Positions 1-64,000 of a stretch of DNA of 64,000 nt are shown here, piece after piece. A program made the translations under genes and the position numbers. The notes under the pieces are model-generated. The model made no database searches. It saw nothing but the letters and a program-made list of their open reading frames with translations, and had not been told where the DNA came from. Numbering within the stretch: position 1 is the first letter of the stretch; each line of letters opens with the position of its first letter. The DNA comes from Candidatus Xenobium occultum (GTDB lineage Bacteria; Vulcanimicrobiota; Xenobia; Xenobiales; Xenobiaceae): contig DIWH01000070.1 in NCBI GenBank assembly GCA_002423485.1, positions 25,429 through 89,428 of the forward strand, read 5' to 3'.

Positions 1-127
1 TCTTGAAGCGCACGGAGTTCTGTCGAAAATCGGTTCCCCCCGAGAGGGTGGGCACCAGGAGGGTCACCGCCGGCCCCTCGCGAGGCTGCAGGACTTCTTT
101 GAGATCATCGAGTCCGAAGTGTCTCAT
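1..127 (-). CDS. 5' end of a gene running off the left edge of the window (N-terminus MRHFGLDDLKEVLQPREGPAVTLLVPTLSGG...)
   Basis: ATG at 127-125 on the minus strand, preceded by a GGAGAGGTG Shine-Dalgarno about 5 nt upstream. The frame stays open to position 1. It is absent from the ORF track because it is truncated. Confidence 0.3.
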   Translation of the reverse strand, partial: MRHFGLDDLKEVLQPREGPAVTLLVPTLSGGTDFRQNSVRFK

Positions 128-255
128 GATTCACCTCTCCATTCTGGACCAACCGCAAGGTGGACCTGGGCAGGTCCACCGACCAAGGGGCCCGCACCTG
201 TGGCCCCCCGGGACGAGGCTCTGGCCCCGTCCACACAAACCGGGGCCAAAGCCTC

Positions 256-1911
256 CTATTCTCCTGAACCCGGAGCGAAACTGGAAGGGTAGCGACAGCC
301 GTAGACGGGGCCGCCGTTGGAGACTCCCCAGCACACCACGAAGTTGCCGGCCGAGTCCATGCCCACCGAGGGCCAGTCATTCTCGACCGAATTGTCGATG
401 CTGGCCTGGAAGCGGGGCTGAAGCGAACCATCCGAATTGACGGGCCGACCGACGATCCGACAAAGCGAATCGCCTTCCCAGTAGCGCCAGACGACCACGC
501 AGTTCCCCTCGCCGTCCATGGCCACATCCGGGCCCAGGTGGGAGCCTCCAGGCCACTCACTGCGCAGGTCGATCGGTCCCGAATCCAGGGGAACCAAAGT
601 CAGTGTGGAGGCGCCCGGCGTATATTGGAAACGCTGGACAAAAATGGTCATGCCACTCTCCGTGTATTCGAACCAAGCCACGGCGATGCGCCCGTTGCGA
701 ATGGCCACCGAAGGGCGCTCCATACCAGACACATTGGAGGCCACAACCAACGGCGGAGAGGAGTTTGTCCTGTTGTTGTTACTGACCTGGCAGATTAATT
801 GCCCGTCCGAATCCTGGAAGACCTCGGCACAATCTCCATTGGCATCGACGTCCAGGACAGGTGTTCTGGCAAAGGGGATTCCCCCACGAGAAATGGCCGC
901 AGTGGGATCGTCACTGGGGACGAGGTAGGACTGGATGGTGTTGGATCCAGTGGAGGCCTGTTGATAGTTCACCACGGGCAATGGGGTCGGACCGCCCAGG
1001 TTCTCGGGCATCCCGAATCCCGTCGAGGACAAGGTCTCGGTGCTGGTGGAACCAAAGATGGCCTCGGGCCCAGCCCAACTCCCATCCCCCAGGTTCCGAT
1101 AGGCAGCCCGCATCTCGGGCATGCTGCTCAAGAAATGCACCCAGGCCACTCCAAAGAGGCCCGAGGAGTTGATGGCCGGAGCCGGATCCGCATAAGAGGT
1201 GGCGGTGCTGGAAACCCTCTGCTCGGCCCACAATGGACTGGGAGAAGCGTCCGGGCTGAACCCCTGAGCGAAGACTCCATCCGTGTGGCGCCAGGAGACC
1301 ACGAAGTGCCCGTCGCCTCGCATGGCCACGTGTGGCTGGAGACCGGGCAGCGCCGAAGAGCCCACCGGGAAGACAGCGCCGGGCGAGGGCGAAGGCGAGA
1401 CGGTCGGCGAGGGCGAGGGCGACACCGTCGGCGAGACGCTGGGGCGCGGGGTGAGCCAGGTGGAGGCCGAGGCCACCACTCCGGGAAGGATCTCGATGTC
1501 CTCGACCAGGAAGGAGGCCGTGTACTGAGGATTGGCCCCCTCGTAGAGGTAGCCGCGAACCTGATAGCGCGCCGGGGCGGGGATCTGGTCGAGGACCACC
1601 TGCCCCCGCCCGTCGACCAGATCGAAGCTGCGGGCCATCAGAGGCGTCGGCGGAGTCTGCAGCGGCAAGGGAAAGAGCTCGACCAGCAGGCGCTGGGCGC
1701 TGGAGGAAGTGGCCAGCAGGATGGTCTCCCCCTGGACCTGGACCCGGGTCGGCCCCTCCTCGCGGGTGACCCGGACCGTCAGGTTCCCGAAGAGGTCCTG
1801 GGAGGAGACTCCCGAGCCGGCGGATCCCCCTCCGCACCCGGCGATCCCCAGCGAAGCCAGGGCTGTCAGCAGAATGAACGCAGTGCACCAGAGCGAGAAA
1901 CGCCGGACCAT
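256..1911 (-). CDS. secreted lipoprotein with a Pro/Thr/Ser linker and repeated G-x-F-V-V-x-W beta-strand motifs
   Basis: N-terminal signal peptide with a lipobox (LASLGIAGCGGGS). It has an SPTVSPSPSPTVSPSPSP linker encoded by an imperfect 30-bp tandem duplication at 1381-1440. There are four or more DGxFVVxW-like repeats. The 551-aa ORF has no convincing competing frame. Confidence 0.65.
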   Translation of the reverse strand: MVRRFSLWCTAFILLTALASLGIAGCGGGSAGSGVSSQDLFGNLTVRVTREEGPTRVQVQGETILLATSSSAQRLLVELFPLPLQTPPTPLMARSFDLVDGRGQVVLDQIPAPARYQVRGYLYEGANPQYTASFLVEDIEILPGVVASASTWLTPRPSVSPTVSPSPSPTVSPSPSPGAVFPVGSSALPGLQPHVAMRGDGHFVVSWRHTDGVFAQGFSPDASPSPLWAEQRVSSTATSYADPAPAINSSGLFGVAWVHFLSSMPEMRAAYRNLGDGSWAGPEAIFGSTSTETLSSTGFGMPENLGGPTPLPVVNYQQASTGSNTIQSYLVPSDDPTAAISRGGIPFARTPVLDVDANGDCAEVFQDSDGQLICQVSNNNRTNSSPPLVVASNVSGMERPSVAIRNGRIAVAWFEYTESGMTIFVQRFQYTPGASTLTLVPLDSGPIDLRSEWPGGSHLGPDVAMDGEGNCVVVWRYWEGDSLCRIVGRPVNSDGSLQPRFQASIDNSVENDWPSVGMDSAGNFVVCWGVSNGGPVYGCRYPSSFAPGSGE

Positions 1912-2075
1912 GAGCCGTCCTCCCCGAAAGAACGAATAGGGGTGAAGGTTCGCCGGGAAGGCTTTCCCCCCCTCCGAAGAAAGGGAAATTCAGTCGGTCC
2001 TCCGCGCCCTGACACTTCCTGACAGGGGCGCAGGTCATCATGGGCCCAGGGCGGGGAGTTCCAGGGAGGTTCAGC

Positions 2076-3338
2076 ATGGAAACCAGATGGGTCCGCGCCA
2101 TCCTGTGGGGACTGGTCGGCCTGCTCCTGACGACCGGAGCCGGTCCCGCCACGGCCCAAGACCTGTATATCCGGAATCGCCCGGTGCGGGACGCGGTGAT
2201 CCGCGGTCAGGAGCACTTTGTGCCCCTGGAGGACATCGAGAGGTACCTCAACGCCTCCGAAATCGAGCGCCTGGAGCTCGACCTGGAAAGCGGGGCGATC
2301 CGCGTGGACGGAGAACCCCTGGCCGAGACCATCCTGGCCGGGGAACCAGCCCGCCTCCCCCTGGTGGCGGTGGCCCGGGCCCTGGGATTCACGCGGAAGT
2401 CCAACCCCGATCTGGGGACCGTCGACCTTCTCTCCCCACAGGCATTGAAGGGCAAGCAGCGGATCCCCCAGACCCGCGAAGGGGGGCGGGACTACCAGAT
2501 CGCCAAGGCGCATATGGCCAGGCTCCTCGCCGAGGGGGGACGGGATGGAGACTCCGAGCAGGCTGCACGGGTCACCCGCATCGGCAACGATCTGGTGGCG
2601 GTCTCGCGGATGCCCAGCCTGTTCTGGCACTTCCACGTGCTGGCGGACTCCAGTCCGAACGCAGCCACCACGGGACCGGGATTCGTCCTGGTCACCCGAG
2701 GCCTGCTGGATCTGGACCTCGACGACGACGAGCTGGCGGGCATCCTGGCCCATGAGATCGCCCACGGGACCCTGCGCGACCATGAGAAGCGACTCCACCG
2801 TCAAGAGAACATGCAGATCCTGGAAGGCGAGGCCGGTGATTTGAAGGAGGCAGAATCCAGACTCCTGAACCGGATTCGCGCCCTTCAAACCAGCGAGCAG
2901 GCCCTGATTGCACGATGCCGGCTGGCACGACAGTATGGCGACTCGGGTGCGTACTTCTCATTCTCCAGCCAACTGAGCGCCTGCCAGGACGAATTGCGCC
3001 GATGGCTGTCGCGACTCAAGACGGTCCAGGCCCGCCGGGTCCAGAATGCCCAGGACTGGCGCCACAACGAGAATCAGATCAACAGCCCCTTCTGGAAGAA
3101 TGCCAGGGAGCTGGACGCCGACGTCCAGGGGATGCGCCTGGCCGTCGAGGCGGGCTTCTCGGCGGAGGGGCTGCGGCGGGGACTGCTGAAAGTCAGCCAG
3201 GCTGGCTATCAGAAATTCGGAGAACTCTCGCTGCGGTCGGATCTGGAAGGGAGCGAGAGTCATCCACCCCTTCCGACCCGGCTTCAGCTCCTGGAGAAGG
3301 TGCTGCAGGACTGGAAGAACTCGGGGTGGAGCCGCTGA
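2076..3338 (+). CDS. M48-family zinc metallopeptidase (HtpX/BepA-like), secreted
   Basis: HEIAHG zincin motif (ILAHEIAHGTLRDHE). The signal peptide METRWVRAILWGLVGLLLTTGAGPATAQ begins at the second in-frame ATG (2076), which has a GGGAGG SD 6 nt upstream. The track start at 2040 lacks an SD. Confidence 0.75.
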   Translation: METRWVRAILWGLVGLLLTTGAGPATAQDLYIRNRPVRDAVIRGQEHFVPLEDIERYLNASEIERLELDLESGAIRVDGEPLAETILAGEPARLPLVAVARALGFTRKSNPDLGTVDLLSPQALKGKQRIPQTREGGRDYQIAKAHMARLLAEGGRDGDSEQAARVTRIGNDLVAVSRMPSLFWHFHVLADSSPNAATTGPGFVLVTRGLLDLDLDDDELAGILAHEIAHGTLRDHEKRLHRQENMQILEGEAGDLKEAESRLLNRIRALQTSEQALIARCRLARQYGDSGAYFSFSSQLSACQDELRRWLSRLKTVQARRVQNAQDWRHNENQINSPFWKNARELDADVQGMRLAVEAGFSAEGLRRGLLKVSQAGYQKFGELSLRSDLEGSESHPPLPTRLQLLEKVLQDWKNSGWSR

Positions 3339-4207
3339 GCCCGGCCCCCCAGAATCTGGTCGGCAACCGCCCGAAAGCCGTCCAGGAGCGGAGGAAGGTC
3401 CTCGGCCAGGGCCCAGCCGACCAGGTGCAGGGGACCTTCAGGCCTTCCCGGGATCTGCTGTTCGTGAAGCAGCAAAGCCTGATCCTGGATCAGCACGACC
3501 GCCAGCCTCTCCCGGATGACCACATCTCCTGACCCTCGGGTTGCCTCGGCCAGGATCCGGTAGCTCGGGGGGCGAGCCGGGGGGCCCGGGCTGGCCGCCA
3601 TCGGCAGGGTCAGGATCAGTCGAGGCAGGATTCGCCCCTGACCCGTTCGCGGTTCGAAACAGACCAGCTCGGGACCTCTGGCCGAGGGCGTCCCCCGCCA
3701 TCCTCGCGGGGGACGCAGGACCAGGCCGGTCCTGCGTTCGCGAACCGGGACCGGGTCAAGCGCCGGGAGGACAGGCGAAGGAGTTGGCGGATCACCCAGC
3801 ATGAAGACCCTGGAGGCAACCTGCATCCGCTCACGTCCCGAGAGAAGCAGGACCAGCCTGGTTCCAGGAACGAGTTCCCGCGCCGAGAGGAGTGAACCCT
3901 CCACGCTCAGGATGCGGCTGCGCTGGGGGTCCAGGAAGCATTCCAGGGGTTCACCCGCGAGGGTCTCCCCTCTCAGGGTTGGACCCGAGGCCGAATAGTC
4001 CAGGAAGATCGCGTTGACCAGGGTCTGGTCGGGGGCATCGCGGGTGCGAAAATCAGGTCTTCGCTCCTGCCCCCCCACGCCATAGCGCAGCATGGTCTCC
4101 AGGACGGCAGGCGGCACTGACGCACGCTGCGCGCAAGCTTCAGGGGCCAGCACCCGGCTCGCCCCCAGGAGCAGAATCCAGACAAGGAGGATGGACTGGA
4201 TCTTCAC
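3284..4207 (-). CDS. secreted hypothetical protein
   Basis: GTG start at 4207 with GGAGG 7-8 nt upstream. The signal peptide VKIQSILLVWILLLGASRVLAPEACAQ follows. The upstream part of the 434-aa track ORF overlaps the carbamoyltransferase gene and is treated as non-coding. There is no recognisable domain. Confidence 0.5.
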   Translation of the reverse strand: MKIQSILLVWILLLGASRVLAPEACAQRASVPPAVLETMLRYGVGGQERRPDFRTRDAPDQTLVNAIFLDYSASGPTLRGETLAGEPLECFLDPQRSRILSVEGSLLSARELVPGTRLVLLLSGRERMQVASRVFMLGDPPTPSPVLPALDPVPVRERRTGLVLRPPRGWRGTPSARGPELVCFEPRTGQGRILPRLILTLPMAASPGPPARPPSYRILAEATRGSGDVVIRERLAVVLIQDQALLLHEQQIPGRPEGPLHLVGWALAEDLPPLLDGFRAVADQILGGRAQRLHPEFFQSCSTFSRS

Positions 4208-4326
4208 TCTGGGCCTCCCCTCCGCCCTCGCCCGTCTCGAAACGGAGACGCCAGCCCCGGCGTAAACCGCTGGGGCTGGCGTCCGAAGCCCGCGGCCGGC
4301 CCGGAAGGACCAGCCGCGAAACCTCC

Positions 4327-5535
4327 TCAGGCCAGTCGACGCGGCATGTCGCGCGTGGCCAGGTGGCGCAGGGTTCCGGCCGGGTCGGCGAAGCGGGTCA
4401 AGAGGATCATGGCGGCGATCACGAAGGGCTTGTGGCCGGCCTCGCGGTACGTATCGAGGCGGTAGCGCTCGAAGACCGAGGCCGAGACCTCGCCTTCCTT
4501 GCAGCTTACGTCCGTGATGTCGGCAGGCAGGCAGTGGCAGTACAGCGCTTTGCCGTCCCGAGTGTGCTTCATCATCTCCTCGGTGCACTCCCAGTCCTTG
4601 TGACGCGCGTTCTCGGCCAGGGCAGCCAGTTCAAGCTCCTTGAGCTCGGCCGCGCGGCCACCGCGCAGCAGCTCCGTCCGCTTCTGCATCACGTGCATCG
4701 GAGCCCAGCTCTTGGGGTAGACGATGTCGGCGCCCTTGAAGGCCTCGGCCATGGAGTGCACGACCTCAAACTTCCCGCCCGACTCGGTGGCGAAGCGACG
4801 TGCGGCCTCGACCGGCTCGTCCACCAGGTCGTAGCCCTCAGGGTACGCCAGGCTGACGTCCATCCCGAAGCGGCTCATCAGGCCGATGATGCCCTGGGGA
4901 ACCGAGAGCGGCTTGCCATAGGAGGGCGAGTAGGCCCAGGTCATGGCGATCCTCTTGCCTCGAAGGTTCTCGACGCCACCGTAGTGGTCGATCAGGTGAC
5001 GGAGGTCGGCCAGGGCCTGGGTGGGGTGGTCCAGGTCGCACTGCAGGTTGACCACCGAGGGGCGCTGGGCCAGCACTCCGGCTTCAAAGCTCTCCTGCAC
5101 CGACTCGGCCACTTCGGCCTGGTAGCGGTTCCCCTCACCCAGGAACATGTCGTCCCGGATGCCGATCACTTCACTCAAGAAGGAAATCATGCTGGCGGTC
5201 TCGCGGACGGTCTCGCCGTGGGAGACCTGCGAGGTGGACTCGTCGAGTTCCTCGGTCATGAGGCCCAGCATGTTGCAGGCGGAACGGAACGAGTAGCGGG
5301 TCCGGGTGGACTTGTCGCGGAAGATCGAGATTCCCAGCCCGGTGTCGAAGAGGCGAACGGACTTGCCTGCACGGTTCAGGCGCTGCAGGGCCTCAGCCAC
5401 CAGCAGGACGGCGCGGATGTGCTCGGCGGGGTTGCGCCAGGTGATCAGGAAACTGCCATTGTGCAGATTGGTCGGGGTCTGTTCGAGGGCAGCGATCAAC
5501 TGCTGCACTTTGTCCTGGGTCATGGTTTCAGCCAT
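4327..5535 (-). CDS. YgeW-like (knotted) carbamoyltransferase of the aspartate/ornithine carbamoyltransferase superfamily
   Basis: Has the STRTR carbamoyl-phosphate-binding motif (KSTRTRYSF) and the HCLP motif (YCHCLPA). Its ~400-aa length is typical of the YgeW subfamily rather than ArgF/PyrB. The start was moved to the internal ATG (MAETMTQ). Confidence 0.8.
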   Translation of the reverse strand: MAETMTQDKVQQLIAALEQTPTNLHNGSFLITWRNPAEHIRAVLLVAEALQRLNRAGKSVRLFDTGLGISIFRDKSTRTRYSFRSACNMLGLMTEELDESTSQVSHGETVRETASMISFLSEVIGIRDDMFLGEGNRYQAEVAESVQESFEAGVLAQRPSVVNLQCDLDHPTQALADLRHLIDHYGGVENLRGKRIAMTWAYSPSYGKPLSVPQGIIGLMSRFGMDVSLAYPEGYDLVDEPVEAARRFATESGGKFEVVHSMAEAFKGADIVYPKSWAPMHVMQKRTELLRGGRAAELKELELAALAENARHKDWECTEEMMKHTRDGKALYCHCLPADITDVSCKEGEVSASVFERYRLDTYREAGHKPFVIAAMILLTRFADPAGTLRHLATRDMPRRLA

Positions 5536-5658
5536 GGCGATAAGCACTCTCCTGGAAGCCCGGCTGGCGTATGCCAACTGGAATGATGTAGACCGCCCCC
5601 GTTCTCCGCCTGCTCTCAGGACCCCTCCAATGCTGCGGGGGACCTGGCGGAAGTCGGC

Positions 5659-6885
5659 TCAGTAGACGAACTGCCGGACGTCGTAGTGGCTGACCACCGG
5701 ACCCTGGGGATGAGCGCGGAATCGCAGTCGGGAGCGCAAGTCCCGGCTCTGCTCGCGGCAAGCACGGCGATCCAGCAGGTCGGCCATCCCCTCCAGAACG
5801 TAGGGCGAGCGCGGATCGGGTTCGAACTCCGAGAGGCTGATCCGATCGCCCGCGTCCAGGGGAAGCCGGTTGAGCAGCTCTGCCGTCTTCTCGACGTGCT
5901 CCTCGGCCAGGGCCGGCCCGCCCACCCCGGTCATGACGATCACCCCGACCCGGATCCCGGCTGCTTTGAGGAGGCCTACCAACTCCTCCGCCTGGGCGGC
6001 GCTGCCAGGCTTGCGCAGCACTCGCAGGACCCGGTCGCTCCCCGTCTCGATCCCCAGGTGCAGGGAATCCAGTCCCAATCCGGCCAGCTCGCGCCAGACC
6101 TCCAGGGTGCGCCGGAGTGTGCTGAAGGTGTCCAGGAAGGACGAGAATCCCGACAGGTGCCCCGGCTGGAAGACGGGGTCTGCCGGGCGCGGCGCCTCCA
6201 GGCGACGGTGCAGCCAACCCAGGGCCGCCAGCAAGTGAGCGTCCGGGAGGCTGGCTGCGTTGGCATCCGCCAGGAAGACGCCGCGGCGCCAGGAAAGCCC
6301 TGCCCCCATGAAGGCCAGGGCCTCCTCGACGTGCCGGGTGAACTCCTCACGGGAGAGCACGCGGTAGGGGCGCTCCTTGTAGAAGGTGCAGAATGAGCAG
6401 CGATTGTAGCTGCAGCCCTCCGTCAACTGCAGGACCAGGGATCGGTACTGATCCGGGGGCAGGATCATGATCGGGCGCCAGATGCTTTTGAATCGCGCGG
6501 CGTCCTGATTCGGATCCAGTTCCACGGCCCGGCGCAAGGGCTCCGGGTGTCCCAGGAGCCGCCAACCTTCCTCCAGGAGCACGCGCACGTGCCCCAACTG
6601 GGAGGCCTGCTCCTCCGGAGCGAGCCGACGGACCCCCTGCTCCCACCCCTCCCGACCCGGCGCCCGCACCAGCTCCAGGACCGAACCGTCCAGCCCCCGG
6701 CGATGAACGACCCCGTGCCGGACCCAGGAGACCGGACGCCCTGCCAGGTCGAAGGCGCACATCTCGTCTCGGCCCCGATGCAACAGAATCCTCTCCTGGT
6801 TCCAGACCAGGCGGAACAGAGGCGTCCCAGGGGCAGGTGGAGCCAGGAGGGATCCGGTCTCAGGGACATTGGGCAGAGAGGACAT
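5659..6885 (-). CDS. radical SAM domain protein with an N-terminal ~190-aa domain of unknown function
   Basis: Cys triad CSYNRCSFC (Cx4Cx2C spacing) is followed by a Gly-rich SAM motif region (GIETGSDRVL). Only the C-terminal 408 codons of the 770-aa track ORF are taken. The N-terminal 362 codons are a GC-rich shadow overlapping purB. Confidence 0.7.
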   Translation of the reverse strand: MSSLPNVPETGSLLAPPAPGTPLFRLVWNQERILLHRGRDEMCAFDLAGRPVSWVRHGVVHRRGLDGSVLELVRAPGREGWEQGVRRLAPEEQASQLGHVRVLLEEGWRLLGHPEPLRRAVELDPNQDAARFKSIWRPIMILPPDQYRSLVLQLTEGCSYNRCSFCTFYKERPYRVLSREEFTRHVEEALAFMGAGLSWRRGVFLADANAASLPDAHLLAALGWLHRRLEAPRPADPVFQPGHLSGFSSFLDTFSTLRRTLEVWRELAGLGLDSLHLGIETGSDRVLRVLRKPGSAAQAEELVGLLKAAGIRVGVIVMTGVGGPALAEEHVEKTAELLNRLPLDAGDRISLSEFEPDPRSPYVLEGMADLLDRRACREQSRDLRSRLRFRAHPQGPVVSHYDVRQFVY

Positions 6886-6989
6886 GCCGTGAGGATAGCA
6901 CAGACGGTTCCAGGTCTCTTCCCGGTCCTGGGTGCGCACCGCGGCGGTGAAGACCTGCCGCCCCACCACCGTGGCCCGAAGCCCCGAGT

Positions 6990-8384
6990 TCAATGCTCTC
7001 CGAAGAGGACTCCATCCCAATGATCTGCCAGGGAAAGCGCGCGCCTTCGGGCGGGTCCGGTCAGGCTTCTGGGATCCTTCAGGGCGGCCCGCTGCCGGGC
7101 CGGGAGGGCTGCCAGGGCCGGCCCGAGTCGGGGGTCCTCGGCGACGACCTCCAGCAGGTCCCGGCCGGTGCGCCGAGCCTGGATGGCTGCCCGCCTCACA
7201 CCCTCGTGGGCCTCCGGCACCCCCGCGGCCGAGAGCAGGACCTGGAGAGGGCCGGAAAGCCATGCCGTCTCCTGCACAACCCTGGCCTCCATGGTGTCGC
7301 GCAGCACCTCCAGGTCGCGCAGGGCCCGAGCTGTCCGCGAGCCGGCGACGGCCAGGCCCAGCACCAGGCGAGGCTGGAATCGCGCCGAGGCCGAGTTGGA
7401 GAGGTCCCTCTGGTGCTCCGACACCTGATCCAGATACCAGGTCATCACCTGGGGGGCGAAAGTCTTCCAGAGGCTCTTGACGTTCTCCCAGGTGATGGGG
7501 TTGCGCTTGTGAGGCATCGCCGAAGAGCCGACCTGTCCCTCCTCGTCGTAGAATTCGGCCACCTCGTCGATCTCGGTGCGCTGCAGGTGGCGCATGTCGT
7601 CGGCCAGGTTGGCCAGCACGCCGAAGGCCGCGGTCAGGTGGTGCAGGACCGCCAGGGCCGGCTCGGGAGGGGCGATCTGGGTGGAGGCCCGGGCGGGCTC
7701 CAGGCCCACCTCCGCCAGGACCTCCCGCTCGAAGTCCTCGGGGTCGTCGAAGAGCAGGCCCTGGGCGACGAAGGCGCCCACCGCCCCCGAGAACTTCCCG
7801 CGCAGGCCAGCCAGGGCCCTCTGGATCTGGAGGACCTCCCCTCCCAGTCGGTCCAGGTGCACCGCGCAGACCAGTCCGAAGGTCAGCGGTTCGGCGTGCT
7901 GACCGTGGGTGCGCCCGATCTGCAAGGTTCCCGCCTCCCGGCGCGCCAGGCGCGCCAGTTCCCGACAGCACCGGCGCAGGGCCGGGAGGACCAGGCCCTC
8001 GACTCCGGCGCGCAACCGCGTCAGGTGCGCGTTGGACAGGATGTCATAGGAGGTGGCGCCCAGGTGGACAAAGGGCCGGATGGCCTCGGGGCACTCAGAC
8101 GTGAAGACGTTGACCAGGGCCTTGAGGTCGTGGTGGACCCGCGACTCTTCCTGACAGAAGTCCTCCAGACGGACCCGGCCGGCCGCCTCGACCGCCTCCG
8201 GGATCAGGGTCTCCGGCAGGAATCCCCGGCGGGCCAGGACCTTCAGGAGGGCCAGCTCGACCTTCAGGCAGTGGTCCAGGTACAGGGCGGCCTCGGAGAC
8301 CAGGCGGGAAGCCGGTTCCAGCAATCCTTCGGACTCGAGGTAACGCCCGATGAGGGGATCGGGGAACCACAGCGGATGGGTCAC
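6990..8384 (-). CDS. purB: adenylosuccinate lyase
   Basis: Fumarate-lyase signature GSSAMPHKRNP, plus N-terminal DPLIGRY (compare SPVDGRY in PurB). A GTG start at 8384 gives 464 aa. Confidence 0.9.
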   Translation of the reverse strand: MTHPLWFPDPLIGRYLESEGLLEPASRLVSEAALYLDHCLKVELALLKVLARRGFLPETLIPEAVEAAGRVRLEDFCQEESRVHHDLKALVNVFTSECPEAIRPFVHLGATSYDILSNAHLTRLRAGVEGLVLPALRRCCRELARLARREAGTLQIGRTHGQHAEPLTFGLVCAVHLDRLGGEVLQIQRALAGLRGKFSGAVGAFVAQGLLFDDPEDFEREVLAEVGLEPARASTQIAPPEPALAVLHHLTAAFGVLANLADDMRHLQRTEIDEVAEFYDEEGQVGSSAMPHKRNPITWENVKSLWKTFAPQVMTWYLDQVSEHQRDLSNSASARFQPRLVLGLAVAGSRTARALRDLEVLRDTMEARVVQETAWLSGPLQVLLSAAGVPEAHEGVRRAAIQARRTGRDLLEVVAEDPRLGPALAALPARQRAALKDPRSLTGPARRRALSLADHWDGVLFGEH

Positions 8385-8640
8385 GGCAGCCTCCAACTCG
8401 GCGTTTGGACTCCCCCGCTTCGCAAACCCTGCGGTGGCCTCCTGTGAAGCCCTCTCACACCGTCGCGCGGCTCCCGCCCGGAAGGGGGGCGACAGGAGAC
8501 GAACACTCCGCACACAAGACCGTAACATTTCGTTTACAGGCTATTCACAATGGCCGAATCCTGTAACATCCCAGCAACAATCCGCCTGAAAGATTGGAGC
8601 ATCCTCAGGCCAGGGGGAACCACTCGTCCAGGAGGCTCCG

Positions 8641-9807
8641 ATGTCCGAACCGATTCGCGCCATCAGCAACCAGCAGACCAACCGGACCGTCCACGCCGCC
8701 CAGTCGACCCCGACCGCCAGCGCTGTGACGGCCAGCCAGTCCACGGAGAAACCAGCCAAGGGACCGGCTGACGGAGCGGTTCTCTCGGACGAGGCCACCG
8801 CCGGGGCCGCCGAGGAGGGAGAAGACAGTCCACTCCTGGCGGCCCTGAAGGACCCTGAGGGGACTGAAGACTCCGAGAAGGCCGAGGATGGAACCACTCC
8901 CAAGGCCGACGAGACCGGGGAGAAGGAGAAGGCAGAGGATCCTTCCAAGACCGACGCCGAGAAGAAACAGGAAGAGATCAAGAAGCTCCAGGAAGAGATC
9001 CGCCAGACCGAGACCGAGCTGCAGGCGGCCCTGGACAAGGGCGACGAGGCGGCCGCCAACGCCGCGGCGGGCAGGCTGTCCACCCTGGTCTCGGATCTCC
9101 AGCGCCTGATGGGCGACAAGAGCACCTCGGCCCCGGATGTGGGTGTCCAGCCCGCCGCGGCCGACGCGGGCGGAGCAGCGGCTCCGGTGGATGCGGGCGG
9201 CGCCATGGCGGCTCCGGCCGGTGGCGGAGCTCCGATGGGAGGCGGTGCGCCCGCCGGCGGTGGAGCGCCCATGGGAGGCGCGGCCCCGGTGGGGGGCGAC
9301 GCCCCAGCCGCAGCCGCAGGGGAAGCGGCCCCGGCCTCCGAGACCCAGGTGGTCCCCCCCGAGCTCTCCGAGGATGACCAGAAGCTGGCCCAGTTCATCG
9401 AGACCCAGTTGGAGGGCAGCCCCGCCGCCGGTCAGGGCCTGGGCTCCCACTTCGTGGCCGCCGGACGGCAGAATGAGGTCGACCCCCTGGCCCTGCTGGC
9501 CATCGCCAAGCACGAGACGGGCTACGGCGAACTGGGCGTGGGCCTGACCAAGATGCTGGGGGTCGGGGCCTATGACTCCAACCCCGACGGCAAGACCCCC
9601 TTTGACGGCGCGGTCAACCAGATCTACTCGGGCGCCAAGACCTTCGCCAACCTCCGGTCCAAGGGCGGCTCCACCGCCCAGGACTCGCTGGGCAACCAGC
9701 TCTCGGCCGTGAACAAGGCCGGGTGGGCCACCGACCAGAGCTGGCACACCAAGGTCGCCTCCCACTACAACACCATCGCCGGCAACGCCAACCGGGCCGT
9801 CGCCTAG
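8641..9807 (+). CDS. glucosaminidase-domain (FlgJ C-terminal-like) peptidoglycan hydrolase with a long acidic, low-complexity N-terminal region
   Basis: C-terminal ~150 aa carries LLAIAKHETGYGE and YSGAKTFANL, which resemble the mannosyl-glycoprotein endo-beta-N-acetylglucosaminidase fold. The N-terminal 230 aa are E/K/A-rich, with a coiled-coil stretch and GGAPMGG repeats. No signal peptide is present. Confidence 0.65.
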   Translation: MSEPIRAISNQQTNRTVHAAQSTPTASAVTASQSTEKPAKGPADGAVLSDEATAGAAEEGEDSPLLAALKDPEGTEDSEKAEDGTTPKADETGEKEKAEDPSKTDAEKKQEEIKKLQEEIRQTETELQAALDKGDEAAANAAAGRLSTLVSDLQRLMGDKSTSAPDVGVQPAAADAGGAAAPVDAGGAMAAPAGGGAPMGGGAPAGGGAPMGGAAPVGGDAPAAAAGEAAPASETQVVPPELSEDDQKLAQFIETQLEGSPAAGQGLGSHFVAAGRQNEVDPLALLAIAKHETGYGELGVGLTKMLGVGAYDSNPDGKTPFDGAVNQIYSGAKTFANLRSKGGSTAQDSLGNQLSAVNKAGWATDQSWHTKVASHYNTIAGNANRAVA

Positions 9808-9829
9808 AACACTGCCCCGCCGACGAACG

Positions 9830-9860
9830 AAGGCCGCCAGGTTCAGGCCCGGCGGCCTTC
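9830..9860 (+). terminator. GC-rich hairpin downstream of the 8641-9807 gene
   Basis: gaaggccgcc ... ggcggccttc forms a 10-bp perfect stem with an 11-nt loop 22 nt after the stop codon. No U-tract follows. Confidence 0.3.
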
Positions 9861-9939
9861 GCCCGTGTCTGGCCGGGCCCCAGTTTGACTCAAGAGGAGT
9901 CCAGGACCCGTCTTGGAATCGAGCCCTCCGGAGGAAGCG

Positions 9940-10230
9940 ATGAACCACTGTCAGAGTTGTGGGATGCCCCTGGGAGACACCGAGGAGTGGCTGGGCCGCG
10001 AGCGGGACGGCAGTCTCAGCCCGGACTACTGCAAGCACTGCTATGACCGGGGCGAGTTCCGGGCCCAGATGACCATGGACCAGATGATCGAGTTCTGCAT
10101 CCCCCACCTGGTCCGAGCCCGGCCGGAGATGTCGCCCGCGGAAGCGCGCAAGCTCATGGAGGACATGTTCCCCCGGCTGAAGAGGTGGCGTCCTGCCGAC
10201 CAGGTCGGAGCCAACCTCTCCGGTCCGTGA
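9940..10230 (+). CDS. zinc-ribbon domain protein
   Basis: CQSCGMPL...YCKHCY gives two CxxC pairs. The ATG at 9940 has a GGAGGAAGCG SD immediately upstream. Confidence 0.6.
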   Translation: MNHCQSCGMPLGDTEEWLGRERDGSLSPDYCKHCYDRGEFRAQMTMDQMIEFCIPHLVRARPEMSPAEARKLMEDMFPRLKRWRPADQVGANLSGP

Positions 10231-10288
10231 CCGGCGGCTCCCCCGGAATCGCGCGGCAGCCCCCCCCGGCCGCCCCCGGCGAATCGAC

Positions 10289-11044
10289 CTACACCAAAGC
10301 CATCACGGCCAGAAAGTGGGCCGAACTGCCCATGAGGACGAAGAGGTGCCAGATCTCGTGGTGGCCGAAGACCCTTGGCCATGGGTTCGGCCAGCGGGCC
10401 CCATAGAAGACCGCGCCGATCGTGTAGGCGAGGCCACCCGCAAGCATCCAGGCCAGGGAGGTCGTCGACAGATGACGGGACAGGGGTTGGATGGCCAGGA
10501 CCACCAGCCATCCCATCCCCAGATACAGGGTCAGGGAGAGCCACTGGGGAGCCTCCAGCCACAGCAGCTTCAAGGTGCACCCCAGGACGGCGATGGTCCA
10601 CACCGCCGCCAGAAGGGACCAGCCCCACGGTCCCCACAGCGGCCCGGCGCAGAAGGGCGTGTAGGTCCCCGCGATCAGCACGAAAATCATCGTGTGGTCG
10701 AACTTCCGCAAGGCCCGCTCGCCCTGGGGAGACAGGCGCAGCGCGTGGTACAGGGTACTGGCCGTGTAGAGCAACACAAGGCTGATCCCGAAGATCGGGA
10801 AGGCGATCTTCGGCCAGGTCTGGCCTGACGCCAGGCTTCGCTGGACAAGCAGCACCAACCCGACCAGGGAGAGCAGCGCTCCCAGAAGGTGCGTCAAAGC
10901 GCTCACGGGGTCCTTCAGGGCAATGCCTCGCAAGGGTTGGCTCCTTTCAGCAGGAGAGGTCTCCCCGAAAGCCCCCTGCCAACGGGCAGTCTTCGAGGCG
11001 GAGGCTTTTTTCCCCCGCTCCCCGTGAGGTTGGAACGCCGACAA
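10289..11044 (-). CDS. hemolysin-III / PAQR family channel protein
   Basis: Seven hydrophobic segments, a C-terminal HHEIWHLFV motif and an N-terminal ALTHLLGALLSLVG segment. The track start is a TTG and the true start is probably 30-40 codons further in. Confidence 0.75.
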   Translation of the reverse strand: MSAFQPHGERGKKASASKTARWQGAFGETSPAERSQPLRGIALKDPVSALTHLLGALLSLVGLVLLVQRSLASGQTWPKIAFPIFGISLVLLYTASTLYHALRLSPQGERALRKFDHTMIFVLIAGTYTPFCAGPLWGPWGWSLLAAVWTIAVLGCTLKLLWLEAPQWLSLTLYLGMGWLVVLAIQPLSRHLSTTSLAWMLAGGLAYTIGAVFYGARWPNPWPRVFGHHEIWHLFVLMGSSAHFLAVMALV

Positions 11045-11162
11045 GATTCAACGGGGCGACCTGTCTCGCCTCATCCTGGCACAGAGGGGCGGCCACCCCG
11101 GGCTGCGTGCGTGATATGATGGCAGAGGAACGTCGGGATCCTGCCGGGAGGGAGCCGAGACA

Positions 11163-11378
11163 GTGAAGTTGACGATCGAGTTCGAGCGCGAAGGGGAGAC
11201 CCGCTGGATCGCCGAGGTCCTGGAACTTCCGGGTGTGCTGGTCTACGGGGCCAGCCGCGCCGAAGCCTCCACCCGCATCAAGTCGCTCGCGCTCAGCCGC
11301 GTCGCGGACATGCTCGCCCACGGTGAACTCGAGCTCGACAACCTGATCGAGTTCGAAGAAGCCACGCTGGCTGCTTGA
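11163..11378 (+). CDS. hicB: HicB-like antitoxin (UPF0150 fold, short form lacking a DNA-binding domain)
   Basis: MKLTIEFEREGETRWIAEVLELPGVLVYGASRAEA matches the HicB N-terminal beta-alpha pattern. The GTG start has a GGGAGGG SD. Its stop overlaps the next start by 4 bp. Confidence 0.7.
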   Translation: MKLTIEFEREGETRWIAEVLELPGVLVYGASRAEASTRIKSLALSRVADMLAHGELELDNLIEFEEATLAA

Positions 11379-11587
11379 GCATCTGGCCCAACACCAAGGC
11401 TCGGCGGGTCTATGCCGCGCTCCTCCGCATGGGTTGGCGGCTCAAGAGACAGAGCGGTTCCCATCGAGTCCTCGAGCGCTCTGGTTCCCCGGACTTCCTG
11501 TTCGCGTTCCACGACCGGGAGGAGATCGGCGGAGCGATGTTGGCGCGCATCGGCAGACGGACAGGCCTCCGGCCATCCGACCTCTGA
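11375..11587 (+). CDS. hicA: HicA mRNA-interferase toxin
   Basis: RRVYAALLRMGWRLKRQSGSHRVLER contains the HicA K/R...GW...GSH core. It is 70 aa and translationally coupled to hicB. Confidence 0.75.
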   Translation: MSIWPNTKARRVYAALLRMGWRLKRQSGSHRVLERSGSPDFLFAFHDREEIGGAMLARIGRRTGLRPSDL

Positions 11588-11661
11588 TCCACCCCCACGC
11601 TCCTGGTCATCCAGATCGAGCGGTAATAAACAGGCCTTCATGGGGTCGATTCAGAGCTTCT

Positions 11662-11678
11662 TCTAGCGTGAGTTTCGG
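11662..11678. repeat. left terminal inverted repeat of the IS
   Basis: TCTAGCGTGAGTTTCGG. It contains the TAG that terminates the unassigned plus-strand ORF 11412-11666. Confidence 0.7.
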
Positions 11679-11724
11679 GGGGCAGGGCGACCTCGGCCAG
11701 TGAAAGCCCGTAGCCACTGCGGTT

Positions 11725-13443
11725 TCAGCTCACGTCATGAGTATACACAAAGGGGGGCGCCTGTGGGACCAGGTGCTCGAACACCGGGGGATCGCCGTCG
11801 CCCTCCTCCAGGACCCAGTTGCATGTGATCTTCTGCTTGCTCCGTTGGGTTGCGGTGTGCATGACCATGGCGAGCCTTGTCCGGCCAAGATGGTTCAAGA
11901 GTCCGGACAGGCTTCCCGTCCAGCCGCAGCGGGTCCGAGCCTCGTGATGCACCAGTCGAGCGAGGATGTAGGCGATCAAGCAGATGAAGATGTGGACCCG
12001 GAGCTTCTGGTCTGTCCAGTGGAACTGGGGTCGCACCGCGAGGTGCGTCGGGTCCTTCACCTGACGGAAGGCTGCCTCCAATTCGTATTGGCCGCGGTAG
12101 GCGAGAACGATCTCCTCGCTGGTCCAGTCATGCCGGTCGGTCATGAGGATGCGCTTGCCGAAGACGTCCTGATCCAAGCGCTCCACGGCATCCTGGTCGA
12201 TCGACCAGGTCAGTCTTTCCCGCCCCGACCGCTCTGGATTGAACTCGACCCGGAGCACATCGCGCACGTATTGGCCTGAGGTGAGCGAAGCGATCTTCTT
12301 CTGGGCACTCTCCGCGTTGCGTGGCCGGGAGCGCGGCTTTTCCAACTGGTCCTGCCACCTCGTCAGCGCTCGAATGCGCTTCTGAAGATGCTGGTTCAGG
12401 CCCCTCATCTGGCCCTCCCGGAGCATCTCGCTTCGGTAGAGGACCAGAGTTCGCTCCGCGCCCCAGATCACGCGCTTGCAGCGGTACACCGGCAGTCCCG
12501 CCAGTCGACCATCCTCCAATGCCGCATATTCCTCCAGGGGGATCTCTCGAAGGGCGCGGTATCGGCTGGGCGGCAGGGCGCCGACGTAATGAAAGGGAGC
12601 CTCGTCCACCTGGGCCTGGTTGCTCCGGGAGTTGTTGCCCATATCGTAGACGATGGTCGTCTCCTTGACCTTCTCTCCCAGGAGCGCTTCGAGCCGGGCC
12701 TGGATGCACCCGAGCGCCTGTGAGAACTGGACGACATCTGGGACGTTGCCATCGTAGACATGCGTGCACAGGGGGATCTGGCTCTCTCGGGCGCACAACA
12801 CCGACCAGGAAATCAGGCGCAGGTCCACGCGCTTCTGCTTGGAGTGGCCGCGCTGCGGGAGCTTGGGCCGGGTGTTGGTGCTTGCGATATAGGTGAAGAA
12901 GTTCGTGGTGTCGTACAGCAGGGTCTCGAGCTTCAGTTGGAACTCGTCGACGACCTTGCGGACCAATTCACCCTCGATCGCCTCGAGAGCCTCTGGGGAA
13001 ACGCGGTTCATCTGGTCCCAGAAGAACTGGCTGGTCAGTCGGTCAGGCCGCGTCAGACCGAACAGGTGCGAGATCGTGGTGTCTGCCGCCCACTCTGCCC
13101 ACCCCCGCTTGGATCGAGGTTGCACGGCCCGGTTGAGAGCTGCCAGCAGCAATGTGGTGCCGACTGATGGCGAGCGGCGACCTGGACCGACGTGACGGTC
13201 GATGATCTCGGCTACGCCGAGCCTGTCAGCCATGGCTTTGAGCGCGGCAACGTTGCCGTGCTGCTTCGAGCTCAAACGGATGGGGCCCGGTGCCCGGCCC
13301 GGATCTTGAAGGCGAGCCAAAAGGGCATCGGCCGTTCCGAGATACGCAACTGGAACAGGGCGCGGCTTCCCGTTCACGCGGCGAGACTCGACGATGCGCC
13401 AGTAGGTCCTGCCACCGACGCGGTGCTTCTGGAGGCTGGCCAT
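11725..13443 (-). CDS. IS1634-family transposase
   Basis: 572 aa, ATG start. The sequence, size and C-terminal architecture resemble IS1634/IS4 DDE transposases. Confidence 0.85.
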   Translation of the reverse strand: MASLQKHRVGGRTYWRIVESRRVNGKPRPVPVAYLGTADALLARLQDPGRAPGPIRLSSKQHGNVAALKAMADRLGVAEIIDRHVGPGRRSPSVGTTLLLAALNRAVQPRSKRGWAEWAADTTISHLFGLTRPDRLTSQFFWDQMNRVSPEALEAIEGELVRKVVDEFQLKLETLLYDTTNFFTYIASTNTRPKLPQRGHSKQKRVDLRLISWSVLCARESQIPLCTHVYDGNVPDVVQFSQALGCIQARLEALLGEKVKETTIVYDMGNNSRSNQAQVDEAPFHYVGALPPSRYRALREIPLEEYAALEDGRLAGLPVYRCKRVIWGAERTLVLYRSEMLREGQMRGLNQHLQKRIRALTRWQDQLEKPRSRPRNAESAQKKIASLTSGQYVRDVLRVEFNPERSGRERLTWSIDQDAVERLDQDVFGKRILMTDRHDWTSEEIVLAYRGQYELEAAFRQVKDPTHLAVRPQFHWTDQKLRVHIFICLIAYILARLVHHEARTRCGWTGSLSGLLNHLGRTRLAMVMHTATQRSKQKITCNWVLEEGDGDPPVFEHLVPQAPPFVYTHDVS

Positions 13444-13611
13444 ACATTGTGTATACCATATATTTGAAAACCAGTCAAACTTCCGATTTCATCGGGGTTT
13501 GCTGGCATAGACCTGTTTGTGTATACACTTTTCGGCAAGAGAAGAGCCCCGGAAACGCCCGTCAAATGGGGCTTCCGGGGCTCCTGCGGCGGCCCAGGTT
13601 TGGGCGCCTAT

Positions 13612-13628
13612 CCGAAACTCACGCTAGA
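13612..13628. repeat. right terminal inverted repeat of the IS
   Basis: CCGAAACTCACGCTAGA. Its CTA is the minus-strand stop codon of gene 13624-14511. Confidence 0.7.
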
Positions 13629-14511
13629 CGGGCCGGATGGTGATCAGGTCCCCTTCCTTGATGCCCATCTTCTTGATCATCGCCGGGGCCAGGCCGGCAT
13701 AGCCACCCATCTTGCGCGCGGCCTGGCACTTGTACTCGTACAGATCGCCGTCGGAGGTTTCCAGCTCGACGTTGAAGGTGGTCTTGGCATCCAGGCCCCA
13801 CTCGCGTACGATGTACTCGTCCACCTTCACGATGTCTCCGGCTCGGAAGAAGGTGCCATCCTGCCGCGCGATGAGTTGCTTGATCTTCTCAAGCTCCTCC
13901 TCCTTCTGACGGCGGCGGTTCTCGATCTCCGAAGCCTTCTCGGCGTAGACGTTGAGGGTGGCGCCGTTCTTGTGGACATAGTCCAGAAGTTCGCTCACGG
14001 CGTCGGTGCCACAGAGAACCTGACCATACTCGCGGCTGAAGCGGTCGGTGACCAGCTCCCCCCGGTTCATCAGGAGGAAGTGGGTCCCCTCCCGGCTGGC
14101 CATCTTGATGATCCCACTGTACTCCCCGGATTCGAGGTTGGTCAGGACCTTTTTGAGTTCACGACGCTTGACCTCATAGTCCAGATACAAGGGCTGAAAG
14201 GCAAAGAGCCCACCCAAGACGTTGACGATGGGACCCGAAGCCACGTAGGTGGAGACCGCCAGATCGCGATTCTTGATCCGGTTCAGAAGGCGGGGCAGCA
14301 GGTGGACCGAGGCGCTTCCGCTGGCTGGATCGACCTCCATGGCCCGGACCAGGTTCCCCTCGGAGTAGAAGACAAGCCCCGAGGAATCCTGGAGGTCCAG
14401 CTTCACGTAACCCGTGAAGGCATCCTCCACCAGGTTGGTGAGCATCGTGTTGATATCCGAGTACGGGAGCGTCTCGTCCTCGATCAGGATGTTGCCTTTG
14501 GGGACCTGCAA
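13624..14511 (-). CDS. hypothetical protein with DUF4388-like N-terminal repeats and a C-terminal AbrB/SpoVT-like swapped-hairpin motif
   Basis: TTG start with an AGGAGG SD 9 nt upstream. The N-terminal GNILIEDETLPYSDINTMLTNLVEDAFTGYVKLDL resembles the DUF4388 pattern. The C-terminal MIKKMGIKEGDLITIRPV resembles the AbrB/MazE LGIxEGDxVxI motif. Its stop codon lies inside the IS terminal repeat. Confidence 0.5.
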   Translation of the reverse strand: MQVPKGNILIEDETLPYSDINTMLTNLVEDAFTGYVKLDLQDSSGLVFYSEGNLVRAMEVDPASGSASVHLLPRLLNRIKNRDLAVSTYVASGPIVNVLGGLFAFQPLYLDYEVKRRELKKVLTNLESGEYSGIIKMASREGTHFLLMNRGELVTDRFSREYGQVLCGTDAVSELLDYVHKNGATLNVYAEKASEIENRRRQKEEELEKIKQLIARQDGTFFRAGDIVKVDEYIVREWGLDAKTTFNVELETSDGDLYEYKCQAARKMGGYAGLAPAMIKKMGIKEGDLITIRPV

Positions 14512-14541
14512 GTTCCGAATCCTCCTGGATAGACTGTGGGC

Positions 14542-15576
14542 CTACTCTTCTTCAGTTTGAGGGGGGGGAGGCTTGGGCCGCCCCTCCTCACGTTTGAGGT
14601 CGAGGGAGATGGTGCGTGGGCGCCCGGTCTCCGACTCTGCGGGCCCCGGTGAGGTTGGAACCGCCACGGGGGGCGAAGAGGGCGGGCTCGGGCCCAACTG
14701 AATCCGGGAAGGCGGAGCCGGAGGCCCGGAGGGGAGCGCGGTTGGAGTCTCGGAAGCCACCGGAGGCTGGGACTCGGCTGAGGCTTTGGTCAACAGGGAC
14801 TTCCAGGGGTCCTCGTCCACCTCAGACTTGGGCGCCCCCGTGGCCTCCGCCGGAGCCGTCTGCCCCAGGAGCTTCTTCCAGGGGTCCTCCTCGGGAGCCT
14901 TCAGCGACACAGGAGACGGAGGTGCTGGCGGCTCATCCTCTGCCTGCACCTTGCTCAACAAAGCCGCCCAGTCCCCGCCAGACGACGGAGCCGTCACCGG
15001 CGAGGGGACCTCGAGGCGGCCCTCGGACGGGACCGACAGAACCGAACCGGTCTCCTCCGAGCCGATCTGGGCCAGACGCTGGAACGGGCTGAGCTCCTCG
15101 ACGTCATCCGGACGAACGGGCGCGACCGGCTCCTCGGAGCGGGGGGGAGGGGTCGAACCGGCAGGCCGGGTCATGGAGACCTCCTCCAAGGAGCCCGGGA
15201 CCTTCTGCTCGGCGGGTTCCTTCTCAGGTGCGGCGGTCTTCCTGAGCAGGGCTTTGAAGGGGTCTTCGTCCTCCAAGGAGGCCGGAGCCTCAGGCCCACC
15301 TGCGGGAGGTTCCTCCGTGGCCGGTGTCAGCAAGGGAGGGCCTGCCGCAGACCTGCGGGCCAGCACTTCCCAGACGACCAGTGCGACCAGCAGAGCGGCA
15401 AGCACCCAGAAAGCTCCCAGCAGGGTGCCGGTGTGCGCCCCCAGGCCCCCTTCCGGCTCTTGGGCCAGACCAGTCCCCGACAAAGCCAGGAACGCAAGAA
15501 GCAAGGTTCCCCCTCCCAGAGCGCGCGGCCTGACCGAGGGGCCTGCCCAGACATCCACGTGAGACTCGCTGTTCAC
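14542..15576 (-). CDS. single-pass membrane protein with a proline-rich tail and three EDP[FW]KxLL repeats
   Basis: Start taken at the GTG 8 nt after the TPR gene stop; an alternative GTG lies at 15558. There is a signal-anchor (GGTLLLAFLALSGTGLAQ) and a transmembrane helix (LLGAFWVLAALLVALVVWEV). A ~300-aa P/E/A/S-rich region contains DEDPFKALLRK, EEDPWKKLLGQ and DEDPWKSLLTK. The rest of the 568-aa track ORF overlaps the TPR gene. Confidence 0.55.
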   Translation of the reverse strand: MNSESHVDVWAGPSVRPRALGGGTLLLAFLALSGTGLAQEPEGGLGAHTGTLLGAFWVLAALLVALVVWEVLARRSAAGPPLLTPATEEPPAGGPEAPASLEDEDPFKALLRKTAAPEKEPAEQKVPGSLEEVSMTRPAGSTPPPRSEEPVAPVRPDDVEELSPFQRLAQIGSEETGSVLSVPSEGRLEVPSPVTAPSSGGDWAALLSKVQAEDEPPAPPSPVSLKAPEEDPWKKLLGQTAPAEATGAPKSEVDEDPWKSLLTKASAESQPPVASETPTALPSGPPAPPSRIQLGPSPPSSPPVAVPTSPGPAESETGRPRTISLDLKREEGRPKPPPPQTEEE

Positions 15577-15583
15577 GACTCTT

Positions 15584-18500
15584 CTAGACCTCTCTGCCCC
15601 AGTTGTCAGCAGGTTCCCCATACTCTCCGAGGTTCCCGCCATCCGAATCGGACTGGAGGCGCTCGAAGAGGACCTCGATGCGCTCCGAGACATCGCGGAA
15701 GCGGATGTCCACCGCGTAACACTCCTGATAGGCCTGGAGCGCCTCGTTGAAGCGCCCCTCCTCCTCCAGGACCTGGCCGAGGTTGTAGCGCAGGTCCAGC
15801 AGATCGTCGTCCATGAACCCGGGCTGGTCCAGAGCCTTGAGGAACTGACGGATGGCCAGATCCCGGTAGCCCTTTTCCTTGAAGGCCATTGCCAGGTGGT
15901 TGACCGCCAGCAGCATCTTGCCTGGGTCCCGAGAGGCCCGATAGAACTCCTGGATGGCTTCCTCCAGGAAGCCCATCTGCCGATAGAACTCACCCATCTT
16001 GATCTGGGATCCAGCATCCTCGGGCGAATAACCGACGGCCTGCCGATACTCGCTGACGATCCGACCCACCAGGCCTTTAGCGAAGATCTGACGGGCCACG
16101 CCGGCCGCCTCTTCCAGTCGCTCCTGCCGGGCGTAGATGATGGCCACCCGCGAGAGCGCCCCGGCACAACCGGGTTCCCTCCGCAGGACCTCGTCGTAGT
16201 AGGGACGAGCCTCCTCAAAATGCTCGGCATTGAAGAGCAGGTCCCCAATCTGCTCCAGGACCCGGGGTTCCTCGCCCGAACGACGGCCGATTTCCTCCAG
16301 GACCGGATGTGCCGCCTCCACGCCGCGATAGGCCAGGACCAGTTCGGCCAGGCGGAACAGCAGACCCAGGCCGTGCTCGACCCGCTGATGGTTCAAGGCC
16401 AGGTCGGCGGCGCGACGAGAATAGGCGATGGCCTGCTCGTGCTCGCCCAGCTCCAGGTATCGGGTGGAGATGGCTTCGACCAGCTCCAGCGCGCGGTCCC
16501 ACTCCTCCATCCTCTCCATGATCCCGGCCAGACGGTCTTTGACGATCAAGGAGATGCCCTTGCGCCCCTGGTCCAGGAAGGACTCTTCCAGGCGCTCGAT
16601 GCGAGAGATGCCCTCGGGCACGTTCTTGTGCCGGAAGAATCCGTCGATCAGCTTGACGAAGAGCGGATCGGTCCGTTCCTTGCGTCCTCGGACCAGATAC
16701 TGCTCCAAAGTGTGCAGATACTGCTCCTGGGCTTCCTTCCAGTCCTCCGCCTCCACCAGCTCGTCGGCCACGCGCTCGCGATACTCCAGGGCGGTCTCCC
16801 ACTGCTGGTTGTCTTCAAAGGTCCGCGAGAGGGTCCAGAAAACCTGGATCACGTGCTCATGGTCGCCCCGGCCCTTGTAGGTCGAGGCCAGCTCCTCCAT
16901 CAGCTTCTGGCCCTCTTCCAGGAAGCCGGTCTTCAGGAACATCTCACCCAGGCGCTGGCGAAGCTCCAGGTTCAGAGGCTGCAAGTTGACAATTTCGCGC
17001 ACGCACAGGCGGGCTTCGTCGATCTCGCCCCGATCCAGGTGAATGCCGAGCAACATCCGATAATGTTCGGTGGCCTCGTCGAACCGGAGGTTCCTGGTCA
17101 GCAACTGAATCAACTGACGCCGGTGGGGGATGTCCTTGGGCTCGAGCTCGAGAATCCGATGGAGGACCCGCTGGGCCACCTCAGGAAGATTCTGCAGCAG
17201 GTAGACCTTGGCCAGTTGCGAGAACTGCTCGAGGGCCTGGGCGGTCTGACCATGTTCGGCCCAGATGTGGCCCAGACGGTAACGGGCATTCAGGTTTTCC
17301 GGGTCGATCTCCAGCAGACGGCTGTAGATATCCGCAGCCGACGTGGCATTCCCCTCGCTATGGAAACGGCCGGCCAGGACCAGCATGCCCTCTCGGGCGC
17401 GCTCCAGCTTGCCCTGGCAAGCCACCTCGTGGGAGAGCCGCAGCCGGATCTCGACGTCCGCGGGATGGTAGGCCAGCAGCTCGCGGTAGAGACGCTCCGC
17501 CTCCTGATGGTTTCCCGTGGCGGAAACAGACTCCGCCATCTGGTAGACCTCCTGGCGCGCCTGAGCCAGGTCTCCCGACATCAGGTAGTTGTGGACGATC
17601 CCATCCAGGTACTGCTGCTTTTCGTCCATGTCGTCGGGAAGGTGCAGGACCATCTCCCGCAGACGGTCCATCTGCCCGGTAGCCTCAAACTTCTGCAGGA
17701 GCAGGCGCAAGAAGGACCGCTTCTCGGGATCACCGGGGTCCAGGGCATGGATGTCGCGCTCGGCGTCCTCCAGGCGGTTGGCGTTGAGGTAGGCCTGAAT
17801 GATTCGGCGCCGATAGCGGGGACGGATTTCGTCCTCCAACGAGAGACGGCCAACCTCCTCGGCGGCCCGATCGATGTCTCCGCTTTGCAGATAGGCCTCG
17901 ATCAACTGGCCCATGAACGAGTTTCGAGCCGGGTCCGCCTCGGGCAGACGCTCGATCTCACGAATTGCCTCGGAGAGACGGTTTGCCGTCAGCAGGCCGG
18001 AAATCTGCCGAGCCAGGAAATCCGGACGCGACTCGTCGCCCTCGGGAAGTCGGGCCAGCTCAGCGGCCGCTTCTTCCAGTCGACCGGTATCCTGATAGGA
18101 GCCGATCAGGCGCCTCTGAAAGGAGAGTCGGAGGGGGTCCTCGGCGGGAAGCCGGTTGATCAACTCCGCCGCCGTCTCGAGGTTCCCCGAGTTGAGGTAC
18201 ATCTCCATCAGGCGGGTGACCAGCCGGTTGCGCTCCTTGTCCGAGCGGGGCACCAGGGGCATGGCCGCGTCGGCCTTCTCCAGATCATTGGCATCCAGGT
18301 AGCGTTTGATCAGGTCCTTGCGGAACCCGACCTTGCGCTCGTCGTCGTCGAGCAGGCGGTCCAGGTGGCCCTCCACCTCCTCCAGGTGGCCGTCCGCCAG
18401 TTCCTTCTCGATCAGGCGACAGAGGAGGTTCCCCCGCTCGAAATCCTCTTCGGGCAGGGCCTGGATCTCTTGAAGAGCCTCCTCCAGTCGGCCGGACTCC

Positions 18501-20005
18501 AGGCAATACTTGACCAGACGCTTGCGCACATCCAGCCGTCCAGGCTCCTGGGCCAGCACCGTGCGATACGTCTCGACCGCCTCATCCCAACGATCCAACG
18601 CGGAGTATTCCTCTGCCAGGTAGACCCGGGCCAGCAAGTCGTCCGGACGCTCCCCCAGCAAGCGCAACAACTCGCGAACGGCACCGTCGTGGTCCCCCTG
18701 TCCCCGCAGGGTCAGGCCCACCTGATACTGCAGGTCGGAGGCCTCGGGGAAAAGTTCGACCAGCCGATGCTGAAAGTCCATCGCGGCGCTCTCGTCCCCG
18801 GCGTCCTGATACAGCCGCACCACCTGCTGGAACTCGGTCAGGGCCTCCGAGTTCATGTCCTTCTTCCGGTAGACCTCCCCCATCAGCTTGCGAGCTTCGA
18901 TGTTCCCGGGGTCCAGTTCCAGGAGCTTGCGGGCAACCGGCAGTGCCTCTTCGATCATGCCCCGTTCCAGATGCGACCGGGCCAGAGCCAACTGCTGTTC
19001 GCCGGCCTCTGCGGTCATGCCACGGCGCAAGAGATTCTCGACCAGGCGCAGCCGAACCGAGGTGTTCGACGGGTCCCGGGCCAGGATGTTGCGGTAGATG
19101 TCGATGACCTGGTTGCGGGCCTCCTCGTTCTGCGGGTCGCAATCCAGCAGCTTCTCATAGAAGCCGATCACCTTGTCGAGCAGGCCCTCTTCCTGATAAA
19201 TCCCGGCGAGGGTACGATAGGTCTCGACCGCCTGCTCGGTTCGCCCTTCCGAGGCGTAGATCTCGGCGAGCTTGACCAGGATGTCCTTGTTGCGGGACTC
19301 GTATTCCAAGATGCGCTCGTAGGTCCGGATGGCATCCACCATCTGCTTGCGCTGCATGTAGAGCTCGCCCGCGTTGCGGAACCAGACCACCGTCGTCTGG
19401 GGTTGCCGTCCGGCACGGATGAACACCTCGCCCAGCATCTCGTAGGCCTGGGCGGCCTCATTGGGAGCCAGGCGGACGACCTCCTGGAACTCGCCGATGG
19501 CCTCCTTGTCCTTGCTCTGAGCCATGAGGGCCCGCCCCAAGGCCATGTGGGTGTCCCATCGACCGGGGTCGATGTCCAGGCTGGACCGGAGCCAGCCTAC
19601 GGATTCGTCGTGGTCGCCTTTGTCCAGATAGAAGCGGCCGATCCGAGAAAAAATCTCGGGCTTGACCTGCGCCACCCGATTCTGGATTTCAGAAGCCTCT
19701 TCGCCGCCGAAGCCCTTCTTGCGCACGCTCTGCTCAAGGTTGACGATGATCTTGTAGCGTTCGATCGCCTGGTCGACCTCGCCTTGAGCCGCAAAGAGCT
19801 CGGCCAGGGCCATGCACTGGCTGATGACCTCGCCGTAGTCCCCCCGACGGGTGGCCGCCTCCAGGATGTGGTCTCGAAGCTGAACATCCTCCGGAGCCAG
19901 CTCCAGGGCCTGGCCATAGGCCCCCATGGCCTGATCCCAACGGCCTTGGGCGGCCAACTGGTCCCCTTGCTGGATCAGCGTGTCGATCTTCTTGCGGTCT
20001 GCCAT
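15584..20005 (-). CDS. giant cytoplasmic tetratricopeptide-repeat protein (1473 aa)
   Basis: Continuous TPR-like 34-aa repeats throughout, with no signal peptide or transmembrane segment. The C-terminal ~150 aa are homologous to the C-terminus of the adjacent 1695-aa protein (…RYNLGQVLEEEGRFNEALQAYQECYAVDIRFRDV… versus …RYNLAMLLYQNHRIQEALTELKDILAVDVAYRDV…). Confidence 0.85.
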   Translation of the reverse strand: MADRKKIDTLIQQGDQLAAQGRWDQAMGAYGQALELAPEDVQLRDHILEAATRRGDYGEVISQCMALAELFAAQGEVDQAIERYKIIVNLEQSVRKKGFGGEEASEIQNRVAQVKPEIFSRIGRFYLDKGDHDESVGWLRSSLDIDPGRWDTHMALGRALMAQSKDKEAIGEFQEVVRLAPNEAAQAYEMLGEVFIRAGRQPQTTVVWFRNAGELYMQRKQMVDAIRTYERILEYESRNKDILVKLAEIYASEGRTEQAVETYRTLAGIYQEEGLLDKVIGFYEKLLDCDPQNEEARNQVIDIYRNILARDPSNTSVRLRLVENLLRRGMTAEAGEQQLALARSHLERGMIEEALPVARKLLELDPGNIEARKLMGEVYRKKDMNSEALTEFQQVVRLYQDAGDESAAMDFQHRLVELFPEASDLQYQVGLTLRGQGDHDGAVRELLRLLGERPDDLLARVYLAEEYSALDRWDEAVETYRTVLAQEPGRLDVRKRLVKYCLESGRLEEALQEIQALPEEDFERGNLLCRLIEKELADGHLEEVEGHLDRLLDDDERKVGFRKDLIKRYLDANDLEKADAAMPLVPRSDKERNRLVTRLMEMYLNSGNLETAAELINRLPAEDPLRLSFQRRLIGSYQDTGRLEEAAAELARLPEGDESRPDFLARQISGLLTANRLSEAIREIERLPEADPARNSFMGQLIEAYLQSGDIDRAAEEVGRLSLEDEIRPRYRRRIIQAYLNANRLEDAERDIHALDPGDPEKRSFLRLLLQKFEATGQMDRLREMVLHLPDDMDEKQQYLDGIVHNYLMSGDLAQARQEVYQMAESVSATGNHQEAERLYRELLAYHPADVEIRLRLSHEVACQGKLERAREGMLVLAGRFHSEGNATSAADIYSRLLEIDPENLNARYRLGHIWAEHGQTAQALEQFSQLAKVYLLQNLPEVAQRVLHRILELEPKDIPHRRQLIQLLTRNLRFDEATEHYRMLLGIHLDRGEIDEARLCVREIVNLQPLNLELRQRLGEMFLKTGFLEEGQKLMEELASTYKGRGDHEHVIQVFWTLSRTFEDNQQWETALEYRERVADELVEAEDWKEAQEQYLHTLEQYLVRGRKERTDPLFVKLIDGFFRHKNVPEGISRIERLEESFLDQGRKGISLIVKDRLAGIMERMEEWDRALELVEAISTRYLELGEHEQAIAYSRRAADLALNHQRVEHGLGLLFRLAELVLAYRGVEAAHPVLEEIGRRSGEEPRVLEQIGDLLFNAEHFEEARPYYDEVLRREPGCAGALSRVAIIYARQERLEEAAGVARQIFAKGLVGRIVSEYRQAVGYSPEDAGSQIKMGEFYRQMGFLEEAIQEFYRASRDPGKMLLAVNHLAMAFKEKGYRDLAIRQFLKALDQPGFMDDDLLDLRYNLGQVLEEEGRFNEALQAYQECYAVDIRFRDVSERIEVLFERLQSDSDGGNLGEYGEPADNWGREV

Positions 20006-20049
20006 GTCTTCTCCGGTCTGCGCTCAGTTGGGGTGAAAGGAGACGGGCC

Positions 20050-23000
20050 TCAGACTCCCCGTCGGGGTGGCATACGGGGGGTCTTCCCGCTGCCTCCCCC
20101 AGCGATCTCCTCCTGGAGCAGCCTCACCCACTCGTCGACGTCGCGGTAGGCGACATCGACCGCCAGGATGTCCTTGAGCTCAGTCAGGGCCTCCTGGATG
20201 CGATGGTTCTGGTACAGGAGCATCGCCAGGTTGTAACGCAACTCAAGGTAGTCCTGCTCGGCGTGTCCTTTGGTCTCCAGGCCCCGGCGGAACTGGCGGA
20301 CGGCCAGGTCCAGACCGAAGCGGGGGTTCCGGGCGAAGGCCAGCCCCAACATGTTGTAGGAACGCAATTCGTGATCCCGGTCGGAACGAGTCTTCTGGAA
20401 CTGTTCGACGGCATCCTCGACGCGATTGAGGAAGTAGCAGACCTCGCCGTAGACGAATCGGGTTGCCCAGTCCGTCGGTTCAGCCGCGATCCGCTCCTTG
20501 TACTCGCTGAGGATCCGCTCCCGAGAGGCCTCCCCCGCCTCGGGCTGAACCTCGACCAGTCGATTGAGGACCTCCGCGGCTTCCCGAGCCTTTCTCTGTT
20601 CCATGAGGAGCCGGGCGTAGCGGTCCATGGCCTCGGAATGCCCGGGATTCAGCTCGAAGACCCTTCGGAACTCGTTCAACGCCCCGGGCAGGCTGCCCAA
20701 TTTTTCGTCATACAGACGAGCCAGGCGATAGTGCAGATCGTCCCGGGTCGGGGCAACCTCCAGCGCCCGCTGCAAGACCTGGACGGCTTCACGCTCACGC
20801 CCTGAAGCTTCGTGAAGGTCGGCCAGCACCAGCAGTTGCTCGAGCACATCCTCGTGCCGCCCGGCCATCTCGTAGAACTCCAACAGGCGTCGCCGCAGGT
20901 CCAGGGACCTGGGATCGGCTTGCGTGAGGCGCCGATACAGATCGATGGCAGGGCCCGTGTCCTTGGTCTCGAGATAGAGTTCGGTCAAAGGCTGGGAATC
21001 CCTCAACGCGGCAGCCAGATCGCCACTGCGCAGATGGCAGTCCACCAAGCGACGACGAGCCTCGTGATGAGTCGGATCCTTCTCCAACACCTGCTCGAAG
21101 AGAGCGGCCGCCTCCGAGATGGCCCCCTGATCCTCGTGACGGCAACCCAACTCGAAGCGGCCCTCCAGGACCCGGTCCGAGCGTTCCAGTCTCTCGTAGA
21201 GCTCGATCAAGGCGTGGCGGTCAGCCAGGTTGTCCGGGTCCAGGGCCACCAGCTTCTCGGTGACCCCCGTGGCCTCGTTCCACATCTGGGTTTCCCGGTA
21301 TCTGTGGGCCAAAGCGCGATAATTGACCAACGCCTGGGCCACCTCGCCCTGGGTCTCATAGACCTGGGCCAGGCGTTCCTGGAAGGTCGGGTCCTCGGAG
21401 AGGGTCATCAACTGCTGGAATGCCCCGATCGCCTCCTCCACGGTCCCCCGTGCCAGGGCGATCTCGGCAAGCTGGCGGAGGTGATGGACAGCCAGGTTCT
21501 TCTGCCCCAACACCGAGAAGCGGTCGACCAGGCGACGGCGTGCCAGGAAGTGGTTGGGATCCAGGCTCAATATCGATTGAAGGATGTCGACGGCGTCGGC
21601 CTCACGATCCTTCCGGACATGAAGCTCGGCCAGTTCCAGGAAGGTCGAAGCGGCCTCCTCATACTCTGCATTCCACAGGTAGGCATCTGCCAGCCGATGC
21701 CTCAAGGCGATGGACTCCGGCTTGCGCATCAGGATCTGACGGTACTGCATCACCGCATCGTCCAACAGACCATAGCGAAGATGAATGTCAGCCAGATCGG
21801 TCCGGAGCATCAGGTTGTCCGGCGACTCCTCGACCGCGCGGCGATAGGCGCTGATCGCTGTGGTGACATCTGCTCCCCCGAGCTTCTCCCGGATCTTTCG
21901 GGCCTCCTGAATCTGCTCGTGCGGGAACTCCGACTCCACGGCCAGCGAACACAGGGATTCCGGAACAAGTGCCTCCTCGGCCGCAGGCTCAACCTCCTCC
22001 GGCTCCGAGGCGGAGGTCGGCGCCGTGGCCTCGGCTGGTTCCTCGACGGGCTCGGCAGCCGCCTCCTTCTCAGACACTGCCGGTTGAGCCTGGTCCGGGA
22101 CGCCCTCCGGAACGGATGGGGCCTGCTCCCCTGGGCCACCTACGGTGGCCTCGACCTCAGAACTGGCAGTCTGCGGTGGGGTCCCTGGCTCAGGTGCCGC
22201 CGCCTGTTCGGTGACTGGCTCCGGATGGTCTTCTGGAGCCGGGCCGGCCAGGAGCTCCTCCTGGCCGGACTCGCCGGACAGCGTTTCGTCCAAAGCCGGA
22301 CCCGCGAACAGGTCCTCCTCGGAAGCTGGGCCTGCGAAGAGTTCATCCTCGAGCGATCCGGCAGGCAAAGGCTCCTGGGAGGCCGGTCCCGCGAAGAGAT
22401 CCTCCTCCGAGGCCTCCGGACCCGCGAAGAGGTCCGCATCCTCAGCGACGGCCAGAGGTTCGACCTCTGAAGCCGGCGCCTCCAGCAAGGGGTCAGAGGG
22501 CGACGGGGCCGGCTCGGAGGGCTCGGCCGGAGCCGCAGACCCTGCGGTTGGCGCCTCGACCAGCGCCGTCGCCTGTTCCTCTTCCGGCTGAACGGCCACC
22601 GGGGCGGGGGAGTCCGGGATGGGCGTCTCTTCGGCAACCGGCGAGGCCATCGGCTTCTCAACCGCCGGACGTCCCCCCTTCGTGGCTGCGGTCCTCGCCT
22701 GGCCGGGCCGCCCCCCATGAACGACTGGCCCGGTGGGCTCTGCAACCTGCGGAGCGGAAATCTTCTCGGGTGCCGGAGTCACCTGGGGCGCAGGAATCCT
22801 CTCTGGCGCAGGCGTCACGGCAGGCGGCGCCGCCTGGGACGCCCCCAGCAAAGCCTTTCGTCCACGCGCCACCGGAGGCGGTGTACCTGGGCGGACCTTC
22901 GCCGGGGTCGGGGGTTTGGGTGGGGCCTCCGCTGCAGAAGGCCGGGTCGACTGGTCTCGCTCCAAAGCCTCCTTCTCGGCCCGCATCCGGGCGATCCGGT

Positions 23001-25137
23001 CGGCCAGGGTCCCGGCGGCCGAAGGCGGACGAGCGCTGGCCGCGCTGACCGACTCCTGGGAAGGCTCCGGTGGCTCCTCCGCCCGGGCGCTGGGTCGCCG
23101 GGATTTCTGACCAGCCGCCGAGCGCATTCCTTGAAGCAGCGACCCGCCAGAGAAGTTCAGACCTCCTTTGGCACCTGCAAACCGGGAAGCGATGGGGCCA
23201 GACTTCTTCTCGGCGGGCGCCTCGGGGACCCGAGCTTCGACCTTCTTCTGGCGGACCTGACGGACCTTCTCGCCGTCCACCTCCAGCAGGGGGGTCCAGG
23301 GAAGAACCTCGGGGTCCGGGGCCTGCACGACCTGCTCGCGGATCTGCTCCAATCGGTCCGGTTGGGCCAGGAAAAGCACTGGCGGAGGCACCTGGAGTTC
23401 TCCAGGCTCTGCCTGGACCACCACGACCGGGCGAACAACGGTGACACGCGGCGGCGCGGAAACCGCGGCGGCCTGCTCCGACAGCGGCTCGGCCTCCAAA
23501 GAGTCTGAATCAAGTCGTGGAACCGAGGACTCGGGCCCCTCCTCTGGGGTGGGAACGGGCTCCAAGGACTGGGGCTCAATTTCGGGGGGCGGTTCCTCGA
23601 GCGGGGGCGGCTCTTCAGCCGGAAACTCCACGACAGGGTCCGCCACTGGCGGCGCCTCCTGTGCGATTTCGGGAACGGCGGCCGCCGTCTCCTCGAGGAC
23701 CTCCTCTGGAAGCTCCTCGGCCACCTCTTCCGCGGGCTGACGCCGGCGCAGCGTCCTCTTGCCGCCCAGAACAGGCTTCTCGGCTCCAGGCAACCCCAGC
23801 CCCGGCTTCATCAGCCCTGGCCTGGGGCCCGCCCCGCCTCGACCAAGAACCGGCTTCTCCGTCCCAGCAGCGACCAGCCCGGCCTTGCCGCCGACCTTGC
23901 GCGTCAACCCCCGAGAACCGGCCCCCTCCTTGCGGACCAGGCCCTTCCGGACGCGTTCGTCGGTCTCCGGTGCGGCATCCGGCGATTCCAGCCCCTTGCG
24001 ACGCTTCTTCCCGACCTGGATGGACTCTCCAGAGCCAGACCTGGCGGTCTGCCCCGAGCGTTTGGAACGGGCCGGTTCGGGGGCCGGCGCCGGTTGCGCT
24101 GCAACGGCAAAGTCCCCGGGATCCGGCGTGAGGGGCGCACCGAGATTGGTCAACTCGCGGCAAGCCGTGGGATTGGTGGGGTCCAGCGCCAGAACGCGCT
24201 GGTAGAGCTTGACGGCACGGGGATGGTCTTCCAACTGCTGCCAGGCGTGTGCCGCGGCCAGATAGTGCTTGACGGCTTCGGCCGAAATTCCTTGAGCCTG
24301 GTAGAGTTCCCCAAGACGCTCCTTGGCGGAGTTCTCATGAGGATTGATGGTCAGAATCTTGTTGAAGGCGAGGATGGCATCGCGGAACTGACCCTTCTTC
24401 TGGCAGACATCGCCCAAGGCCAGCAAGGCCTCCTCATGATTGAGGTCGTGCCGAAGGATCGCACGGAATTCCTGTTCCGCCTCGTTGAAGCGGCCCAAGG
24501 TGACGAAGAGCTTGCCAAGAGTGAAGAAGACGCCAGGATCGTCAGGGACGATCACCTTCATCCGCCGATAGGCCTCCGCAGCCTTCTCGACCTGCCCCTT
24601 CTGCTGGAAGGCCGACGCGACCCGGCGGTACTGTGCTGCGCCTTCCTCGATGTGGCCGTGGCTCACGAACATCTCGGCGAGTTCAAGCCCGATCTCGAGG
24701 TTGTCTGGATCGGATTCCTGAGCACTCTTCAGCAGCGAAATGGACTGGTCGCCCTGGCCCAGTTCGATGTAAAGGCGAGCCAATTCACGCGAGCGGCGGA
24801 CGACCTCGGCATGATCCCCCTTCTTGCGAAGAATCTGGATGACCCGCATCCGCGCGGCGTCAGACTCCGGGTCCAGCCGCTGGATCCAGCCGGCGACCTC
24901 AATCGCGGGGTCCAGCTCCGACCGCGCCTCAAGGATGTCCATCAGACGGAAGTAGGTCTGAACGACCGACTTGATCATCCCTCGGACCGCGTAAGCATGC
25001 GCTCGCTTCTCGCATGCCTTCGCGTTCTCAGGATCAAGTTCCAGGACCCTCTTGAGCTTCTCCAGGGCGGCATCCCAGTCGCGCTCCTCGATCAGCGACT
25101 CGGCCTCCCGCATCAAATCCCGGACGTCATCGGCCAC
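20050..25137 (-). CDS. giant cytoplasmic tetratricopeptide-repeat protein (1695 aa) with a ~650-aa disordered Pro/Glu/Ala-rich insert
   Basis: TPR arrays occupy roughly residues 1-330 and 1010-1695. The central low-complexity region contains five [ED]-[ED]-L-F-A-G-P motifs and EKPVLG repeats. It is paralogous to 15584-20005. Confidence 0.85.
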   Translation of the reverse strand: MADDVRDLMREAESLIEERDWDAALEKLKRVLELDPENAKACEKRAHAYAVRGMIKSVVQTYFRLMDILEARSELDPAIEVAGWIQRLDPESDAARMRVIQILRKKGDHAEVVRRSRELARLYIELGQGDQSISLLKSAQESDPDNLEIGLELAEMFVSHGHIEEGAAQYRRVASAFQQKGQVEKAAEAYRRMKVIVPDDPGVFFTLGKLFVTLGRFNEAEQEFRAILRHDLNHEEALLALGDVCQKKGQFRDAILAFNKILTINPHENSAKERLGELYQAQGISAEAVKHYLAAAHAWQQLEDHPRAVKLYQRVLALDPTNPTACRELTNLGAPLTPDPGDFAVAAQPAPAPEPARSKRSGQTARSGSGESIQVGKKRRKGLESPDAAPETDERVRKGLVRKEGAGSRGLTRKVGGKAGLVAAGTEKPVLGRGGAGPRPGLMKPGLGLPGAEKPVLGGKRTLRRRQPAEEVAEELPEEVLEETAAAVPEIAQEAPPVADPVVEFPAEEPPPLEEPPPEIEPQSLEPVPTPEEGPESSVPRLDSDSLEAEPLSEQAAAVSAPPRVTVVRPVVVVQAEPGELQVPPPVLFLAQPDRLEQIREQVVQAPDPEVLPWTPLLEVDGEKVRQVRQKKVEARVPEAPAEKKSGPIASRFAGAKGGLNFSGGSLLQGMRSAAGQKSRRPSARAEEPPEPSQESVSAASARPPSAAGTLADRIARMRAEKEALERDQSTRPSAAEAPPKPPTPAKVRPGTPPPVARGRKALLGASQAAPPAVTPAPERIPAPQVTPAPEKISAPQVAEPTGPVVHGGRPGQARTAATKGGRPAVEKPMASPVAEETPIPDSPAPVAVQPEEEQATALVEAPTAGSAAPAEPSEPAPSPSDPLLEAPASEVEPLAVAEDADLFAGPEASEEDLFAGPASQEPLPAGSLEDELFAGPASEEDLFAGPALDETLSGESGQEELLAGPAPEDHPEPVTEQAAAPEPGTPPQTASSEVEATVGGPGEQAPSVPEGVPDQAQPAVSEKEAAAEPVEEPAEATAPTSASEPEEVEPAAEEALVPESLCSLAVESEFPHEQIQEARKIREKLGGADVTTAISAYRRAVEESPDNLMLRTDLADIHLRYGLLDDAVMQYRQILMRKPESIALRHRLADAYLWNAEYEEAASTFLELAELHVRKDREADAVDILQSILSLDPNHFLARRRLVDRFSVLGQKNLAVHHLRQLAEIALARGTVEEAIGAFQQLMTLSEDPTFQERLAQVYETQGEVAQALVNYRALAHRYRETQMWNEATGVTEKLVALDPDNLADRHALIELYERLERSDRVLEGRFELGCRHEDQGAISEAAALFEQVLEKDPTHHEARRRLVDCHLRSGDLAAALRDSQPLTELYLETKDTGPAIDLYRRLTQADPRSLDLRRRLLEFYEMAGRHEDVLEQLLVLADLHEASGREREAVQVLQRALEVAPTRDDLHYRLARLYDEKLGSLPGALNEFRRVFELNPGHSEAMDRYARLLMEQRKAREAAEVLNRLVEVQPEAGEASRERILSEYKERIAAEPTDWATRFVYGEVCYFLNRVEDAVEQFQKTRSDRDHELRSYNMLGLAFARNPRFGLDLAVRQFRRGLETKGHAEQDYLELRYNLAMLLYQNHRIQEALTELKDILAVDVAYRDVDEWVRLLQEEIAGGGSGKTPRMPPRRGV

Positions 25138-25477
25138 TTGCGTTCACACCACTTTCTGGGGCCCGGTAGCACGTCGCTGCCACAGGGTCACAAAACAAAT
25201 CCCCGACTGCCCGCTCCAATTCGGAGGGGCCTGAGAAAACCTGCCCTTTCGACAAACCGGGAAGGTCCCAGGAACCAAGAACCCTGGAACCCGTGCCCCG
25301 CCCCGCCGGGTTCCATCAGGCCACAATCCACGTCCCGGGCCCCGTCGACCGGGGACAGATCTGCCCCTGCGCCGAGAAGACAGGCTTTGACTTTCAGACT
25401 GTTCGGTTCCCCAGGACCGACCTCCTCCCCTGCGAGGAGTGACCGGGAAGCAGAGTTCCAACGGATCTCTTGCGGCT

Positions 25478-25517
25478 CTGAAGAACGCAGGAGGGCGGTG
25501 CCGAAGCACCGCCCTCC
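25478..25517 (-). terminator. Rho-independent terminator after pilQ
   Basis: Perfect 12-bp stem GGAGGGCGGTGC / GCACCGCCCTCC with a UUCG tetraloop (25490-25517), starting 24 nt after the pilQ stop. It is followed on the minus strand by UGCGUUCUUCAG. Confidence 0.6.
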
Positions 25518-25540
25518 TGGGAAGCGGCCTGACTCGAGGC

Positions 25541-27583
25541 CTACTTCATGATGTGCGGGGTCATCATCAAGATCACTTCGTTGCGATCCGCCGAATCGGT
25601 CACCGAACGGAACAATGGACCGAAAATCGGGAGGTCGCCCAGAAGCGGGATCTTGCTGACACTGTGACGCTGGCTCTCCGAAATGAGGCCGCCCAGCACG
25701 ATCGTGTCGCCATCCTTGACGCGCATCGTCGAAGTGACGGTGCGGACCGTCGTCCGTGGGTACTGGTTGTTCACGAGGTCCACCAGGTTGGAGACCTCTG
25801 GCTTGACCTCGGCCACGATGTAGCCGTCCGCCTTCACCTGGGGCTTGACCTCCAGGGTCACACCGATGTTGACGTAGGTGACCTGGAACTGACCGGCGCG
25901 CGGGTCAAAGAACACGATGGGGAACTTGTCGCCCACGTGAATCCTCGCCTCGCCACCAGACTGGGTGGCAACCCTGGGTGAAGCCAGGATCTTGGCTTCG
26001 CCGTTGGTGATCAAGAAGGCCAGGGTCGTCTGGACCACAAAGGGCGTGCGCCCGAAAGGTCCGATGGCCAGGCCGGCCATTTCGGCCAGGTCGATCTGGT
26101 CGTTGGTGATCGAGCCGGCCGCTGGAACCAGGGCCGGAACGATCTCGCCAAACGTGGTCTGGAAGGAACCCGGTGCGTTGGGAGCGCCCCAAGTGACGCC
26201 GAGGTTCTTTCCACCGCTCTCTGTCAGGTCGACGACCTTGACATCCAGCATGACCTGATCCTGGGGCCGGTCGATGGTCGCGAGCAGTTCCTGCAACGCT
26301 TCGATCGAGGCATCCGAGCCCTCGACGATCAGCAGGTTGAGCCGCTCGTCCGCGTTGTATTCCAGGTCCGGAACCAAGGTCTTGGCCAGGGCCTGAACGT
26401 CACGCAGTTCGCCGTATTTGACGGGGATGAACTCACGCCGGGCCGCGGGCGGGGGTTCAGGAACCTGATCCAGGCCGGGAATGGAGGCCTTGATCTGGCG
26501 CAGTTCGTCCCGAGTCGCCTTGGCAAAGAAGCCGTTCAGCGTCGGGTGCTGGGTGAACTCGACGTCGGGGTACTGAAGCTTCAGGAACTCCGTCACCTTG
26601 GCGGCCGGAGCCACTTCCAGCAAGAATTCCTGAGAAATCAGGTCGCGACGCGAGGCGGCCGACTTGGTCCGCGGGGTGAGGATGTCATCGGCAACCTGGG
26701 CCAACTTCTCGGGACTGGCCACCACGATGGTCCCGTCCACGATCTTGTAGCTGTAGTCGTTCTCCTGCATCTTCAGGATCAACGCCAGGGCGCCTTCAGG
26801 CTGGACCTTGTTCAGGGTGACGGTGACCGTCCCCATCACGTTGGGAGCAACGAAGACGTTCCGGCCCATCTCCTGGGCCAGAGCCTTGATGACAAAGACC
26901 AGGTCTGCATTGACGAAATCGATGGAGACGGTCTTGGGAGCCGGCGCAGGCCGGGGACGAGGCGCCTGGGCCCTCAGGGCCGAGGCCGATGAAGTCGGCG
27001 TCCGGGTCACGGACGCGGGGGTCGCAGGACGAGACTGCGCCTTGGCCTGGGGTGCAGGCTTCGGAGCGGGAGCGGTCTGAGCGACCGGCTTGTGAACGGG
27101 AACCGGACGAGTGGCTTCCACACTGGGAACTGCCGGGGCTTTCGTGACTTTCGCCTCGGCAATCTGAGATGTGGAAACGGCCACCGTCAAGCCACGCCGC
27201 TCGGGCGCCGGGCTGACCTGAAGTTGCGGCTGCGAGATCACGTCCAGGTAGACGCGAACCGTGTCCGGCGTGTACTGGGCCAAGCGAACCTTCTCCACCA
27301 GGCCCCGGTTGACATCCGTCTGGGCACGGGCTCCGCTTCCGAGAACCGCCGGCCACACGTCGATGACTACCATCTGCCGCGGCTCGGCGAGCCGCTTGGA
27401 ACGGAAGCTCACCGGGGCCGTGGCCTGGACGTCCACCTTCAGCGTTCCAGTGCCGTCGGTAATCTTGACTCCACTCACGGTCGCGCTGGCAGCCTGGGCC
27501 GTCGTGGTCGCAGGCAGCAACAGTCCTACGGCCAGAAGGCACGCGAGCAGAAGCTTCCAGCTTCTAGGCTTCGACAAGAGCAT
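25541..27583 (-). CDS. pilQ: type IV pilus secretin
   Basis: Signal peptide, N-terminal AMIN-like region, an Ala/Pro-rich linker, secretin-N and C-terminal secretin domains (IPLLGDLPIFGPLFRS...MMTPHI). Confidence 0.9.
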   Translation of the reverse strand: MLLSKPRSWKLLLACLLAVGLLLPATTTAQAASATVSGVKITDGTGTLKVDVQATAPVSFRSKRLAEPRQMVVIDVWPAVLGSGARAQTDVNRGLVEKVRLAQYTPDTVRVYLDVISQPQLQVSPAPERRGLTVAVSTSQIAEAKVTKAPAVPSVEATRPVPVHKPVAQTAPAPKPAPQAKAQSRPATPASVTRTPTSSASALRAQAPRPRPAPAPKTVSIDFVNADLVFVIKALAQEMGRNVFVAPNVMGTVTVTLNKVQPEGALALILKMQENDYSYKIVDGTIVVASPEKLAQVADDILTPRTKSAASRRDLISQEFLLEVAPAAKVTEFLKLQYPDVEFTQHPTLNGFFAKATRDELRQIKASIPGLDQVPEPPPAARREFIPVKYGELRDVQALAKTLVPDLEYNADERLNLLIVEGSDASIEALQELLATIDRPQDQVMLDVKVVDLTESGGKNLGVTWGAPNAPGSFQTTFGEIVPALVPAAGSITNDQIDLAEMAGLAIGPFGRTPFVVQTTLAFLITNGEAKILASPRVATQSGGEARIHVGDKFPIVFFDPRAGQFQVTYVNIGVTLEVKPQVKADGYIVAEVKPEVSNLVDLVNNQYPRTTVRTVTSTMRVKDGDTIVLGGLISESQRHSVSKIPLLGDLPIFGPLFRSVTDSADRNEVILMMTPHIMK

Positions 27584-37225: not shown

Positions 37226-38317
37226 CTACTTCCGCCCCTGACCCTCGATCATGCGCCGAAGATCCTCTGGATGCATGGTATGGTTCAAGGCATCCTCCAA
37301 GGTGATCTGCTTGTTGGTGTACAGATCCAGAAGCGACTGTTCCATGGTCTGCATCCCGTGCTTGGAGCCCGTCTGGATGGCGTTGTAGATCTGGTGGCTC
37401 TTGCCTTCACGGATCAAGTTGCGCACGGCAGACGTGGCGATCATCACCTCGATCGCGGGGACCCGACCCACGCCGGAGGAATGCGGAATCAACTGCTGCG
37501 AGAAGACCGCCTCGAGCACCGCCGCCAACTGAATGCGAATCTGCTGCTGCTGATGGGGCGGGAAGACGTCGACGATGCGGTCGACGGTCTGGGAGGCATC
37601 CGAGGTGTGCAGGGTCGAGAAGACCAGATGACCCGTCTCGGCCGCCGTCAGCGTGCCCGAGATGGTCTCCAGGTCCCGCATCTCACCGACCAGGATGACG
37701 TCGGGGTCCTCGCGGAGAGCCGAACGCAAAGCGTGCAGCCATCCTTGGGTGTCCTGACCCAACTCCCGCTGGTTGACCATCGACTTCTTGTGAGGATGGA
37801 TATACTCGATGGGGTCCTCAATCGTGAGGATGTGGTAGGTCTTCTCGGAGTTGATCAGGTCGAGCATGCAGGCCAGGGAGGTCGACTTACCCTGACCCGT
37901 CGCCCCGGTGACGAGGATCAAGCCATGCGGCCGATACACCATCTCCTCGATGACCTGGGGAAGGTTGAGCTCCTGGCGCGTGGGAATGGAACTGGGGATG
38001 GCTCGCAACGTTGCCCCGACCACTCCACGCTGACGGAAGACGTTTACCCGGAAGCGGCCGAAACCACGCACGCCGTGCGAACAGTCCAACTCCCAGGTCT
38101 TCTCGAACCTCTCCTTCTGCTTGTCGTTGAGGATGCTGTAGATCAGGCGCTTGGTGTCGTCCGGACCAAGCCGGGGATACTCGGTGGGCGTCAACCTCCC
38201 GCTGATCCGCAAGATCGGCGACAGACCCACCGCCAGGTGCAGGTCTGATGCGCCGCGTTCGACCGTGCTCTTGAGCAGGTCGTCCATGGTGTAGCGAAGC
38301 GGTTGAGGCAGAGCCAT
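37226..38317 (-). CDS. pilT: twitching-motility retraction ATPase
   Basis: Walker A GATGQGKST, plus the Asp box, His box and AIRNLIRE motif. The start is at ATG MALPQP with a GGAGG SD 8 nt upstream. Confidence 0.9.
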   Translation of the reverse strand: MALPQPLRYTMDDLLKSTVERGASDLHLAVGLSPILRISGRLTPTEYPRLGPDDTKRLIYSILNDKQKERFEKTWELDCSHGVRGFGRFRVNVFRQRGVVGATLRAIPSSIPTRQELNLPQVIEEMVYRPHGLILVTGATGQGKSTSLACMLDLINSEKTYHILTIEDPIEYIHPHKKSMVNQRELGQDTQGWLHALRSALREDPDVILVGEMRDLETISGTLTAAETGHLVFSTLHTSDASQTVDRIVDVFPPHQQQQIRIQLAAVLEAVFSQQLIPHSSGVGRVPAIEVMIATSAVRNLIREGKSHQIYNAIQTGSKHGMQTMEQSLLDLYTNKQITLEDALNHTMHPEDLRRMIEGQGRK

Positions 38318-38427
38318 CTTATATCCTCCAAACAGCGTGGAACCCAACCACCCAGCCCTCCGCTTGAGGCGGACGACCGAACGGCTGGGTCAATCGGAAT
38401 CGGTCCGCAAAGCGGACTTGAGAAGAA

Positions 38428-40170
38428 CTACCACTCGCCGGTACTTTCGACGTAGACCACGCGGAGACATTCCTCCATGGAGGTGACTCCAGCCAGGACC
38501 TTGTTGATGCCATCCTCCTGCATGACGCGCATGCCATCCTCGGTCGCCGCCTGCTTGATCTCCGCCGTCGAACTCCGGTGGAGGACCAGGCCTCGAACCC
38601 GGTCGGTCATGGGCATGATTTCGTGAATGCCCGTCCTTCCGCGGTAACCCGTCATCTTGCAGTGGTCACAACCACGGCCACGATAGAAGCTCAATTCGGA
38701 ATCCGAATACATGGCCAGGCCGAAGCGCTTGACGGCCTCTGGAGTCGGAGAATACGATTCCTTGCAGTTCGGACAGATCGTGCGGGCCAGGCGCTGCCCC
38801 AGGACCCCGATGACCGACGAGGCCACCAGGAAGGGCTCCACCCCCATTTCGATCAGTCGCGAGACGGCGCCGGCGGCGTCGTTGGTGTGCAGGGTCGAGA
38901 GGACCAGGTGGCCCGTCAGGGCCGCCTCGACGGCGATGCGGGCGGTCTCCTGGTCGCGAATCTCACCGACCATGATGATGTCGGGGTCCTGCCGCAGAAA
39001 CGAGCGCAGGGCCGAGGCAAACGTCAGATTGGCCTTGGTGTTCACCTGGACCTGGTTGACCCCCGGCAACTGGTATTCCACGGGGTCCTCAATGGTCAGG
39101 ATGTTGGTGGTGCCGGTGTTGAGCTTGTTCAGACAGGAATAGAGGGTGGTGGACTTCCCCGATCCCGTCGGTCCCGTCACCAGGATCATTCCATAGGGCT
39201 TCTCAACGACATCCTCAAAGAGCCGCTGGTTCTCTTCCGAGAAGCCCAACTTGTTGAGGCCGAGCATGACCGAGCCCTTGTCCAGGATTCGCATGACGAC
39301 CTTCTCACCGTGGATGGTGGGAACCGTCGAGACGCGAAGGTCGAACTCGCGACCGTCGTGGCGCAAGTGGATCTTGCCATCCTGGGGGATCCGGCGTTCG
39401 GCGATGTCCATGGTGGCCATGATCTTGATTCGGCTGACCATGGGCGCCTGGATGTGCTTGGGGGGGCTCATCACGTCGTGGAGCACGCCGTCCACCCGAT
39501 AGCGGACGCGAACGGAGCGGGCTTCGGGCTCGATGTGGATGTCCGAGGCCTTGTCGTTGATGGCCTGGGAGATGATCAGGTTGACCACACGGACGATAGG
39601 CGCCTCATCCACGAGCTCCTTCAGCTTGTCCAGGGCGATCTCTTCCTCGATCTCGTCCTCGACCTCCATGGCGCCGAACTCGGTGGCCGAAATCTCCTTG
39701 ACCGTATCCTCCACCGCGACCATGTCGGTCACGCCGAAGAGGCGGGCGATGGCCTTGAGAATCTCCTCTTCGGTGGCGATGACCGGCTCGATGTCAAAAC
39801 CCGTGATCAGGCGAATGTCATCGATGGCCAGGACGTTCAGCGGGTCGACCATGGCCAGGGTCAGACGGTTGTCCTTCTGGGCCACGGGGATCACCTTGTA
39901 GCGCTGAGCCAGGTGCTCGGGAATCGACTTGGCCAGGTCGACGTCCAGGTCGATGCGGTCCAGGTCGACGAAGGCGACCCCCATCTGTTTGCCCATGGAC
40001 TCGACGATGTCCTTGTCGGACACGAACCCCATCGAAACCAGGGTCTTCTGAAGAGGTTCCCCCCGGCGCTCGGCGTCTGCCTTGGCCTTCTCCAGTTGGC
40101 GCTCGGTGATGAAGCCTTCCTCGACCAGCAACCGGCCAAGGTCTTCGTTGGACCGCGTAATCATCGACAA
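38428..40170 (-). CDS. pilB: type IV pilus extension ATPase
   Basis: N-terminal GSPII domains, Walker A GPTGSGKST, the tetracysteine CPNC...CDHC motif and the GspE signature. Confidence 0.9.
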   Translation of the reverse strand: MSMITRSNEDLGRLLVEEGFITERQLEKAKADAERRGEPLQKTLVSMGFVSDKDIVESMGKQMGVAFVDLDRIDLDVDLAKSIPEHLAQRYKVIPVAQKDNRLTLAMVDPLNVLAIDDIRLITGFDIEPVIATEEEILKAIARLFGVTDMVAVEDTVKEISATEFGAMEVEDEIEEEIALDKLKELVDEAPIVRVVNLIISQAINDKASDIHIEPEARSVRVRYRVDGVLHDVMSPPKHIQAPMVSRIKIMATMDIAERRIPQDGKIHLRHDGREFDLRVSTVPTIHGEKVVMRILDKGSVMLGLNKLGFSEENQRLFEDVVEKPYGMILVTGPTGSGKSTTLYSCLNKLNTGTTNILTIEDPVEYQLPGVNQVQVNTKANLTFASALRSFLRQDPDIIMVGEIRDQETARIAVEAALTGHLVLSTLHTNDAAGAVSRLIEMGVEPFLVASSVIGVLGQRLARTICPNCKESYSPTPEAVKRFGLAMYSDSELSFYRGRGCDHCKMTGYRGRTGIHEIMPMTDRVRGLVLHRSSTAEIKQAATEDGMRVMQEDGINKVLAGVTSMEECLRVVYVESTGEW

Positions 40171-40431
40171 ATCTCCGTCCCGGACTGCATCTTGTTACAG
40201 ACCGTTAACAAGTATAACATGATGTTCACAACCTGCGTCAACGGACTTTCGAGCCCCTTGCCGAGGGTCAGGATCCAGCCGGCGAAGAACGCCCGATCAA
40301 CCAGGCAAGACACTGGCGCCGGCATTTTTCAACCCCCTCCGGAACATTCCTTCACTTCAGACCGACGCACCTCCCAGCGAACAGGGTTCAGAATCCGCGA
40401 CCGAATCGGCACGAGGGAGAGTTCGCGCGGG

Positions 40432-41088
40432 TCACTCCATCCCGGTGCCAGCCGGCATGGACGAGGGCTGGTGGGCCCCGGGGTGTTCCAGGATCGAGTG
40501 GATCTTGGAGCACAGGAGGTCGATGGCCACCACGTTGTCCCCTCCTTCCGGCACGATCAGGTCGGCATAGCGCTTGGTCGGCTCGATGAACTGCATGTGC
40601 ATCGGCCGGACCACTCCGAGGTACTGCTCGATGACCGCGTCGACCGAACGCCCGCGCTCGACCAGATCGCGGCGCAGGCGGCGGACGAACCGGACATCTG
40701 CATCGGTCTGGACATAGATCTTGATGTCCATCCGTTCTCGAAGCCGGGCATCCTCCAGGACCAGGATGCCCTCTACGACCAGAATCTGGCTGGGCATCAG
40801 ACGGCGGGTCTCCTGGGCGCGGGTGTGCGTGATGAACGAGTAGACGGGCTGCTCGACCGCCTCTCCCTGCATCAGGGAATCCAGGTGCTTGATCAGCAGG
40901 TCATTGTCGAAGGCCAGGGGGTGGTCGTAGTTGGTCTTGAGACGCTCCTCGAAAGGGATGTGCGTCTGATCGCGATAGTAGGAATCCTGGGGGATCAACT
41001 GCACGACGTCGGGTGGAAAGCTCTGACGCAGCTTCCGGGCCACCGTGGTCTTGCCAGACCCGGTGCCTCCGGCGACGCCGATGATCAG
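40432..41088 (-). CDS. udk: uridine kinase
   Basis: Aligns end-to-end with Udk (…[21 protein letters not shown]…). The P-loop [12 protein letters not shown] lies upstream of the first canonical start (the GTG at 41043 used by the ORF track). No ATG, GTG or TTG precedes it in frame. A CTG at 41088 with an AGAGG SD 7 nt upstream is the most plausible start. Confidence 0.75.
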
Positions 41089-41146
41089 TCGCTCGCCTCT
41101 GCCGGGGACTCCCCGTCCGTAGGAAGGCTCCGGCCCCCCCTGGCCC

Positions 41147-42145
41147 TCAGCGCTGGTAGCGGTCGATGGCTTGCTGGTGTTCGGTGTAGTTTCTTGAGAA
41201 GACGTGGCTGCCGTCCCCTTTCACATCGTTGCGGACGTAGAAGAGATACTCCGTCCGTTGGGGTCGCACGGCGGCCTCCAAGGCCGCTCGTCCGGGGTTA
41301 CAGATCGGCCCGGGGGGCAACCCGGGATGGCGGTAGGTATTGTAGGGCGAATCGATCTCCAGGTCCTGGTGCATCAAGACCGACTTCTGACGACCCAGGG
41401 CGTATTGGACCGTGGCGTCGCACTGCAAGAGCATGCCCTCAGCCAGGCGGTTGAGGTAGACCCCGGCAATGACGGGTCTCTCGGAGTGGACCTGGGCCTC
41501 GCGCTCCACCAGGGAGGCCAGGACCACCGTCTCGGCGCGGCCCAACGGAGACTTCTCGGACCACAATGGGGTGAAGACCTCGTCGAACCGCGAGGTCAGA
41601 ATGCGGAGAACCTCGGAGGGCGGGCATTCCCAAGGCAGGTCGTAGGTATCCGGGAAGAGATAACCTTCCAGGTTCTCAGGAAATCCAGGCCCGAAATCCT
41701 TCCCTCGGGTCCGAGCCAGCTCGAGGAAATCCTCGGCGGGGCAGACCTCACTCTTTTCCAGGATCTCTGCCACCTGCACCAGGGTGAGCCCTTCAGGAAA
41801 GGTCACCCGGCGCTGCAGGGTATCGCCTTTCACCAGATGGTCCAGGATCTTCACGGGGCTTTCCGAGGCGATCAAGGTGTAGTGCCCCGCGCGGATGGCC
41901 CCCTCCTGTCCGCCAAAACGCACCAGGATGCGGAAGGCCAGGGCCGAGCGGATCAAGCCCTTCGTCTCCAGGCTCTGGGCGATTCCGGCCGCGGAGGCCC
42001 CCTCGGGAATCTCGACGACCATGGACTTGCGAACCCCATCGGGGTCTGCGGGCGTCAGCGCCGTGTGAAGGAAGTAGAACGCGAACCCTGCGCAGATCAA
42101 GAAGGCCAGGCAGCCCAGGCGGAACAGCCGCAACAGCAACTTCAC
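41147..42145 (-). CDS. mltG: endolytic murein transglycosylase (YceG family)
   Basis: N-terminal transmembrane helix and the YceG-like domain (…[12 protein letters not shown]…YLFPDTYD…ASLVEREA). Confidence 0.85.
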
Positions 42146-42188
42146 GCAGCCTGCATTCTGGACTGCGGGCGGCAGCCCCTCCTGGGGC

Positions 42189-42620
42189 TCACCACGGATC
42201 CTCCGGACGCGGTTGGCGACGGTCCAGGAAAGCCTGCAGGATCAGGACGGCGGCAACCCGGTCCACGGCCATCCGGCGCTCGGCGCCTCGGGCCCCGGCC
42301 TGCTGCATCGAGCGGTGAGCCTGGACGGTCGTGAGGCGCTCGTCCTCCAGGTGAACGGGCAATCCCAGGGCCCGTGCCAGTCGCTCGGCGAAATGCTGGG
42401 CCGCCTGAGCCTCCGGGCCCAAGGTGCCATCGGTGCGTCGGGGAAGGCCCACAACCACCTCCTCGACGCCCAGATCACGGACCCTGGAACGCAACTGTGC
42501 GACCAGGCCGTCGCGATCCCTGCCATCCAGGGTCTCAAGAGAGGTTGCCAGGATCCCGGAAGGGTCAGAGAGGGCGAGACCGACCCGGCGCTTGCCCAGA
42601 TCGATTCCCAGGATCCTCAC
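42189..42620 (-). CDS. ruvX: Holliday-junction resolvase-like nuclease YqgF/RuvX
   Basis: VRILGIDLGKRRVGLALSD RNase-H-like N-terminus. Its GTG start overlaps the recO TGA stop (GTGA). Confidence 0.85.
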   Translation of the reverse strand: MRILGIDLGKRRVGLALSDPSGILATSLETLDGRDRDGLVAQLRSRVRDLGVEEVVVGLPRRTDGTLGPEAQAAQHFAERLARALGLPVHLEDERLTTVQAHRSMQQAGARGAERRMAVDRVAAVLILQAFLDRRQPRPEDPW

Positions 42621-43363
42621 GAGCCCCCCAGCAGGCTTCGCAGCACATCGCGCGAGCGCAAAGCCTGTGGATGATGGTACTGCAGGTGCTCGAAGAGCGC
42701 GCGCTCGACCTCCCGCGTGGCCTGGACGGGAAGGCGCACCCGGAGTGCCGATTCCAGGCGACAATCTCGCAGGTGGCGCAAGGCGGCACGGGCGGGGGGC
42801 GATAGGACCGTGCCCGCCGGACTCTGCGCGCAGCGACAACTCCGGCAGACGGTCCCCCCGCTTTCGGCCGAGAACCAACCCGGGTCGGGGGCGCCGCACA
42901 GCGCACATGCTTCGAGTTGAGGTGCGTAGCCCAGGAGATCGGCCAGGCGCAGCTCAACCCAGCGGCACAGGAGCGGGGTTTGAGCAGCCTGAAGGTTGTC
43001 CAGGGCCTGGACCAGCAGTCCATACAACTGCGGGCAGGGCTCGCCCGGAGCCGAGGCCCCGCCGACCAGGTCCACCAGGTAGCTGGCCAGCAGCAATCGC
43101 TCCAAGTCCCGATGCAGATCAGGGCGGGCGCAGTGGACCTCCGCCTGGGTCAAATGGTCCAGCGAGCGTCCCTGGGCGAAGAGACCGGACAGCTCGGTGA
43201 AAGGTTCAATCCGCCCGACCAGGGGACTGGACGACCTCCTGGACCCGCGCACGGCCGCCTCGAAACGCCCCCGGTCCGGCGAAAGGAGCGAGACGATCTC
43301 GTCAGCCTCGCCCAGAGGGCGACGCTTCAAGACCAGGACCAACGCTTTATAGAGTCTGCTCAT
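42617..43363 (-). CDS. recO: DNA repair protein RecO
   Basis: Typical size, an N-terminal OB-fold, and a C-terminal C4 zinc motif (CALCG...CRSCRC). Confidence 0.8.
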   Translation of the reverse strand: MSRLYKALVLVLKRRPLGEADEIVSLLSPDRGRFEAAVRGSRRSSSPLVGRIEPFTELSGLFAQGRSLDHLTQAEVHCARPDLHRDLERLLLASYLVDLVGGASAPGEPCPQLYGLLVQALDNLQAAQTPLLCRWVELRLADLLGYAPQLEACALCGAPDPGWFSAESGGTVCRSCRCAQSPAGTVLSPPARAALRHLRDCRLESALRVRLPVQATREVERALFEHLQYHHPQALRSRDVLRSLLGGS

Positions 43364-43404
43364 CAGGTCCTGGAGTTCGCCTCAACCGGGGGCGGAGTTC
43401 CGGG

Positions 43405-44445
43405 TCAGTAGGTCCCGGCGCCGGCCGACTCACCCTTCACGATCTTCACCGAGGCACTGGCTCCGATGCGGGTGGCCCCCGCCTCGATCATCTTCTGGGC
43501 GGTCTCGAAATCGCGGATTCCTCCAGACGCCTTGACCCCGATATTGCGGCCGACCGTCCGACGCATGAGGGCGACGTGGTGGGCGGTGGCGCCACCCGGC
43601 CCGAAACCCGTGGAGGTCTTCACGAAGTCCACTCCGGCCCGCCGTGCCAGATGACAGGCCCGGACCACCTCGTCATCGGAGAGCAGTGCCGTCTCCAGGA
43701 TGGTCTTGACCAGGCGCCCACCAGCCGAGAGCACCACTTCGCGGATATCGCTTTCGACCAAATCATCCTGACCGTTCTTCAAAGCCCCGATGTTGATCAC
43801 CATGTCGATCTCATCGGCGCCGTTGGCAACGGCATCCCGGGTTTCCATGACCTTGGTGATGGTCGTCGTGGCCCCCAAAGGAAAGCCCACCACCGTACAG
43901 ACCTTGACCCCGCTGCCCCGCAGGGCCTCGGCAGCCGTCCGCACCCAGGCGGGGTTGATGCAGACCGACGCAAAGCTGTGGGTGCGCGCTTCCTCACACA
44001 GGTGAAGGACCTCTTCGCGGGTCGCATCGGGCTTGAGGAGGGTGTGGTCGATCATGGCCCCCACCTCGCGTCCGGTGATCCGGTTGCCCAGCCCACTGCC
44101 CACGCGGTCGGCGCCGGCCTCGATGACGGCCTGCACCTTCTGGGGGATCAAGGTGGCGCAGTGCCCCAGGCCCAGGCATTCCCCGGTCAACTGAGCCGGA
44201 CACCCCTGCCCACAGCCGACGCTGAAAGCGGTTGGAGCGTTGGGCAGGGTCATGGAAGGCGGCGGGGTGGGAGTCCACTGTGGAGGCGAGGGGGCAACTG
44301 CCGGGACCGGCGCCGGGGCATTCGCCCCGCGCAGCTCGTGCATGACCTCCTCGGTGATCCGAGCCACCAAGGCTTCAATGTCCACCGGGTTCACCTCCAC
44401 ATGACCGTACTTCCGGGATTCAAGTCCCCCGACTTGTGGGGTCAA
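43405..44445 (-). CDS. deoC: deoxyribose-phosphate aldolase with a ~115-aa N-terminal extension carrying an encapsulation-peptide-like helix and a Cys4 motif
   Basis: The DeoC core begins at [13 protein letters not shown] and has the Schiff-base Lys region [10 protein letters not shown]. Upstream are the amphipathic helix [18 protein letters not shown], a Pro-rich linker and then [20 protein letters not shown]. The track start is a TTG and the true start is uncertain. Confidence 0.8.
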
Positions 44446-44508
44446 AGACCCCTGTGTGAAAAGGTTCTGCTGGCTGGCAGGGTGCCATCCGAGCTCCCCT
44501 CCAGAACC

Positions 44509-44889
44509 TCACCCTGCCGCCTTCGAAGCCCGACGGGCGCGGCGGCTGGCCGCCTTCGCCGCAGAGGGGCCTTCGTCCTGCGCGCCTGGGGCCGAAGCCA
44601 GGACGGGAGTGTCGGGCGACTGGATGTCCAGACGGTCCACGATGCCCACCACCACGGCCTCGGCTGGAGTCCGGGGATCGGCCAGGACCTGCCGGGAGGA
44701 GCTGCCCTCGTAGACAACCAGGACCGTGTCTCCCGAACCACTGCCGACCGAATCCACGGCCAGCACGGTTGGACCGCCCACCTCCCCGGTGAGGGGATCC
44801 TCCGGGACCACCAGGACCAGGCGAACCGAATCAAAGGAGGGATGCTGGGCCGTGGCCCAGAGGCTGCCGACCACGCGCCCCAGGATCAT
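44509..44889 (-). CDS. BMC vertex (pentamer) protein, EutN/CcmL/PduN family, with a basic C-terminal tail
   Basis: MILGRVVGSLWATAQ...VLAVDSVGSGSGDTVLVVYEGSSSRQ matches the BMC-P consensus. Confidence 0.8.
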   Translation of the reverse strand: MILGRVVGSLWATAQHPSFDSVRLVLVVPEDPLTGEVGGPTVLAVDSVGSGSGDTVLVVYEGSSSRQVLADPRTPAEAVVVGIVDRLDIQSPDTPVLASAPGAQDEGPSAAKAASRRARRASKAAG

Positions 44890-45152
44890 CGCAGGTCCAT
44901 CCCGTCCACCAGCCCGACGATGGCGGCATCGATGGGAGCCAAGGGCTGGGGCCAGGGAATGGTCGCCTCCCGCCCCTTGACCAGATAGACCAGGTCGCCT
45001 TCACGACAGGCCACCGTGTCCACGGCGACGATCAACCCACCCTGGTGGGCTCCGTCATGGTTCACCGGTTGCACCACACGCAGGACGGCGCCCTCCAGGT
45101 CCGGGACCTTTCGGGTGGCCACCAGATTCCCGCGGACCACGCCCAGGAACAT
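44886..45152 (-). CDS. BMC vertex (pentamer) protein, EutN/CcmL/PduN family
   Basis: MFLGVVRGNLVATRK...LIVAVDTVACREGDLVYLVKGREA. There is an ATGA overlap with the previous gene. Confidence 0.8.
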   Translation of the reverse strand: MFLGVVRGNLVATRKVPDLEGAVLRVVQPVNHDGAHQGGLIVAVDTVACREGDLVYLVKGREATIPWPQPLAPIDAAIVGLVDGMDLR

Positions 45153-45614
45153 CTAGACCGGACCAGCCAGGAAGCGACGCTCGATCTGCAGCATCTTCTC
45201 GATGCGGCGGGCGTGCCGCTGTCCGCCAAAGGGGGTGCAGAGCCAGGTCTTGACGATGTCCCGGGCCAGGCCCACCCCGGTGACCCGACCGCCCAGGGTC
45301 AGGACGTTGGCGTCGTTGTGCTCGCGGGAGTTCTTGGCCGTGAAGGTGTCGTAGCAGGGGGCTGCTCGGACGCCGGGCACCTTGTTGGCGGTCATGGCCG
45401 AACCAATCCCGGCGCCATCCACCATGATACCCAGGGTGCGCTCCGGATCCGCGGCGACCGCGCTGGCCACCAGCAGGGCGATGTCCGGATAGTCCACCGG
45501 ATCGACGCTGTGGGTCCCGTAGTCCACGACCTCGTGGCCGAGCTCCCGGACAAAGCCGATCAGGTCCGTCTTCAGGGCAAAGCCCCCGTGATCACTGCCG
45601 ATGATGACTCGCAA
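45153..45614 (-). CDS. rpiB: sugar-phosphate isomerase RpiB/LacAB family
   Basis: (M)RVIIGSDHGGF...AVLTLGGRV motifs. The TTG start at 45614 has a GGAGG SD 8 nt upstream. Confidence 0.8.
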   Translation of the reverse strand: MRVIIGSDHGGFALKTDLIGFVRELGHEVVDYGTHSVDPVDYPDIALLVASAVAADPERTLGIMVDGAGIGSAMTANKVPGVRAAPCYDTFTAKNSREHNDANVLTLGGRVTGVGLARDIVKTWLCTPFGGQRHARRIEKMLQIERRFLAGPV

Positions 45615-47139
45615 CTTCCATTCCTCCGTGCAGGCGCCAGGAAGACGCCGGGCGGGGCCAGACTTCCGCCCTCGGGGGGCGTTCTCCTCTGTAGCGGACC
45701 ACCCGCGTGCAGGCCGAAGGCAGCCAGGCCCTCCCATCAGGACGCTGGCGGCCCCGCTCGCGCCACAGCACCTGGTCCAGAGCCGATTCCAGGCCGGTGC
45801 GGACCACCAGGGGGTGATTGGGCGTGGTCACCAGCCAGACGACCTTGCGCCCCAGCAGCGCCTTCAGGTTCTCCTGATCCGGGATGTCCAGGGGCGTCAA
45901 CCAGTCGGGGGGCACCCCATAGTACAGCAAGGGAGCAGCCATCATGGAGGGTTGGACCAGGATGACCGCGTCGACCGGTGCGTCGCGCCGAATCTCCGTG
46001 GCGACGGCTCGCCAGTCCTGGTTCACCGCGGCCGGGTGGAAGACCAGGAGGCCCCAGGCGACCAGATGAACGAGCACGAGTCCCCAGAGGATGGACCGGG
46101 TCCAGCGACCTGGAGGGTCCAGGATCTCTCCTTGGAGCAAAGCCAGAAAGGGAGCGCACCAGACGAAATACTTGAACTCGAAGACCTTCAGCGGAGTGAG
46201 CTGCGAGACCAACCACGCCAGAAGCGGGGGAACAACCAGCCACGTGAGCGGATCGAGCCCTCGGTTCAGGCGCAGCGCCGCCAGCACGAAGGCCAGAGGG
46301 ATGGCTGCCAGGGCCAGGTAGACCGAGGCTCCGGCCTCCAGCAGATCTGCCGAGGCCATCCGCCCGGCCAGTTCGGGAAGAGCCAACCACCCAGGCCGGC
46401 CCCGAAGCTCGAGGTCCTGGGCACCCAGTTGTCCCAACAAGGAAGGGATCCAGGGGATGAAGAGCAGCATGGCGACCGCGGTGGCGCCCATCCAGGCGAC
46501 CCTCCGGTCGCGGCGATGTCGCAGCATCCACAGCCCACTCAACACGGGCGCGAACAAGCCGAAGAAGTGGACCCAGAAGGCGGCGCCGGCGGAAAGGGCC
46601 GAAAGGGCCAGCCAGCTCCGCCCCCCGGTTCGGGCGAAGCGCACGAAGGCTGCCAGATGTCCCAGGACCAGCAACCCCAGCAGCGGGTACATGCGCAACT
46701 CGCGGCTGTACTGGATGTGCCAGGCCGAAGTGGCCAGGAGCAGACCGGCCATCACCACTCCCGGTCCCAGGGCCCGCCGCCCCCCTCGAAGCTCGGTCCC
46801 CAACCAGACGGTGGCGGGGATTGCCAGGAGCCCGGCCAGGGCTGAACTGGCCCGCAGCCAGGCTTCGGAGTGGCCCAGCCAGGCCCAGAGGTGGAGAGCC
46901 AGGAACCACCCGGGCGGGTGGACCTCGTGAATCTCGCGCATCAGCCCCGGGATCCCGGCGGGCTCGCGACCGGCCAGGAACGCGATGAAGACCCCGATGC
47001 CCTCGTCCACGGTCAGGCTGGCGGCGCCCAACTCGACCAGGCGCAGGCTCCCGGCAACGGCCACCAGGGCGACCAGGGTCCAGGAAAGCGAGAGGCGGCC
47101 TCCCACCGGGTGGGGGCCGCCTCGGGCCGGGGCAGTCAC
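45592..47139 (-). CDS. GT39/PMT_2-family (ArnT-like) integral-membrane glycosyltransferase
   Basis: About 12 transmembrane helices with the ArnT/PMT-like N-terminal region LSLSWTLVALVAVAGSLRLVELGAASLTVDEGIGVFIA. The GTG start is 2 nt after the aldehyde dehydrogenase stop, and the 3' end overlaps rpiB by 23 nt. The upstream 200 codons of the 717-aa track ORF are discarded as overlap with the aldehyde dehydrogenase gene. Confidence 0.7.
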   Translation of the reverse strand: MTAPARGGPHPVGGRLSLSWTLVALVAVAGSLRLVELGAASLTVDEGIGVFIAFLAGREPAGIPGLMREIHEVHPPGWFLALHLWAWLGHSEAWLRASSALAGLLAIPATVWLGTELRGGRRALGPGVVMAGLLLATSAWHIQYSRELRMYPLLGLLVLGHLAAFVRFARTGGRSWLALSALSAGAAFWVHFFGLFAPVLSGLWMLRHRRDRRVAWMGATAVAMLLFIPWIPSLLGQLGAQDLELRGRPGWLALPELAGRMASADLLEAGASVYLALAAIPLAFVLAALRLNRGLDPLTWLVVPPLLAWLVSQLTPLKVFEFKYFVWCAPFLALLQGEILDPPGRWTRSILWGLVLVHLVAWGLLVFHPAAVNQDWRAVATEIRRDAPVDAVILVQPSMMAAPLLYYGVPPDWLTPLDIPDQENLKALLGRKVVWLVTTPNHPLVVRTGLESALDQVLWRERGRQRPDGRAWLPSACTRVVRYRGERPPRAEVWPRPASSWRLHGGMEVASHHRQ

Positions 47140-47141
47140 GC

Positions 47142-48593
47142 TCAGACGATCCGGAAACGATCGACCAGGACGCAGCGACGCTGCCTGGTGAAGGAGCGCG
47201 CCGAGGTCATCCCGTCCCCGGTGGTCCCGGCGATGGTCAAGGTGGTGTGGCCCTCCCCACCAAAGCCCAGCCCGGCGTAGCTCGGGCCGTTCTTGACGAA
47301 GATGTTGGTGTTGACCAGACGCGCCATGCGCGACAGGTTGTCGACATTGCGTGAGTGCATGACGGCCGTATGGTAGCAACGCCCTTCGGCTTCGACAGCC
47401 AGGGAAATCGCTTCGTTGACGTCGCGAACCCGGACCACGGGAAGCACGGGCATCAACTGCTCCTCCCGCACCAGGGGATGGTCTGCCGGAGTCTCGGCCA
47501 GCAACAGCCGCGTCTCGCGGGGCAGGTCCAGGCCGATCATCTTGGCGATGTCGGAAGCGTGCTGACCGACCAGGTCGCGATTCAGGACCACCCCGGTGCG
47601 GCCGACGGCCGGAGGCTGGAAGATGAGCCGGGACAATTCCTCGAGCTGACGGGGGTTCAGCAGATGACAGCCCTCCCCCAGAGCCTTCTGGAGGAACTCG
47701 CGATACACCGACTCGACGACGAAGACCACCTTCTCGCAAGAGCACATCACGTTGTTGTCGAAGGAGGCGCCAGCCACCGTGTCCCGGGCTGCCTGGGCCA
47801 GATCGGCGGTCTCATCCACCACCACCGGTGGATTCCCAGGCCCGGCGGCGATGCACTTCTTGCCCGACCGCATGGCCTCGTGGACCACCCCAGGGCCGCC
47901 GGTCACCACCAGACAGTCGATGCCGGGGTGCTTCATCAGGGCCTGGCTGGTCTGCTGGGTGGGCTCGGCCACACTGTTCAACAGGCTTTCCGGTCCACCC
48001 GAGCGCGCGATTGCCCCATTGAGCAGGACCATCATCTTCAGGCAGCAGCCCTTGGCACGGGGGTGGGGATTGAAGACCACGGCGTTGCCGGCGCACACCA
48101 TGCTGATCGAGTTGTTGATGATCGAGGCCACGGGGTTGGTGGTCGGGGTGATCGCCCCGATCACTCCGAAGGGCGCCAGCTCCATCAAGGTCAGGCCATG
48201 GTCCCCCGTGTAGACGGTGGGCTCGATGTCCTCCAAACCCGGGGTCTTGTGGATGGCCACCAGGTTCTTCTGATACTTGTCCTCGACGCGGCCCATCCCG
48301 GTCTCGGCGCAGGCCAGCTCCGCCATGGCCCGCGCGTTCTCCAGGGCAACCTCGCGCATGGCCCGGACGCACGCAGCCCGCTTCTCCAGAGGCAGTTCCA
48401 TCCAGCGCTGCTGGGCCTGCCGAGCGGCGGTCACGGCCTCATCCAGGGTCGCGAAGACACCGGCGCGCGGATCCGGAGGGGGGGCCCCGAACGAGGTTGG
48501 CGGCGGCGGCGCGGCCGCCAGGGTGGCTCCCGCCGTGCAGCGACGCACGACCTCTTCAACGATCCGGGCGATCTGGGCTCGATCCACGTCCAT
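47142..48593 (-). CDS. CoA-acylating aldehyde dehydrogenase (EutE/PduP-like) with an N-terminal encapsulation peptide
   Basis: Catalytic Cys region VMCSCEKV and an ALDH fold. The N-terminal amphipathic helix MDVDRAQIARIVEEVVRRC is followed by a Pro/Ala linker. There is a strong AGGAGG SD. Confidence 0.9.
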   Translation of the reverse strand: MDVDRAQIARIVEEVVRRCTAGATLAAAPPPPTSFGAPPPDPRAGVFATLDEAVTAARQAQQRWMELPLEKRAACVRAMREVALENARAMAELACAETGMGRVEDKYQKNLVAIHKTPGLEDIEPTVYTGDHGLTLMELAPFGVIGAITPTTNPVASIINNSISMVCAGNAVVFNPHPRAKGCCLKMMVLLNGAIARSGGPESLLNSVAEPTQQTSQALMKHPGIDCLVVTGGPGVVHEAMRSGKKCIAAGPGNPPVVVDETADLAQAARDTVAGASFDNNVMCSCEKVVFVVESVYREFLQKALGEGCHLLNPRQLEELSRLIFQPPAVGRTGVVLNRDLVGQHASDIAKMIGLDLPRETRLLLAETPADHPLVREEQLMPVLPVVRVRDVNEAISLAVEAEGRCYHTAVMHSRNVDNLSRMARLVNTNIFVKNGPSYAGLGFGGEGHTTLTIAGTTGDGMTSARSFTRQRRCVLVDRFRIV

Positions 48594-48614
48594 GGTCTTC
48601 CTCCTGAAGGGGCG

Positions 48615-48914
48615 CTAGTGGGCGTCCTTGCGGTAGACGGTTTGACCTTCCATGTCGATGGTATCGACGATGGCCATGATCACCGCATCCACCGGGGTGT
48701 TCTGGGTCTGCGAGGTCTGACGCGCGGAGCTTCCGGCCACGACCAGGACGATCTCGCCCTGCCCGGCCCCCACCGAGTCCACGGCCACCAGGGGCTTGCC
48801 CTCCCCTTTCAGGGTCAGGTAGTCCACGGCCTGGACCAGGTGCAGCTTGGCCCCTTCGAGTTTGTGGTCCTTCTGGGTGCACACCACGGTGCCCAGGACC
48901 CGTGCCACGATCAT
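48615..48914 (-). CDS. BMC vertex (pentamer) protein, EutN/CcmL/PduN family
   Basis: MIVARVLGTVVCTQKD...PLVAVDSVGAGQGEIVLVVAGSSARQ. There is an ATGA overlap with the upstream gene. Confidence 0.85.
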   Translation of the reverse strand: MIVARVLGTVVCTQKDHKLEGAKLHLVQAVDYLTLKGEGKPLVAVDSVGAGQGEIVLVVAGSSARQTSQTQNTPVDAVIMAIVDTIDMEGQTVYRKDAH

Positions 48915-49687
48915 CGGAAACGCACCTCGATCCCGTTGCGGCTGGCGGTCTCCCGAGCCAGCGCGGTGACGATGCTGCCGGTGGCGACCTCCAGGACCTT
49001 CTGGCCGGCCTTTGCGGCAGCCAGGACATCCTCGTTGGTGACCACATCCCTTCCCCCTGAGGCCGAACCCGCCAGGCGAGACACTCCCTGAGAGAGGTGG
49101 GTGGCGATCCGCGCTGGAGGCTCCAGGCGCAATCCCATGCCCTGGACCGTGCGGACGTGCCCCTGGACCACCGCCAGGATCCCGCCAGGGATGCGGGAGG
49201 AGTGCCGGGTCAAGCGCTCGGCGTCGTCCCCTCCCGCCAGGACGGGAACCCCTTGAATCAGACCTGCCACAACGGCCGCCGTTGGGGGCGAATCCACCAA
49301 CAACAGGGCGGTGCGAGCCAGCACGTCCAGCGGGGCACAAGGCAGCACCACGGCCTCAACCGACCGGACCAGATCGTCCCACACCTCAGGCGGAGGGACG
49401 ACCTCATCCGGGCAGCGACCGAGCCCTTTGGTGATCCGGTCTACGGGATAGCCGGGCCAGTCCACCCCCACCCAGCGGACTCCTGCGACGGAACGCAGGG
49501 CCTGCCAGGCAGGGGTCTCCGCAGCCGCACCGGGAGCCCCGCACAACAAGATCCGACGGCCAGGCGAAACCAGGGCCTGGGTTTGGATCGATGGCGTGGG
49601 TGCAGGTTGTGCCCCCCCGACCGCAGATTGGGCCAGCACTTCGACCACCCGCTCCGTGATCAGGGCGATCAGGGAGTCGTGGTCCAT
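48911..49687 (-). CDS. BMC-associated protein of unknown function with an N-terminal encapsulation-peptide-like helix
   Basis: MDHDSLIALITERVVEVL helix then a Pro-rich linker. The C-terminal VVTNEDVLAAAKAGQKVLEVATGSIVTALARETASRNGIEV motif (VxTxxDV...TPLARD-like) could not be assigned to a known family from memory. Confidence 0.55.
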   Translation of the reverse strand: MDHDSLIALITERVVEVLAQSAVGGAQPAPTPSIQTQALVSPGRRILLCGAPGAAAETPAWQALRSVAGVRWVGVDWPGYPVDRITKGLGRCPDEVVPPPEVWDDLVRSVEAVVLPCAPLDVLARTALLLVDSPPTAAVVAGLIQGVPVLAGGDDAERLTRHSSRIPGGILAVVQGHVRTVQGMGLRLEPPARIATHLSQGVSRLAGSASGGRDVVTNEDVLAAAKAGQKVLEVATGSIVTALARETASRNGIEVRFR

Positions 49688-49701
49688 CGCTCAGGCGCCG
49701 G

Positions 49702-50010
<309 letters not shown>

Positions 50011-50159
50011 CTCTGTGCCTACCGCCTTTCAGGACGTTCTCCCGTCGCTGCGTCAGCGAGGGAAACAAGACTTTTCTGGCCTGTGACCCGACATTCCGGC
50101 CACAGGGACGCGCTCTGCGTTCGACGGGGTGATTCGGGTTCCTCCAGCCCGCAGAGGAC

Positions 50160-51059
50160 TCACTCGTAACCCAGGGCCCTCAGCCAGTCCGTGCGATCGC
50201 GCCAGTCGGGCTTGACCTTGACCCACAGATCCAGGAAGACCTTCTTGCCCAGAAGAGTCTCCAACTCGACGCGGGCCAGACTCCCGATCTTCTTGAGCGT
50301 GGCTCCGTTCTTGCCGACCAGGATGGCCTTCTGCCCCTCGCGCTCGACGTAGACCAGAGCACGAATGAACCAGGTGGAGGGATTGTCGCCTGGACGGAAC
50401 TCTTCCAGCCGGACGGCCACCGAGTGGGGAACCTCCTGGCGCGTGGTCAGCAACACCTTCTCACGGATGATCTCCTCCGCCAGGAGTTCCTGGTTCTGGT
50501 CGGAGACCTGGTCGGGTGGGAAATAGGGGTCCCCCAGTTGAAGCCGGGACAGCAGGCCGTGAACCAAGGGATCCAGATTCTGGCCCTCGAGCGCCGACAG
50601 GGGAAAGACCTCCTCGAAATCGGCCAGCCCCTGATAGGCCACGATGCGAGGCAACAGGGCCTCCTTGGGCTTGACCAGGTCCACCTTGTTGACGACCAGC
50701 AGCTTGCTGGCCTGGACCCCGGCCAGGAATTCGCCGACCCGGCGATCCTCGTCCGTCGGCATGTGGGTGCCATCGGTCACCAGCACCACGACGTCGGCCT
50801 CCCTCCCCTCCGTCTGGGCGGACTCCAGCATGCGCTTGCCCAGCACGTGCTCCGCGAGACAGAAGCCCGGGGTATCGACGAAGACCATCTGGTGCCCTGG
50901 ACCGTGGCGGACCCCCAGGATGCGCCTTCGGGTGGTCTGGGGCTTGGGCGAGGTGATGGCCACCTTGGTGCCCACCAGACGATTGAGCAGGGTGGACTTG
51001 CCCACGTTGGGCTTTCCTATCAGGGCGATGAAGCCACTGCGAAATTCAGACTGGCTCAT
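50160..51059 (-). CDS. era: GTPase Era
   Basis: G1 GKPNVGKST, G3 DTPG, G4 NKVD and a C-terminal KH domain. Only the last 299 codons of the 712-aa track ORF are taken. Confidence 0.9.
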   Translation of the reverse strand: MSQSEFRSGFIALIGKPNVGKSTLLNRLVGTKVAITSPKPQTTRRRILGVRHGPGHQMVFVDTPGFCLAEHVLGKRMLESAQTEGREADVVVLVTDGTHMPTDEDRRVGEFLAGVQASKLLVVNKVDLVKPKEALLPRIVAYQGLADFEEVFPLSALEGQNLDPLVHGLLSRLQLGDPYFPPDQVSDQNQELLAEEIIREKVLLTTRQEVPHSVAVRLEEFRPGDNPSTWFIRALVYVEREGQKAILVGKNGATLKKIGSLARVELETLLGKKVFLDLWVKVKPDWRDRTDWLRALGYE

Positions 51060-51877
51060 GACGGTTCGAGGCTCCCTTCCACGACCTGGTCGTAGCACCA
51101 ACGCGAAATCCGGGCGATGCGGTTGTCCACTTCCCAGGGTTCTCTGCCTTTTCGGGTCAAGACCGCCAGAACCCAGACCTTCCCACGGTCCTCCACGAGA
51201 CCCACGTCGTGGCGGACCCCTTCCAGTTCCCCGGTCTTGTTGTAGATCCGCGCACTGTAAGGAAGCCTGGCCGGAATCTTCTCGCGATACTGCTGGCGGG
51301 ACAGGATTTCCAGGGCCTCCTCGCGCCAGACTCCCTGGAGCACGTCGCCTTCCCACAGGGCGCGCAGGATCCGGACGCAATCTGCCGCGCTGGTCAGGTT
51401 GTCGCCTGCTGGCCCGGGCGGGTGCATGAACTTGCGGTTGAGCGCCGTGTTCCTGGCCCCAAGCCGGCCCAGGAGACGGTTGACCGAGTCGAATCCGAGC
51501 CGATCCAGAAGCAGATTGGACGCGGTGTTGTCGCTGACCACGATCATCAAGCGCGCCAGATCGCGCAAGGTCAATCGCAAGCCCGGATGCAGCTCGAAGA
51601 GAATCCCGGCGCCTCGAACCTGATCCCGAGCGCGCAGGGGCACCAGGGTCCCAGGGTCCTCCTCTCCCTCCTGAAAACGGCGGAAAAGTTCCAGGAGGAT
51701 CGGAACCTTGACGACGCTGGCTGCGGGGAACACCTCGCCGGGCCGGTGCACCCAGCCACGGCTTCCATCCAGGGGTTCCAGGGCCACCGCAGCCTCGGCA
51801 GGGAGGCGCGCCAGCTCCTCCTCCAGGCGTTCGGTGAGGCGATCGGGCCAGGGGAGGATTTCCGTCGAATCGGGCAT
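51056..51877 (-). CDS. class A beta-lactamase-like serine hydrolase
   Basis: SVVK (SxxK), SDN and KTG motifs in the correct order and spacing, 273 aa, no signal peptide. Confidence 0.7.
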   Translation of the reverse strand: MPDSTEILPWPDRLTERLEEELARLPAEAAVALEPLDGSRGWVHRPGEVFPAASVVKVPILLELFRRFQEGEEDPGTLVPLRARDQVRGAGILFELHPGLRLTLRDLARLMIVVSDNTASNLLLDRLGFDSVNRLLGRLGARNTALNRKFMHPPGPAGDNLTSAADCVRILRALWEGDVLQGVWREEALEILSRQQYREKIPARLPYSARIYNKTGELEGVRHDVGLVEDRGKVWVLAVLTRKGREPWEVDNRIARISRWCYDQVVEGSLEPS

Positions 51878-51921
51878 CGCCCCCGATTCGCCCCCCCGGG
51901 GAGCCGTCCTGCCCTGCAGGA

Positions 51922-53805
51922 TCAGGACGCGCTAGGCAGACGCTGCGCCTTCTTCCGCGTCCGCGCGCCCAAGACCTCGGGGCGCGTCGTGCTGCGCGGG
52001 ATCCGCTGACGCAACTGACGCCGGATGAAGGTGGCGGTTTCCTCGTCAGGCCCCTCGCGAAGGGCCTGGCGGAGTTCCTTGCGTCCCTCCTCCGCACGCC
52101 CCGCAGAGCAGAGCGCCGCCCCCAGCCAGGCGCGGGTGTCGGCGCGCTCGGGCTGCTGGAGCAGGGCCTGCTCAAACCTGGCGATGGCCGGGTCGAACCG
52201 ACCTTCACGACACAGGACCCTCCCCAAGGCATACAGCAGCTCGCCGTCCAGGGGATTCTGCTGCAGAGCGCTCTCGAAAAGCACGGCCGCCTCGCCAAGG
52301 CGCCCCTCGTCGAAGAAGATCCACCCCAGGTTCAGGGCCGCCTCGGCGAACCCCGGGTCCAGGCGAAGGGCACGCTTGTAGGACTCACGAGCCCGCTCAG
52401 GTTCTTCCAGGTTCTCGTCCACCCAACCCAACTGGAAGCAGGCCGGTGCCGAGTCGGGCTCCAGCCGACACGCCTCCTCCAGGACCTGCCGGGCCCTCGA
52501 CCACTCGCCACGGCTTCCGTGGACGGCGGCCAGGAGCTCGAGCAGCGGGGCCTGGGCTCCCTGATGTTCCAAAGCCTTGCAGACCCAGGCCTGGGCCTCG
52601 TCCAGACGCCCCTGGCGCAGGCAACACAAGGCCAGACGGGTTTCGACCTCCTCCTGCAGCCCGGGATCGAGCTCCAGCGCGCGGAGCAGCTCGACCTCGG
52701 CCTCGGGCAACCGACCGGCCTGGAAGAGGGCCTCCCCCAGAAGCCAGCGGGCCTGGCCCCAGGAGCCGGCACAGCGCTGAAGGCTCTCGATGGCCAGGGC
52801 CAGGCTGCCCCGTTGCAGGTACAGACGCCCCAGGCCAAAGGCGGCCGGGTCCCGCAACTCCTGGACCTGCCCGTGCAGAACCTGCAGGAAATCCTCTTCG
52901 GCCTGATCGGAATTCCCCGTGTGGAAGCGGCACCATCCCAACTGCAGGCGGGCGGTCAGGTAGCCAGGGTCCTCCAGCAGCGTCTGCTCGAGAAGCGCCG
53001 TGCTCTCCTCCAGACGTCCCTCCGCAAAGAGAGCCGACCCCATGCCGCTCATGGAGCTGGCCAGGCCCGGTGACAGATCCAGGGCTTCCCGGAATGCCGC
53101 CAGGGCCTGTTCGGTCCGCCCCAGGTCCAGGCACGTCCACCCCAGGGCGTCAAAGCACGAGGCGTCGGTGGGGTCCAGGGCGATGGCCTGGCGGGCCACC
53201 TCCTCGGCGGCCTCCAGGCGGCTGCAACGATACAGCAGCCGGCCCAAGGCGAGGTGATAGGCCGCCTTCTGCGAGTCCAAGGAAATGGCGCGACGCAGCA
53301 GACGCTCGGCGGTTTCGTCATGGCCCTCGCGAGCCTCGACCAGCCCCAAGCCATACAGGGCTTCGGCACAGGTTGGATCCAGGGTGTGCGCGTTCTGGAA
53401 CTGGGCCCGGGCATCCGAAATGAGGTCCATGCGGCAGAAGGCATGCCCGGCTCGGAGGCAGCGCCGCACGATTCGGCGGCGCCGGTTCGGACTCAGTTCT
53501 GGCCGAGGCTCTGAAGGAATCCCCCCCGGAGGAATCGGCATGGATCGTGGGGCACCATAGTACAGGTGCTCGACGTATTCGATTTGCTCCGTCTGGAGCA
53601 GGCTGCGGACGCGGGCACAGGCGGGAGTCAATTCCTCCTTGGCCAGTTGCAGCAGCAGACCAGGCCGTCCCCGATAGGACAACACCTGACGTACACGGTC
53701 GCGGGGCAGTTCCGCGAGGACTTCACGCAGGTTGGACAGGATGCGGTCGAGACGACCCTCCTCCAGATCCTCGGGATGGGGCAACTCGAAGACGATGGCT
53801 TTCAA
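51922..53805 (-). CDS. TPR-repeat protein with an N-terminal ~90-aa domain of unknown function
   Basis: Twelve or more TPR units spanning residues ~130-600. Confidence 0.7.
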   Translation of the reverse strand: MKAIVFELPHPEDLEEGRLDRILSNLREVLAELPRDRVRQVLSYRGRPGLLLQLAKEELTPACARVRSLLQTEQIEYVEHLYYGAPRSMPIPPGGIPSEPRPELSPNRRRRIVRRCLRAGHAFCRMDLISDARAQFQNAHTLDPTCAEALYGLGLVEAREGHDETAERLLRRAISLDSQKAAYHLALGRLLYRCSRLEAAEEVARQAIALDPTDASCFDALGWTCLDLGRTEQALAAFREALDLSPGLASSMSGMGSALFAEGRLEESTALLEQTLLEDPGYLTARLQLGWCRFHTGNSDQAEEDFLQVLHGQVQELRDPAAFGLGRLYLQRGSLALAIESLQRCAGSWGQARWLLGEALFQAGRLPEAEVELLRALELDPGLQEEVETRLALCCLRQGRLDEAQAWVCKALEHQGAQAPLLELLAAVHGSRGEWSRARQVLEEACRLEPDSAPACFQLGWVDENLEEPERARESYKRALRLDPGFAEAALNLGWIFFDEGRLGEAAVLFESALQQNPLDGELLYALGRVLCREGRFDPAIARFEQALLQQPERADTRAWLGAALCSAGRAEEGRKELRQALREGPDEETATFIRRQLRQRIPRSTTRPEVLGARTRKKAQRLPSAS

Positions 53806-54110
53806 TCGTTCCTCCCGAGCGAGGCGATGAACCGAGGCTCCTGGCCCACAAACAGGCCGCCAGAAGACCCTTATTGAAAGATTTTAGCACAGACAATAGA
53901 CCGGGTCAGCCCGAACACAAGATTGGGTTTCAACGCCGCCAAATCGATGAATGGCAGCGTTTCGTCCAGATTCAGGGGGTGGTTTCCCCTCGAACATCGT
54001 GAAAATTTTTCCTCACCTGCACGCTCTGAGAAGCCCCAGTCCAGGCAAGAAAGGACAAAGGCCCCCCGGCCCGGAGCCGGGAGACCTTTGCGTGCAGCGG
54101 GAATCAGCGA

Positions 54111-55691
54111 TCAGGAGACCGCGTCGGGACCCTCCAGGGCGATGGGGGGTTCGGCCTCTTTCTTCGCGACGGGAGCGGCCGCCTTCGAAGGCTGAGGGGT
54201 GTCCTTGACCTTCTGGCCCAAGCCGGGCAATTGAGCGGCCAGGACGCCGAGGTCGATGCCCGTCAGGGCTTCCAGAACCGCAGGCATCTGGGCCACCACG
54301 TCGGTGACGTCCCGAGTCAGGCGGGAAGCCCCACCACCGCCCTCGCCCGAGTTGATCATCACGATCTTCTCGGTCTTGGCCAGAGGCGCCGAGATGGCGG
54401 AGGCAATCTCCGGCATGCGATCGATCAGCATCTGCATGATGGCCGCCTGGTTGTAGGTGCTCCAGGCCGACGCCTTCTTGACCATCGCTTCCGCTTCCGA
54501 AAGACCCTTGGCCCGAATGACCTCGGCCTCGGCCAGACCCTGGGCCCGACCCACTTCGGCGTGCGCCAGACCCTGGGCCTTGTCGGCAGCGGCCTCCGCT
54601 TCGCCCTGCTTCTGGCGAATCTCGGCGCTGGCGAAACCGGTCAGACGATTGGCCTCGGCCTGACCTTCGGCGGTGGTCTTCAGCTTGAACTGCTCGGCGG
54701 TGGCCAGCGTCTGGATCTCATACTGCTTGGCCTCAGCCGGCTTGCGCACGGTGGCCACCAGTTCCACTTCGCGACGTTCGGCCTCGCTCTTCTGGACCTG
54801 GATCTGCTTCTGCTTCTCGACCACCTGGATCTGGACTTCCTGCTCCTTGACCTTCTGGGCCGAGATGTTCTTCTGCAAGTCGTAGGACAGGTCGGCTTCG
54901 GCTTCGCGCTGCTTGGAGGCGATGTTGAATTCCGCCTGCTGGATGCGGAAGTCCCGGTCCTTCTCGGCAATCCGGGTCTTGGCCTCGATCTTGGCGACCT
55001 CGGCCTCCTGGCTGGCTCCGGCGGCGGCCTTCTGGGCGTCACGGGCGGCATTGGCTTCCGCGATGGCGGCGTCGCGCTTGACCTCCGCGGTGCGCGGCTT
55101 GCCCAGGGCAGCCAGGTAGCCTTGATTGTCCTTGACGTCCTTGATCGAGAAGGAGTCGATGGTCAGACCCATGTTGGCCAGGTCTCGACTAGAGACTTCG
55201 GCCACCTTCTGGGCAAACTCGTCTCGAGCGGTGATGATCCCCTCCACGTTCATCTGGCCGATGATCGCGCGAGTGTGACCCTCCAGGGTCTGCTTGACGA
55301 TCTCCTTGATCTCCATCGGACTCTTGGAAAGGAAGCGTTCCAGGGCCAGTCGGACCATGTCCGGCTCGTTGCGGACCTTGACCTGCGCCACCGCATCTAT
55401 AATCACCGGAACCCCCTGGGCCGTATAGACCTCGGGAGTCAACAACTCGATGGTCATGGTCTCCAGGGAGAAGCGATCCACCCGCTCGAAGAGGGGGATG
55501 ACCAACTGACCCGAGCCGATCACCAGGCGCGGCTCGCTGCCGCGGCCGGAGATGACCAGCACCTCGTTGGGACTGGCCTTCTGGTACATCCGGGCGTAGA
55601 TCATCACCACGACGAGGACGACCGCAAAGAAACCGACCACGCCGAAAAGGATCAGACCTGCCGTTCCACCGGGAACTGTCGAAATATCCAT
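54111..55691 (-). CDS. flotillin (SPFH/band-7 family, FloT/YuaG-like)
   Basis: N-terminal membrane anchor, the SPFH domain, a long EA-rich coiled coil and a strong AGGAGG SD. Confidence 0.85.
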   Translation of the reverse strand: MDISTVPGGTAGLILFGVVGFFAVVLVVVMIYARMYQKASPNEVLVISGRGSEPRLVIGSGQLVIPLFERVDRFSLETMTIELLTPEVYTAQGVPVIIDAVAQVKVRNEPDMVRLALERFLSKSPMEIKEIVKQTLEGHTRAIIGQMNVEGIITARDEFAQKVAEVSSRDLANMGLTIDSFSIKDVKDNQGYLAALGKPRTAEVKRDAAIAEANAARDAQKAAAGASQEAEVAKIEAKTRIAEKDRDFRIQQAEFNIASKQREAEADLSYDLQKNISAQKVKEQEVQIQVVEKQKQIQVQKSEAERREVELVATVRKPAEAKQYEIQTLATAEQFKLKTTAEGQAEANRLTGFASAEIRQKQGEAEAAADKAQGLAHAEVGRAQGLAEAEVIRAKGLSEAEAMVKKASAWSTYNQAAIMQMLIDRMPEIASAISAPLAKTEKIVMINSGEGGGGASRLTRDVTDVVAQMPAVLEALTGIDLGVLAAQLPGLGQKVKDTPQPSKAAAPVAKKEAEPPIALEGPDAVS

Positions 55692-55705
55692 AAACCGGGT
55701 GCCTC

Positions 55706-56263
55706 CTAGACTTGACGATCGACCCTGCTGACGACCAGGGTCGGCCCCACACTTCTGTCGATCCGGACGGGAATGCCCGCGGGGATCGCGACCCCATCGG
55801 CTGAACGGGCCAGGGCCTTCTGCTGACCGCGACCGTCCCGATATAGCACCTCCCCCACGCCGCCTTCGGGGATCGCCGTGAAGACCTCGGCCGCGAGGCC
55901 GTCCACCTTCTCCGACCGCACCACGGCCCCGCCGCGCACGAAGAGGCGGTAGAAGAAGTAGGACAGCACGGTCATGCTGACCGCAGCGGCCAGGATGGAA
56001 TACAGGATGCTGCGCATGGGCGAAACCCCGAGCCCATGCATGAGGATCAGGCCGAAAGCCCCCAGGCTGGTGGTGAAGAAAGCCAGGCTGATGGGGCTGA
56101 GGAAACAGCCTCCGCCATCGTCGCCTCCCACGTCCGTCCCGCCATCTCCCCCGTCGCCTCCAAAGACGAAGGCGACCCCGCAGAAAAGCAGGCCCGCCAG
56201 CACGAAGCCCCCATAGACCAGGGTCAGGTTCAACCCCTCGACGGCATCTCGGATGGTCTCCAC
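55706..56263 (-). CDS. NfeD-family membrane protein (flotillin partner)
   Basis: Membrane-spanning N-terminal half and a C-terminal OB-fold beta-domain (GEVLYRDGRGQQKALARSADGVAIPAGIPVRI). It is adjacent to flotillin as usual. The GTG start has a GGGAGG SD. Confidence 0.65.
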   Translation of the reverse strand: METIRDAVEGLNLTLVYGGFVLAGLLFCGVAFVFGGDGGDGGTDVGGDDGGGCFLSPISLAFFTTSLGAFGLILMHGLGVSPMRSILYSILAAAVSMTVLSYFFYRLFVRGGAVVRSEKVDGLAAEVFTAIPEGGVGEVLYRDGRGQQKALARSADGVAIPAGIPVRIDRSVGPTLVVSRVDRQV

Positions 56264-56338
56264 GCGCCTACCTCCCGCAAACATGGCGAGGTTCGCAGGA
56301 CCGGGCGGCAAACCTGCCTTCAGGGGCCGACCGCCGAA

Positions 56339-56749
56339 TCAGTCTTCAGGCAAGGCCCGGGGACCCTCCCCCGGATCCTCCTCGGCCTCCGCCTCGGTCG
56401 GTTTCGGGTCGCGGGGAAGGAAGGGGTCCGGAAAAAGCGGCGAGATCCCACTATAGCGACAACGCCGGTCCGCCTGATAGCAAGGCACGATGTTCTCGCA
56501 GTAGATGGCCCCCTCGGGCCCTTTGTGGTGAGGGCCCTTGTAGTCGGGGAATTCCACCAGGACCGTGACGTCCATGTCCAGCAGATAGCAATGCTTGACC
56601 TGGGGTTCCAGGGCCTTCTGACGCAGCGCCTGGGCAACCTGGCGCGACTTGCCCGCCCTCACGTGTTGCAGGGGACTGGCCTCCTCGAACGTTGACGCCC
56701 TCCGGGGGCGCCCGACCTTGCCATTATACAGATCCGAATCGGGCCCCAC
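56339..56749 (-). CDS. hypothetical Cys/His-containing protein
   Basis: Only ORF in the gap between nifU and nfeD. It has a GTG start. KHCYLLDMDVTVLVEFPDYKGPHHKGPEGAIYCENIVPCYQADRRCRY has four Cys and several His. No family was recognised. Confidence 0.35.
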   Translation of the reverse strand: MGPDSDLYNGKVGRPRRASTFEEASPLQHVRAGKSRQVAQALRQKALEPQVKHCYLLDMDVTVLVEFPDYKGPHHKGPEGAIYCENIVPCYQADRRCRYSGISPLFPDPFLPRDPKPTEAEAEEDPGEGPRALPED

Positions 56750-56827
56750 AATCGAAGGGGCGAACCAGGGGGCAGATCCGGACAGCCGACCAGGAACATC
56801 GACCTTCCTGGGTGGATGCTTCTTGGC

Positions 56828-57190
56828 TCAGGAACCGACGACTCCCCCCAAAGCTGCTGTCAATGTCTCCAAGGCCAGGGCCGCGCCGTGGGTCTTGGAG
56901 GCCGGCAACCCGCCCAGGGCCTCGACGAGGTCCCCAGCCTCCAGAGCCAGGATCTCGGTCAAAGGAAGGCCTCGGACCGACTCGGCGAGCATGCTGGCCG
57001 AGGCGATGGCGGCCGCGCATCCGAAGGCACGGAAGCCCACCTCCTCCAGGCGGTCCTCGACCACCCGGGTCCAGAACTCGACCACATCTCCACAGACCGG
57101 ATTCTCCAGACGGGCGTGACCGGTCGCCGCGGACACCTCGCCGACATGACGAGGATGGTGGAAGTGGTCCAGAACGATCGGGCCATACAT
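56828..57190 (-). CDS. nifU: NifU/IscU-type Fe-S cluster assembly scaffold (N-terminal domain type)
   Basis: Three conserved Cys in CGDVVEF...GCAAAIAS context. An ATGA overlap with nifS suggests coupling. Confidence 0.8.
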   Translation of the reverse strand: MYGPIVLDHFHHPRHVGEVSAATGHARLENPVCGDVVEFWTRVVEDRLEEVGFRAFGCAAAIASASMLAESVRGLPLTEILALEAGDLVEALGGLPASKTHGAALALETLTAALGGVVGS

Positions 57191-58347
57191 CAGTTTCGGG
57201 ACCTGGGGGCCAGGGAGCGCAACCGCCGCACGGCCTCCACCAGGGCCAGGGCCGCCTGATCCATCTCTTCGACGGTATTCTCCCTGCCCAGGGTCAGACG
57301 CAGACTACCGTGGGCCAGTTGCAGGGGGAGCCCCAGGGCCTTGAGCACGTGGGAGGGCTCCAGGGTCGCGTTGGAGCAGGCCGAAGCGGTGGAGACGCAG
57401 ATCCCCTTGCGGTCCAATTGCAGCAGCAGCGACTCGCCCTCCGCTCCTTCAAAGACGAAACTGGCCGTTCCCGGAAGCCGCAACTCGGGATGCCCGGTCA
57501 AGTGCGCTCCGGGAAGCTCACCCAGAACCCGCTTCACCAGGCGGTTCCGGAGTGCCCGAAGGTGCTCGGCCCGCTCCTCGCGACCGGTGCAGGCCAGTTC
57601 CAAGGCCCGGGCCAGGCCCACGACCCCGGGGACATTCTCGGTGCCGGAGCGCAGTCCGCGTTCCTGGCCTCCCCCGAACACCAGAGGCTCGATCCGGGTT
57701 CCCGTCTTCAGATACAGGGCTCCCACGCCCTTGGGCCCGTGGAACTTGTGAGCCGAGAGGCTCAAGGCGTCGACCCCGAGTTGCCCCACGTCGACCGGGA
57801 TGTGGCCCACTGCCTGGACGGCGTCCGTGTGAAGAAGGATTTCCCTGCCTCGGAGCAGTTCCGCGATCTCGGCCACGGGCTGCAGCGTCCCGATCTCGTT
57901 GTTGGCCAGCATGACCGAGACCAGGATGGTCCCCGGCCCGCAAGCCTCCAACACGGCCTGGGGATCGACCCGCCCCCACTCGTCCACCGGAAGGCGCGTG
58001 ATCCGGAAGCCTTCACGCTGGAGATGGTCGCAGGCGTGCAGGACCGCGTGGTGCTCGACCCGCGTGGTGATCACGTGGTCGCCCCGCTCGCGATGGGCCC
58101 GGGCCAGCCCCAAAATCGCCAGGTTGTCAGCCTCCGTGCCGCCGGCAGTGAAGAGGATCTCGGAAGCCTGGCGTGCGCCCAGTTGCCCGGCCACGCCCTG
58201 GCGGGCTTGGTCCAGGGCCCGGCGGGCCTCCAGGGACGGTCGGTGGACGTTGGACGGGTTGGCGTAGACCCGAGTGAAGTAAGGCAGCATGGCCTCCAGG
58301 ACCTCGGGGGCGACCGGTGTGGTCGCTGCATGGTCGAGGTAGATCAT
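57190..58347 (-). CDS. nifS: cysteine desulfurase (class V aminotransferase)
   Basis: PLP-Lys motif SAHKFHGPKG and catalytic Cys loop STASACSN. Confidence 0.9.
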   Translation of the reverse strand: MIYLDHAATTPVAPEVLEAMLPYFTRVYANPSNVHRPSLEARRALDQARQGVAGQLGARQASEILFTAGGTEADNLAILGLARAHRERGDHVITTRVEHHAVLHACDHLQREGFRITRLPVDEWGRVDPQAVLEACGPGTILVSVMLANNEIGTLQPVAEIAELLRGREILLHTDAVQAVGHIPVDVGQLGVDALSLSAHKFHGPKGVGALYLKTGTRIEPLVFGGGQERGLRSGTENVPGVVGLARALELACTGREERAEHLRALRNRLVKRVLGELPGAHLTGHPELRLPGTASFVFEGAEGESLLLQLDRKGICVSTASACSNATLEPSHVLKALGLPLQLAHGSLRLTLGRENTVEEMDQAALALVEAVRRLRSLAPRSRN

Positions 58348-58397
58348 CGGGTCCTCCTTGGGGCGGAGTGAACGCCCCCACGAGCGCGGGGAAAGTG

Positions 58398-58418
58398 CCG
58401 GGGGGGGCTTCCCCCCCC
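58398..58418. other. perfect G8/C8 hairpin
   Basis: CGGGGGGGG-CTT-CCCCCCCCG sits 50 nt upstream of the nifS start and downstream of iscA. It could act as an attenuator or terminator, or be a structural DNA feature. Confidence 0.3.
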
Positions 58419-58460
58419 GCTCGAGAGTCTTAGGCTCCTAGGAGCCTGTGTGAATATCGC

Positions 58461-58581
58461 GTCGGTCGCCTCGCCGGGTCTCTTGCACCCCCGCTGTGTT
58501 GCAAAAAGTCTCATTTGCCTCCAGCAAACCACGACTTTTTGCGCCTTGCGGGGTGCACAAGATCCCTCGGCGATGCTCGGT
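58461..58581. repeat. 121-bp intergenic element, copy A (contains a 65-bp imperfect palindrome at 58488-58552)
   Basis: Reverse complement of 63416-63536 with ~90% identity. The core is CCCCGC...GCAAAAAGTC-(22 nt)-GACTTTTTGC...GCGGGG. Confidence 0.8.
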
Positions 58582-58601
58582 CCGGAGACTCACACAGACT
58601 C

Positions 58602-58928
58602 CTAGCCGCCGCAGGATCCCGAACAACCGCCGCAGGAGCGGACGGCGTTGGGGTTGTTGAACTGAAAGCCTCCCCCGTGGACGTCGGTGGTGAAGTCCAA
58701 TTCGGTCCCTTGCAGATAGGCGTAGCTCTGCCCATCGACCACGATGCGCAGGCCGTCCGACTCGAAGACGTGGTCGTCCTCGCGGACCTCCTGGTCGAAG
58801 CCCAGGGCATACCCCGGTCCCGAGCAGGTCATCCCCTGGACTCCCATCCTGAGGACGGCATCCTTCAGTTTGTGGTCTTCCATCAGTCTCTTGACTTCGC
58901 GAACAGCGGATTCGGTCGCGGTGATCAT
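58602..58928 (-). CDS. iscA: HesB/IscA-family Fe-S cluster insertion protein
   Basis: MITATESAVREVKRLMEDHKLKDAVLRMGVQG...FNNPNAVRSCGGCSGSCGG matches the IscA/ErpA architecture. The C-terminal Cys motif is atypically CGGCSGSC. The ATG has an AGGAGG SD. The preceding 234 codons of the track ORF are shadow. Confidence 0.85.
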   Translation of the reverse strand: MITATESAVREVKRLMEDHKLKDAVLRMGVQGMTCSGPGYALGFDQEVREDDHVFESDGLRIVVDGQSYAYLQGTELDFTTDVHGGGFQFNNPNAVRSCGGCSGSCGG

Positions 58929-59056
58929 CGCTTGATTTCCTCCTGACATCTGGAACGCACCCCTGGCCTCGAAGAGTCCGAGGGCCGATCCTGCGAGACC
59001 GATTATAGGTGTCCGGCCTGGTCCCGACAACAGACCTGGCCGAGTCGTCCCGCTGA

Positions 59057-60559
59057 TCAGGAGTCTTCCCGTTCCAGCGCCCGATATTCCAAAGCCTCGC
59101 AAAGATCCTGAAGGCCGATCCTCTCTCGCCCGGCCAGATCCGCCAGGGTCCGCCCCAGGCGAAGGACGCGGTCGTGCACCCGAGCGGACAAGGACAGACG
59201 ACGGAAGGCCTGCAACAGGAAGCCCCGGGTCTCGGCGTCCAGGACGCAGAAGCGACGGGTCTGGGCCGGCCCCAGATCGGCGTTCCGGCAGCCGCGTTCC
59301 TGCTGGATCGCGACGGCGCGCACCACCCGCTCGCGCACCGTCGCAGAAGGTTCTCCGGACTGCCTGGACATCAACTCCTCGGGTTCCGGGCGCGGGACCC
59401 GGACCTGAAGGTCGATCCGGTCGACCAGGGGACCGGACAGGCGATGGAAGTAACGCTCCCTCTGGGTGGGCGAGCAGGTGCACTCCCGGACCGGGTCCCC
59501 GTGGTAGCCGCAGGGGCAGGGATTCATGGCGGCGACCAGGGTGAAGCGACAAGGATAACCGGTGTGGAATCCGGCCCGGGCCACCAGGACCTGTCCATCC
59601 TCCAGGGGGGCGCGCAGCGCCTCCAGGCAATCCCTTCGGAACTCGGGGAACTCGTCCATGAACAGGACCCCCCGGTGAGCCAGACTGATCTCTCCTGGAG
59701 TGAAGCTGCCGATCAAGCCGGCCAGCGAGACGCTCTGGGCGGGGGCGCGGAAGGGAGGAGTGCGCGGAAGCCCCCGCAAGTTGCTGAGACGTCGCTGCGT
59801 GCTGTGGATGCGGGTCACCTCCAGGGCCTCCTCCTGCGACAGGGACGGCAGGACCGAAGGCAGGCAGCGAGCCAGCAGGGTCTTGCCCGAGCCCGGTGGC
59901 CCCACGAGAAGCAGATGGTGTCCTCCGGCGGCGCAGATCTCCAGGGCACGCCGGGCCAGATGCTGACCGCGGACGACCTCCAGGTCCACACCTTCAGGCT
60001 CCAGACCGGCCGGTTCGGGAAGGACCGGCGCCGGCGACTCGCGACCCGAGGCGACCTCGACGGCCTCTCGCAGGTCCCGCACGGCCAACACCCTCAGCCC
60101 CGAGACCAGGGCTGCTTCCGGCCCGTTGGCCAAGGGGACCATCACGCGCGAAAGGCCCATCCGACGCGCCAGGAGGACCGAGGAGAGGACTCCCCGGATG
60201 GGGCGGACCGCCCCGTCCAGGGCCAGCTCCCCCAGAACCATGAGTTCTTTGAGCTGGGCTGGACGAACCACGGGTCTCCCGGTTTCCGAAGCCAGGATCC
60301 CCAAGGCGATGGCCAGGTCGAAACGAGGCCCTTCCTTGCGAATCTCCCCGGGAGCCAGGTTGACGGTGACCCGTCGGGAGGACGGCGCATAGCCCGAATT
60401 GCGCAAGGCCCCCTGGACCCGCTCGCGGGACTCAGCGGCGCTGGCGTCGGGCAGGCCGACCAGGGTGTAGTTGGGAACTCCGGCCGTGACGTCCACCTCG
60501 ACGCGGACGGGGTGGGACTCGACCCCCACAAGGGTCGCAGAATCGAGAAGGGCGAGCAT
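59057..60559 (-). CDS. comM: YifB/ComM family Mg-chelatase-like AAA+ ATPase
   Basis: N-terminal Lon-like domain, Walker A GPPGSGKT, the AAA+ core and a C-terminal ChlI domain, 500 aa. Confidence 0.9.
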   Translation of the reverse strand: MLALLDSATLVGVESHPVRVEVDVTAGVPNYTLVGLPDASAAESRERVQGALRNSGYAPSSRRVTVNLAPGEIRKEGPRFDLAIALGILASETGRPVVRPAQLKELMVLGELALDGAVRPIRGVLSSVLLARRMGLSRVMVPLANGPEAALVSGLRVLAVRDLREAVEVASGRESPAPVLPEPAGLEPEGVDLEVVRGQHLARRALEICAAGGHHLLLVGPPGSGKTLLARCLPSVLPSLSQEEALEVTRIHSTQRRLSNLRGLPRTPPFRAPAQSVSLAGLIGSFTPGEISLAHRGVLFMDEFPEFRRDCLEALRAPLEDGQVLVARAGFHTGYPCRFTLVAAMNPCPCGYHGDPVRECTCSPTQRERYFHRLSGPLVDRIDLQVRVPRPEPEELMSRQSGEPSATVRERVVRAVAIQQERGCRNADLGPAQTRRFCVLDAETRGFLLQAFRRLSLSARVHDRVLRLGRTLADLAGRERIGLQDLCEALEYRALEREDS

Positions 60560-60715
60560 CCGGAAGCCTCCGGTCCCTCGACTCGGGGCGGCCGTGAGCC
60601 ACCGCGGCGCGCCGCCTTCGGGCGCTCCCGTATCTTTCTAGACGCTGGCCACCGACTCCTGCCATGGATGAGGATCGGGTATCATGGAAGGAAAGCCTGC
60701 AAGGAGGGACGGAGC

Positions 60716-61531
60716 ATGAGACGGGTGTGGCTGGTCCTGGTCTGGGCCGTGGTGATGGTCCTTCCCCTCGGCGCCCAGGAGTTGGAGGTCCGGGTCTTCC
60801 AGCTCTTCAACCGACCCGCGGAAGCCACCGTCGAACCCGTGCGCATGGTCCTGAGCCCTGCGGGCACGGTGGTTCCGGACCCGCGCACCCAGACCCTGAT
60901 CGTCCGGGACGATTCAGAGGCCTTGCTGCGGGTTGGAGACCTGCTGCGACATCTGGACGTTCCCGCTCCCCTGATCCGCGTCACCGTCGGCTTCAACGGC
61001 TCGACGGGGCAGAGCGGCCAGGGGGCCGGAGTCGCCTGGGACCCGGCCCGAGACCGGCTGCTGGCTGGAGCTGGAGCTCGTCAGGCCGGGGTTCTGACCA
61101 CTGGTCGTCAGGATCTGCTGGTGATGAGCGGTGAAGAGGCTCGGCTGGTCCTGGCCCGTGACCTGGTGGAGGTCCGTCCCTACTGGACCCTGGCGCGAGA
61201 CCGCGGCCTGATCCCTCCGGGCGTGGTCTTCCGCCAGGTCAGCACGGGTTTCGTGGTCCGCCCCCGCGCCGTGGGCGAGCAGATCACCGTGGAGGTGGTC
61301 CCCTGGTTTTCCTACCTGGGACCGGACGGCCCCGGAGACGTGCGCTTCACCGAGGCGGCCACCACCCTCCGCGTCCCCGACGGACAGACCGTGGAGTTGG
61401 CCGGCACCAGCTTCCAGACCGAGCCCTCGCGCCGGGTCTTCGGGCTGATCATGGCTGGGGGCTCGGGCAGTTCCTGGGAATCGGCCAACCTGACCCTCAG
61501 CGCCCGGATCCAGCCGGACTGGTCGAAGTAG
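60716..61531 (+). CDS. small secreted protein with a secretin-N-like domain
   Basis: Signal peptide MRRVWLVLVWAVVMVLPLGAQ with a GGAGG SD. The segment TQTLIVRDDSEALLRVGDLLRHLD matches the secretin N-domain pattern. It lacks a full C-terminal secretin channel. Only the last 272 codons of the track ORF are taken. Confidence 0.55.
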   Translation: MRRVWLVLVWAVVMVLPLGAQELEVRVFQLFNRPAEATVEPVRMVLSPAGTVVPDPRTQTLIVRDDSEALLRVGDLLRHLDVPAPLIRVTVGFNGSTGQSGQGAGVAWDPARDRLLAGAGARQAGVLTTGRQDLLVMSGEEARLVLARDLVEVRPYWTLARDRGLIPPGVVFRQVSTGFVVRPRAVGEQITVEVVPWFSYLGPDGPGDVRFTEAATTLRVPDGQTVELAGTSFQTEPSRRVFGLIMAGGSGSSWESANLTLSARIQPDWSK

Positions 61532-63341
61532 ACACCGGCCCGGAACCCTCGACGCGGGCTGAGCCCTCCGGATCCAGGACGCAGCGGAACCCCGAGTTGA
61601 CCAGGGTCCCGTTCTCGGGGAAGACCCCTTTGCGCGAGACGGTGGTGCACTCGGCGACCGGATCGTTGCGAGAACCTCCCCGGGCCACGCGCAGCAACGG
61701 CAGGTCCTCGGCACTCGAGCCCAGGGGGATGTACCAGGCATCCACCCACTCCCAGACGTTGCCCGCCAGGTCCTCCACTCCATAGGGCGAGGCTCCCCGG
61801 GGGAAGGAACCCACCGGAGAGGTGTTGCCGACCGCGGATTCAAAGCAGTTCAGACGCCGGGCGTCCCAGGTGTTGCCCCAGGGATAGAGTCGACCGTCTC
61901 CCCCCCGAGCAGCCTTCTCCCACTCCTCCTCGGTCGGCAGGCGCTTGTCCGCCCACAAGGCATAGGCCTCGGCGTCATACCACGACACGGAGATCACGGG
62001 GTGATCCCTCCTGTCGGGGGTGGCATGGCGCTCCCAGTGCCCTTGAGCCCGGTACCCGGTGGCTTCGACGAACCGGCGGAACTGCCGATTGGTCACTTCG
62101 AAGCGATCGATGTAGAACGCCTCCACCTCCAGCCGTTGCGGCTCCACGCCGGGACCAGCCTCAGGGTGTGGGCCCTCCAGGAAGGATCCGGCAGGCACCA
62201 GGATCATGCGCGAACCGTCCTTGCGGTGGACCCAGGAAACCGGAAGAAGACGACCTGAGGGCCTCTGGACGCGAGGCGAAGGTCTCGGCTCGGGAGCCGG
62301 GGGCGCCTCGGCGGGAGGCGGACCACCAACCCGAGCCCCGGCCAGAAGGCCCCCGACCAGCGCCAGGCCGCACAATCCCACAACTCCTCCAAGCCACCAA
62401 GGCCGGGCCGGGCGAGGCCGGCCGCCCAGCGGCGCAGGCGCCGGCGCAGGCTGGGAAGACCTCAGGGAGGCCCGACGCCGAAAGGCGATCCAGGACTGCA
62501 CCTGCTGATGAAGCTCTTGAAAGGACGGGCGTTGCTCGGGATCGGCTTCGAGAAGGCGGACCAGCGAACGCCCCAGCGAATCCGGCAGGCCCTCCGGCGG
62601 CGACGGCTCGCTGCCCGGGATCAGCAAGGTCAGGGCATCCGCCGGCGGCTGGCCTCCCCACAGGTGCAGGCAGGTGGCGCCCAGTTGGTAGCGACCCACG
62701 GCGGGCCCCACCTGGCCTCGGCCGTGCTGTTCGGGAGCCGCGTAGGGGGGAGTGCCCTCCAAGGCCCACCCCGGGTCGCACAACACCAGGCCTTGGGTGG
62801 TGCGCACCAGATGCTCGGGGCGCAGATCCAACAAGACCAGCTCTTCCGACCAACGCGACGCCAGTTCCAGGATCTCGGCCAGGGTGGCCGGGTCAATCCG
62901 GGGCTGGAGGGGTTGACCTTCGATCCAGGGGCGCACCGCAAAGAGGCGGCCCTCCTCCTCGAGCATCTCCTCCGGCAGGACGACCCCGTCGGGCTGGAGC
63001 ACGCGCAGGGAGGCCAGCCGGGCTCGGGCCTCCTCTGCAGACACCCCGATCAGCTCGCGCTGGACCCGACCATCCGCCCGCCTCCAGGTGCGAGGGCCCA
63101 GGGGGATGGCTCCGGGTGTGCCGGGCAGGTCTGCCGATGGCAGGCTCACGAGGGGCTCTCCCAGGGTTCCCAGAACGGGCACCTTCGGGCCGGCGGGGGC
63201 TCCAGGGTCTGGGAAACCGGTTCCATCAGATAATCCTCGCGACTCTTCCAACCCAGGATCCGGCAGCGGAAGACGAGATAACCGGTGTCCAGGATCCCGG
63301 GGAACTCCTCCCCCTCCTCCACCATCTCGAGGTGTCGACAC
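61497..63341 (-). CDS. kinase-like (probably pseudokinase) / transmembrane / FGE-sulfatase (SUMF1, DUF323) domain fusion protein
   Basis: N-terminal region with degenerate Hanks-kinase subdomains (LLDLRPEHLV, YAAPEQ) but no Gly-loop or VAIK Lys. A transmembrane helix (WWLGGVVGLCGLALVGGLLAG) is followed by an FGE domain (FYIDRFEVTNRQFRRFVEATGY...GNVWEWV...GGS). It has a GTG start. Confidence 0.8.
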   Translation of the reverse strand: MSTPRDGGGGGGVPRDPGHRLSRLPLPDPGLEESRGLSDGTGFPDPGAPAGPKVPVLGTLGEPLVSLPSADLPGTPGAIPLGPRTWRRADGRVQRELIGVSAEEARARLASLRVLQPDGVVLPEEMLEEEGRLFAVRPWIEGQPLQPRIDPATLAEILELASRWSEELVLLDLRPEHLVRTTQGLVLCDPGWALEGTPPYAAPEQHGRGQVGPAVGRYQLGATCLHLWGGQPPADALTLLIPGSEPSPPEGLPDSLGRSLVRLLEADPEQRPSFQELHQQVQSWIAFRRRASLRSSQPAPAPAPLGGRPRPARPWWLGGVVGLCGLALVGGLLAGARVGGPPPAEAPPAPEPRPSPRVQRPSGRLLPVSWVHRKDGSRMILVPAGSFLEGPHPEAGPGVEPQRLEVEAFYIDRFEVTNRQFRRFVEATGYRAQGHWERHATPDRRDHPVISVSWYDAEAYALWADKRLPTEEEWEKAARGGDGRLYPWGNTWDARRLNCFESAVGNTSPVGSFPRGASPYGVEDLAGNVWEWVDAWYIPLGSSAEDLPLLRVARGGSRNDPVAECTTVSRKGVFPENGTLVNSGFRCVLDPEGSARVEGSGPVSTSTSPAGSGR

Positions 63342-63415
63342 AGGGCGCAGATCTTCCAGGAGTCGTCCAGTCTGTTCACAGGCCCAGATATTCTAGGGGC
63401 CCGGTCGGAAACCTC

Positions 63416-63536
63416 GACCGAGCATCGCCGAGGGATTTTTTGTCCCCGCCAGGAGCAAAAAGTTGCGGTTTGCTTGAGGCAAATGAGACTTTTTGCGACA
63501 CAGCGGGGGCGGAAAAGACCCGGCGAGGCGACCGAG
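63416..63536. repeat. 121-bp intergenic element, copy B (inverted relative to copy A)
   Basis: See copy A. It lies 75 nt upstream of the kinase/FGE gene start and 120 nt downstream of the ppdK stop. Confidence 0.8.
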
Positions 63537-63656
63537 GGATTTCCGTCTGGGTTCCTAGCATGCCCCGGAGATTTCGAGCCGACCCCCAGGCGTGCAGGAG
63601 CCCCGCCCCGGCGAACCGGAACGGGGCCCTGCGTCGTGACCATCAGGCCTCAGGAA

Positions 63657-64000
63657 CTAGCGCAGATCGACGCTGGCACCCTGGCCGTCGCGCTTCTCGC
63701 AGATGGCGGCCTGGGCGGCAGCCAGACGCGCGATGGGGACCCGGAAAGGCGAGCAGGACACGTAGGTCAGGCCCAACTCGTGGCAGAAGGCCACCGACTC
63801 GGGCTCACCGCCGTGCTCGCCGCAGATGCCGATCTCCATGTCCGCGCCGCGGACCTGGCGGCCTTCCTGGACAGCCATCCGCATCAGGCGGCCGACACCC
63901 ACGCGGTCCACCACCTGGAAGGGATCGACCTTGAGGATCTTCTCCTCGAGGTAGACCGGCACGAAGGTGCCGGCGGCGTCGTCGCGGGAGTAGCCGAAGG
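63657..64000 (-). CDS. ppdK: pyruvate phosphate dikinase, C-terminal (PEP-utilising) fragment; the gene continues beyond the window
   Basis: [42 protein letters not shown] is the PPDK C-terminal signature including the catalytic Cys. Confidence 0.8.

Follow-up and report, generated by a model that had tools for sequence, protein, structure and literature searches.

What do four closely spaced genes, two of them encoding giant TPR proteins, do directly downstream of a type IV pilus gene cluster? The locus that raises this question belongs to Candidatus Xenobium occultum, an uncultured bacterium (GTDB lineage Bacteria; Vulcanimicrobiota; Xenobia; Xenobiales; Xenobiaceae). The stretch of DNA analyzed, here called the window, covers 64,000 nt of assembly GCA_002423485.1 (contig DIWH01000070.1, positions 25,429 to 89,428 of the forward strand), and positions below count from its first letter. 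The module consists of TPR1, TPR2, gene 3, and gene 4, all on the minus strand and separated by spacers of 44, 7, and 30 nt. As a preliminary description had it, these are real genes, co-oriented with the pilus genes. Pfam TPR matches and full-length orthologues that are 50 to 100% identical leave no doubt that the minus strand is the coding strand. A long antisense open reading frame (15896-20149, plus strand) is an artifact of high GC content. Most likely, the module would serve as a membrane-tethered cytoplasmic scaffold and switch that controls the site and timing of type IV pilus motor engagement; belief and doubt in this reading are about evenly balanced. The function is read only from gene context and domains. 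What is established is how the genes are built, which of them are paralogues, the domain and fold assignments, the conservation of motifs, the synteny, and the break made by an insertion sequence (IS).

The pilus genes, also on the minus strand, had been called a complete set. They include pilB (38428-40170), with an N-terminal MshEN/GspE_N domain at amino acids (aa) 64 to 147, pilT (37226-38347), pilC (35724-37016), and a pilin gene (34960-35448), all recognized by Pfam. Also present are pilM (30045-31145; PilM_2, E = 6e-58), pilN (29290-29985; PilN), pilO (28631-29281; PilO), a gene in the PilP position for a lipoprotein with a lipobox-like N terminus (27968-28627), and pilQ (25541-27583), whose secretin product (Pfam Secretin, E = 7e-44, AMIN, and Secretin_N) has AMIN, N0, Secretin_N, and Secretin domains. 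“Complete” is slightly generous, since the scanned open reading frames of the cluster included no identifiable prepilin peptidase. Adjoining the pilin gene is one for a polytopic membrane and TPR protein. With pilQ, the pilMNOPQ block ends, and the module follows directly, TPR1 starting after a gap of 403 nt. Within this intergenic region, a GC-rich hairpin of 14 bp followed by CGUUCUUC (25488-25519, minus strand) is a candidate intrinsic terminator of pilQ. The terminator proposed earlier is borne out in its hairpin, whose 106-nt context folds to -51.8 kcal/mol (RNA fold; z score, -3.9), but less so otherwise, as the site has only a weak U tract and went unlisted in a simple, strict terminator scan.

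The first two genes of the module encode TPR1 (1,695 aa; 20050-25137; Pfam TPR_19, E = 3e-65) and TPR2 (1,473 aa; 15584-20005; TPR_19, E = 1e-75). Both are cytoplasmic, as had been proposed, and neither contains a transmembrane (TM)-like segment (maximum 19-residue Kyte-Doolittle values of 1.34 and 1.12, respectively). TPR1 begins with a TPR domain (aa 1-340; 24118-25137) that is its most conserved part in a profile of 24 orthologues. A disordered, P/E/A-rich linker of about 735 aa follows (aa ~341-1075; 21913-24117) and bears a basic patch around aa 400-480. The protein ends in a second TPR domain (aa ~1076-1695), whose paralogue is the C-terminal part of TPR2. Within the linker, four acidic-aromatic repeats of the form (E/D)(E/D)(D/E)LFAGP occupy aa 902-950 (22288-22434), 4 matches versus 0.04 expected in shuffles; some clades have 7 to 13 copies as DDLFGG, and others have none. 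TPR2, an all-TPR protein ending in a conserved cap, ...ECYAVDIRFRDV, has 89 relatives at E < 1e-30, with the full-length orthologues in the identity range given above. By BLASTP, TPR1 and TPR2 match at E = 1e-27 and 26% identity over some 600 colinear C-terminal residues, plus the N termini, a similarity that marks them as the tandem paralogues they had been taken to be.

Do these giants belong to a known family? The TPR pilotins (PilF/PilW and Tgl) are small outer membrane lipoproteins with a signal peptide and a lipobox. TPR1 and TPR2 are not pilotins, as the preliminary description had also concluded: apart from their size, they have no lipoprotein signal, hydrophobic N terminus, or TM segment, and the NCBIfam scores of TPR2 and TPR1 fall below the cutoffs for PilW (115 and 89 bits versus 154) and Tgl (68 and 67 versus 225). 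SgmX is a closer parallel. Its C-terminal TPRs bind MglA-GTP, and its N-terminal TPRs activate PilB recruitment; sgmX, too, lies near the pil cluster. Like TPR1 and TPR2, SgmX is a large cytoplasmic all-TPR protein; it acts at the pilus base, with FrzS, SopA, and MglA/MglB, and the Roadblock protein MglB is part of its network. Unlike SgmX, which is a single protein with 14 TPRs, the module has two paralogues, one of them split by the long disordered linker. It also has no linked MglA GTPase, and counterparts of FrzS and SopA were not seen. Neither protein is an SgmX equivalog: against NCBIfam NF052243, whose cutoff is 1800 bits, TPR2 reaches 129 and TPR1 50, and generic TPR models (PrsT and MamA) outscore it. 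In Myxococcus xanthus, PilB is recruited by SgmX, a protein with which PATAN proteins show phylogenomic co-occurrence (PMC11580455). Nor does the module match antiphage defense systems in PADLOC, where the TPR proteins show only generic TPR overlaps (31 and 17 bits) and genes 3 and 4 match no model.

Gene 3 (14542-15576, minus strand; defined by sequence and hydropathy) encodes a 344-aa protein from a GTG start; one public annotation gives it 320 aa. A signal-like hydrophobic stretch (aa ~19-38) is followed by a single TM helix (aa ~46-72, ending ...VVWEVL-ARR), and the periplasmic part amounts to about 15 residues at most. Because positive charges come after the TM helix, the acidic, disordered tail of about 270 aa is predicted to lie on the cytoplasmic side. 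DP[F/W]KxLL motifs occur at aa 102-111 (about 15244-15273), 229-237 (about 14866-14892), and 254-262 (about 14791-14817), alongside two degenerate copies, SPFQRLA and GDWAALL. Its C-terminal end, RTISLDLK...PPPPQTEEE, is conserved. Positional orthologues at about 30 loci keep the TM helix, the motif, and this C-terminal tag, the remainder being unalignable, and the smallest versions (62 to 70 aa) comprise the TM helix and a single DPF motif.

FimV and HubP are hubs that organize pili and cell poles; they have a periplasmic LysM domain, a single-pass TM anchor, a long acidic, disordered cytoplasmic region with short repeats, TPR modules, and the FimV C-terminal TPR motif. Taken together, gene 3 and TPR1 likewise offer a TM anchor, acidic disordered regions, short repeats, and TPR modules. 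Unlike in FimV/HubP, these features reside on separate polypeptides, and both a periplasmic domain (LysM or other) and the FimV C-terminal motif are missing. Gene 3 itself, with its TM helix and acidic tail, matches no Pfam or NCBIfam family and is not a FimV/HubP member. The likeness of anchor and tail to these polar landmarks does favor another reading, in which the module is a general cell-polarity or pole-organizing hub (a landmark of the HubP/FimV or MglB type) for several envelope machines or for division, placed beside pilMNOPQ through shared locus ancestry rather than by a dedicated role in the pilus. We regard that as rather unlikely, for reasons that emerge below.

A pointer to the pilus motor comes from gene 4 (295 aa; 13624-14511, minus strand). 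Two PATAN-like modules (aa 1-102, 14206-14511, and aa 103-192, 13936-14205) and a helix (aa 193-208) precede a C-terminal double-psi beta-barrel (aa ~211-295; 13627-13881). Like the TPR1 N-terminal domain, gene 4 is very highly conserved. The earlier description of it as DUF4388-like holds at the level of the family, since 27 of 31 orthologues match PATAN/DUF4388 (PF14332) at E <= 0.01 (best, 6.5e-8) and the family profile pulls out DUF4388/DUF2226 proteins at E values of 1e-22 to 1e-10; the window protein alone, at 20.8 bits (E = 4e-4), does not reach the Pfam gathering score of 25. A model of the tandem PATAN region found no informative match among solved structures. The C-terminal domain had been called AbrB-like, which is imprecise: it is not the AbrB/SpoVT/MazE barrel, made of two swapped hairpins of ~50 residues each, but superposes at the fold level on solved double-psi beta-barrels of the Cdc48/VAT N-domain type. 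It differs from the Cdc48/p97/VAT N-domain in its low sequence identity (8 to 22%) and in lacking both an AAA ATPase and the second (psi-barrel) subdomain. To go by the titles of p97-N structures, this barrel type binds short adaptor motifs. In some relatives, stand-alone double-psi beta-barrel paralogues of about 110 aa adjoin gene 4.

What do PATAN domains do? In Synechocystis, that of PixE binds an N-terminal region of PilB1 (aa 1-366) whose prototypical domain is MshEN/GspE_N, as well as the N-terminal domain of PilC; SgnC, a PATAN protein of M. xanthus, is required for social motility; and PATAN genes frequently adjoin mglA/mglB (10.1101/2021.06.11.447907). Residues 1 to 192 of gene 4 resemble these regulators (PixE/PixG and SgnC) in being built of PATAN-type modules. 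Unlike PatA-type regulators, gene 4 has no receiver domain (Response_reg had no match, and the PATAN-then-REC layout is absent), its PATAN module is duplicated in tandem, and it ends in the beta-barrel; its AF2 model also lacks the alpha-helical “alpha-clip” insertion. By analogy, the module resembles SgmX/MglB and the PATAN regulators while belonging to neither family. That the documented PATAN partners cited are pilus motor parts speaks against a general polarity hub; the closest outgroup relatives of gene 4, tandem-PATAN proteins in PATAN-Roadblock-Arf/Ras-like GTPase operons with no pilus genes near, speak for one.

Does the cluster really end with gene 4, at 13624, as first described? It does not. 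An IS occupies 11663-13627 on the minus strand, with a DDE transposase open reading frame at 11725-13443 (Pfam DDE_Tnp_1) and a 17-nt perfect terminal inverted repeat (11662-11678 and 13612-13628). CTAG flanks it on both sides, the right-hand copy including the gene 4 stop codon, and homology to five related loci (L007, L009, L011, L034, and L062) ends exactly at 13624. This position is therefore an IS junction rather than the natural end of the cluster. L062, from an independent assembly, is 100% identical up to 13624 and then continues with genes for a Roadblock/LC7 (MglB-like) protein, a response regulator, a GAF histidine kinase, a TPR-Roadblock protein, and a Wzy_C protein, as do nearly all relatives. 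In the window, the IS parts the first operon from the second, leaving the module without the partners that normally lie downstream. No Robl_LC7 gene occurs in the window; one is present in L062, and one lies directly after gene 4 in 30 of 31 loci of relatives (the L007 copy matches Pfam Robl_LC7 at E = 2.9e-10). An MglA-type GTPase was found neither in the window nor in about 1 Mb of related loci by tblastn with an MglA probe. Judged from these sequences, the full cluster runs from pilMNOPQ through TPR1-TPR2-gene 3-gene 4 to Roadblock-(response regulator-GAF kinase)-TPR/Roadblock-Wzy_C; it is specific to the Xenobia lineage, and the four genes are its first operon. The tandem PATAN modules and the Roadblock/LC7 gene that follows them in relatives strengthen the proposed link to pilus regulation.

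The gene for a Wzy_C + TPR protein, which closes the cluster in most relatives, invites a different reading, that the TPR giants scaffold this O-antigen-ligase-like membrane protein for pilin or cell surface glycosylation or polysaccharide handling. A glycan-related role would fit its place at the cluster end equally well, some loci carry glycosyltransferase and sugar-epimerase genes after it, and the membrane and TPR protein beside the pilin gene in the window could be read the same way. Yet Wzy_C is the least constant member, missing after the TPR-Roadblock gene in L039 to L041; here, it belongs to a different transcription unit from gene 4, with opposite-strand genes in between; and the PATAN, Roadblock, response regulator, and kinase components indicate signaling, not glycan chemistry. 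A glycan function for the module is thus very unlikely.

How firmly is the module tied to pili? Among 185,579 species genomes scanned, about 45 (counted at the species level) carry the module; their labels are Xenobia/UBP9, Vulcanimicrobiota, or Eremiobacterota. Scattered, unlinked homologues had been named as the finding that would count against a pilus connection, and the scan left that connection standing. The four genes always co-occur where the contig permits, in uniform order, with examples spanning 27 to 95% TPR2 identity. Of 17 testable loci, 14 have pilM through pilQ, with pilQ nearest, immediately before TPR1, across TPR2 identities of 27 to 97%, a breadth that weighs against a polarity hub. 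At the other three (L040, L041, and L043), the module is intact, with its Roadblock and TPR-Roadblock genes, and no pil genes occur within 6 to 8 kb upstream, which makes the linkage strong yet not obligatory and speaks for the polarity hub. What precedes the module in L040 is yceG, a gene found just ahead of pilB in the window, and this suggests that the pil block was secondarily lost or relocated rather than that the module started out at an unrelated position. The same three loci bear on whether the proteins instead help to build the pilus machine itself, as a ring or platform in the cytoplasm that is peculiar to the lineage and needed for assembly. The tight, conserved adjacency to pilMNOPQ, the high conservation of the TPR1 N-terminal domain and gene 4, and the membrane anchor could all suit such a part. 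Its core set, PilBCMNOPQ, is already there, however, and the module sits in a separate transcription unit behind a strong hairpin and a wide gap, associates with a two-component pair and Roadblock proteins, and persists without adjacent pil genes. A structural role is distinctly unlikely.

Gene context and domains thus support the earlier idea of a pilus- or motility-linked regulatory or scaffold complex. How might such a scaffold and switch work? Gene 3 would sit in the inner membrane, its disordered cytoplasmic tail presenting one to three DP[F/W]KxLL motifs. These motifs, like the acidic LFAGP repeats in TPR1's own linker, are probably docking sites for TPR1 and TPR2, since TPR domains are peptide-binding solenoids, and docking would yield a multivalent platform at the pilus base. 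Gene 4 may be the output adaptor, its tandem PATAN modules contacting PilB (at the N-terminal MshEN region) and/or PilC, as in Synechocystis. For its Cdc48-N-like barrel, a further linear motif or another scaffold partner could be the ligand. Directly downstream, relatives encode the Roadblock proteins, response regulator, and GAF kinase, and these may provide the switching input.

A bolder version, itself doubtful, is that Xenobia pili are run by a previously unseen hub free of any MglA GTPase. The motifs of gene 3 and the repeats of TPR1 would assemble the two TPR solenoids, each of >1,400 residues, into a multivalent, possibly condensate-like platform, to which a PATAN-PATAN-double-psi beta-barrel adaptor would couple PilB/PilC and which Roadblock dimers and the GAF kinase would switch. 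If true, this would add a new architecture to the ways in which bacteria position or gate a surface machine.

Four consecutive genes follow the secretin gene pilQ on the minus strand, as the preliminary description placed them: TPR1 (20050-25137; 1695 aa), TPR2 (15584-20005; 1473 aa), gene 3 (14542-15576; 344 aa), and gene 4 (13624-14511; 295 aa). ORF, Pfam, and orthologue evidence agree on this layout, in which the successive spacers measure 44, 7, and 30 nt. Because the G+C content of the window is ~65%, long antisense ORFs occur as well, for example, at 15896-20149. Which strand is coding? Pfam TPR models match the minus strand at E values of 1e-65 to 1e-75, and full-length orthologues that are 50-100% identical are found for it. 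The minus strand is the coding strand of the module, and the 1417-aa plus-strand ORF antisense to TPR2, lying as it does opposite a conserved protein, is an artifact of high G+C rather than a gene.

Upstream of the module are pilB, pilT, pilC, a pilin gene, pilM, pilN, pilO, a lipoprotein gene in the position of pilP, and pilQ. The product of pilB (38428-40170, minus) has the N-terminal MshEN/GspE_N domain of PilB at aa 64-147, a domain type that binds c-di-GMP in other systems. Two further minus-strand genes, both unannotated, sit between the pilin gene and pilM. For the 443-aa product of one (31423-32754), which has a single hydrophobic segment, no family was matched. The other (32961-34907) encodes a 648-aa polytopic protein that has a C-terminal TPR region in addition to some six hydrophobic segments; this product may be a counterpart of the Wzy_C and TPR protein that ends the cluster in relatives. 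No prepilin peptidase (PilD) gene was seen among the pilus-cluster ORFs scanned (25.5-40.2 kb); in the related locus L005, one lies just upstream of pilM. No Rfam family or tRNA was found in the window.

Is the module transcribed separately from the pilus genes, behind a pilQ terminator, as first proposed? The 3' side of pilQ has a 14-bp GC hairpin (25519-25488) and a 403-nt gap before TPR1, and the fold of the hairpin is far more stable than those of shuffled sequences (z of -3.9). Its U tract, however, is weak, and a strict terminator scan missed the site, so a separate transcription unit is plausible rather than established.

TPR1 and TPR2 are true paralogues. BLASTP aligns them across ~600 colinear C-terminal residues (E of 1e-27), and both begin with MAD and have similar caps at the C terminus. 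Both lack a signal peptide and any transmembrane (TM) segment, again as first described. TPR2 consists of TPR along its whole length, and TPR1 has three parts: a TPR domain at the N terminus (aa 1-340), better conserved than the rest, a disordered and poorly conserved linker (aa ~341-1075), and a C-terminal TPR domain thereafter. The linker contains four EEDLFAGP repeats against 0.04 expected; in one related clade it has 7-13 copies of DDLFGG, while other clades have none. Among PDB sequences, TPR2 matches only designed consensus TPRs and OGT. Tests for membership of the SgmX, pilotin, and FimV families all failed, in keeping with the early view that these giants are not pilotins. Two distant giant-TPR matches from other phyla, outside the lineage (P0132 and P0133), have no pil, PATAN, or Roadblock context and were therefore treated as generic TPR similarity. 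At locus L065 (4226-6259), outside the lineage, a response regulator gene and a GAF-PAS histidine kinase gene adjoin the gene for a distant 2393-aa TPR protein, whose surroundings lack pilus, PATAN, and Roadblock genes. Giant TPR proteins may thus be paired with such two-component genes more generally than in this module.

The third gene encodes a membrane protein, in which a signal-like hydrophobic stretch is followed by one TM helix, the residues ARR, and a tail rich in P, E, S, and A. The tail carries three DP[F/W]KxLL motifs and the conserved end RTISLDLK...PPPPQTEEE. Homology searches with gene 3 reach the closest clade only, including a MAG labeled “Candidatus Xenobium sp.,” so farther orthologues had to be found by position. 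What persists in these positional orthologues, from ~30 loci, is the TM helix, the C-terminal tag, and either the motif or its variant GWADLL. Two loci have versions of only 62-70 aa, made up of the TM helix and one DPF motif and nothing else. Such a pattern is characteristic of short linear motifs carried by a membrane tether.

Gene 4 had been described as a DUF4388/AbrB-like protein. Its confident AlphaFold model (pLDDT of 92, pTM of 0.81) covers two copies of one alpha/beta module, at aa 1-102 and 103-192 (hhalign 94%, E of 1.5e-7), and a C-terminal barrel. The modules match Pfam PF14332 (DUF4388, the PATAN domain). This assignment holds at the family level: 27 of 31 orthologues match PF14332 (best E of 6.5e-8), and the family profile retrieves several hundred DUF4388/DUF2226 proteins via the PATAN region alone. 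The window protein by itself, however, scores 20.8 bits, below the 25-bit threshold. AbrB membership fails, the C-terminal domain being a double-psi beta-barrel (DPBB) of the Cdc48/p97 N-domain type. Membership as a PatA-type regulator also fails, since there is no REC domain. For the tandem PATAN part, no informative relative of solved structure was found, and searches of gene 4 against PDB sequences gave only coiled-coil noise on the linker helix. The nearest outgroup relatives of this tandem PATAN part belong to PATAN-Roadblock-Arf/Ras-like GTPase operons in two of the three cases inspected. Stand-alone genes of ~76-123 aa, homologous to the barrel at 32% identity, also exist (loci L001/L004, 16138-16464; proteins P0181, P0222, and P0269), in some relatives directly 3' of gene 4.

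How widespread is this arrangement? A TPR2-profile scan of 185,579 species, with one genome per species, returned 49 loci, of which ~45 are clear orthologues. They come from MAGs labeled UBP9, Candidatus Xenobia, Ca. Bruticola, Eremiobacterota, or Vulcanimicrobiota, with a few less specific or unrelated labels; NCBI taxonomy places Candidatus Xenobia within Vulcanimicrobiota. Named sources of related loci include rumen, human gut (Hadza), horse feces, groundwater, and marine samples. Counting only loci whose contigs reach far enough, the order of TPR1, TPR2, the gene 3 position, and gene 4 is identical throughout, and pilQ ends ~0.2-1.5 kb upstream of TPR1 in 14 of 17, which upholds the proposed linkage to pilus genes. 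In 30 of 31 loci, the 3 kb after gene 4 include a Roadblock gene, usually followed by genes for a TPR protein that matches Roadblock weakly at its C terminus (E of 0.009 for the copy in locus L004) and for a Wzy_C protein. Only a subset of related loci has the pair of response regulator and GAF kinase. Individually inspected loci, with TPR2 identities of 27-95%, show the same synteny. The exceptions without upstream pil genes are two rumen MAGs, with yceG-PAC2-PAC2-ABC-F upstream of the module, and a third MAG with an integrase and another TPR gene there. The window has yceG a short distance upstream of pilB (41147-42145, compared with 1-5800 of L040, a module locus without adjacent pil genes); the pil block thus seems to have been lost or moved from this position in the exception lineages, with the module retained. 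The whole block looks like a present/absent cassette between yceG and TPR1. In the closest clade, two opposite-strand genes with no assigned function (470 aa and 259-275 aa) separate gene 4 from the Roadblock gene (L062, an identical assembly, 16462-18650; L009, a related locus, 18369-20613). In most other clades, the Roadblock gene is close behind gene 4, within ~1 kb of its start in most loci.

Where, then, does the cluster end? The preliminary description closed the module at 13624, and it is precisely there that homology to all relatives breaks off. Gene 4 is directly followed by an insertion sequence (IS) (11663-13627, minus) whose perfect terminal inverted repeats (11662-11678 and 13612-13628) bound a DDE transposase gene (11725-13443). 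CTAG stands on either flank, the right-hand copy including the TAG stop codon of gene 4. A 100%-identical TPR2 occurs in three public assemblies. The JGI contig matches the window across both the IS and the HlyIII side. The ENA contig is 100% identical over 16,382 bp up to the gene 4 TAG and then continues with the two opposite-strand genes, Roadblock/LC7, a response regulator, a GAF-PAS histidine kinase, a 356-aa protein, and a Wzy_C and TPR protein. The third contig ends exactly at the TAG. Given this disagreement, either part of the population has undergone an IS-mediated rearrangement, which the window shows, or the assembly was joined across a repeated IS. In both cases, the four-gene limit understates the unit, and the canonical cluster continues in the ENA contig; Roadblock, response regulator, kinase, and Wzy_C genes are absent elsewhere in the window. 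For automated scans, the case is a caution: what looks like the end of a cluster can be an IS junction, here one on which assemblies of a single strain disagree. Adjoining the IS are a small HicA-toxin-like gene and a partner ORF (~11375-11587, plus, per the annotation of the related locus L063), and beyond them is a gene for an HlyIII-family membrane protein (10289-11044, minus).

The comparative evidence strongly supports the proposal of a pilus-associated scaffold or regulatory complex, a function that we infer. How might it work? In Synechocystis, the PixE PATAN domain by itself binds the N-terminal domain of PilC and an N-terminal portion of PilB1, and it reverses phototaxis; PF05157 (GspE_N/MshEN), prototypical of the PilB N terminus, is sometimes fused to PATAN; mglA and mglB regularly neighbor PATAN genes; and Myxococcus social motility needs the PATAN protein SgnC (10.1101/2021.06.11.447907). 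A Myxococcus TPR protein, SgmX, acts downstream of MglA in recruiting PilB, and its occurrence coincides with that of PATAN proteins (PMC11580455). According to PDB entry titles, the p97-N barrel binds adaptor motifs. In the proposed model, the linear motifs of gene 3 would tether a TPR1/TPR2 platform to the inner membrane, and the PATAN part of gene 4 would connect that platform to the pilus motor. The gene 4 barrel could dock another motif, as p97-N does with adaptor motifs, and the Roadblock proteins and two-component pair would set the state of the platform. An approximate MglA probe found no such gene by tblastn in the window or in 58 sequences of related loci totaling 1.05 Mb, and a copy could lie elsewhere in the genome. 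The switch may thus dispense with a linked GTPase or depend on one whose gene is at another site.

The nearest functional analogues are three, namely, the SgmX/MglB network, the cyanobacterial PATAN regulators, and FimV/HubP for the anchor-plus-acidic-tail design. Membership of known families is at the domain level only: TPR, PATAN, and DPBB, plus Roadblock in relatives. A reading as a defense system found no PADLOC support. No account of the module, in Eremiobacterota or in Xenobia, came up in the searchable literature, nor did any paper linking DUF4388 with Roadblock by name. How pilus position and activity are regulated is, to our knowledge, understood for a few models only, namely, Myxococcus, Pseudomonas, and cyanobacteria. 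Here, the familiar parts (TPR scaffold, PATAN, and Roadblock) are newly arranged, a PATAN-DPBB fusion and a membrane tether based on short linear motifs are added, and the small GTPase that drives the Myxococcus system is apparently missing. The model predicts that gene 4 would bind the N-terminal region of PilB and that a TPR groove or the barrel would bind DP[F/W]KxLL peptides. The module is an unstudied and robustly conserved solution, and the class it comes from is known here from MAGs only.

Follow-up and report, generated by a model that had tools for sequence, protein, structure and literature searches.

A putative type IV pilus scaffold with two TPR arrays and a motif-bearing disordered linker in the bacterial class Xenobia

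Introduction

In Myxococcus xanthus, the cytoplasmic 1060-residue TPR protein SgmX (MXAN_5766), which contains a proline-rich region, activates pili through its N-terminal TPRs and binds FrzS and MglA through its C-terminal ones (PMC9811614, PMC7519303). The form of MglA bound is MglA-GTP, and both polar PilB and the extension of pili depend on SgmX. PATAN proteins co-occur with SgmX (PMC11580455), and the PATAN domain is reported to be tied to pilus motor control in cyanobacteria (PMC12288463, PMC9090330). FimV, HubP and TspA are pilus- or pole-linked scaffolds that combine long, highly acidic, repeat-bearing disordered regions with TPR-like motifs; FimV is a single chain in which a transmembrane segment and a LysM domain in the periplasm are joined to the FimV C-terminal motif. 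PodJ, a polar scaffold in Caulobacter, has been linked to pilus biogenesis and reportedly forms condensates (PMC8980812). Type IV pilus systems also have TPR pilotins (PilF, PilW and Tgl), small lipoproteins of the outer membrane with a length of ~250 aa. In the Eremiobacterota, a cultured strain has been found to move by type IV pili (PMC9758169).

Here we analyze TPR1, a cytoplasmic TPR-solenoid protein of a Candidatus Xenobium-like bacterium (class Xenobia, phylum Eremiobacterota/Vulcanimicrobiota). Its gene, followed by that of a second such protein, TPR2, lies at the distal end of a type IVa pilus cluster. The whole 64,000-nucleotide stretch of DNA analyzed is termed the window. In the literature on Xenobia (UBP9), on Eremiobacterota pili, on PATAN together with TPR proteins and on disordered TPR pilus scaffolds, we found none of these proteins described.

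Results

On the minus strand of the window, the genes are arranged in the order pilB-pilT-pilC-pilin-(648-aa TPR protein)-pilD-pilin-pilM-N-O-P-Q-TPR1-TPR2-X-Y (Table 1). The pilM-to-pilQ block (25541..31145) is on the same strand as TPR1, as are the remaining genes of the type IV pilus cluster (31521..40170). We sampled 38 genome-assembly loci and 3 metagenomic loci and recovered the order pilM..Q-TPR1-TPR2(-X)-Y in essentially every Xenobia locus with enough flanking sequence, TPR2 adjoining TPR1 in all orthologous loci. These loci establish the gene linkage of TPR1. In three relatives, a Roadblock/LC7 gene, a response regulator and a histidine kinase then follow. The gap between pilQ and TPR1 measures 218-454 bp across loci, and a promoter/terminator scan of this gap gave nothing either way, with no terminator-like site. 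A gene for an MglA-like GTPase was seen neither in the window nor in the ~10-kb flanks of relatives. The disordered tail of Protein X carries ~5 acidic [DN]P[FW]xxLL / WxxLL motifs and a conserved R[TS]ISLD end, and the protein has no match in Pfam or NCBIfam. PF14332 is matched by all four Protein Y orthologues searched (best E 1.5e-6), and a Protein Y profile found no match among solved structures.

Table 1. Positions of TPR1, its segments and the neighboring genes in the window
Feature	Position	Strand	Remarks
TPR1	20050..25137	-	1695 aa, cytoplasmic; ORF with GTG start
N-terminal TPR array	24136..25137	-	aa 1-334, 19 helices; AF2 pLDDT 95-98
Disordered linker	21943..24135	-	aa 335-1065, ~730 aa; AF2 pLDDT <50, composition, charge
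Basic repeat block	23740..24012	-	aa 376-466; ~9 [RK]xGL / KPxLG units, both EKPVLG included
Conserved island	23233..23460	-	aa 560-635; LQVPPPVLF...DRLEQIREQV...LPWTPLLEVDGEKVRQVRQKK; two predicted short helices
Conserved amphipathic helix	22948..23010	-	TLADRIARMRAEKEALERD, aa 710-730; AF2 helix, pLDDT ~80
Two 12-aa units TPAPE[RK]I[PS]APQV	22744..22821	-	DNA repeat period 36 nt, 76% matches
Acidic LFAGP array	22234..22452	-	aa 896-968; six 10-11-aa units
C-terminal TPR array	20053..21942	-	aa 1066-1695, 35 helices; AF2 pLDDT >90 over aa ~1066-1680
TPR2	15584..20005	-	1473-aa all-TPR paralogue; 44 bp downstream of TPR1
Protein X	14542..15576	-	344 aa; signal-like segment and transmembrane segment, disordered tail
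Protein Y	13624..14511	-	295 aa; PATAN (DUF4388/PatA_N)-like
pilQ secretin	25541-27583	-	directly upstream of TPR1
pilP-position gene	27968-28627	-	upstream of TPR1
pilO	28631-29281	-	upstream of TPR1
pilN	29290-29985	-	upstream of TPR1
pilM	30045-31145	-	upstream of TPR1
Second pilin-like gene	31521-31994	-	type IV pilus cluster
Prepilin peptidase (pilD)	32040-32891	-	type IV pilus cluster
648-aa protein with C-terminal TPRs	32961-34907	-	type IV pilus cluster
Pilin	34960-35448	-	type IV pilus cluster
pilC	35724-37016	-	type IV pilus cluster
pilT	37226-38347	-	type IV pilus cluster
pilB	38428-40170	-	type IV pilus cluster

We define the Xenobia pilQ-linked TPR1 family by an N-terminal array ending in ...RELTNLGAP, a basic block, a disordered linker, a C-terminal array ending in LELRYNLA...YRDV and a gene located between pilQ and TPR2; TPR1 has all of these features. 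Two short-linker homologues (L003, L023) sit away from pilQ. Sumerlaeota-type TPR homologues of 2400-2950 aa were left out of the orthologues because in the one locus examined (P0104) no pil genes adjoin. A genome scan with the N-terminal alignment also returned nine Bacteriovoracaceae loci, which drew our notice because Bd2492 is the Bdellovibrio homologue of SgmX; they encode 243-aa TPR proteins of 21-30% identity in an unrelated operon and were rejected. The scan yielded 47 loci in all, and none of these came from the cultured Vulcanimicrobium alpinus.

We analyzed the domain architecture of TPR1. Pfam matches are to TPR-type families only and fall at both ends of the protein (best 25 of 27 families), with TPR_19, TPR_14, TPR_16 and TPR_2 at E values of 1e-47 to 1e-65. 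AF2 models of two fragments (aa 1-980 and aa 880-1695), calculated with a 44-sequence alignment, contain 19 and 35 paired helices with pLDDT >90, as in a tandem 34-residue TPR solenoid. TPR1 is thus built from two TPR arrays parted by a Pro/Glu/Ala-rich stretch (P 16%, A 16%, E 14%), as a preliminary description made from the DNA letters had stated. No other module of the family is as conserved as the N-terminal array, which has a near-invariant ...RELTNLGAP end and a class-wide identity of 45-65%, compared with 26-55% for the C-terminal array. A Foldseek search with the TPR1 model matched TPR solenoids such as Ctr9, Ski3, IFT-A and OGT; against the PDB, these were generic solenoids with TM <0.2. 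The C-terminal array, when compared with the sequences of solved structures, retrieved designed TPRs, OGT and PEX5 only, and thus nothing specific. The orthologues begin with MADD/MSDD at the same position, and the GC3 of TPR1 is 0.77. No signal peptide, signal sequence or transmembrane segment was found at the N-terminus of TPR1 (MADDVRDLMREAE), and no hydrophobic segment in the protein. A misreading of two genes as one is ruled out by the continuous frame and by the in-frame conservation of both ends and several linker islands in dozens of assemblies.

The 1473-aa paralogue TPR2 is TPR throughout, and a search for the linker motifs of TPR1 found none in it, in line with the preliminary description. 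The resemblance proposed there for the N-terminus and the C-terminal ~150 residues is also borne out: TPR1 and TPR2 align at 23% over ~360 N-terminal residues, at 26% over the C-terminal ~600 residues (E 1e-27) and at 33% over the last 144 residues (E 7e-26). The last ~145 residues of TPR1 form a module common to both proteins (...LELRYNLA...EAL...VD..YRDV).

We next consider the linker. Its AF2 model lies below pLDDT 50 throughout, bar three short helices, and its charge alternates in blocks of about +12, -21, 0, +14 and -56. Disorder had been anticipated for an insert of ~650 residues. The disorder is confirmed, but the AF2 pLDDT boundaries (335-1065) extend the stretch to ~730 residues, and it is not an insert: orthologues throughout class Xenobia have a linker of 230-1340 aa in this place, so that the family had one between its TPR arrays from the start. 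The basic [RK]xGL/KPxLG block is the most widely conserved linker element. It is 88% identical among congeners, visible in the family-wide consensus and present even in short-linker homologues. The amphipathic helix is 89.5% identical among congeners and also found in the distant homologues P0007, P0008 and P0029, and the island at residues 560-635 is 75% identical among congeners. The basic block and the LADRIARMRAEKEA helix are more deeply conserved within the linker than the LFAGP array. Both this more deeply conserved block and the type IV pilus context had been overlooked in the preliminary description, whose repeated EKPVLG and TPAPE[RK]I units do each occur twice.

The units of the acidic array follow one another as DLFAGP, DLFAGP, PLPAGS, ELFAGP, DLFAGP and ELLAGP. 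The string quoted earlier as five [ED][ED]LFAGP motifs is indeed located at residues 896-968, but the count differs: LFAGP occurs exactly four times (aa 903, 914, 933 and 943), three of these four units conform to the strict [ED][ED]LFAGP pattern, and two further units (PLPAGS, LLAGP) are degenerate. A loose acidic-hydrophobic-aromatic pattern is found 7 times in the TPR1 linker versus 0.4 expected from composition-preserving shuffles (z = 9.8). At the DNA level, the LFAGP units are diverged tandem repeats with a period of 30-33 nt and 79% matches. Only one unit, SEEDLFAGPA, has been duplicated recently, and it is common to the two closest sequences, so that the array is not a recent duplication in a single genome. 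The motifs are retained in five orthologues from the same genus, which are 72-84% identical overall, and the array is 62% identical there versus 30% in both flanks. On the basis of this difference, the LFAGP units behave like selected short linear motifs, unlike drifting sequence.

Related acidic-aromatic units occur in 20-90 copies in the linkers of other Xenobia lineages, among them DDLFG, GLFD, DLFSQ, DFG, MDPFG and LVGGYDY. Distant orthologues contain 21-45 acidic-hydrophobic/aromatic units versus ~5 expected (z 6-15). In one clade of 29 proteins, the linker has a mean length of 953 aa and ~61 Phe residues, with the consensus G-[DG]-D-L-F-[DG]-[DE]-x-P and a median Phe-Phe spacing of 11 aa; Leu at position -1 is enriched 6.3-fold and Asp at position -2 2.7-fold. 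The closest sister species carries ~20 EEEMLAGP units from which the aromatic residue has been lost, and Phe itself is thus dispensable. In some lineages, the linker contains repeats of another type or lacks a clear motif. The motifs are conserved in orthologues, but their copy number is not steady, ranging from 4-6 to ~90.

Discussion

SgmX and Bdellovibrio Bd2492 resemble TPR1 in being large, cytoplasmic and devoid of a signal peptide. SgmX and TPR1 share an architecture of N-terminal TPRs, a non-TPR proline-rich middle and C-terminal TPRs, and both are accompanied by PATAN proteins. TPR1 differs in its ~730-aa linker with motif arrays, in its all-TPR paralogue, in the phylum of its host and in that no MglA is seen nearby. 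Neither protein is an SgmX orthologue: TPR1 and TPR2 score 50 and 129.4 bits with NF052243 (cut-off 1800), values that fall in the generic TPR range and are no better than their PrsT or MamA matches. In comparison with FimV, TPR1 has neither a LysM domain nor a transmembrane segment, its TPR arrays are far larger, and the corresponding parts are split over several genes, with Protein X as the membrane anchor. LysM and FimV families are absent from the best 25 of 27 Pfam and the best 25 of 31 NCBIfam families. PodJ, likened here by description alone, also combines a disordered Pro/Ser/Glu-rich region with TPRs, but it is bitopic in the membrane, contains coiled coils and has its TPRs in the periplasm. 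TPR1 is not a pilotin either, as it scores 88.7 bits with PilW (cut-off 154) and 67 with Tgl (cut-off 225) in NCBIfam; TPR1 and TPR2 are 6-7 times larger than pilotins and lack a signal or lipobox. Analogies of the acidic-LF unit to beta-clamp (QL[SD]LF), SSB-tail (DDDIPF) and FtsZ C-terminal peptides are unsupported and were set aside.

From synteny and analogy, we infer a pilus function, and we put the chance at about even that TPR1 represents an undescribed cytoplasmic type IV pilus scaffold or hub with a multivalent linker. TPR1 would be located at the cytoplasmic face of the pilus machine, with the highly conserved N-terminal array making the core contact and the C-terminal array, together with TPR2, providing regulatory or oligomerizing contacts. 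The ~730-aa linker would form a multivalent binding region composed of the basic block, two or three short helices and the EEDLFAGP stickers. Each Leu-Phe unit may bind its partner weakly, and many such units would thus concentrate partners, or TPR1 itself, at the machine. Candidate receptors of the LF units are the TPR solenoids, membrane-anchored X, the PATAN protein Y and PilB/PilM.

The LF units could be ligands of the TPR grooves of TPR1 and/or TPR2 and so drive homo- or heterotypic assembly, possibly into a condensate. TPR domains often bind short acidic peptides, as seen for Hop with the Hsp70/Hsp90 EEVD and for PEX5, and we count these ligands in favor of groove binding. Moreover, three proteins of the cluster are long TPR solenoids and two (TPR1 and X) are disordered with arrays of acidic-aromatic motifs, the LFAGP motifs are conserved among congeners, and the block-charged linker could self-associate as well. 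We nevertheless regard groove binding as rather unlikely, since the array stays at pLDDT 36-48 beside either TPR array in the AF2 fragments, with no docking within the chain (a weak negative), and since the motif sequence shifts radically between lineages while the N-terminal array keeps 45-65% identity. The basic block likewise gave no sign of docking on either TPR array of the same chain in AF2. It is improbable, in our view, that the linker is a mere entropic spacer whose repeats arose by neutral slippage in low-complexity, GC-rich DNA and bind nothing. The units are tandem DNA repeats that vary widely in sequence and in copy number (4-6 versus about 20 between sister species), the linker spans 230 to 1340 aa, and some lineages have no clear motif, all as expected of a spacer; against this, congeners show twice the conservation in the array that they show in its flanks, acidic-hydrophobic-aromatic patterns are enriched over composition-matched shuffles up to z = 15, and the same chemical type recurs in distant clades with a defined Phe context (Leu -1, Asp -2).

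The gene neighborhood itself could mislead, if pilQ adjacency reflected chance or shared transcription and TPR1/TPR2 acted in envelope biogenesis or signaling. TPR proteins serve a wide range of functions, a signaling role could run through the downstream Roadblock, response regulator and kinase genes, 218-454 bp part pilQ from TPR1, and both the short-linker homologues and the distant Sumerlaeota-type homologues (in the one locus examined) are found away from pil genes. The adjacency has, however, been held despite divergence to 45-65% in the N-terminal and 26-55% in the C-terminal array, and a PATAN protein is co-linear with TPR1/TPR2; we therefore consider a role unrelated to pili very improbable. 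A further analogy concerns eukaryotic FG-nucleoporins, whose long disordered domains carry GLFG Phe units and act with alpha-solenoid transport receptors. TPR1-family linkers resemble them in having Phe-centered units (DLFG/GLFD) every ~10-20 residues with alpha-helical solenoids alongside, but are strongly acidic, unlike the nearly uncharged GLFG domains, and the protein in the window has only 4-6 units; no homology is implied. There is a slim chance that the linker represents a bacterial counterpart of the FG domain, forming a meshwork that gates or concentrates the PilB/PilT motors. If so, its Phe stickers (4-6 here, ~60-90 in relatives) would be placed ~11 residues apart in an acidic spacer.

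The TPR1 linker family represents an unusually clear natural series of stickers and spacers, in which sticker chemistry (acidic, Leu/Met, Phe, small residue) is constant and copy number ranges from 4 to about 90. These linkers are suited to testing how multivalent short motifs evolve and act in bacteria, and the module supplies concrete peptides and domains for binding assays. Detailed knowledge of type IV pilus positioning and switching is limited to a few Proteobacteria and Myxococcus (FimV, SgmX/MglA). For an entire uncultured class in a Terrabacteria-side diderm phylum, the locus provides a candidate scaffold module that is conserved and non-homologous to the known scaffolds; it consists of the TPR solenoids TPR1 and TPR2, the membrane-anchored, disordered Protein X and the PATAN protein Y.

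A Type IVa Pilus Cluster Adjoins TPR1

The closest homologues of TPR1, the 1695-residue TPR protein, are found in Candidatus Xenobium and other Eremiobacterota/Vulcanimicrobiota assemblies. Its third-position GC content of 0.77 is usual for genes of the window (65% GC). A complete type IVa pilus cluster lies directly upstream on the same strand. pilQ and TPR1 are separated by 403 bp, in which no terminator-like site was found, and the gene for the TPR1 paralogue TPR2 follows after another 44 bp gap. This pilus context, overlooked in the preliminary description, is the chief clue to TPR1 function.

With an N-terminal TPR array alignment as query, we scanned a single genome for each species and obtained 47 loci, 38 of Xenobia type and 9 from Bacteriovoracaceae; the latter code for unrelated 243-aa TPR proteins and were dropped as family members. 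Several Xenobia-type loci (L007, L008, L012, L015, L022, L024, L026, L033 and L035) carry obviously wrong labels in their record titles (Burkholderiales, Bacillota, Chloroflexota, Selenomonadaceae, Riflebacteria), and these assemblies are probably mis-binned or mis-classified. In a tblastn survey with the window proteins, pilM to pilQ were located directly upstream and TPR2 directly downstream at essentially all loci with enough flank, in agreement with the genes tabulated for three loci from metagenomes and genomes. The exceptions are two short-linker homologues (L003, L023), which lie away from pilQ. The TPR1 gene shows a tight and ancient linkage with the genes of the pilus machine, TPR2, the membrane-anchored protein X and the PATAN protein Y.

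Protein X, encoded after TPR2, contains a signal-like segment and a transmembrane helix with ARRS after it; its disordered tail has about five acidic [DN]P[FW]xxLL or WxxLL units (for example EDEDPFKALLRK, GDWAALLSKV, EEDPWKKLLGQ and DPWKSLLTKAS) and a conserved R[TS]ISLD at its end. No family was assigned to protein X, which is a second motif-array protein of the TPR1 module. The PATAN/DUF4388 model is matched weakly but consistently by all four compared orthologues of protein Y (best E 1.5e-6); a profile search for solved relatives of protein Y found none. In three relatives (L001:22487-24754, L004:24197-25451 and downstream in L002), three genes are located 3' of the module, for a Roadblock/LC7 (MglB-like) protein, a single-domain response regulator and a GAF/PAS histidine kinase, and no MglA-like GTPase was seen in these regions. 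The three genes are absent after gene Y in the window. Here, a putative DDE transposase ORF, possibly an insertion sequence by which synteny was disrupted, adjoins gene Y at the spot occupied by other genes in the relatives.

Within the pilus cluster, the second pilin-like ORF is placed between the prepilin peptidase gene and pilM. The 648-aa protein has counterparts at L002:760-2763 and L004:78-2855. A Wzy_C (O-antigen ligase-like) domain in the L002 counterpart suggests that it may be a pilin glycosylation enzyme; in L004, a TPR segment is joined with the prepilin peptidase (925 aa).

Features of the TPR1 module and pilus cluster; identities are means over pairs of five congeners
Feature	Position	Strand	Remarks
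TPR1 ORF	20050..25137	-	1695 codons, GTG start
TPR2	15584..20005	-	1473 aa
Protein X	14542..15576	-	orthologues L004:19938-20972, L002:18973-20526, L001:20011-21549
Protein Y	13624..14511	-	295 aa, conserved; PATAN/DUF4388 match
DDE transposase ORF	11725-13443	-	572 aa; PF01609 E 2e-4, weak, below cut-off
Pilus cluster, part 1		-	pilB, pilT, pilC; pilin; 648-aa protein
Pilus cluster, part 2		-	prepilin peptidase; second pilin-like gene; pilM, pilN, pilO; pilP-position gene; pilQ secretin
Second pilin-like gene	31521-31994	-	157 aa; class III signal / N-methylation motif GFTLIEMMVVIVIIGILLALLIP
648-aa protein with C-terminal TPRs	32961-34907	-	between pilin and prepilin peptidase
TPR arrays			identity 93%
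Basic block	aa 376-466		identity 88%
Short helices in linker (AF2)	aa 588-602, 622-635, 711-729
Helix	aa 710-730		identity 89.5%
Motif string (LFAGP array)	aa 896-968; nt 22234-22452		identity 62%
Flanks of LFAGP array			identity 30% each

Two TPR Solenoids Are Connected by an Ancestral Linker

A Pfam search returned only TPR-type families, located at both ends of TPR1. AF2, applied to TPR1 as two overlapping fragments with an alignment of 44 sequences, predicts 19 helices in the N-terminal array (aa 1-334, pLDDT 95-98) and 35 in the C-terminal array (aa ~1066-1680, pLDDT >90), with pLDDT <50 in between except for three short helices. Pro and Ala each account for 16% of the linker and Glu for 14%, and the linker charge is arranged in blocks of ~+12 (aa 360-466), -21 (467-559), ~0 (560-634), +14 (635-834) and -56 (835-1075). 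TPR1 is a cytoplasmic protein of two TPR solenoids and a long disordered linker, which has alternating charge blocks and bears conserved short motifs. The preliminary description had reported a disordered insert of ~650 residues. The disorder is indeed present, but it spans ~730 aa, and the term insert does not fit: a linker of ~230 to 1340 aa separates the arrays in every orthologue and is therefore ancestral. Across the family, conservation is highest in the N-terminal array (45-65% identity), compared with 26-55% for the C-terminal array.

As previously noted, TPR2 lacks the insert and shares with TPR1 the N-terminal start and the C-terminal ~150 residues. TPR2 is TPR all along, contains none of the TPR1 linker motifs and represents a distant paralogue, co-ordered with TPR1 from end to end (23% identity at the N terminus, 26% in the last ~600 aa, and 33% in the last 144 aa, E 7e-26).

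The LFAGP Array Is a Member of a Widespread Sticker Class

The motif string singled out earlier is real, but it was counted as five [ED][ED]LFAGP motifs and contains four exact LFAGP units (three of which match the strict pattern) and two degenerate ones, PLPAGS and LLAGP. TPR1 has two copies each of EKPVLG and TPAPE[RK]I. The LFAGP units are encoded by diverged tandem repeats (period 30-33 nt, 79% matches). A loose acidic-hydrophobic-aromatic pattern is observed 7 times in the linker versus 0.4 times expected from linker shuffles (z 9.8).

We compared regional identities among the five congeners, which are 72-84% identical overall. Units 1, 2 and 4 and the final ELLxGP are kept in all five, with variants DIFAGP and DFFAGP, and one unit is a duplication common only to the two closest sequences. 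Two parts of the linker show conservation throughout the family. One is a basic [RK]xGL/KPxLG repeat block shortly behind the N-terminal array, which can be seen in the consensus of 44 sequences and is kept even in 1190-aa forms. The other is an L[AS]ERIARMRAE helix, present in many lineages. In the next relative, a sister species (P0006, L004:10001-15451), ~20 tandem 11-aa AAAEEEMLAGP units (aa ~910-1130) replace the 4-6 EEDLFAGP units, a rapid expansion in which the aromatic residue was lost.

Other lineages contain related units in far larger numbers than the window. A cluster of 29 proteins (P0030-P0058) has DDLFG, GLFD and FDNLFD units (21-45 matches versus ~5 expected, z 6-15). We further found DLFSQPA and GGLFD in L020 and L022, PAQDFGAS in L010 and L014 (up to 92 Phe), MDPFG and DPFS in P0060 and relatives, DDxLYG in P0007, QLVGGYDY in a gut-associated clade, and 11 copies of LFAPPSG in P0097. 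L010 (L010:10010-~16800) and L014 have the most extreme linkers, that of L010 comprising ~1300 aa with 92 Phe, 27 Trp and 20 copies of PAQDFGAS. The linker of the DLFG clade averages 953 aa with ~61 Phe, at a median Phe-Phe spacing of 11 residues and in the context G-[DG]-D-L-F-[DG]-[DE]-x-P, with Leu at -1 in 51% (6.3-fold enriched) and Asp at -2 in 33% (2.7-fold). By pattern, some lineages had no clear unit. From this survey and the congener identities, the window array is therefore a small example of acidic hydrophobic/aromatic sticker arrays, a widespread class that turns over by tandem duplication yet is retained by selection.

Relation to Known Systems and Proposed Function

We found no description of the TPR1-module proteins in the literature searched. 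A cultured member of the phylum moves by type IV pili (PMC9758169); it is not among the 47 loci of our scan. The nearest functional analogue of TPR1 is SgmX from Myxococcus, to which Bd2492 is the homologue in Bdellovibrio. The Myxococcus protein, a cytoplasmic TPR protein of 1060 aa, has a proline-rich middle; its N-terminal TPRs activate pili and those at the C terminus bind FrzS and MglA-GTP (PMC7519303, PMC9811614). PATAN proteins co-occur with SgmX (PMC11580455). TPR1 and TPR2 are not SgmX members, scoring 50 and 129 bits with the NCBIfam model versus a cut-off of 1800, no better than with generic TPR families. FimV/HubP and PodJ share with TPR1 acidic disordered repeats, TPRs and a tie to pili or the pole, but TPR1 lacks the LysM, transmembrane or coiled-coil features that define them. 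The pilotins PilW and Tgl are ruled out by size, the missing lipoprotein signal and sub-threshold scores. The layout of the Phe-sticker linkers in the larger relatives recalls FG-nucleoporin domains, by analogy only. TPR1 would belong with the pilus-associated TPR and disordered scaffolds, a known kind.

The linker could alternatively be a neutral spacer, a reading to be set beside its variable length and the lineages with no clear unit on the one hand, and the non-random, conserved units on the other; the earlier proposal of functional short motifs finds support here. The LF units could also drive self-assembly as TPR ligands, as the preliminary description suggested. AF2 docks them on neither array of the same chain, which is only weak evidence against this reading. 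Finally, TPR1 might function unconnected with pili; the two homologues located away from pilQ and the otherwise nearly constant pilus synteny bear on this possibility. We favor a pilus-related role and infer that the module would scaffold the pilus machine at its cytoplasmic face or serve in its positioning, where the linker would provide multivalent weak contacts for partner recruitment or self-association and protein X may be the membrane tether of the complex.

What the first reader, a model, noticed from the sequence alone, without database searches (positions are those of the whole stretch)
45592..47139. GT39/ArnT-family polytopic membrane glycosyltransferase embedded in the middle of the BMC operon
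BMC loci encode soluble shell and lumen proteins. A 516-aa protein with ~12 transmembrane helices does not fit a cytoplasmic proteinaceous organelle. Yet the gene is tightly coupled on both sides. Its GTG start is 2 nt after the aldehyde dehydrogenase stop, and its 3' end overlaps the rpiB TTG start by 23 nt. That argues against a recent unrelated insertion and for co-expression. Possible roles include glycosylating a sugar-phosphate-derived substrate or anchoring the compartment at the membrane. Misannotation through a frameshift is also possible.
Basis: seen in the sequence. Interest (0 to 1): 0.6.

Follow-up and report, generated by a model that had tools for sequence, protein, structure and literature searches.

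The report
Envelope glycosyltransferase lodged in microcompartment operon
A real membrane sugar-transferase gene of the ArnT/PMT type has sat in the middle of a sugar-phosphate microcompartment operon across a whole bacterial phylum, but the evidence says it decorates the cell envelope and is not part of the protein organelle.

Summary

The insertion is ancient. The same gene sits between ALDH and RpiB in about 18 era|SPU-BMC|recO loci of Eremiobacterota, down to 27-35% identity. One nested clade lacks it there. In at least two, probably three, genomes of that clade the orthologue lies elsewhere, typically beside an orthologous GT9 heptosyltransferase-family gene and a small GT2.

It has no encapsulation peptide and almost no cytoplasmic surface. 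Best reading: an envelope (probably LPS) glycosyltransferase that uses a polyprenyl-phosphate sugar and is co-transcribed with the organelle genes, not a BMC component. An in-frame GT-C::RpiB fusion in one lineage remains unexplained. Interest is modest.

The parts
45592..47139 (-). GT-C-fold membrane glycosyltransferase CDS (GTG start, 515 aa, TGA stop)
47002..47007 (-). Codons for D45-E46, the acidic motif at the start of the first outward (periplasmic) loop
   Evidence: Conserved in at least 90% of family members. It lies at the start of juxtamembrane helix 44-56 in the model.
46039..47088 (-). Membrane domain, residues 18-367: 11 TM helices plus juxtamembrane helices 44-56, 60-70, 77-88 and 253-262
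   Evidence: DSSP on the AF2 model, hydropathy, and K+R density of 0.15-0.38 in inward loops against 0.05-0.10 in outward loops in all 20 sequences.
46912..46923 (-). Invariant V73-H74-P75-P76 motif
   Evidence: Invariant in alignments A2 and A3.
46687..46701 (-). Invariant E147-x-R149-M-Y151 motif (SRELRMY) at an outward-facing helix turn
   Evidence: Invariant even when distant PMT_2 outgroups are included and within the family.
46165..46182 (-). Invariant F320-E321-x-K323-Y324 (FEFKYF) in an outward loop
   Evidence: Alignments A2 and A3.
45688..46038 (-). C-terminal alpha/beta domain, residues 368-484, inferred periplasmic; motifs PSMMAAPLLYYG and TPxHP
   Evidence: Secondary structure and pLDDT, invariant residues, topology count.
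45592..45687 (-). Variable, disordered C-terminal tail (residues 485-515). Its last 23 nt (45592-45614) overlap rpiB in the +1 frame.
   Evidence: pLDDT below 50 from about residue 492. Tail length and sequence vary among orthologues, while the ...ASHHRQ* ending is fixed by the RpiB N-terminal coding sequence.
45622..45627 (-). Shine-Dalgarno GGAGGA for rpiB, inside the GT coding sequence, 7 nt before the TTG at 45614-45612
   Evidence: Read directly.
47142..48593 (-). Acylating aldehyde dehydrogenase (BMC core enzyme), immediately upstream
   Evidence: Pfam Aldedh 2.3e-44; NCBIfam PRK15398 5.8e-192.
45153..45614 (-). RpiB (SPU signature enzyme), immediately downstream
   Evidence: Pfam LacAB_rpiB 1.1e-51; NCBIfam PRK05571 4.8e-52.
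49702..50010 (-). BMC-H shell protein, first gene of the cluster
   Evidence: Pfam BMC 1.4e-30; TTG start read.
48911..49687 (-). Conserved hypothetical protein (258 aa) with an encapsulation-peptide-like N-terminal amphipathic helix
   Evidence: No Pfam hit. Present in all related loci. Sequence.
48615..48914 (-). BMC-P (EutN) no. 1; ATGA overlap with the upstream gene
   Evidence: Pfam EutN_CcmL 1.1e-28; junction read.
44886..45152 (-). BMC-P (EutN) no. 2
   Evidence: Pfam EutN_CcmL 1.3e-23.
44509..44889 (-). BMC-P (EutN) no. 3, 126 aa. The overlapping ORF 44442-44834 is spurious.
   Evidence: Pfam EutN_CcmL 1.3e-21; no hit for the alternative ORF.
43405..44445 (-). DeoC aldolase (SPU signature enzyme) with an N-terminal extension of about 125 aa carrying an EP-like helix and a Pro-rich linker
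   Evidence: TIGR00126 deoC 6.1e-87; Pfam DeoC; sequence.

Best explanation
The gene encodes an active GT-C-fold glycosyltransferase of the PMT/ArnT type. Its N-terminus is in the cytoplasm. It has 11 TM helices. The catalytic Asp-Glu and the other invariant polar residues lie at the outer face of the inner membrane, and a C-terminal alpha/beta domain sits in the periplasm.

Like its closest structural relatives, it most likely takes a single sugar from a polyprenyl-phosphate carrier. That carrier would be loaded on the cytoplasmic side by a small GT2 encoded elsewhere. The enzyme would transfer the sugar to an envelope acceptor, most plausibly LPS core or lipid A.

It is not a shell, lumen or tethering component of the microcompartment. 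The gene was inserted between the ALDH and RpiB genes in an early ancestor of the Eremiobacterota era|SPU|recO locus. It has since been inherited vertically as a passenger of that operon. It is probably translated at a low level by re-initiation after the ALDH stop, because it has no Shine-Dalgarno sequence of its own. rpiB keeps a strong Shine-Dalgarno inside the 3' end of the GT gene. In one subclade the gene was moved out of the operon to sit beside GT9 and GT2 envelope-glycan genes, while the BMC operon closed up seamlessly.

**Shown:** the gene is real and under constraint; the fold; motif conservation; the phylogenetic distribution; the relocation pattern.

**Inferred:** topology; donor type; LPS as acceptor; co-transcription; absence of a direct BMC role.
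For: **Fold and motifs.**
- The Foldseek top hit is ArnT.
- D45-E46 is conserved in at least 90% of sequences. VHPP, E147/R149/Y151, H191 and FEFKYF are invariant in BMC-embedded and non-BMC members alike.
- 10 of 20 family members hit Pfam PMT_2 (best 1.4e-9) and 8 of 20 hit PMT.

**Topology.**
- K+R density is 3-4 times higher in the loops assigned to the cytoplasm in all 20 sequences. This puts the C-terminal domain outside the cytoplasm.
- The arrangement matches the 11-TM PMT architecture.

**No BMC targeting.**
- The N-tail is disordered and Gly/Pro-rich and missing in most orthologues.
- EP-like helices are present on DeoC and the conserved hypothetical.

**Ancient embedding.**
- The gene is in the same slot in the window and in L001/L085, L005, L009-L011, L013, L015, L017, L019, L020, L022, L025, L027, L056-L058 and L082.

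**Relocation.**
- The GT-less loci form one nested clade with 91% bootstrap.
- The non-BMC GTs form one clade with 99% bootstrap, nested among the BMC GTs. Monophyly of the BMC GTs gets only 2%.
- Assemblies JBFWNU01 (L012 + L002) and CAZDLH01 (L021 + L087) hold both a GT-less BMC locus and the GT elsewhere. JBJHCR01 (L047 + L007) probably does too.

**Envelope context outside the operon.**
- An orthologous GT9 (58-69% identity) is adjacent in L006, L007, L087 and L088.
- A small GT2 is adjacent in L006, L007 and L088.
- GT32 is adjacent in L089. UDP-glucose dehydrogenases and Poly_export are adjacent in L002.

**Other.**
- A cultured member of the phylum has an LPS-covered outer membrane (PMC9758169).
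- The family sits in a large continuum of same-architecture GT-C proteins: 2,298 representatives at E <= 1e-30.
Against: - No activity, donor or acceptor has been measured, and the window protein itself is below the Pfam and NCBIfam cutoffs.
- The gene has been kept in exactly the same mid-operon slot, tightly coupled on both sides, over very deep divergence. That is more than a neutral passenger strictly needs and is compatible with selected co-regulation.
- An in-frame GT-C::RpiB fusion ORF (632 aa) exists in two distinct strains. Such fusions often signal a functional link. With a periplasmic C-terminus, the full-length product would carry RpiB to the wrong side of the membrane. So either the fusion is a tolerated accident or the inferred topology is wrong.
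- A distant PMT_2-like gene also sits at the end of a BMC locus in the sister ALDH lineage (L029). This hints at a recurrent association.
- No GT2 or GT9 partner lies within the 64-kb window.
- The trees are neighbour-joining only.
Confidence: 0.6

Rival explanations
1. Functionally integrated accessory enzyme. The GT-C is selected to be co-expressed with the SPU organelle because its chemistry is linked to the pathway. One version: it transfers a pentose whose polyprenyl-phosphate donor derives from the ribose-5-phosphate/PRPP pool handled by RpiB, as with decaprenyl-phospho-ribose/arabinose in mycobacteria. Another version: it remodels the envelope specifically while the cell feeds on nucleic-acid sugars.
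For: - The gene keeps the same slot next to RpiB in about 18 loci down to 27-35% identity.
- It abuts or overlaps rpiB in every lineage.
- It is fused in frame to RpiB in two strains.
- A distant GT-C also sits in the BMC locus of a sister lineage.
- Mycobacterial arabinosyltransferases (AftA, AftB, AftD, Emb) are among the fold matches.
Against: - One whole clade keeps RpiB and the complete BMC operon after the GT has left for a GT9/GT2 locus.
- SPU loci of other phyla have RpiB and no GT.
- The arabinosyltransferase matches are weaker than those to PMT and ArnT.
- No UbiA-type or DprE-type gene, and no GT2, lies in the locus or the window.
Confidence: 0.17
2. Membrane tether. The protein holds the microcompartment, or RpiB, at the cytoplasmic membrane.
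For: The gene is embedded in the operon, and one lineage has the GT-C::RpiB fusion ORF.
Against: - Cytoplasmic exposure is limited to loops of at most 11 aa plus a non-conserved, disordered 17-aa tail.
- There is no encapsulation-peptide-like helix, unlike DeoC and the 258-aa protein.
- The only soluble domain and the C-terminus are on the periplasmic side by the positive-inside rule and by homology.
- The catalytic motifs remain invariant, which a mere anchor would not require.
- The gene left the operon in one clade without any change to the BMC genes.
Confidence: 0.05
3. Substrate uptake. The polytopic protein is a diverged GT-C that now imports the BMC substrate (a sugar, sugar phosphate or nucleoside), analogous to EutH or PduF in other BMC loci.
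For: Transporters are common ancillary genes of BMC loci (PMC4207490). Weak Foldseek hits to nucleoside transporter ENT1 appear at the bottom of the list.
Against: - The ENT1 hits have TM-score 0.13 and probability 0.28-0.35, which is noise.
- All strong matches are glycosyltransferases.
- The catalytic Asp-Glu and a conserved periplasmic domain are retained.
- No GT-C protein is known to act as a solute transporter (established knowledge).
Confidence: 0.03
4. Artefact or pseudogene: a long ORF created by high G+C content, a frameshift or a mis-assembly.
For: The window is 65% G+C and full of long spurious ORFs.
Against: - Orthologues are full length in independent assemblies.
- dN/dS is 0.17-0.26.
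- The GT-C model is confident.
- 31 columns are invariant across the family.
Confidence: 0.01

Closest known systems
ArnT (GT83), undecaprenyl-phosphate-L-Ara4N:lipid A transferase (PDB 5EZM/5F15)
   Same: - The N-terminus is inside, the acidic motif is in the first periplasmic loop with juxtamembrane helices, and there is a C-terminal periplasmic alpha/beta domain.
- Relatives that lie outside the BMC operon sit beside a small GT2 (ArnC-like role) and LPS-type GT9 genes.
   Different: - Only 15-16% identity, and no ArnT HMM hit.
- 11 TM helices rather than 13.
- No arn operon.
- The acceptor is unknown.
- The gene is embedded in a BMC operon.
Protein O-mannosyltransferases PMT1/2/4 (GT39; Pfam PMT/PMT_2)
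   Same: - 11-TM architecture and an Asp-Glu motif in loop 1.
- Half of the family members reach Pfam PMT_2 or PMT at E < 0.01.
   Different: - There is no MIR domain. The TM7-TM8 loop is only 31 aa.
- The window protein is below the Pfam gathering score (18.9 against 26.1 bits).
- It carries a C-terminal soluble domain that PMTs lack.
- A protein acceptor has not been shown.
Ancillary membrane proteins of BMC loci (EutH, PduF, MDR-type transporters of GRM2)
   Same: A polytopic inner-membrane protein encoded within a BMC gene cluster and presumably co-expressed with it (PMC4207490).
   Different: Those proteins are transporters of the BMC substrate. This protein has a glycosyltransferase fold with intact catalytic motifs and no homology to them.
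SPU (sugar-phosphate utilisation) BMC loci of the Sutter 2021 / Axen 2014 catalogues
   Same: The locus has the defining DeoC (PF01791), RpiB (PF02502), acylating ALDH, BMC-H and a BMC-P triplet.
   Different: No glycosyltransferase or PMT-type gene is mentioned for any SPU subtype in the main texts or in the supplements held. This locus also lacks BMC-T and is wedged between era and recO.

Membership tests
GT-C glycosyltransferase superfamily (fold level) | Polytopic membrane domain of 8-13 TM helices with the N-terminus in the cytoplasm | tested here: met
   11 TM helices in the AF2 model. The positive-inside rule holds in all 20 family members.
GT-C glycosyltransferase superfamily (fold level) | Acidic catalytic motif (DxD/DE type) in the first extracytoplasmic loop | tested here: met
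   D45-E46 is conserved in at least 90% of sequences, at the start of juxtamembrane helix 44-56.
GT-C glycosyltransferase superfamily (fold level) | Structural similarity to solved GT-C enzymes | tested here: met
   [not shown]
GT-C glycosyltransferase superfamily (fold level) | Uses a lipid-phosphate-linked sugar donor | not testable with these tools
   Needs biochemistry. Only indirect support is available: a small GT2 lies next to relatives outside the operon.
GT39 / Pfam PMT, PMT_2 | Score above the Pfam gathering threshold | tested here: not met
   Window protein: PMT_2 18.9 bits against a cutoff of 26.1, and no PMT hit. Family-wide, 10 of 20 members hit PMT_2 and 8 of 20 hit PMT at E < 0.01.
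GT39 / Pfam PMT, PMT_2 | Luminal MIR domain between TM7 and TM8 | tested here: not met
   The loop 241-271 is 31 aa with one short helix. No MIR hit.
ArnT (GT83) | Recognised by ArnT-specific models or by sequence similarity to solved ArnT | tested here: not met
   The best NCBIfam hit is Agl23 at 27.6 bits against 126, with no ArnT model. A profile search of PDB sequences finds nothing. Identity to 5EZM is 16%.
ArnT (GT83) | 13 TM helices and an arnBCADTEF genomic context | tested here: not met
   11 TM helices. There are no arn-type genes in the locus, and no GT2 or GT9 anywhere in the window.
ArnT (GT83) | Lipid A phosphate as acceptor | not testable with these tools
   Requires LPS mass spectrometry.
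BMC structural or encapsulated component | BMC (PF00936) or EutN (PF03319) domain, or an amphipathic encapsulation peptide on a soluble cargo | tested here: not met
   No such domain. The N-tail MTAPARGGPHPVGGRLS is disordered (pLDDT 44) and not conserved. EP-like helices occur on DeoC and the 258-aa protein instead.
BMC-locus substrate transporters (EutH, PduF/MIP) | Homology to EutH or MIP channels | tested here: not met
   No Pfam or NCBIfam hit. All fold matches are glycosyltransferases.
SPU-type BMC locus (context of the gene) | DeoC (PF01791) + RpiB (PF02502) + acylating ALDH + BMC-H + BMC-P in one cluster | tested here: met
   The definition is taken from PMC8217296.

The most novel reading that the evidence does not exclude
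The GT-C is a selected accessory of the sugar-phosphate microcompartment, not a passenger. Under this reading, Eremiobacterota couple catabolism of nucleic-acid pentoses in the organelle to envelope glycosylation. The coupling could work through a polyprenyl-phospho-pentose donor fed by RpiB. Alternatively it could be physical, as the in-frame GT-C::RpiB fusion seen in two strains would suggest. That would be the first membrane glycosyltransferase functionally wired to a BMC.
Probability: 0.12. Interest if true: 0.7.

Novelty: new member of a known kind. Interest (0 to 1): 0.3.

Why it matters
For BMC biology, this documents an SPU-locus variant that appears in neither published catalogue. The variant is phylum-wide, lies between era and recO, has a BMC-P triplet and no BMC-T, and carries a conserved GT-C gene mid-operon. 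It also cautions against reading every conserved gene of a BMC operon as an organelle component. Here comparative genomics catches the gene leaving the operon for an LPS-type locus with no change to the organelle genes.

For envelope biology, it defines a small, well-conserved PMT/ArnT-like family with clear invariant motifs (DE, VHPP, RELRMY, FEFKYF, PSMMAAPLLYYG). The family occurs in a poorly studied diderm phylum. It pairs with a GT9 and a small GT2, which makes a testable candidate LPS-modification module.

If the minority reading is right and the function is coupled to the organelle or to RpiB, it would be a new kind of link between a protein organelle and the cell envelope.

Tried and rejected
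- **Frameshift or spurious ORF.** Rejected on conservation, dN/dS, GC3 and the AF2 confidence.
- **Recent horizontal insertion.** Rejected. GC3 is native and the gene is in the same slot in deeply diverged loci.
- **Membership of GT39 or ArnT proper.** Rejected. The scores are below the cutoffs, there is no MIR domain, and there are 11 TM helices, not 13.
- **A 12-TM model with a cytoplasmic C-terminal domain.** This would have rationalised the RpiB fusion. It was rejected because it puts the RHRRDRR loop and the other Arg-rich loops outside the cytoplasm. The 11-TM model gives a 3-4-fold K+R enrichment inside in all 20 sequences.
- **Sequence search of PDB with the family profile.** Nothing found.
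- **AFDB50 fold search.** The library was not available.
- **Promoter and terminator scan of the cluster.** No sites found. This is uninformative for a phylum with unknown promoter types.
- **Rfam and tRNA scans of the window.** Empty.
- **Literature searches.** No prior mention of a glycosyltransferase in BMC or SPU loci, or of BMCs in Eremiobacterota or Xenobia.
- **My first annotation of a 130-aa ORF at 44442-44834.** It was wrong. The real gene is the third BMC-P at 44509-44889.
- **Metagenome scan with family motifs.** It added only three in-family loci, all BMC-embedded. The remaining 23 were distant PMT_2-like genes without BMC context.
- **The L029 GT-like gene.** It is no closer to this family than the outgroups are, so it was not counted as an orthologue.
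Full report
**1. The observation**

The feature lies on the minus strand. Translating 45592-47139 gives 515 residues and a stop.

Both junctions were read from the sequence:
- The aldehyde dehydrogenase ORF (47142-48593) ends with TGA at 47144-47142.
- Two bases follow, then the GTG at 47139-47137.
- The ORF stops with TGA at 45594-45592.
- The RpiB reading frame starts with TTG at 45614-45612, giving a 23-nt overlap.
- GGAGGA sits 7 nt upstream of that TTG, inside the glycosyltransferase (GT) coding sequence.
- No comparable Shine-Dalgarno sequence precedes the GTG. Translation by re-initiation after ALDH is therefore the likely mode (inference).

The surrounding genes on the same strand form a compact sugar-phosphate-utilisation (SPU) microcompartment locus:

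| Gene | Coordinates |
|---|---|
| BMC-H | 49702-50010 |
| conserved 258-aa protein, no Pfam hit | 48911-49687 |
| BMC-P no. 1 | 48615-48914 |
| ALDH | 47142-48593 |
| GT | 45592-47139 |
| RpiB | 45153-45614 |
| BMC-P no. 2 | 44886-45152 |
| BMC-P no. 3 | 44509-44889 |
| DeoC | 43405-44445 |

The cluster lies between era and recO-ruvX-yceG. No promoter- or terminator-like site was found inside it.

**2. It is a real gene**

The window is 65% G+C and rich in spurious ORFs. One of them misled me at 44442-44834 until. The GT ORF was therefore tested in three ways:
- Against orthologues in L009, L013 and L011, its dN/dS is 0.17-0.26. The transmembrane part and the C-terminal domain are each below 0.3. 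ALDH, RpiB and DeoC score 0.05-0.14.
- Its GC3 (0.83) matches the neighbours.
- An AlphaFold2 model built from a 31-sequence alignment reaches mean pLDDT 88.5 and pTM 0.88. Only residues 1-14 and about 492-515 are disordered.

Frameshift, mis-assembly and pseudogene are excluded.

**3. What the protein is**

Sequence models barely see it:
- Pfam PMT_2 scores 18.9 bits against a gathering score of 26.1.
- NCBIfam's best hit is Agl23 at 27.6 bits against a cutoff of 126.
- A family profile finds no solved structure by sequence.

Structure is unambiguous:
- Foldseek ranks ArnT first (E 3.7e-7, TM 0.56).

Across 20 family members, these positions are conserved, and nothing distinguishes copies inside BMC loci from copies outside:

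| Motif | Conservation |
|---|---|
| D45-E46 in the first outward loop | at least 90% |
| V73-H-P-P76 | invariant |
| E92, R96 | invariant |
| E147-x-R149-M-Y151 | invariant |
| H191 | invariant |
| R246-x-x-P249 | invariant |
| F320-E-x-K-Y324 | invariant |
| several C-domain positions (PSMMAAPLLYYG, TPxHP) | invariant |

Half of the members reach Pfam PMT_2 or PMT at E < 0.01. A profile search of 1.84 billion representatives finds 2,298 proteins at E <= 1e-30. Many of them match over the full length. The architecture is therefore common, although the tight family is small.

**4. Topology**

The model's helices, read with the positive-inside rule, give the following layout:
- The N-terminus is inside the cytoplasm.
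- TM1 is residues 18-34.
- An outward loop follows, with juxtamembrane helices 44-56, 60-70 and 77-88.
- Ten more TM helices follow.
- An outward-facing alpha/beta domain covers residues 368-484.

In all 20 sequences the loops assigned to the cytoplasm carry 0.15-0.38 K+R per residue, against 0.05-0.10 for the outward loops. All invariant polar residues fall on the outward side. This is the canonical GT-C orientation and matches the 11-TM PMT architecture.

Cytoplasmic exposure is limited to loops of at most 11 residues and a 17-residue Gly/Pro-rich tail that most orthologues lack. DeoC and the 258-aa protein, in contrast, begin with similar amphipathic helices. These read [20 protein letters not shown] and DSLIALITERVVEVLAQ, and they look like encapsulation peptides. 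The protein therefore offers nothing with which to bind a shell.

**5. Distribution**

A protein search named the closest relative 'glycosyltransferase family 39 protein [Candidatus Xenobium sp.]' at 85% identity, and found relatives in Vulcanimicrobiota (Eremiobacterota) MAGs.

Scanning one genome per GTDB species with the ALDH returned 47 loci. I mapped these by tblastn with all locus proteins and inspected ORFs. The result:
- **GT present.** The GT sits between ALDH and RpiB in the window and in L001/L085, L005, L009, L010, L011, L013, L015, L017, L019, L020, L022, L025, L027, L056-L058 and L082. GT identity falls to 27-35%. In nearly all of these loci the era...recO frame is the same.
- **GT absent.** It is missing, with ALDH followed by RpiB after about 15 nt, in L012, L014, L016, L018, L021, L023, L024 and L026.
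- **Other phyla.** SPU loci of other phyla (L028, L030-L055) have none.

**6. Gain once, moved once**

On a bootstrapped neighbour-joining ALDH tree, the GT-less loci (with the truncated L047) form one clade with 91% support. That clade is nested among GT-bearing loci, and monophyly of the GT-bearing loci gets 0%.

On the GT tree:
- the family has 98% support;
- the copies outside BMC loci form one clade with 99% support;
- that clade is nested among the BMC-embedded copies, and monophyly of the BMC copies gets 2%.

Three assemblies tie the two trees together:
- JBFWNU01 has a GT-less BMC locus (L012) and the GT 2.2 Mb away on the same contig (L002).
- CAZDLH01 has L021 and L087.
- JBJHCR01 has L047 and L007.

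Outside the operon the neighbours are envelope-glycan genes:

| Neighbour | Loci |
|---|---|
| Orthologous GT9 heptosyltransferase-family gene (58-69% identity) | L006, L007, L087, L088 |
| Small GT2 | L006, L007, L088 |
| GT32 | L089 |
| UDP-glucose dehydrogenases, Poly_export, MBOAT | L002 |
| Nothing informative | L086 |

A cultured member of the phylum has an LPS-covered outer membrane (PMC9758169).

The simplest history has three steps. The gene entered the operon in an early ancestor of this lineage. It was inherited vertically. In one subclade it was transferred to an LPS-type locus while the operon closed up.

**7. Mechanism proposed**

The protein is an ArnT/PMT-like enzyme. It would transfer a monosaccharide from a polyprenyl-phosphate carrier to a periplasmic envelope acceptor, most plausibly LPS core or lipid A. 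The carrier would be loaded by a GT2 encoded elsewhere.

Shown:
- the fold and the intact motifs;
- purifying selection;
- the phylogenetic pattern;
- the envelope context of the relocated copies.

Inferred:
- the topology, the donor class and the acceptor;
- co-transcription;
- the absence of a direct role in the organelle.

Confidence is about 0.6 for the whole statement. It is higher, about 0.8, for 'active periplasm-facing GT-C', and lower, about 0.4, for 'LPS'.

**8. What does not fit**

- In L001 (Logan SRR22372591) and L085 (JGI 3300044960, two contigs) the GT ORF runs in frame into RpiB, giving 632 aa. The two proteins differ at about 11 positions, so the fusion is not a single sequencing error.
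- The rpiB Shine-Dalgarno and TTG persist inside the fusion, so free RpiB can still be made.
- With a periplasmic C-terminus, the full-length product would export RpiB. The fusion may be a tolerated by-product of the overlapping junction, since the tail after ...RVVRYR is variable and disordered. It may instead be a hint that the coupling is more than positional.
- A distant PMT_2-like gene, split over two frames, also ends a BMC locus in the sister ALDH lineage (L029).

These points keep a functional link alive at roughly 0.15-0.2.

**9. Comparison with what is known**

Neither BMC catalogue mentions a glycosyltransferase in SPU or any other locus (PMC8217296 main text and held supplements; PMC4207490). 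Nothing was found on BMCs in Eremiobacterota or Xenobia.

Membrane proteins in BMC loci are known, but they are transporters. The gene is a new, divergent member of a known enzyme superfamily. The locus is an undescribed SPU variant.

**10. Verdict**

Interest is modest at 0.3. The most novel reading still open is an envelope glycosyltransferase functionally wired to a microcompartment or to RpiB. It has a probability of about 0.12 and would deserve about 0.7 if true.

Noticed in passing
window 42617-51090; loci L005, L011, L012, L014-L026, L056, L058, L085: The whole SPU BMC operon is wedged between era and recO-ruvX(-yceG) in the window and in about 25 Eremiobacterota loci. The same frame also appears in L028, which is labelled Bacillota. 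This looks like an ancient insertion at one fixed chromosomal site. In L082, an S1-P1 nuclease gene replaces era upstream.
   Followed up: partly
L001 2627-4525; L085 10001-11899: An in-frame GT-C::RpiB fusion ORF of 632 aa occurs in two distinct strains that differ by about 11 substitutions. The rpiB Shine-Dalgarno and TTG are retained inside it. The fusion is topologically odd if the GT C-terminus is periplasmic.
   Followed up: partly
window 50011-50159 (minus strand); alignment A4: The 149-nt era/BMC-H intergenic leader has long invariant blocks (TGGAGGAACCCGAA..ACCCCGTCGAACGCAG and GTCCTGAAAGGCGGTAGGCACAGAGTTG). It also has a hairpin (CCTGTGGCCGG...CACAGG) whose arms differ between relatives. 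There is no Rfam hit. Only 2 of 36 predicted pairs show compensatory change among the 5 close relatives. It could be a regulatory leader or an operator.
   Followed up: partly
window 48911-49687 (-) and 43405-44445 (-): The conserved 258-aa protein with no Pfam hit and DeoC both start with similar amphipathic helices: DSLIALITERVVEVLAQ and [20 protein letters not shown], the latter followed by a Pro-rich linker. These look like encapsulation peptides. The 258-aa protein has only a weak C-terminal match to TIGR02536 (eut_hyp).
   Followed up: no
window 44442-44889: The longest ORF here (44442-44834, 130 aa) is spurious. The real gene is a third BMC-P (44509-44889, 126 aa, with an ATGA overlap with BMC-P no. 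2) that carries a C-terminal Ala/Arg-rich extension of about 40 aa. The locus therefore has a BMC-P triplet, one BMC-H and no BMC-T.
   Followed up: yes
L029 9424-12269: In a sister ALDH lineage, the ALDH is followed by a PduS-like flavoprotein (Complex1_51K/SLBB/RnfC_N). After that comes a distant PMT_2-like GT-C split over two reading frames (10724-11437 and 11088-12269). It may be a pseudogene, an assembly error, or an independent GT-C/BMC association.
   Followed up: partly
record titles of L011, L013, L015, L016, L021, L026: Several MAGs whose loci cluster firmly with Vulcanimicrobiota/Xenobia, by synteny and on the ALDH tree, are labelled 'uncultured Burkholderiales', 'Burkholderiales bacterium' or 'Selenomonadaceae' in their records. 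These are probably taxonomic mislabels or mis-binned contigs.
   Followed up: no
window 1-64000: No tRNA gene and no Rfam family at gathering score was found anywhere in the 64-kb window. Other genes seen include type IV pilus-type ATPases (37226-40170), a large TPR protein (51922-53805), an SPFH/Band 7 protein (54111-55691) and a class-V aminotransferase (57190-58347).
   Followed up: no

What the first reader, a model, noticed from the sequence alone, without database searches (positions are those of the whole stretch)
58461..63536. 121-bp palindrome-containing non-coding element present twice in inverted orientation 4.8 kb apart
58461-58581 and 63416-63536 are ~90% identical as reverse complements over their full 121 bp. 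Each contains a 65-bp imperfect palindrome with a perfect 10-bp stem (GCAAAAAGTC ... GACTTTTTGC) nested in an outer CCCCGC/GCGGGG stem. Both copies are intergenic. Copy A lies between iscA and nifS. Copy B lies between ppdK and the kinase/FGE gene. All flanking genes are on the minus strand, so the two copies have opposite orientation relative to transcription. That argues against a riboswitch or classical 5' UTR element. It favours a DNA-level element, either a repeated operator or protein-binding site (the isc context suggests an Rrf2/IscR-type palindrome) or a REP/MITE-like genomic repeat. The two copies bracket iscA, comM, the secretin-N gene and the kinase/FGE gene.
Basis: seen in the sequence. 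Interest (0 to 1): 0.6.

Follow-up and report, generated by a model that had tools for sequence, protein, structure and literature searches.

The report
Hairpin-shaped miniature transposon inserted at CTAG
The two inverted 121-bp repeats are two separate insertions of a small, non-coding, hairpin-shaped mobile element that lands on the rare sequence CTAG. It has spread to dozens of sites in an uncultured anaerobic bacterial lineage, so it is selfish DNA and not an iron-sulfur regulator site.

Summary
Each copy is about 160 nt and sits between two CTAG tetramers: 58438-58605 (type A) and 63393-63558 (type B, opposite orientation). The two copies belong to different subfamilies. Their interiors are about 85-89% identical and their termini only about 45%. 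Each is closer to copies elsewhere (98-100%) than to the other.

I recovered 78 full copies at about 42 distinct sites in related MAGs and metagenomes. Five relatives with the same gene order have plain X-CTAG-Y at both window sites, so both copies are clean insertions with CTAG (or its central TA) duplicated.

CTAG is about 9-fold depleted in the window and often overlaps TAG stop codons. That explains why 16 of 41 sites, including the iscA stop codon, abut a gene end. Orientation relative to genes and along contigs shows no significant bias, and there is no link to isc genes. This rules out an IscR-type operator or a riboswitch.

Best reading: a new MITE-like family, probably moved in trans by a DDE transposase that I did not find.

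Four features are unusual:
- A full-length hairpin with compensatory changes.
- A strong wobble-pair bias to one strand.
- One in-place inversion.
- One copy read through in frame by a polyketide synthase gene.

The parts
58438..58605 (+). Type A copy of the element. It has a 160-nt body (GAGCCTGTGTGAATA...ACTCACACAGACTC) between two CTAG. The reference orientation is on the plus strand. The better-folding strand is the minus strand, which is the mRNA sense of iscA-nifS.
   Evidence: Ends defined by alignment to other copies. The central 122 nt are 100% identical to copies in L085, L071, L055, L036 and L035. The copy is absent from the orthologous spacer in L086-L090. It is present at the same site in four independent assemblies that carry the identical NifS.
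58438..58441 (.). CTAG at the nifS-proximal end of copy A (one copy of the duplicated target).
   Evidence: Empty sites read GG-CTAG-GAGCC. The filled site reads GG-CTAG-[164 nt ending in CTAG]-GAGCC.
58602..58605 (.). CTAG at the iscA-proximal end of copy A. On the minus strand, 58604-58602 is the TAG stop codon of iscA (iscA = 58949-58602, minus strand).
   Evidence: Translation ends ...GSCGG*. ORF end at 58602. Alignment to empty sites.
63393..63558 (-). Type B copy. It has a 158-nt body (GAACCCAGACGGAAA...TTTCCGACCGGGCCC, read on the minus strand) between two CTAG. The better-folding strand is the plus strand, antisense to the neighbouring genes.
   Evidence: 98% identical to the copy in L002. 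Absent from the orthologous ppdK-small ORF spacer of L086, L087, L089 and L090, which read CATG-CTAG-AATAT.
63393..63396 (.). CTAG at the end of copy B nearest the small CxxC gene. That gene's GTG start is 13 nt further on, at 63379 on the minus strand. Together with the following AAT, this CTAG forms TAGAAT, a -10-like hexamer that is also present at the empty sites.
   Evidence: Sequence and alignment. The promoter reading is an inference only. The consensus scan did not call a promoter here.
63555..63558 (.). CTAG at the ppdK-proximal end of copy B, 98 nt downstream of the ppdK stop codon (63657-63659).
58501..58542 (.). Apical hairpin of copy A (GCAAAAAGTC / GACTTTTTGC stem with the TTTGC/GCAAA tip). 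It is the AT-rich core conserved in both subfamilies.
   Evidence: Independent compensatory A-T to G-C changes occur in this stem in other copies (alignment columns 66/103, 67/102, 68/101).

Best explanation
The two repeats are independent insertions of a non-autonomous, non-coding mobile element of the MITE kind. The unit is about 160 nt and folds end to end into an imperfect hairpin, so its terminal inverted repeats are the outer stem. It integrates at the tetranucleotide CTAG and leaves CTAG at both ends. This could be a 4-bp duplication, as in IS5-type elements. It could equally be a TA duplication inside CTAG, as in IS630/Tc1-mariner elements. The two models give the same sequence.

The family has at least two terminal types (A and B) that share one interior. 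It also has 48-nt minis, variants with one or two extra GC hairpins, and chimeras.

Shown here:
- Dispersal to about 42 sites.
- Clean insertion polymorphism at both window sites and at a third site.
- CTAG specificity.
- No significant orientation bias.
- No coding capacity.

Inferred:
- Movement is catalysed in trans by a DDE transposase encoded elsewhere in the genome. I did not find it.
- CTAG is about 9-fold depleted and often overlaps TAG stop codons, so the element accumulates right after genes, as at iscA.
- At the two window sites it is most likely neutral or mildly perturbing. Copy A puts a hairpin of about -100 kcal/mol into the iscA-nifS spacer RNA. Copy B replaces the sequence upstream of a -10-like TAGAAT in front of a small CxxC gene.
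For: Family and copy number:
- 8 copies in 3 MAGs and 76 metagenome loci.
- 78 full copies fall into about 42-44 sites with different flanks.

Mobility:
- Relatives with NifS 79-93% identical and identical synteny have X-CTAG-Y where the window has X-CTAG-[element]-CTAG-Y, at both sites.
- L035 has a second, different-type copy inserted at the terminal CTAG of a copy that stands alone in L077 and L022.
- The orthologous region L049/L028 (92% identical to window 269-10191) carries two copies that the window lacks.

Subfamilies:
- A-A 96.7%, B-B 93.9% and A-B 75% identity. A-B termini are 45% identical and interiors 85%.
- Each window copy is 98-100% identical to copies elsewhere and 89% to the other window copy.

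Target:
- End tetramers are CTAG in 22 of 41 left ends and 25 of 41 right ends. Most of the rest are one substitution away.
- There is no preference beyond CTAG.
- CTAG occurs 23 times in the window against 205 expected.
- 16 of 41 sites abut a TAG stop codon.

Orientation:
- 10 same and 8 opposite relative to the abutting gene.
- 9 and 16 between co-directional genes.
- 2 same and 5 opposite along shared contigs.

Precedents:
- MITEPsy1, an IS5-derived 100-nt MITE, duplicates CTAG (PMC3189936).
- IS630-family elements duplicate TA, and the cited Tenzen and Ohtsubo title reports a preference for TA in CTAG (PMC2170065).
- An unrelated IS1634-family IS in the same window (11667-13623) is also bounded by CTAG on both sides.
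Against: No autonomous partner was found.
- There is no IS-sized pair of matching termini in about 0.9 Mb of fetched loci.
- There is no match in plasmids or viral contigs.
- The IS1634 element has different termini and no similarity to the element.

The termini are the least conserved part between subfamilies and the interior the most conserved. That is the reverse of a textbook MITE.

The hairpin is much better on one strand. RNA parameters give -100.8 against -79.7 kcal/mol in 40 of 41 copies, with 8.3 against 4.2 G-U pairs per copy. DNA parameters give -47.4 against -39.0 kcal/mol for copy B. Recognition of double-stranded DNA by a DDE transposase does not predict this.

No site shows a non-CTAG direct repeat of a full-size copy, so the duplication length (2 or 4 bp) is unresolved.
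Confidence: 0.8

Rival explanations
1. The element is moved as single-stranded DNA by a HUH/Y1 transposase, like REPINs with RAYT or the PATE derivatives of IS200/IS605. The enzyme would recognise the hairpin on one strand and insert 3' of the tetranucleotide CTAG. The second CTAG would be the element's own cleavage site and not a duplication.
For: - The hairpin carries a strand bias in wobble pairs.
- Compensatory changes maintain the hairpin across its whole length, including the interior.
- 'Insertion next to CTAG with an element-borne CTAG' gives the same filled and empty sequences as a duplication.
- Four sites have end tetramers that co-vary as inverted rather than direct repeats: CTGG/CCAG twice, CAAG/CTTG and TTAG/CTAA.
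Against: - There is no significant orientation bias along contigs (2 same, 5 opposite) or within the window. IS200/IS605-type insertion is strand-biased with respect to replication (my own knowledge).
- Both ends are symmetric, and both end tetramers decay equally.
- There is no conserved GTAG.
- phmmer with E. coli RayT found no homologue in any ORF of 70 aa or more in the fetched loci. This is a weak negative.
Confidence: 0.12
2. The conserved interior hairpin is a functional RNA or DNA module that the host keeps, for example an mRNA 3'-end stabiliser, an attenuator, or a protein or RNase III site. Mobility would only be its means of spread.
For: - The interior is more conserved than the termini.
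- The G-U strand bias fits single-strand folding.
- Many copies lie directly after stop codons.
- There is a non-significant trend (16 to 9) for the better-folding strand to be in the sense transcript between co-directional genes.
Against: - Placement after stop codons is matched by target availability. At least 7 of 21 CTAG targets in the window are TAG stops, compared with 16 of 41 element sites.
- Orientation at stop codons is 10 to 8.
- Orthologous sites in relatives lack the element with no other change.
- There is no Rfam match, and no promoter or terminator consensus apart from one weak terminator-like hit.
- High identity within subfamilies can reflect recent spread.
Confidence: 0.06
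3. The pair is a repeated operator for an Rrf2/IscR-type regulator, or the arms of an invertible or composite segment spanning 58.6-63.4 kb.
For: There is only the isc context of copy A and the inverted arrangement.
Against: - About 42 sites lie in unrelated contexts.
- Both copies are absent from the same spacers in relatives that keep the isc operon and the same gene order.
- The two copies are different subfamilies.
- No inverted arrangement of the segment was seen in L086-L090, L093 or L094.
Confidence: 0.02

Closest known systems
MITEPsy1 of Pseudomonas syringae (IS5-family derived MITE; PMC3189936)
   Same: It is small (100 nt) and non-coding with terminal inverted repeats. It inserts at CTAG (or YTAA) with the tetramer duplicated, and its termini begin GGA.
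   Different: There is no sequence similarity. MITEPsy1 has a known parent (ISPsy2) and is not a full-length hairpin. The element here has two terminal types on one conserved interior and no parent was found.
IS630/Tc1-mariner family elements and their MITEs (PMC2170065)
   Same: They duplicate the TA target. The cited title of Tenzen and Ohtsubo 1991 reports an IS630 preference for TA inside CTAG. That pattern would give exactly the junctions seen here.
   Different: No IS630-type transposase or matching termini were found. TA and CTAG duplication cannot be told apart from these sequences.
Whole-length palindromic repeats such as ERIC/IRU of enterobacteria and Correia elements of Neisseria (from my own knowledge; MITE review PMC10969869)
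   Same: They are dispersed units of about 100-160 bp that fold end to end into a hairpin. They are mostly intergenic, occur in either orientation, and have size variants with internal insertions or deletions.
   Different: They are unrelated in sequence and host. The strict CTAG target, the strand-biased wobble pairing and the A/B terminal swap are specific to this family.
Rickettsia palindromic elements (RPE; PMC10969869)
   Same: One type B copy (net insertion 162 nt, or 54 codons) is read through in frame by a giant PKS gene. It lies in an interdomain region.
   Different: This is one case among about 42 sites. Type A adds 164 nt and cannot be in frame. Most copies here are intergenic.
REPIN/RAYT systems and IS200/IS605-derived PATEs (from my own knowledge)
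   Same: They have a hairpin maintained by compensatory changes, possible single-strand recognition, and a tetranucleotide at the ends.
   Different: There is no GTAG, no RAYT homologue in the sampled loci, no orientation bias, and both ends are symmetric.

Membership tests
MITE (non-autonomous DDE-type transposable element) | Small size and no coding capacity | tested here: met
   The body is 158-160 nt, with variants of 48 to 218 nt. The only ORF calls inside the element are weak, spurious ones.
MITE (non-autonomous DDE-type transposable element) | Terminal inverted repeats | tested here: met
   The outer stem of about 20 bp pairs in both types, with A-to-B differences compensated (alignment columns 10/159, 12/157, 14/155, 16/153, 18/151).
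MITE (non-autonomous DDE-type transposable element) | Target-site duplication shown by filled versus empty sites | tested here: met
   X-CTAG-Y against X-CTAG-[element]-CTAG-Y at both window sites and at the L035 versus L077/L022 site. The duplication length (TA or CTAG) cannot be resolved.
MITE (non-autonomous DDE-type transposable element) | Many dispersed copies with insertion polymorphism between relatives | tested here: met
   About 42 sites. The window lacks two copies that are present in the 92%-identical L049/L028 region.
MITE (non-autonomous DDE-type transposable element) | A full-length IS in the same genomes that shares the termini | tested here: inconclusive
   None was found in about 0.9 Mb of loci, in plasmids or in viral contigs.
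IS5-family derived MITE | 4-bp duplication of CTAG/YTAR and termini like those of an IS5-family IS | tested here: inconclusive
   The junctions are compatible. The termini begin G(G)A like IS5 (GGAAGGTGCGAA) and MITEPsy1, but the similarity is weak. No InsH-like ORF was found in the loci.
IS630/Tc1-mariner derived MITE | TA duplication and an IS630-type transposase partner | tested here: inconclusive
   The junctions are compatible. TTAG...CTAA and TTAG...CTAG sites fit N-TA-N targets. No partner was found.
REPIN/RAYT or IS200/IS605-type (HUH/Y1) element | Associated Y1 transposase gene flanked by the repeats, conserved GTAG-type tetranucleotide, no duplication, strand-biased insertion | tested here: not met
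   - There is no RayT homologue among the ORFs of the loci (weak test).
- The tetranucleotide is CTAG, not GTAG.
- Orientation along contigs is 2 same and 5 opposite.
- Absence of a duplication cannot be tested, because the target and the end are the same tetramer.
Rrf2/IscR operator | Conserved position upstream of isc/suf genes in relatives, and restriction to the regulon | tested here: not met
   It is absent from the iscA-nifS spacer of L086-L090. It is present at about 42 unrelated sites.
Riboswitch or cis-regulatory RNA | Fixed orientation and position relative to a conserved downstream gene, or membership of a described RNA family | tested here: not met
   Orientation counts were 10 same to 8 opposite at stop codons and 9 to 16 between co-directional genes. 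No Rfam family scored at or near its gathering threshold.
Rickettsia palindromic elements (works-like only) | Frequent in-frame insertion into protein-coding genes | tested here: not met
   Only one convincing read-through copy was found (L078). The copy inside an RHS-like gene shifts the frame.

The most novel reading that the evidence does not exclude
The conserved interior hairpin, with wobble pairs concentrated on one strand and repeated compensatory changes, is what the mobility machinery or the host reads as a single strand. Under this reading the family is a hairpin transposon. It would move or be repaired through a folded single-stranded intermediate, it could flip in place (site 12), and it would swap terminal modules. 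That would put it between classical DDE MITEs and REPIN-like elements.
Probability: 0.15. Interest if true: 0.6.

Novelty: new member of a known kind. Interest (0 to 1): 0.35.

Why it matters
It removes a tempting but wrong regulatory reading of the isc locus. It also adds a well-delimited mobile-element family to a barely studied, uncultured anaerobic lineage, probably class UBP9/Xenobia of Eremiobacterota. In that lineage these repeats break short-read assemblies: two of the four independent contigs with the identical NifS end inside copy A.

The strict CTAG target shows how a depleted tetranucleotide that overlaps TAG stop codons funnels selfish DNA to gene ends.

The strand-biased hairpin, the in-place inversion and the in-frame copy in a PKS gene are concrete, testable oddities. 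They could inform how palindromic MITEs are recognised and maintained.

Tried and rejected
**RNA families.** Rfam at gathering threshold on the whole window and at E up to 10 on copy A gave nothing meaningful.

**Searches outside the lineage.** BLASTN (distant mode) of copy A against plasmids gave no match. The type A terminus had no match in viral contigs.

**Search for the parent IS.**
- I searched all loci for the A and B termini with up to 3 mismatches. This found only more small elements, minis and decayed copies.
- I ran a generic scan for TA-flanked 16-nt inverted repeats 0.5-3.5 kb apart. It found only an unrelated IS1634-family IS in the window.
- phmmer with E. coli InsH (IS5) and RayT against all ORFs of 70 aa or more in the loci gave no hits.

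**Empty sites.** The L049/L028 orthologous region shows two insertions that are missing from the window. The spacers have diverged too much there for a clean empty-site read. The clean ones came from the NifS-anchored loci.

**Gene calling.** Two quick GC-frame gene callers mis-called comM and were replaced by a self-trained codon model.

**Other ideas that did not hold.**
- Extended target preference beyond CTAG: none.
- The idea that the copies sit after stop codons because of selection: not needed, since CTAG availability explains it.
- A promoter or terminator inside the element: not supported by the consensus scan.
- A close PKS orthologue lacking the 54-aa insert: none was found. Only homologues at 36-44% identity were available.


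Full report
**Observation.** The two stretches are reverse complements of each other. Arms 58462-58553 / 63444-63535 are 90% complementary, and 58551-58582 / 63416-63447 are 88%. BLAST gives 89.3% identity over 121 nt. A 21-mer from the core occurs exactly twice in 64 kb, against none in 100 shuffles. Both strands of both copies fold much better than shuffled controls (z -4.2 to -7.3).

**True extent and anatomy.** Copies from other genomes show that similarity continues beyond the 121 nt, up to a CTAG on each side. Copy A is 58438-58605: a 160-nt body, GAGCCTGTGTGAATA...ACTCACACAGACTC, between two CTAG. Copy B is 63393-63558, read on the minus strand: a 158-nt body, GAACCCAGACGGAAA...TTTCCGACCGGGCCC. 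The whole unit is one long imperfect hairpin, so its 'terminal inverted repeats' are simply the outer stem. The two window copies belong to two subfamilies. Type A copies are 96.7% identical to each other and type B copies 93.9%. A against B is 75% overall, with 45% in the terminal 20 nt and 85% in the interior. Copy A's central 122 nt are 100% identical to copies in five other loci. Copy B is 98% identical to the copy in L002. The two are therefore not a local duplication of each other.

**Census.** A pattern for the core found 8 true copies in three MAGs: JALHDH01, UBP9_UBA1432, and JAAZKF01, which is labelled Burkholderiales. A pattern for the outer conserved blocks found 76 metagenome loci. 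Because those two blocks were required to match exactly, their invariance in the alignment comes from the search, not from biology. After grouping by flanks, 78 full copies fall into about 42-44 distinct sites. The variants are:
- forms with one extra GC hairpin (194-195 nt);
- a form with two extra hairpins (218 nt, L020 2961-3178);
- 48-nt minis that keep only type B termini (for example L035 2169-2216);
- chimeras (A termini on a B interior at site 40; a B left end with an A right end at site 33);
- decayed fragments.

The window itself has only the two copies.

**Mobility.** Proteins 79-93% identical to the window's NifS led to five syntenic loci with the order ppdK, small ORF, FGE-sulfatase, Secretin_N, comM, iscA, nifS, nifU.
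- In the iscA-nifS spacer they read ...GG-CTAG-GAGCC..., where the window reads ...GG-CTAG-[164 nt ending in CTAG]-GAGCC....
- In the ppdK-small ORF spacer four of them read ...CATG-CTAG-AATAT..., where the window reads ...CATG-CTAG-[162 nt ending in CTAG]-AATAT....

Both window copies are therefore clean, lineage-specific insertions with CTAG, or its central TA, duplicated.

A third polymorphism is in L035, where a type A copy sits at the terminal CTAG of an extra-hairpin copy that stands alone in L077 and L022. In the other direction, a contig 92% identical to window 269-10191 carries two copies that the window lacks.

Copy A is not an assembly artefact. The identical NifS occurs in four independent assemblies. 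Two of them span the filled spacer and two break inside the element.

**Target and position.** The end tetramers are CTAG at 22 of 41 left ends and 25 of 41 right ends. Most of the rest are single substitutions of CTAG. Flanks beyond the tetramer look like those of unoccupied CTAG sites. CTAG is very rare in the window: 23 occurrences against 205 expected from base composition, and four of the 23 are element ends.

Many CTAG overlap TAG stop codons. At 16 of 41 sites the element abuts the TAG stop of a called gene, including iscA, whose stop codon is 58604-58602. At least 7 of the 21 target CTAG in the window are such stop codons (my reading of the positions against the ORFs). Target availability alone therefore explains why the element sits at gene ends.

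**Regulatory readings.** Relative to the abutting gene, orientation is 10 same and 8 opposite. Between co-directional genes it is 9 and 16. Along shared contigs it is 2 same and 5 opposite. The sites have no common gene context. Rfam gives nothing, and a consensus scan finds no promoter in either copy and only one weak terminator-like hit. An IscR-type operator, a riboswitch and a 5'-UTR element are therefore not supported. The segment between the copies has the same gene order in relatives that lack both copies, so nothing suggests a composite or invertible unit.

**The hairpin.** On an alignment of 33 non-redundant copies, the consensus structure has 49 pairs. 98.1% of cells are paired, compared with 93.3% in shuffles and 35-49% when partners are slid. 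15 pairs have changes on both sides. Most of these separate type A from type B. Several others are independent events in the AT-rich inner stem (columns 66/103, 67/102, 68/101, 72/97).

The structure is strongly strand-biased. With RNA parameters the strand opposite to my reference orientation folds at a mean of -100.8 kcal/mol against -79.7, in 40 of 41 copies. It has 8.3 G-U pairs per copy against 4.2. With DNA parameters copy B gives -47.4 against -39.0. A purely double-stranded recognition site does not predict this bias. This is the main unexplained feature.

**Other oddities.**
1. At one site the flanks and the end tetramers (CTAG and CTGG) are identical, yet the whole element is present in both orientations. 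L005 and L021 have one orientation and L074 and L032 the other, each seen in two independent assemblies. They share derived internal mutations, which points to an in-place inversion and not to two separate insertions.
2. In L078 a type B copy whose ends have mutated to CGAG and CTGG is read through in frame (54-55 residues) by an ORF of more than 3385 codons with no stop. The ORF is a type I polyketide synthase, and the copy lies between the KS and KR regions. Four homologues at 36-44% identity have gaps at that place. Type B adds 162 nt, which is 54 codons. Type A adds 164 nt.
3. L034 joins the left flank of one site to the right flank of another. This is either recombination between copies or an assembly chimera.

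**Mechanism.** The filled and empty junctions fit two models equally well. One is a 4-bp CTAG duplication, as documented for the IS5-derived MITEPsy1 (PMC3189936). The other is a TA duplication inside CTAG, as in the IS630/Tc1-mariner family (PMC2170065). The two models give the same string, so sequence alone cannot decide.

The window also holds a full IS of the IS1634 family. Its transposase is 11725-13443 on the minus strand (NCBIfam E 2.4e-78, with a weak DDE_Tnp_1 hit), and it is bounded by CTAG on both sides (11663-11666 and 13624-13627). This shows that a DDE-type element in this genome sits between CTAG repeats. Its termini differ from the small element's, and there is no similarity between the two, so it is not shown to be the partner.

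I found no partner IS. A single-strand (HUH/Y1) mechanism remains possible and would account for the strand-biased hairpin. Against it are the lack of significant orientation bias, the symmetric ends and the absence of a RayT-like gene in the sampled DNA.

**Local consequences (inference only).** Copy A lengthens the iscA-nifS spacer from about 90 to 254 nt. It places the better-folding strand in the sense transcript, 90 nt upstream of the nifS start. Copy B sits 13 nt upstream of the GTG of a conserved 77-aa CxxC gene. The target CTAG there is part of TGCTAGAAT, an extended -10-like motif in the empty alleles. After insertion TAGAAT remains, but the upstream TG is displaced. Neither effect was tested.

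**Host.** One MAG with the element is UBP9_UBA1432. UBP9 is described as a basal, anaerobic class of Candidatus Eremiobacterota (PMC6664022). The nearest named NifS relatives, at 61-63% identity, are a Candidatus Eremiobacterota bacterium and Candidatus Bruticola, which belongs to class Xenobia. The 'Burkholderiales' MAG shares an orthologous filled site with JALHDH01 (L006 against L001), so that label is doubtful.

**Verdict.** This is a real, well-delimited, mobile palindromic repeat family: a new member of the MITE kind in an uncultured lineage, not a regulator site. It is ordinary in kind. The strand-biased full-length hairpin, the conserved interior with swapped termini, the in-place inversion and the in-frame copy are worth a specialist's second look. 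Interest is 0.35.

Noticed in passing
window 11663-13627: This is a full-length IS of the IS1634 family, with body 11667-13623 and a 572-aa transposase on the minus strand at 11725-13443. It has 13-nt inverted termini (CGTGAGTTTCGG...) and CTAG directly on both sides. It therefore shows the same target tetramer as the small element but has unrelated ends. Only one copy exists in all fetched DNA.
   Followed up: partly
L005 2131-2297, L021, L074, L032 (site 12): These loci have identical flanks and end tetramers (CTAG and CTGG), yet the whole element is inverted in two of the four assemblies. They share internal mutations, which points to an in-place flip. The mechanism is unknown.
   Followed up: partly
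L078 7053-7218: A type B copy is read through in frame (54-55 residues) by a type I polyketide synthase ORF of more than 3385 codons, between the KS and KR regions. Distant homologues have gaps there. This resembles Rickettsia palindromic elements.
   Followed up: partly
window 61497-63379: The 614-aa 'kinase/FGE' ORF is out of frame at its 5' end. Relatives have a conserved 77-aa CxxC small protein gene followed by an overlapping FGE-sulfatase gene. In the window the small gene starts at the GTG at 63379 on the minus strand.
   Followed up: partly
window 60716-61531: The Secretin_N-domain gene inside the bracketed segment is on the plus strand, convergent with the FGE gene.
   Followed up: yes
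whole window: CTAG is about 9-fold under-represented (23 observed, 205 expected from base composition). A large share of the occurrences are TAG stop codons preceded by C.
   Followed up: yes
L034 versus L084 and L020: The L034 contig joins the left flank of one element site to the right flank of another (the 218-nt variant site). This is either recombination between copies or an assembly chimera at the repeat. Two contigs with the window's NifS also end inside copy A (L095, L096).
   Followed up: no
L035 2169-2216; L057 about 3858-3905; L003 about 4090-4125: These are 48-nt or shorter mini elements made only of type B termini joined at the short direct repeat TCGGTC, which also flanks the interior in full copies. 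They could be deletion derivatives, or the bare shell into which the interior was inserted.
   Followed up: no
window 58393-58419: A native GC hairpin (GGGGGGGGCTTCCCCCCCC) lies between copy A and nifS. A similar G-run/C-run hairpin is also present at the empty sites of relatives, most clearly in L089, so it is not part of the element. It has no T-run after it.
   Followed up: no
L006 and L009 (JAAZKF01): The MAG labelled 'Burkholderiales bacterium' carries the element. It shares an orthologous filled site with the JALHDH01 MAG, so the label or the binning is doubtful.
   Followed up: no
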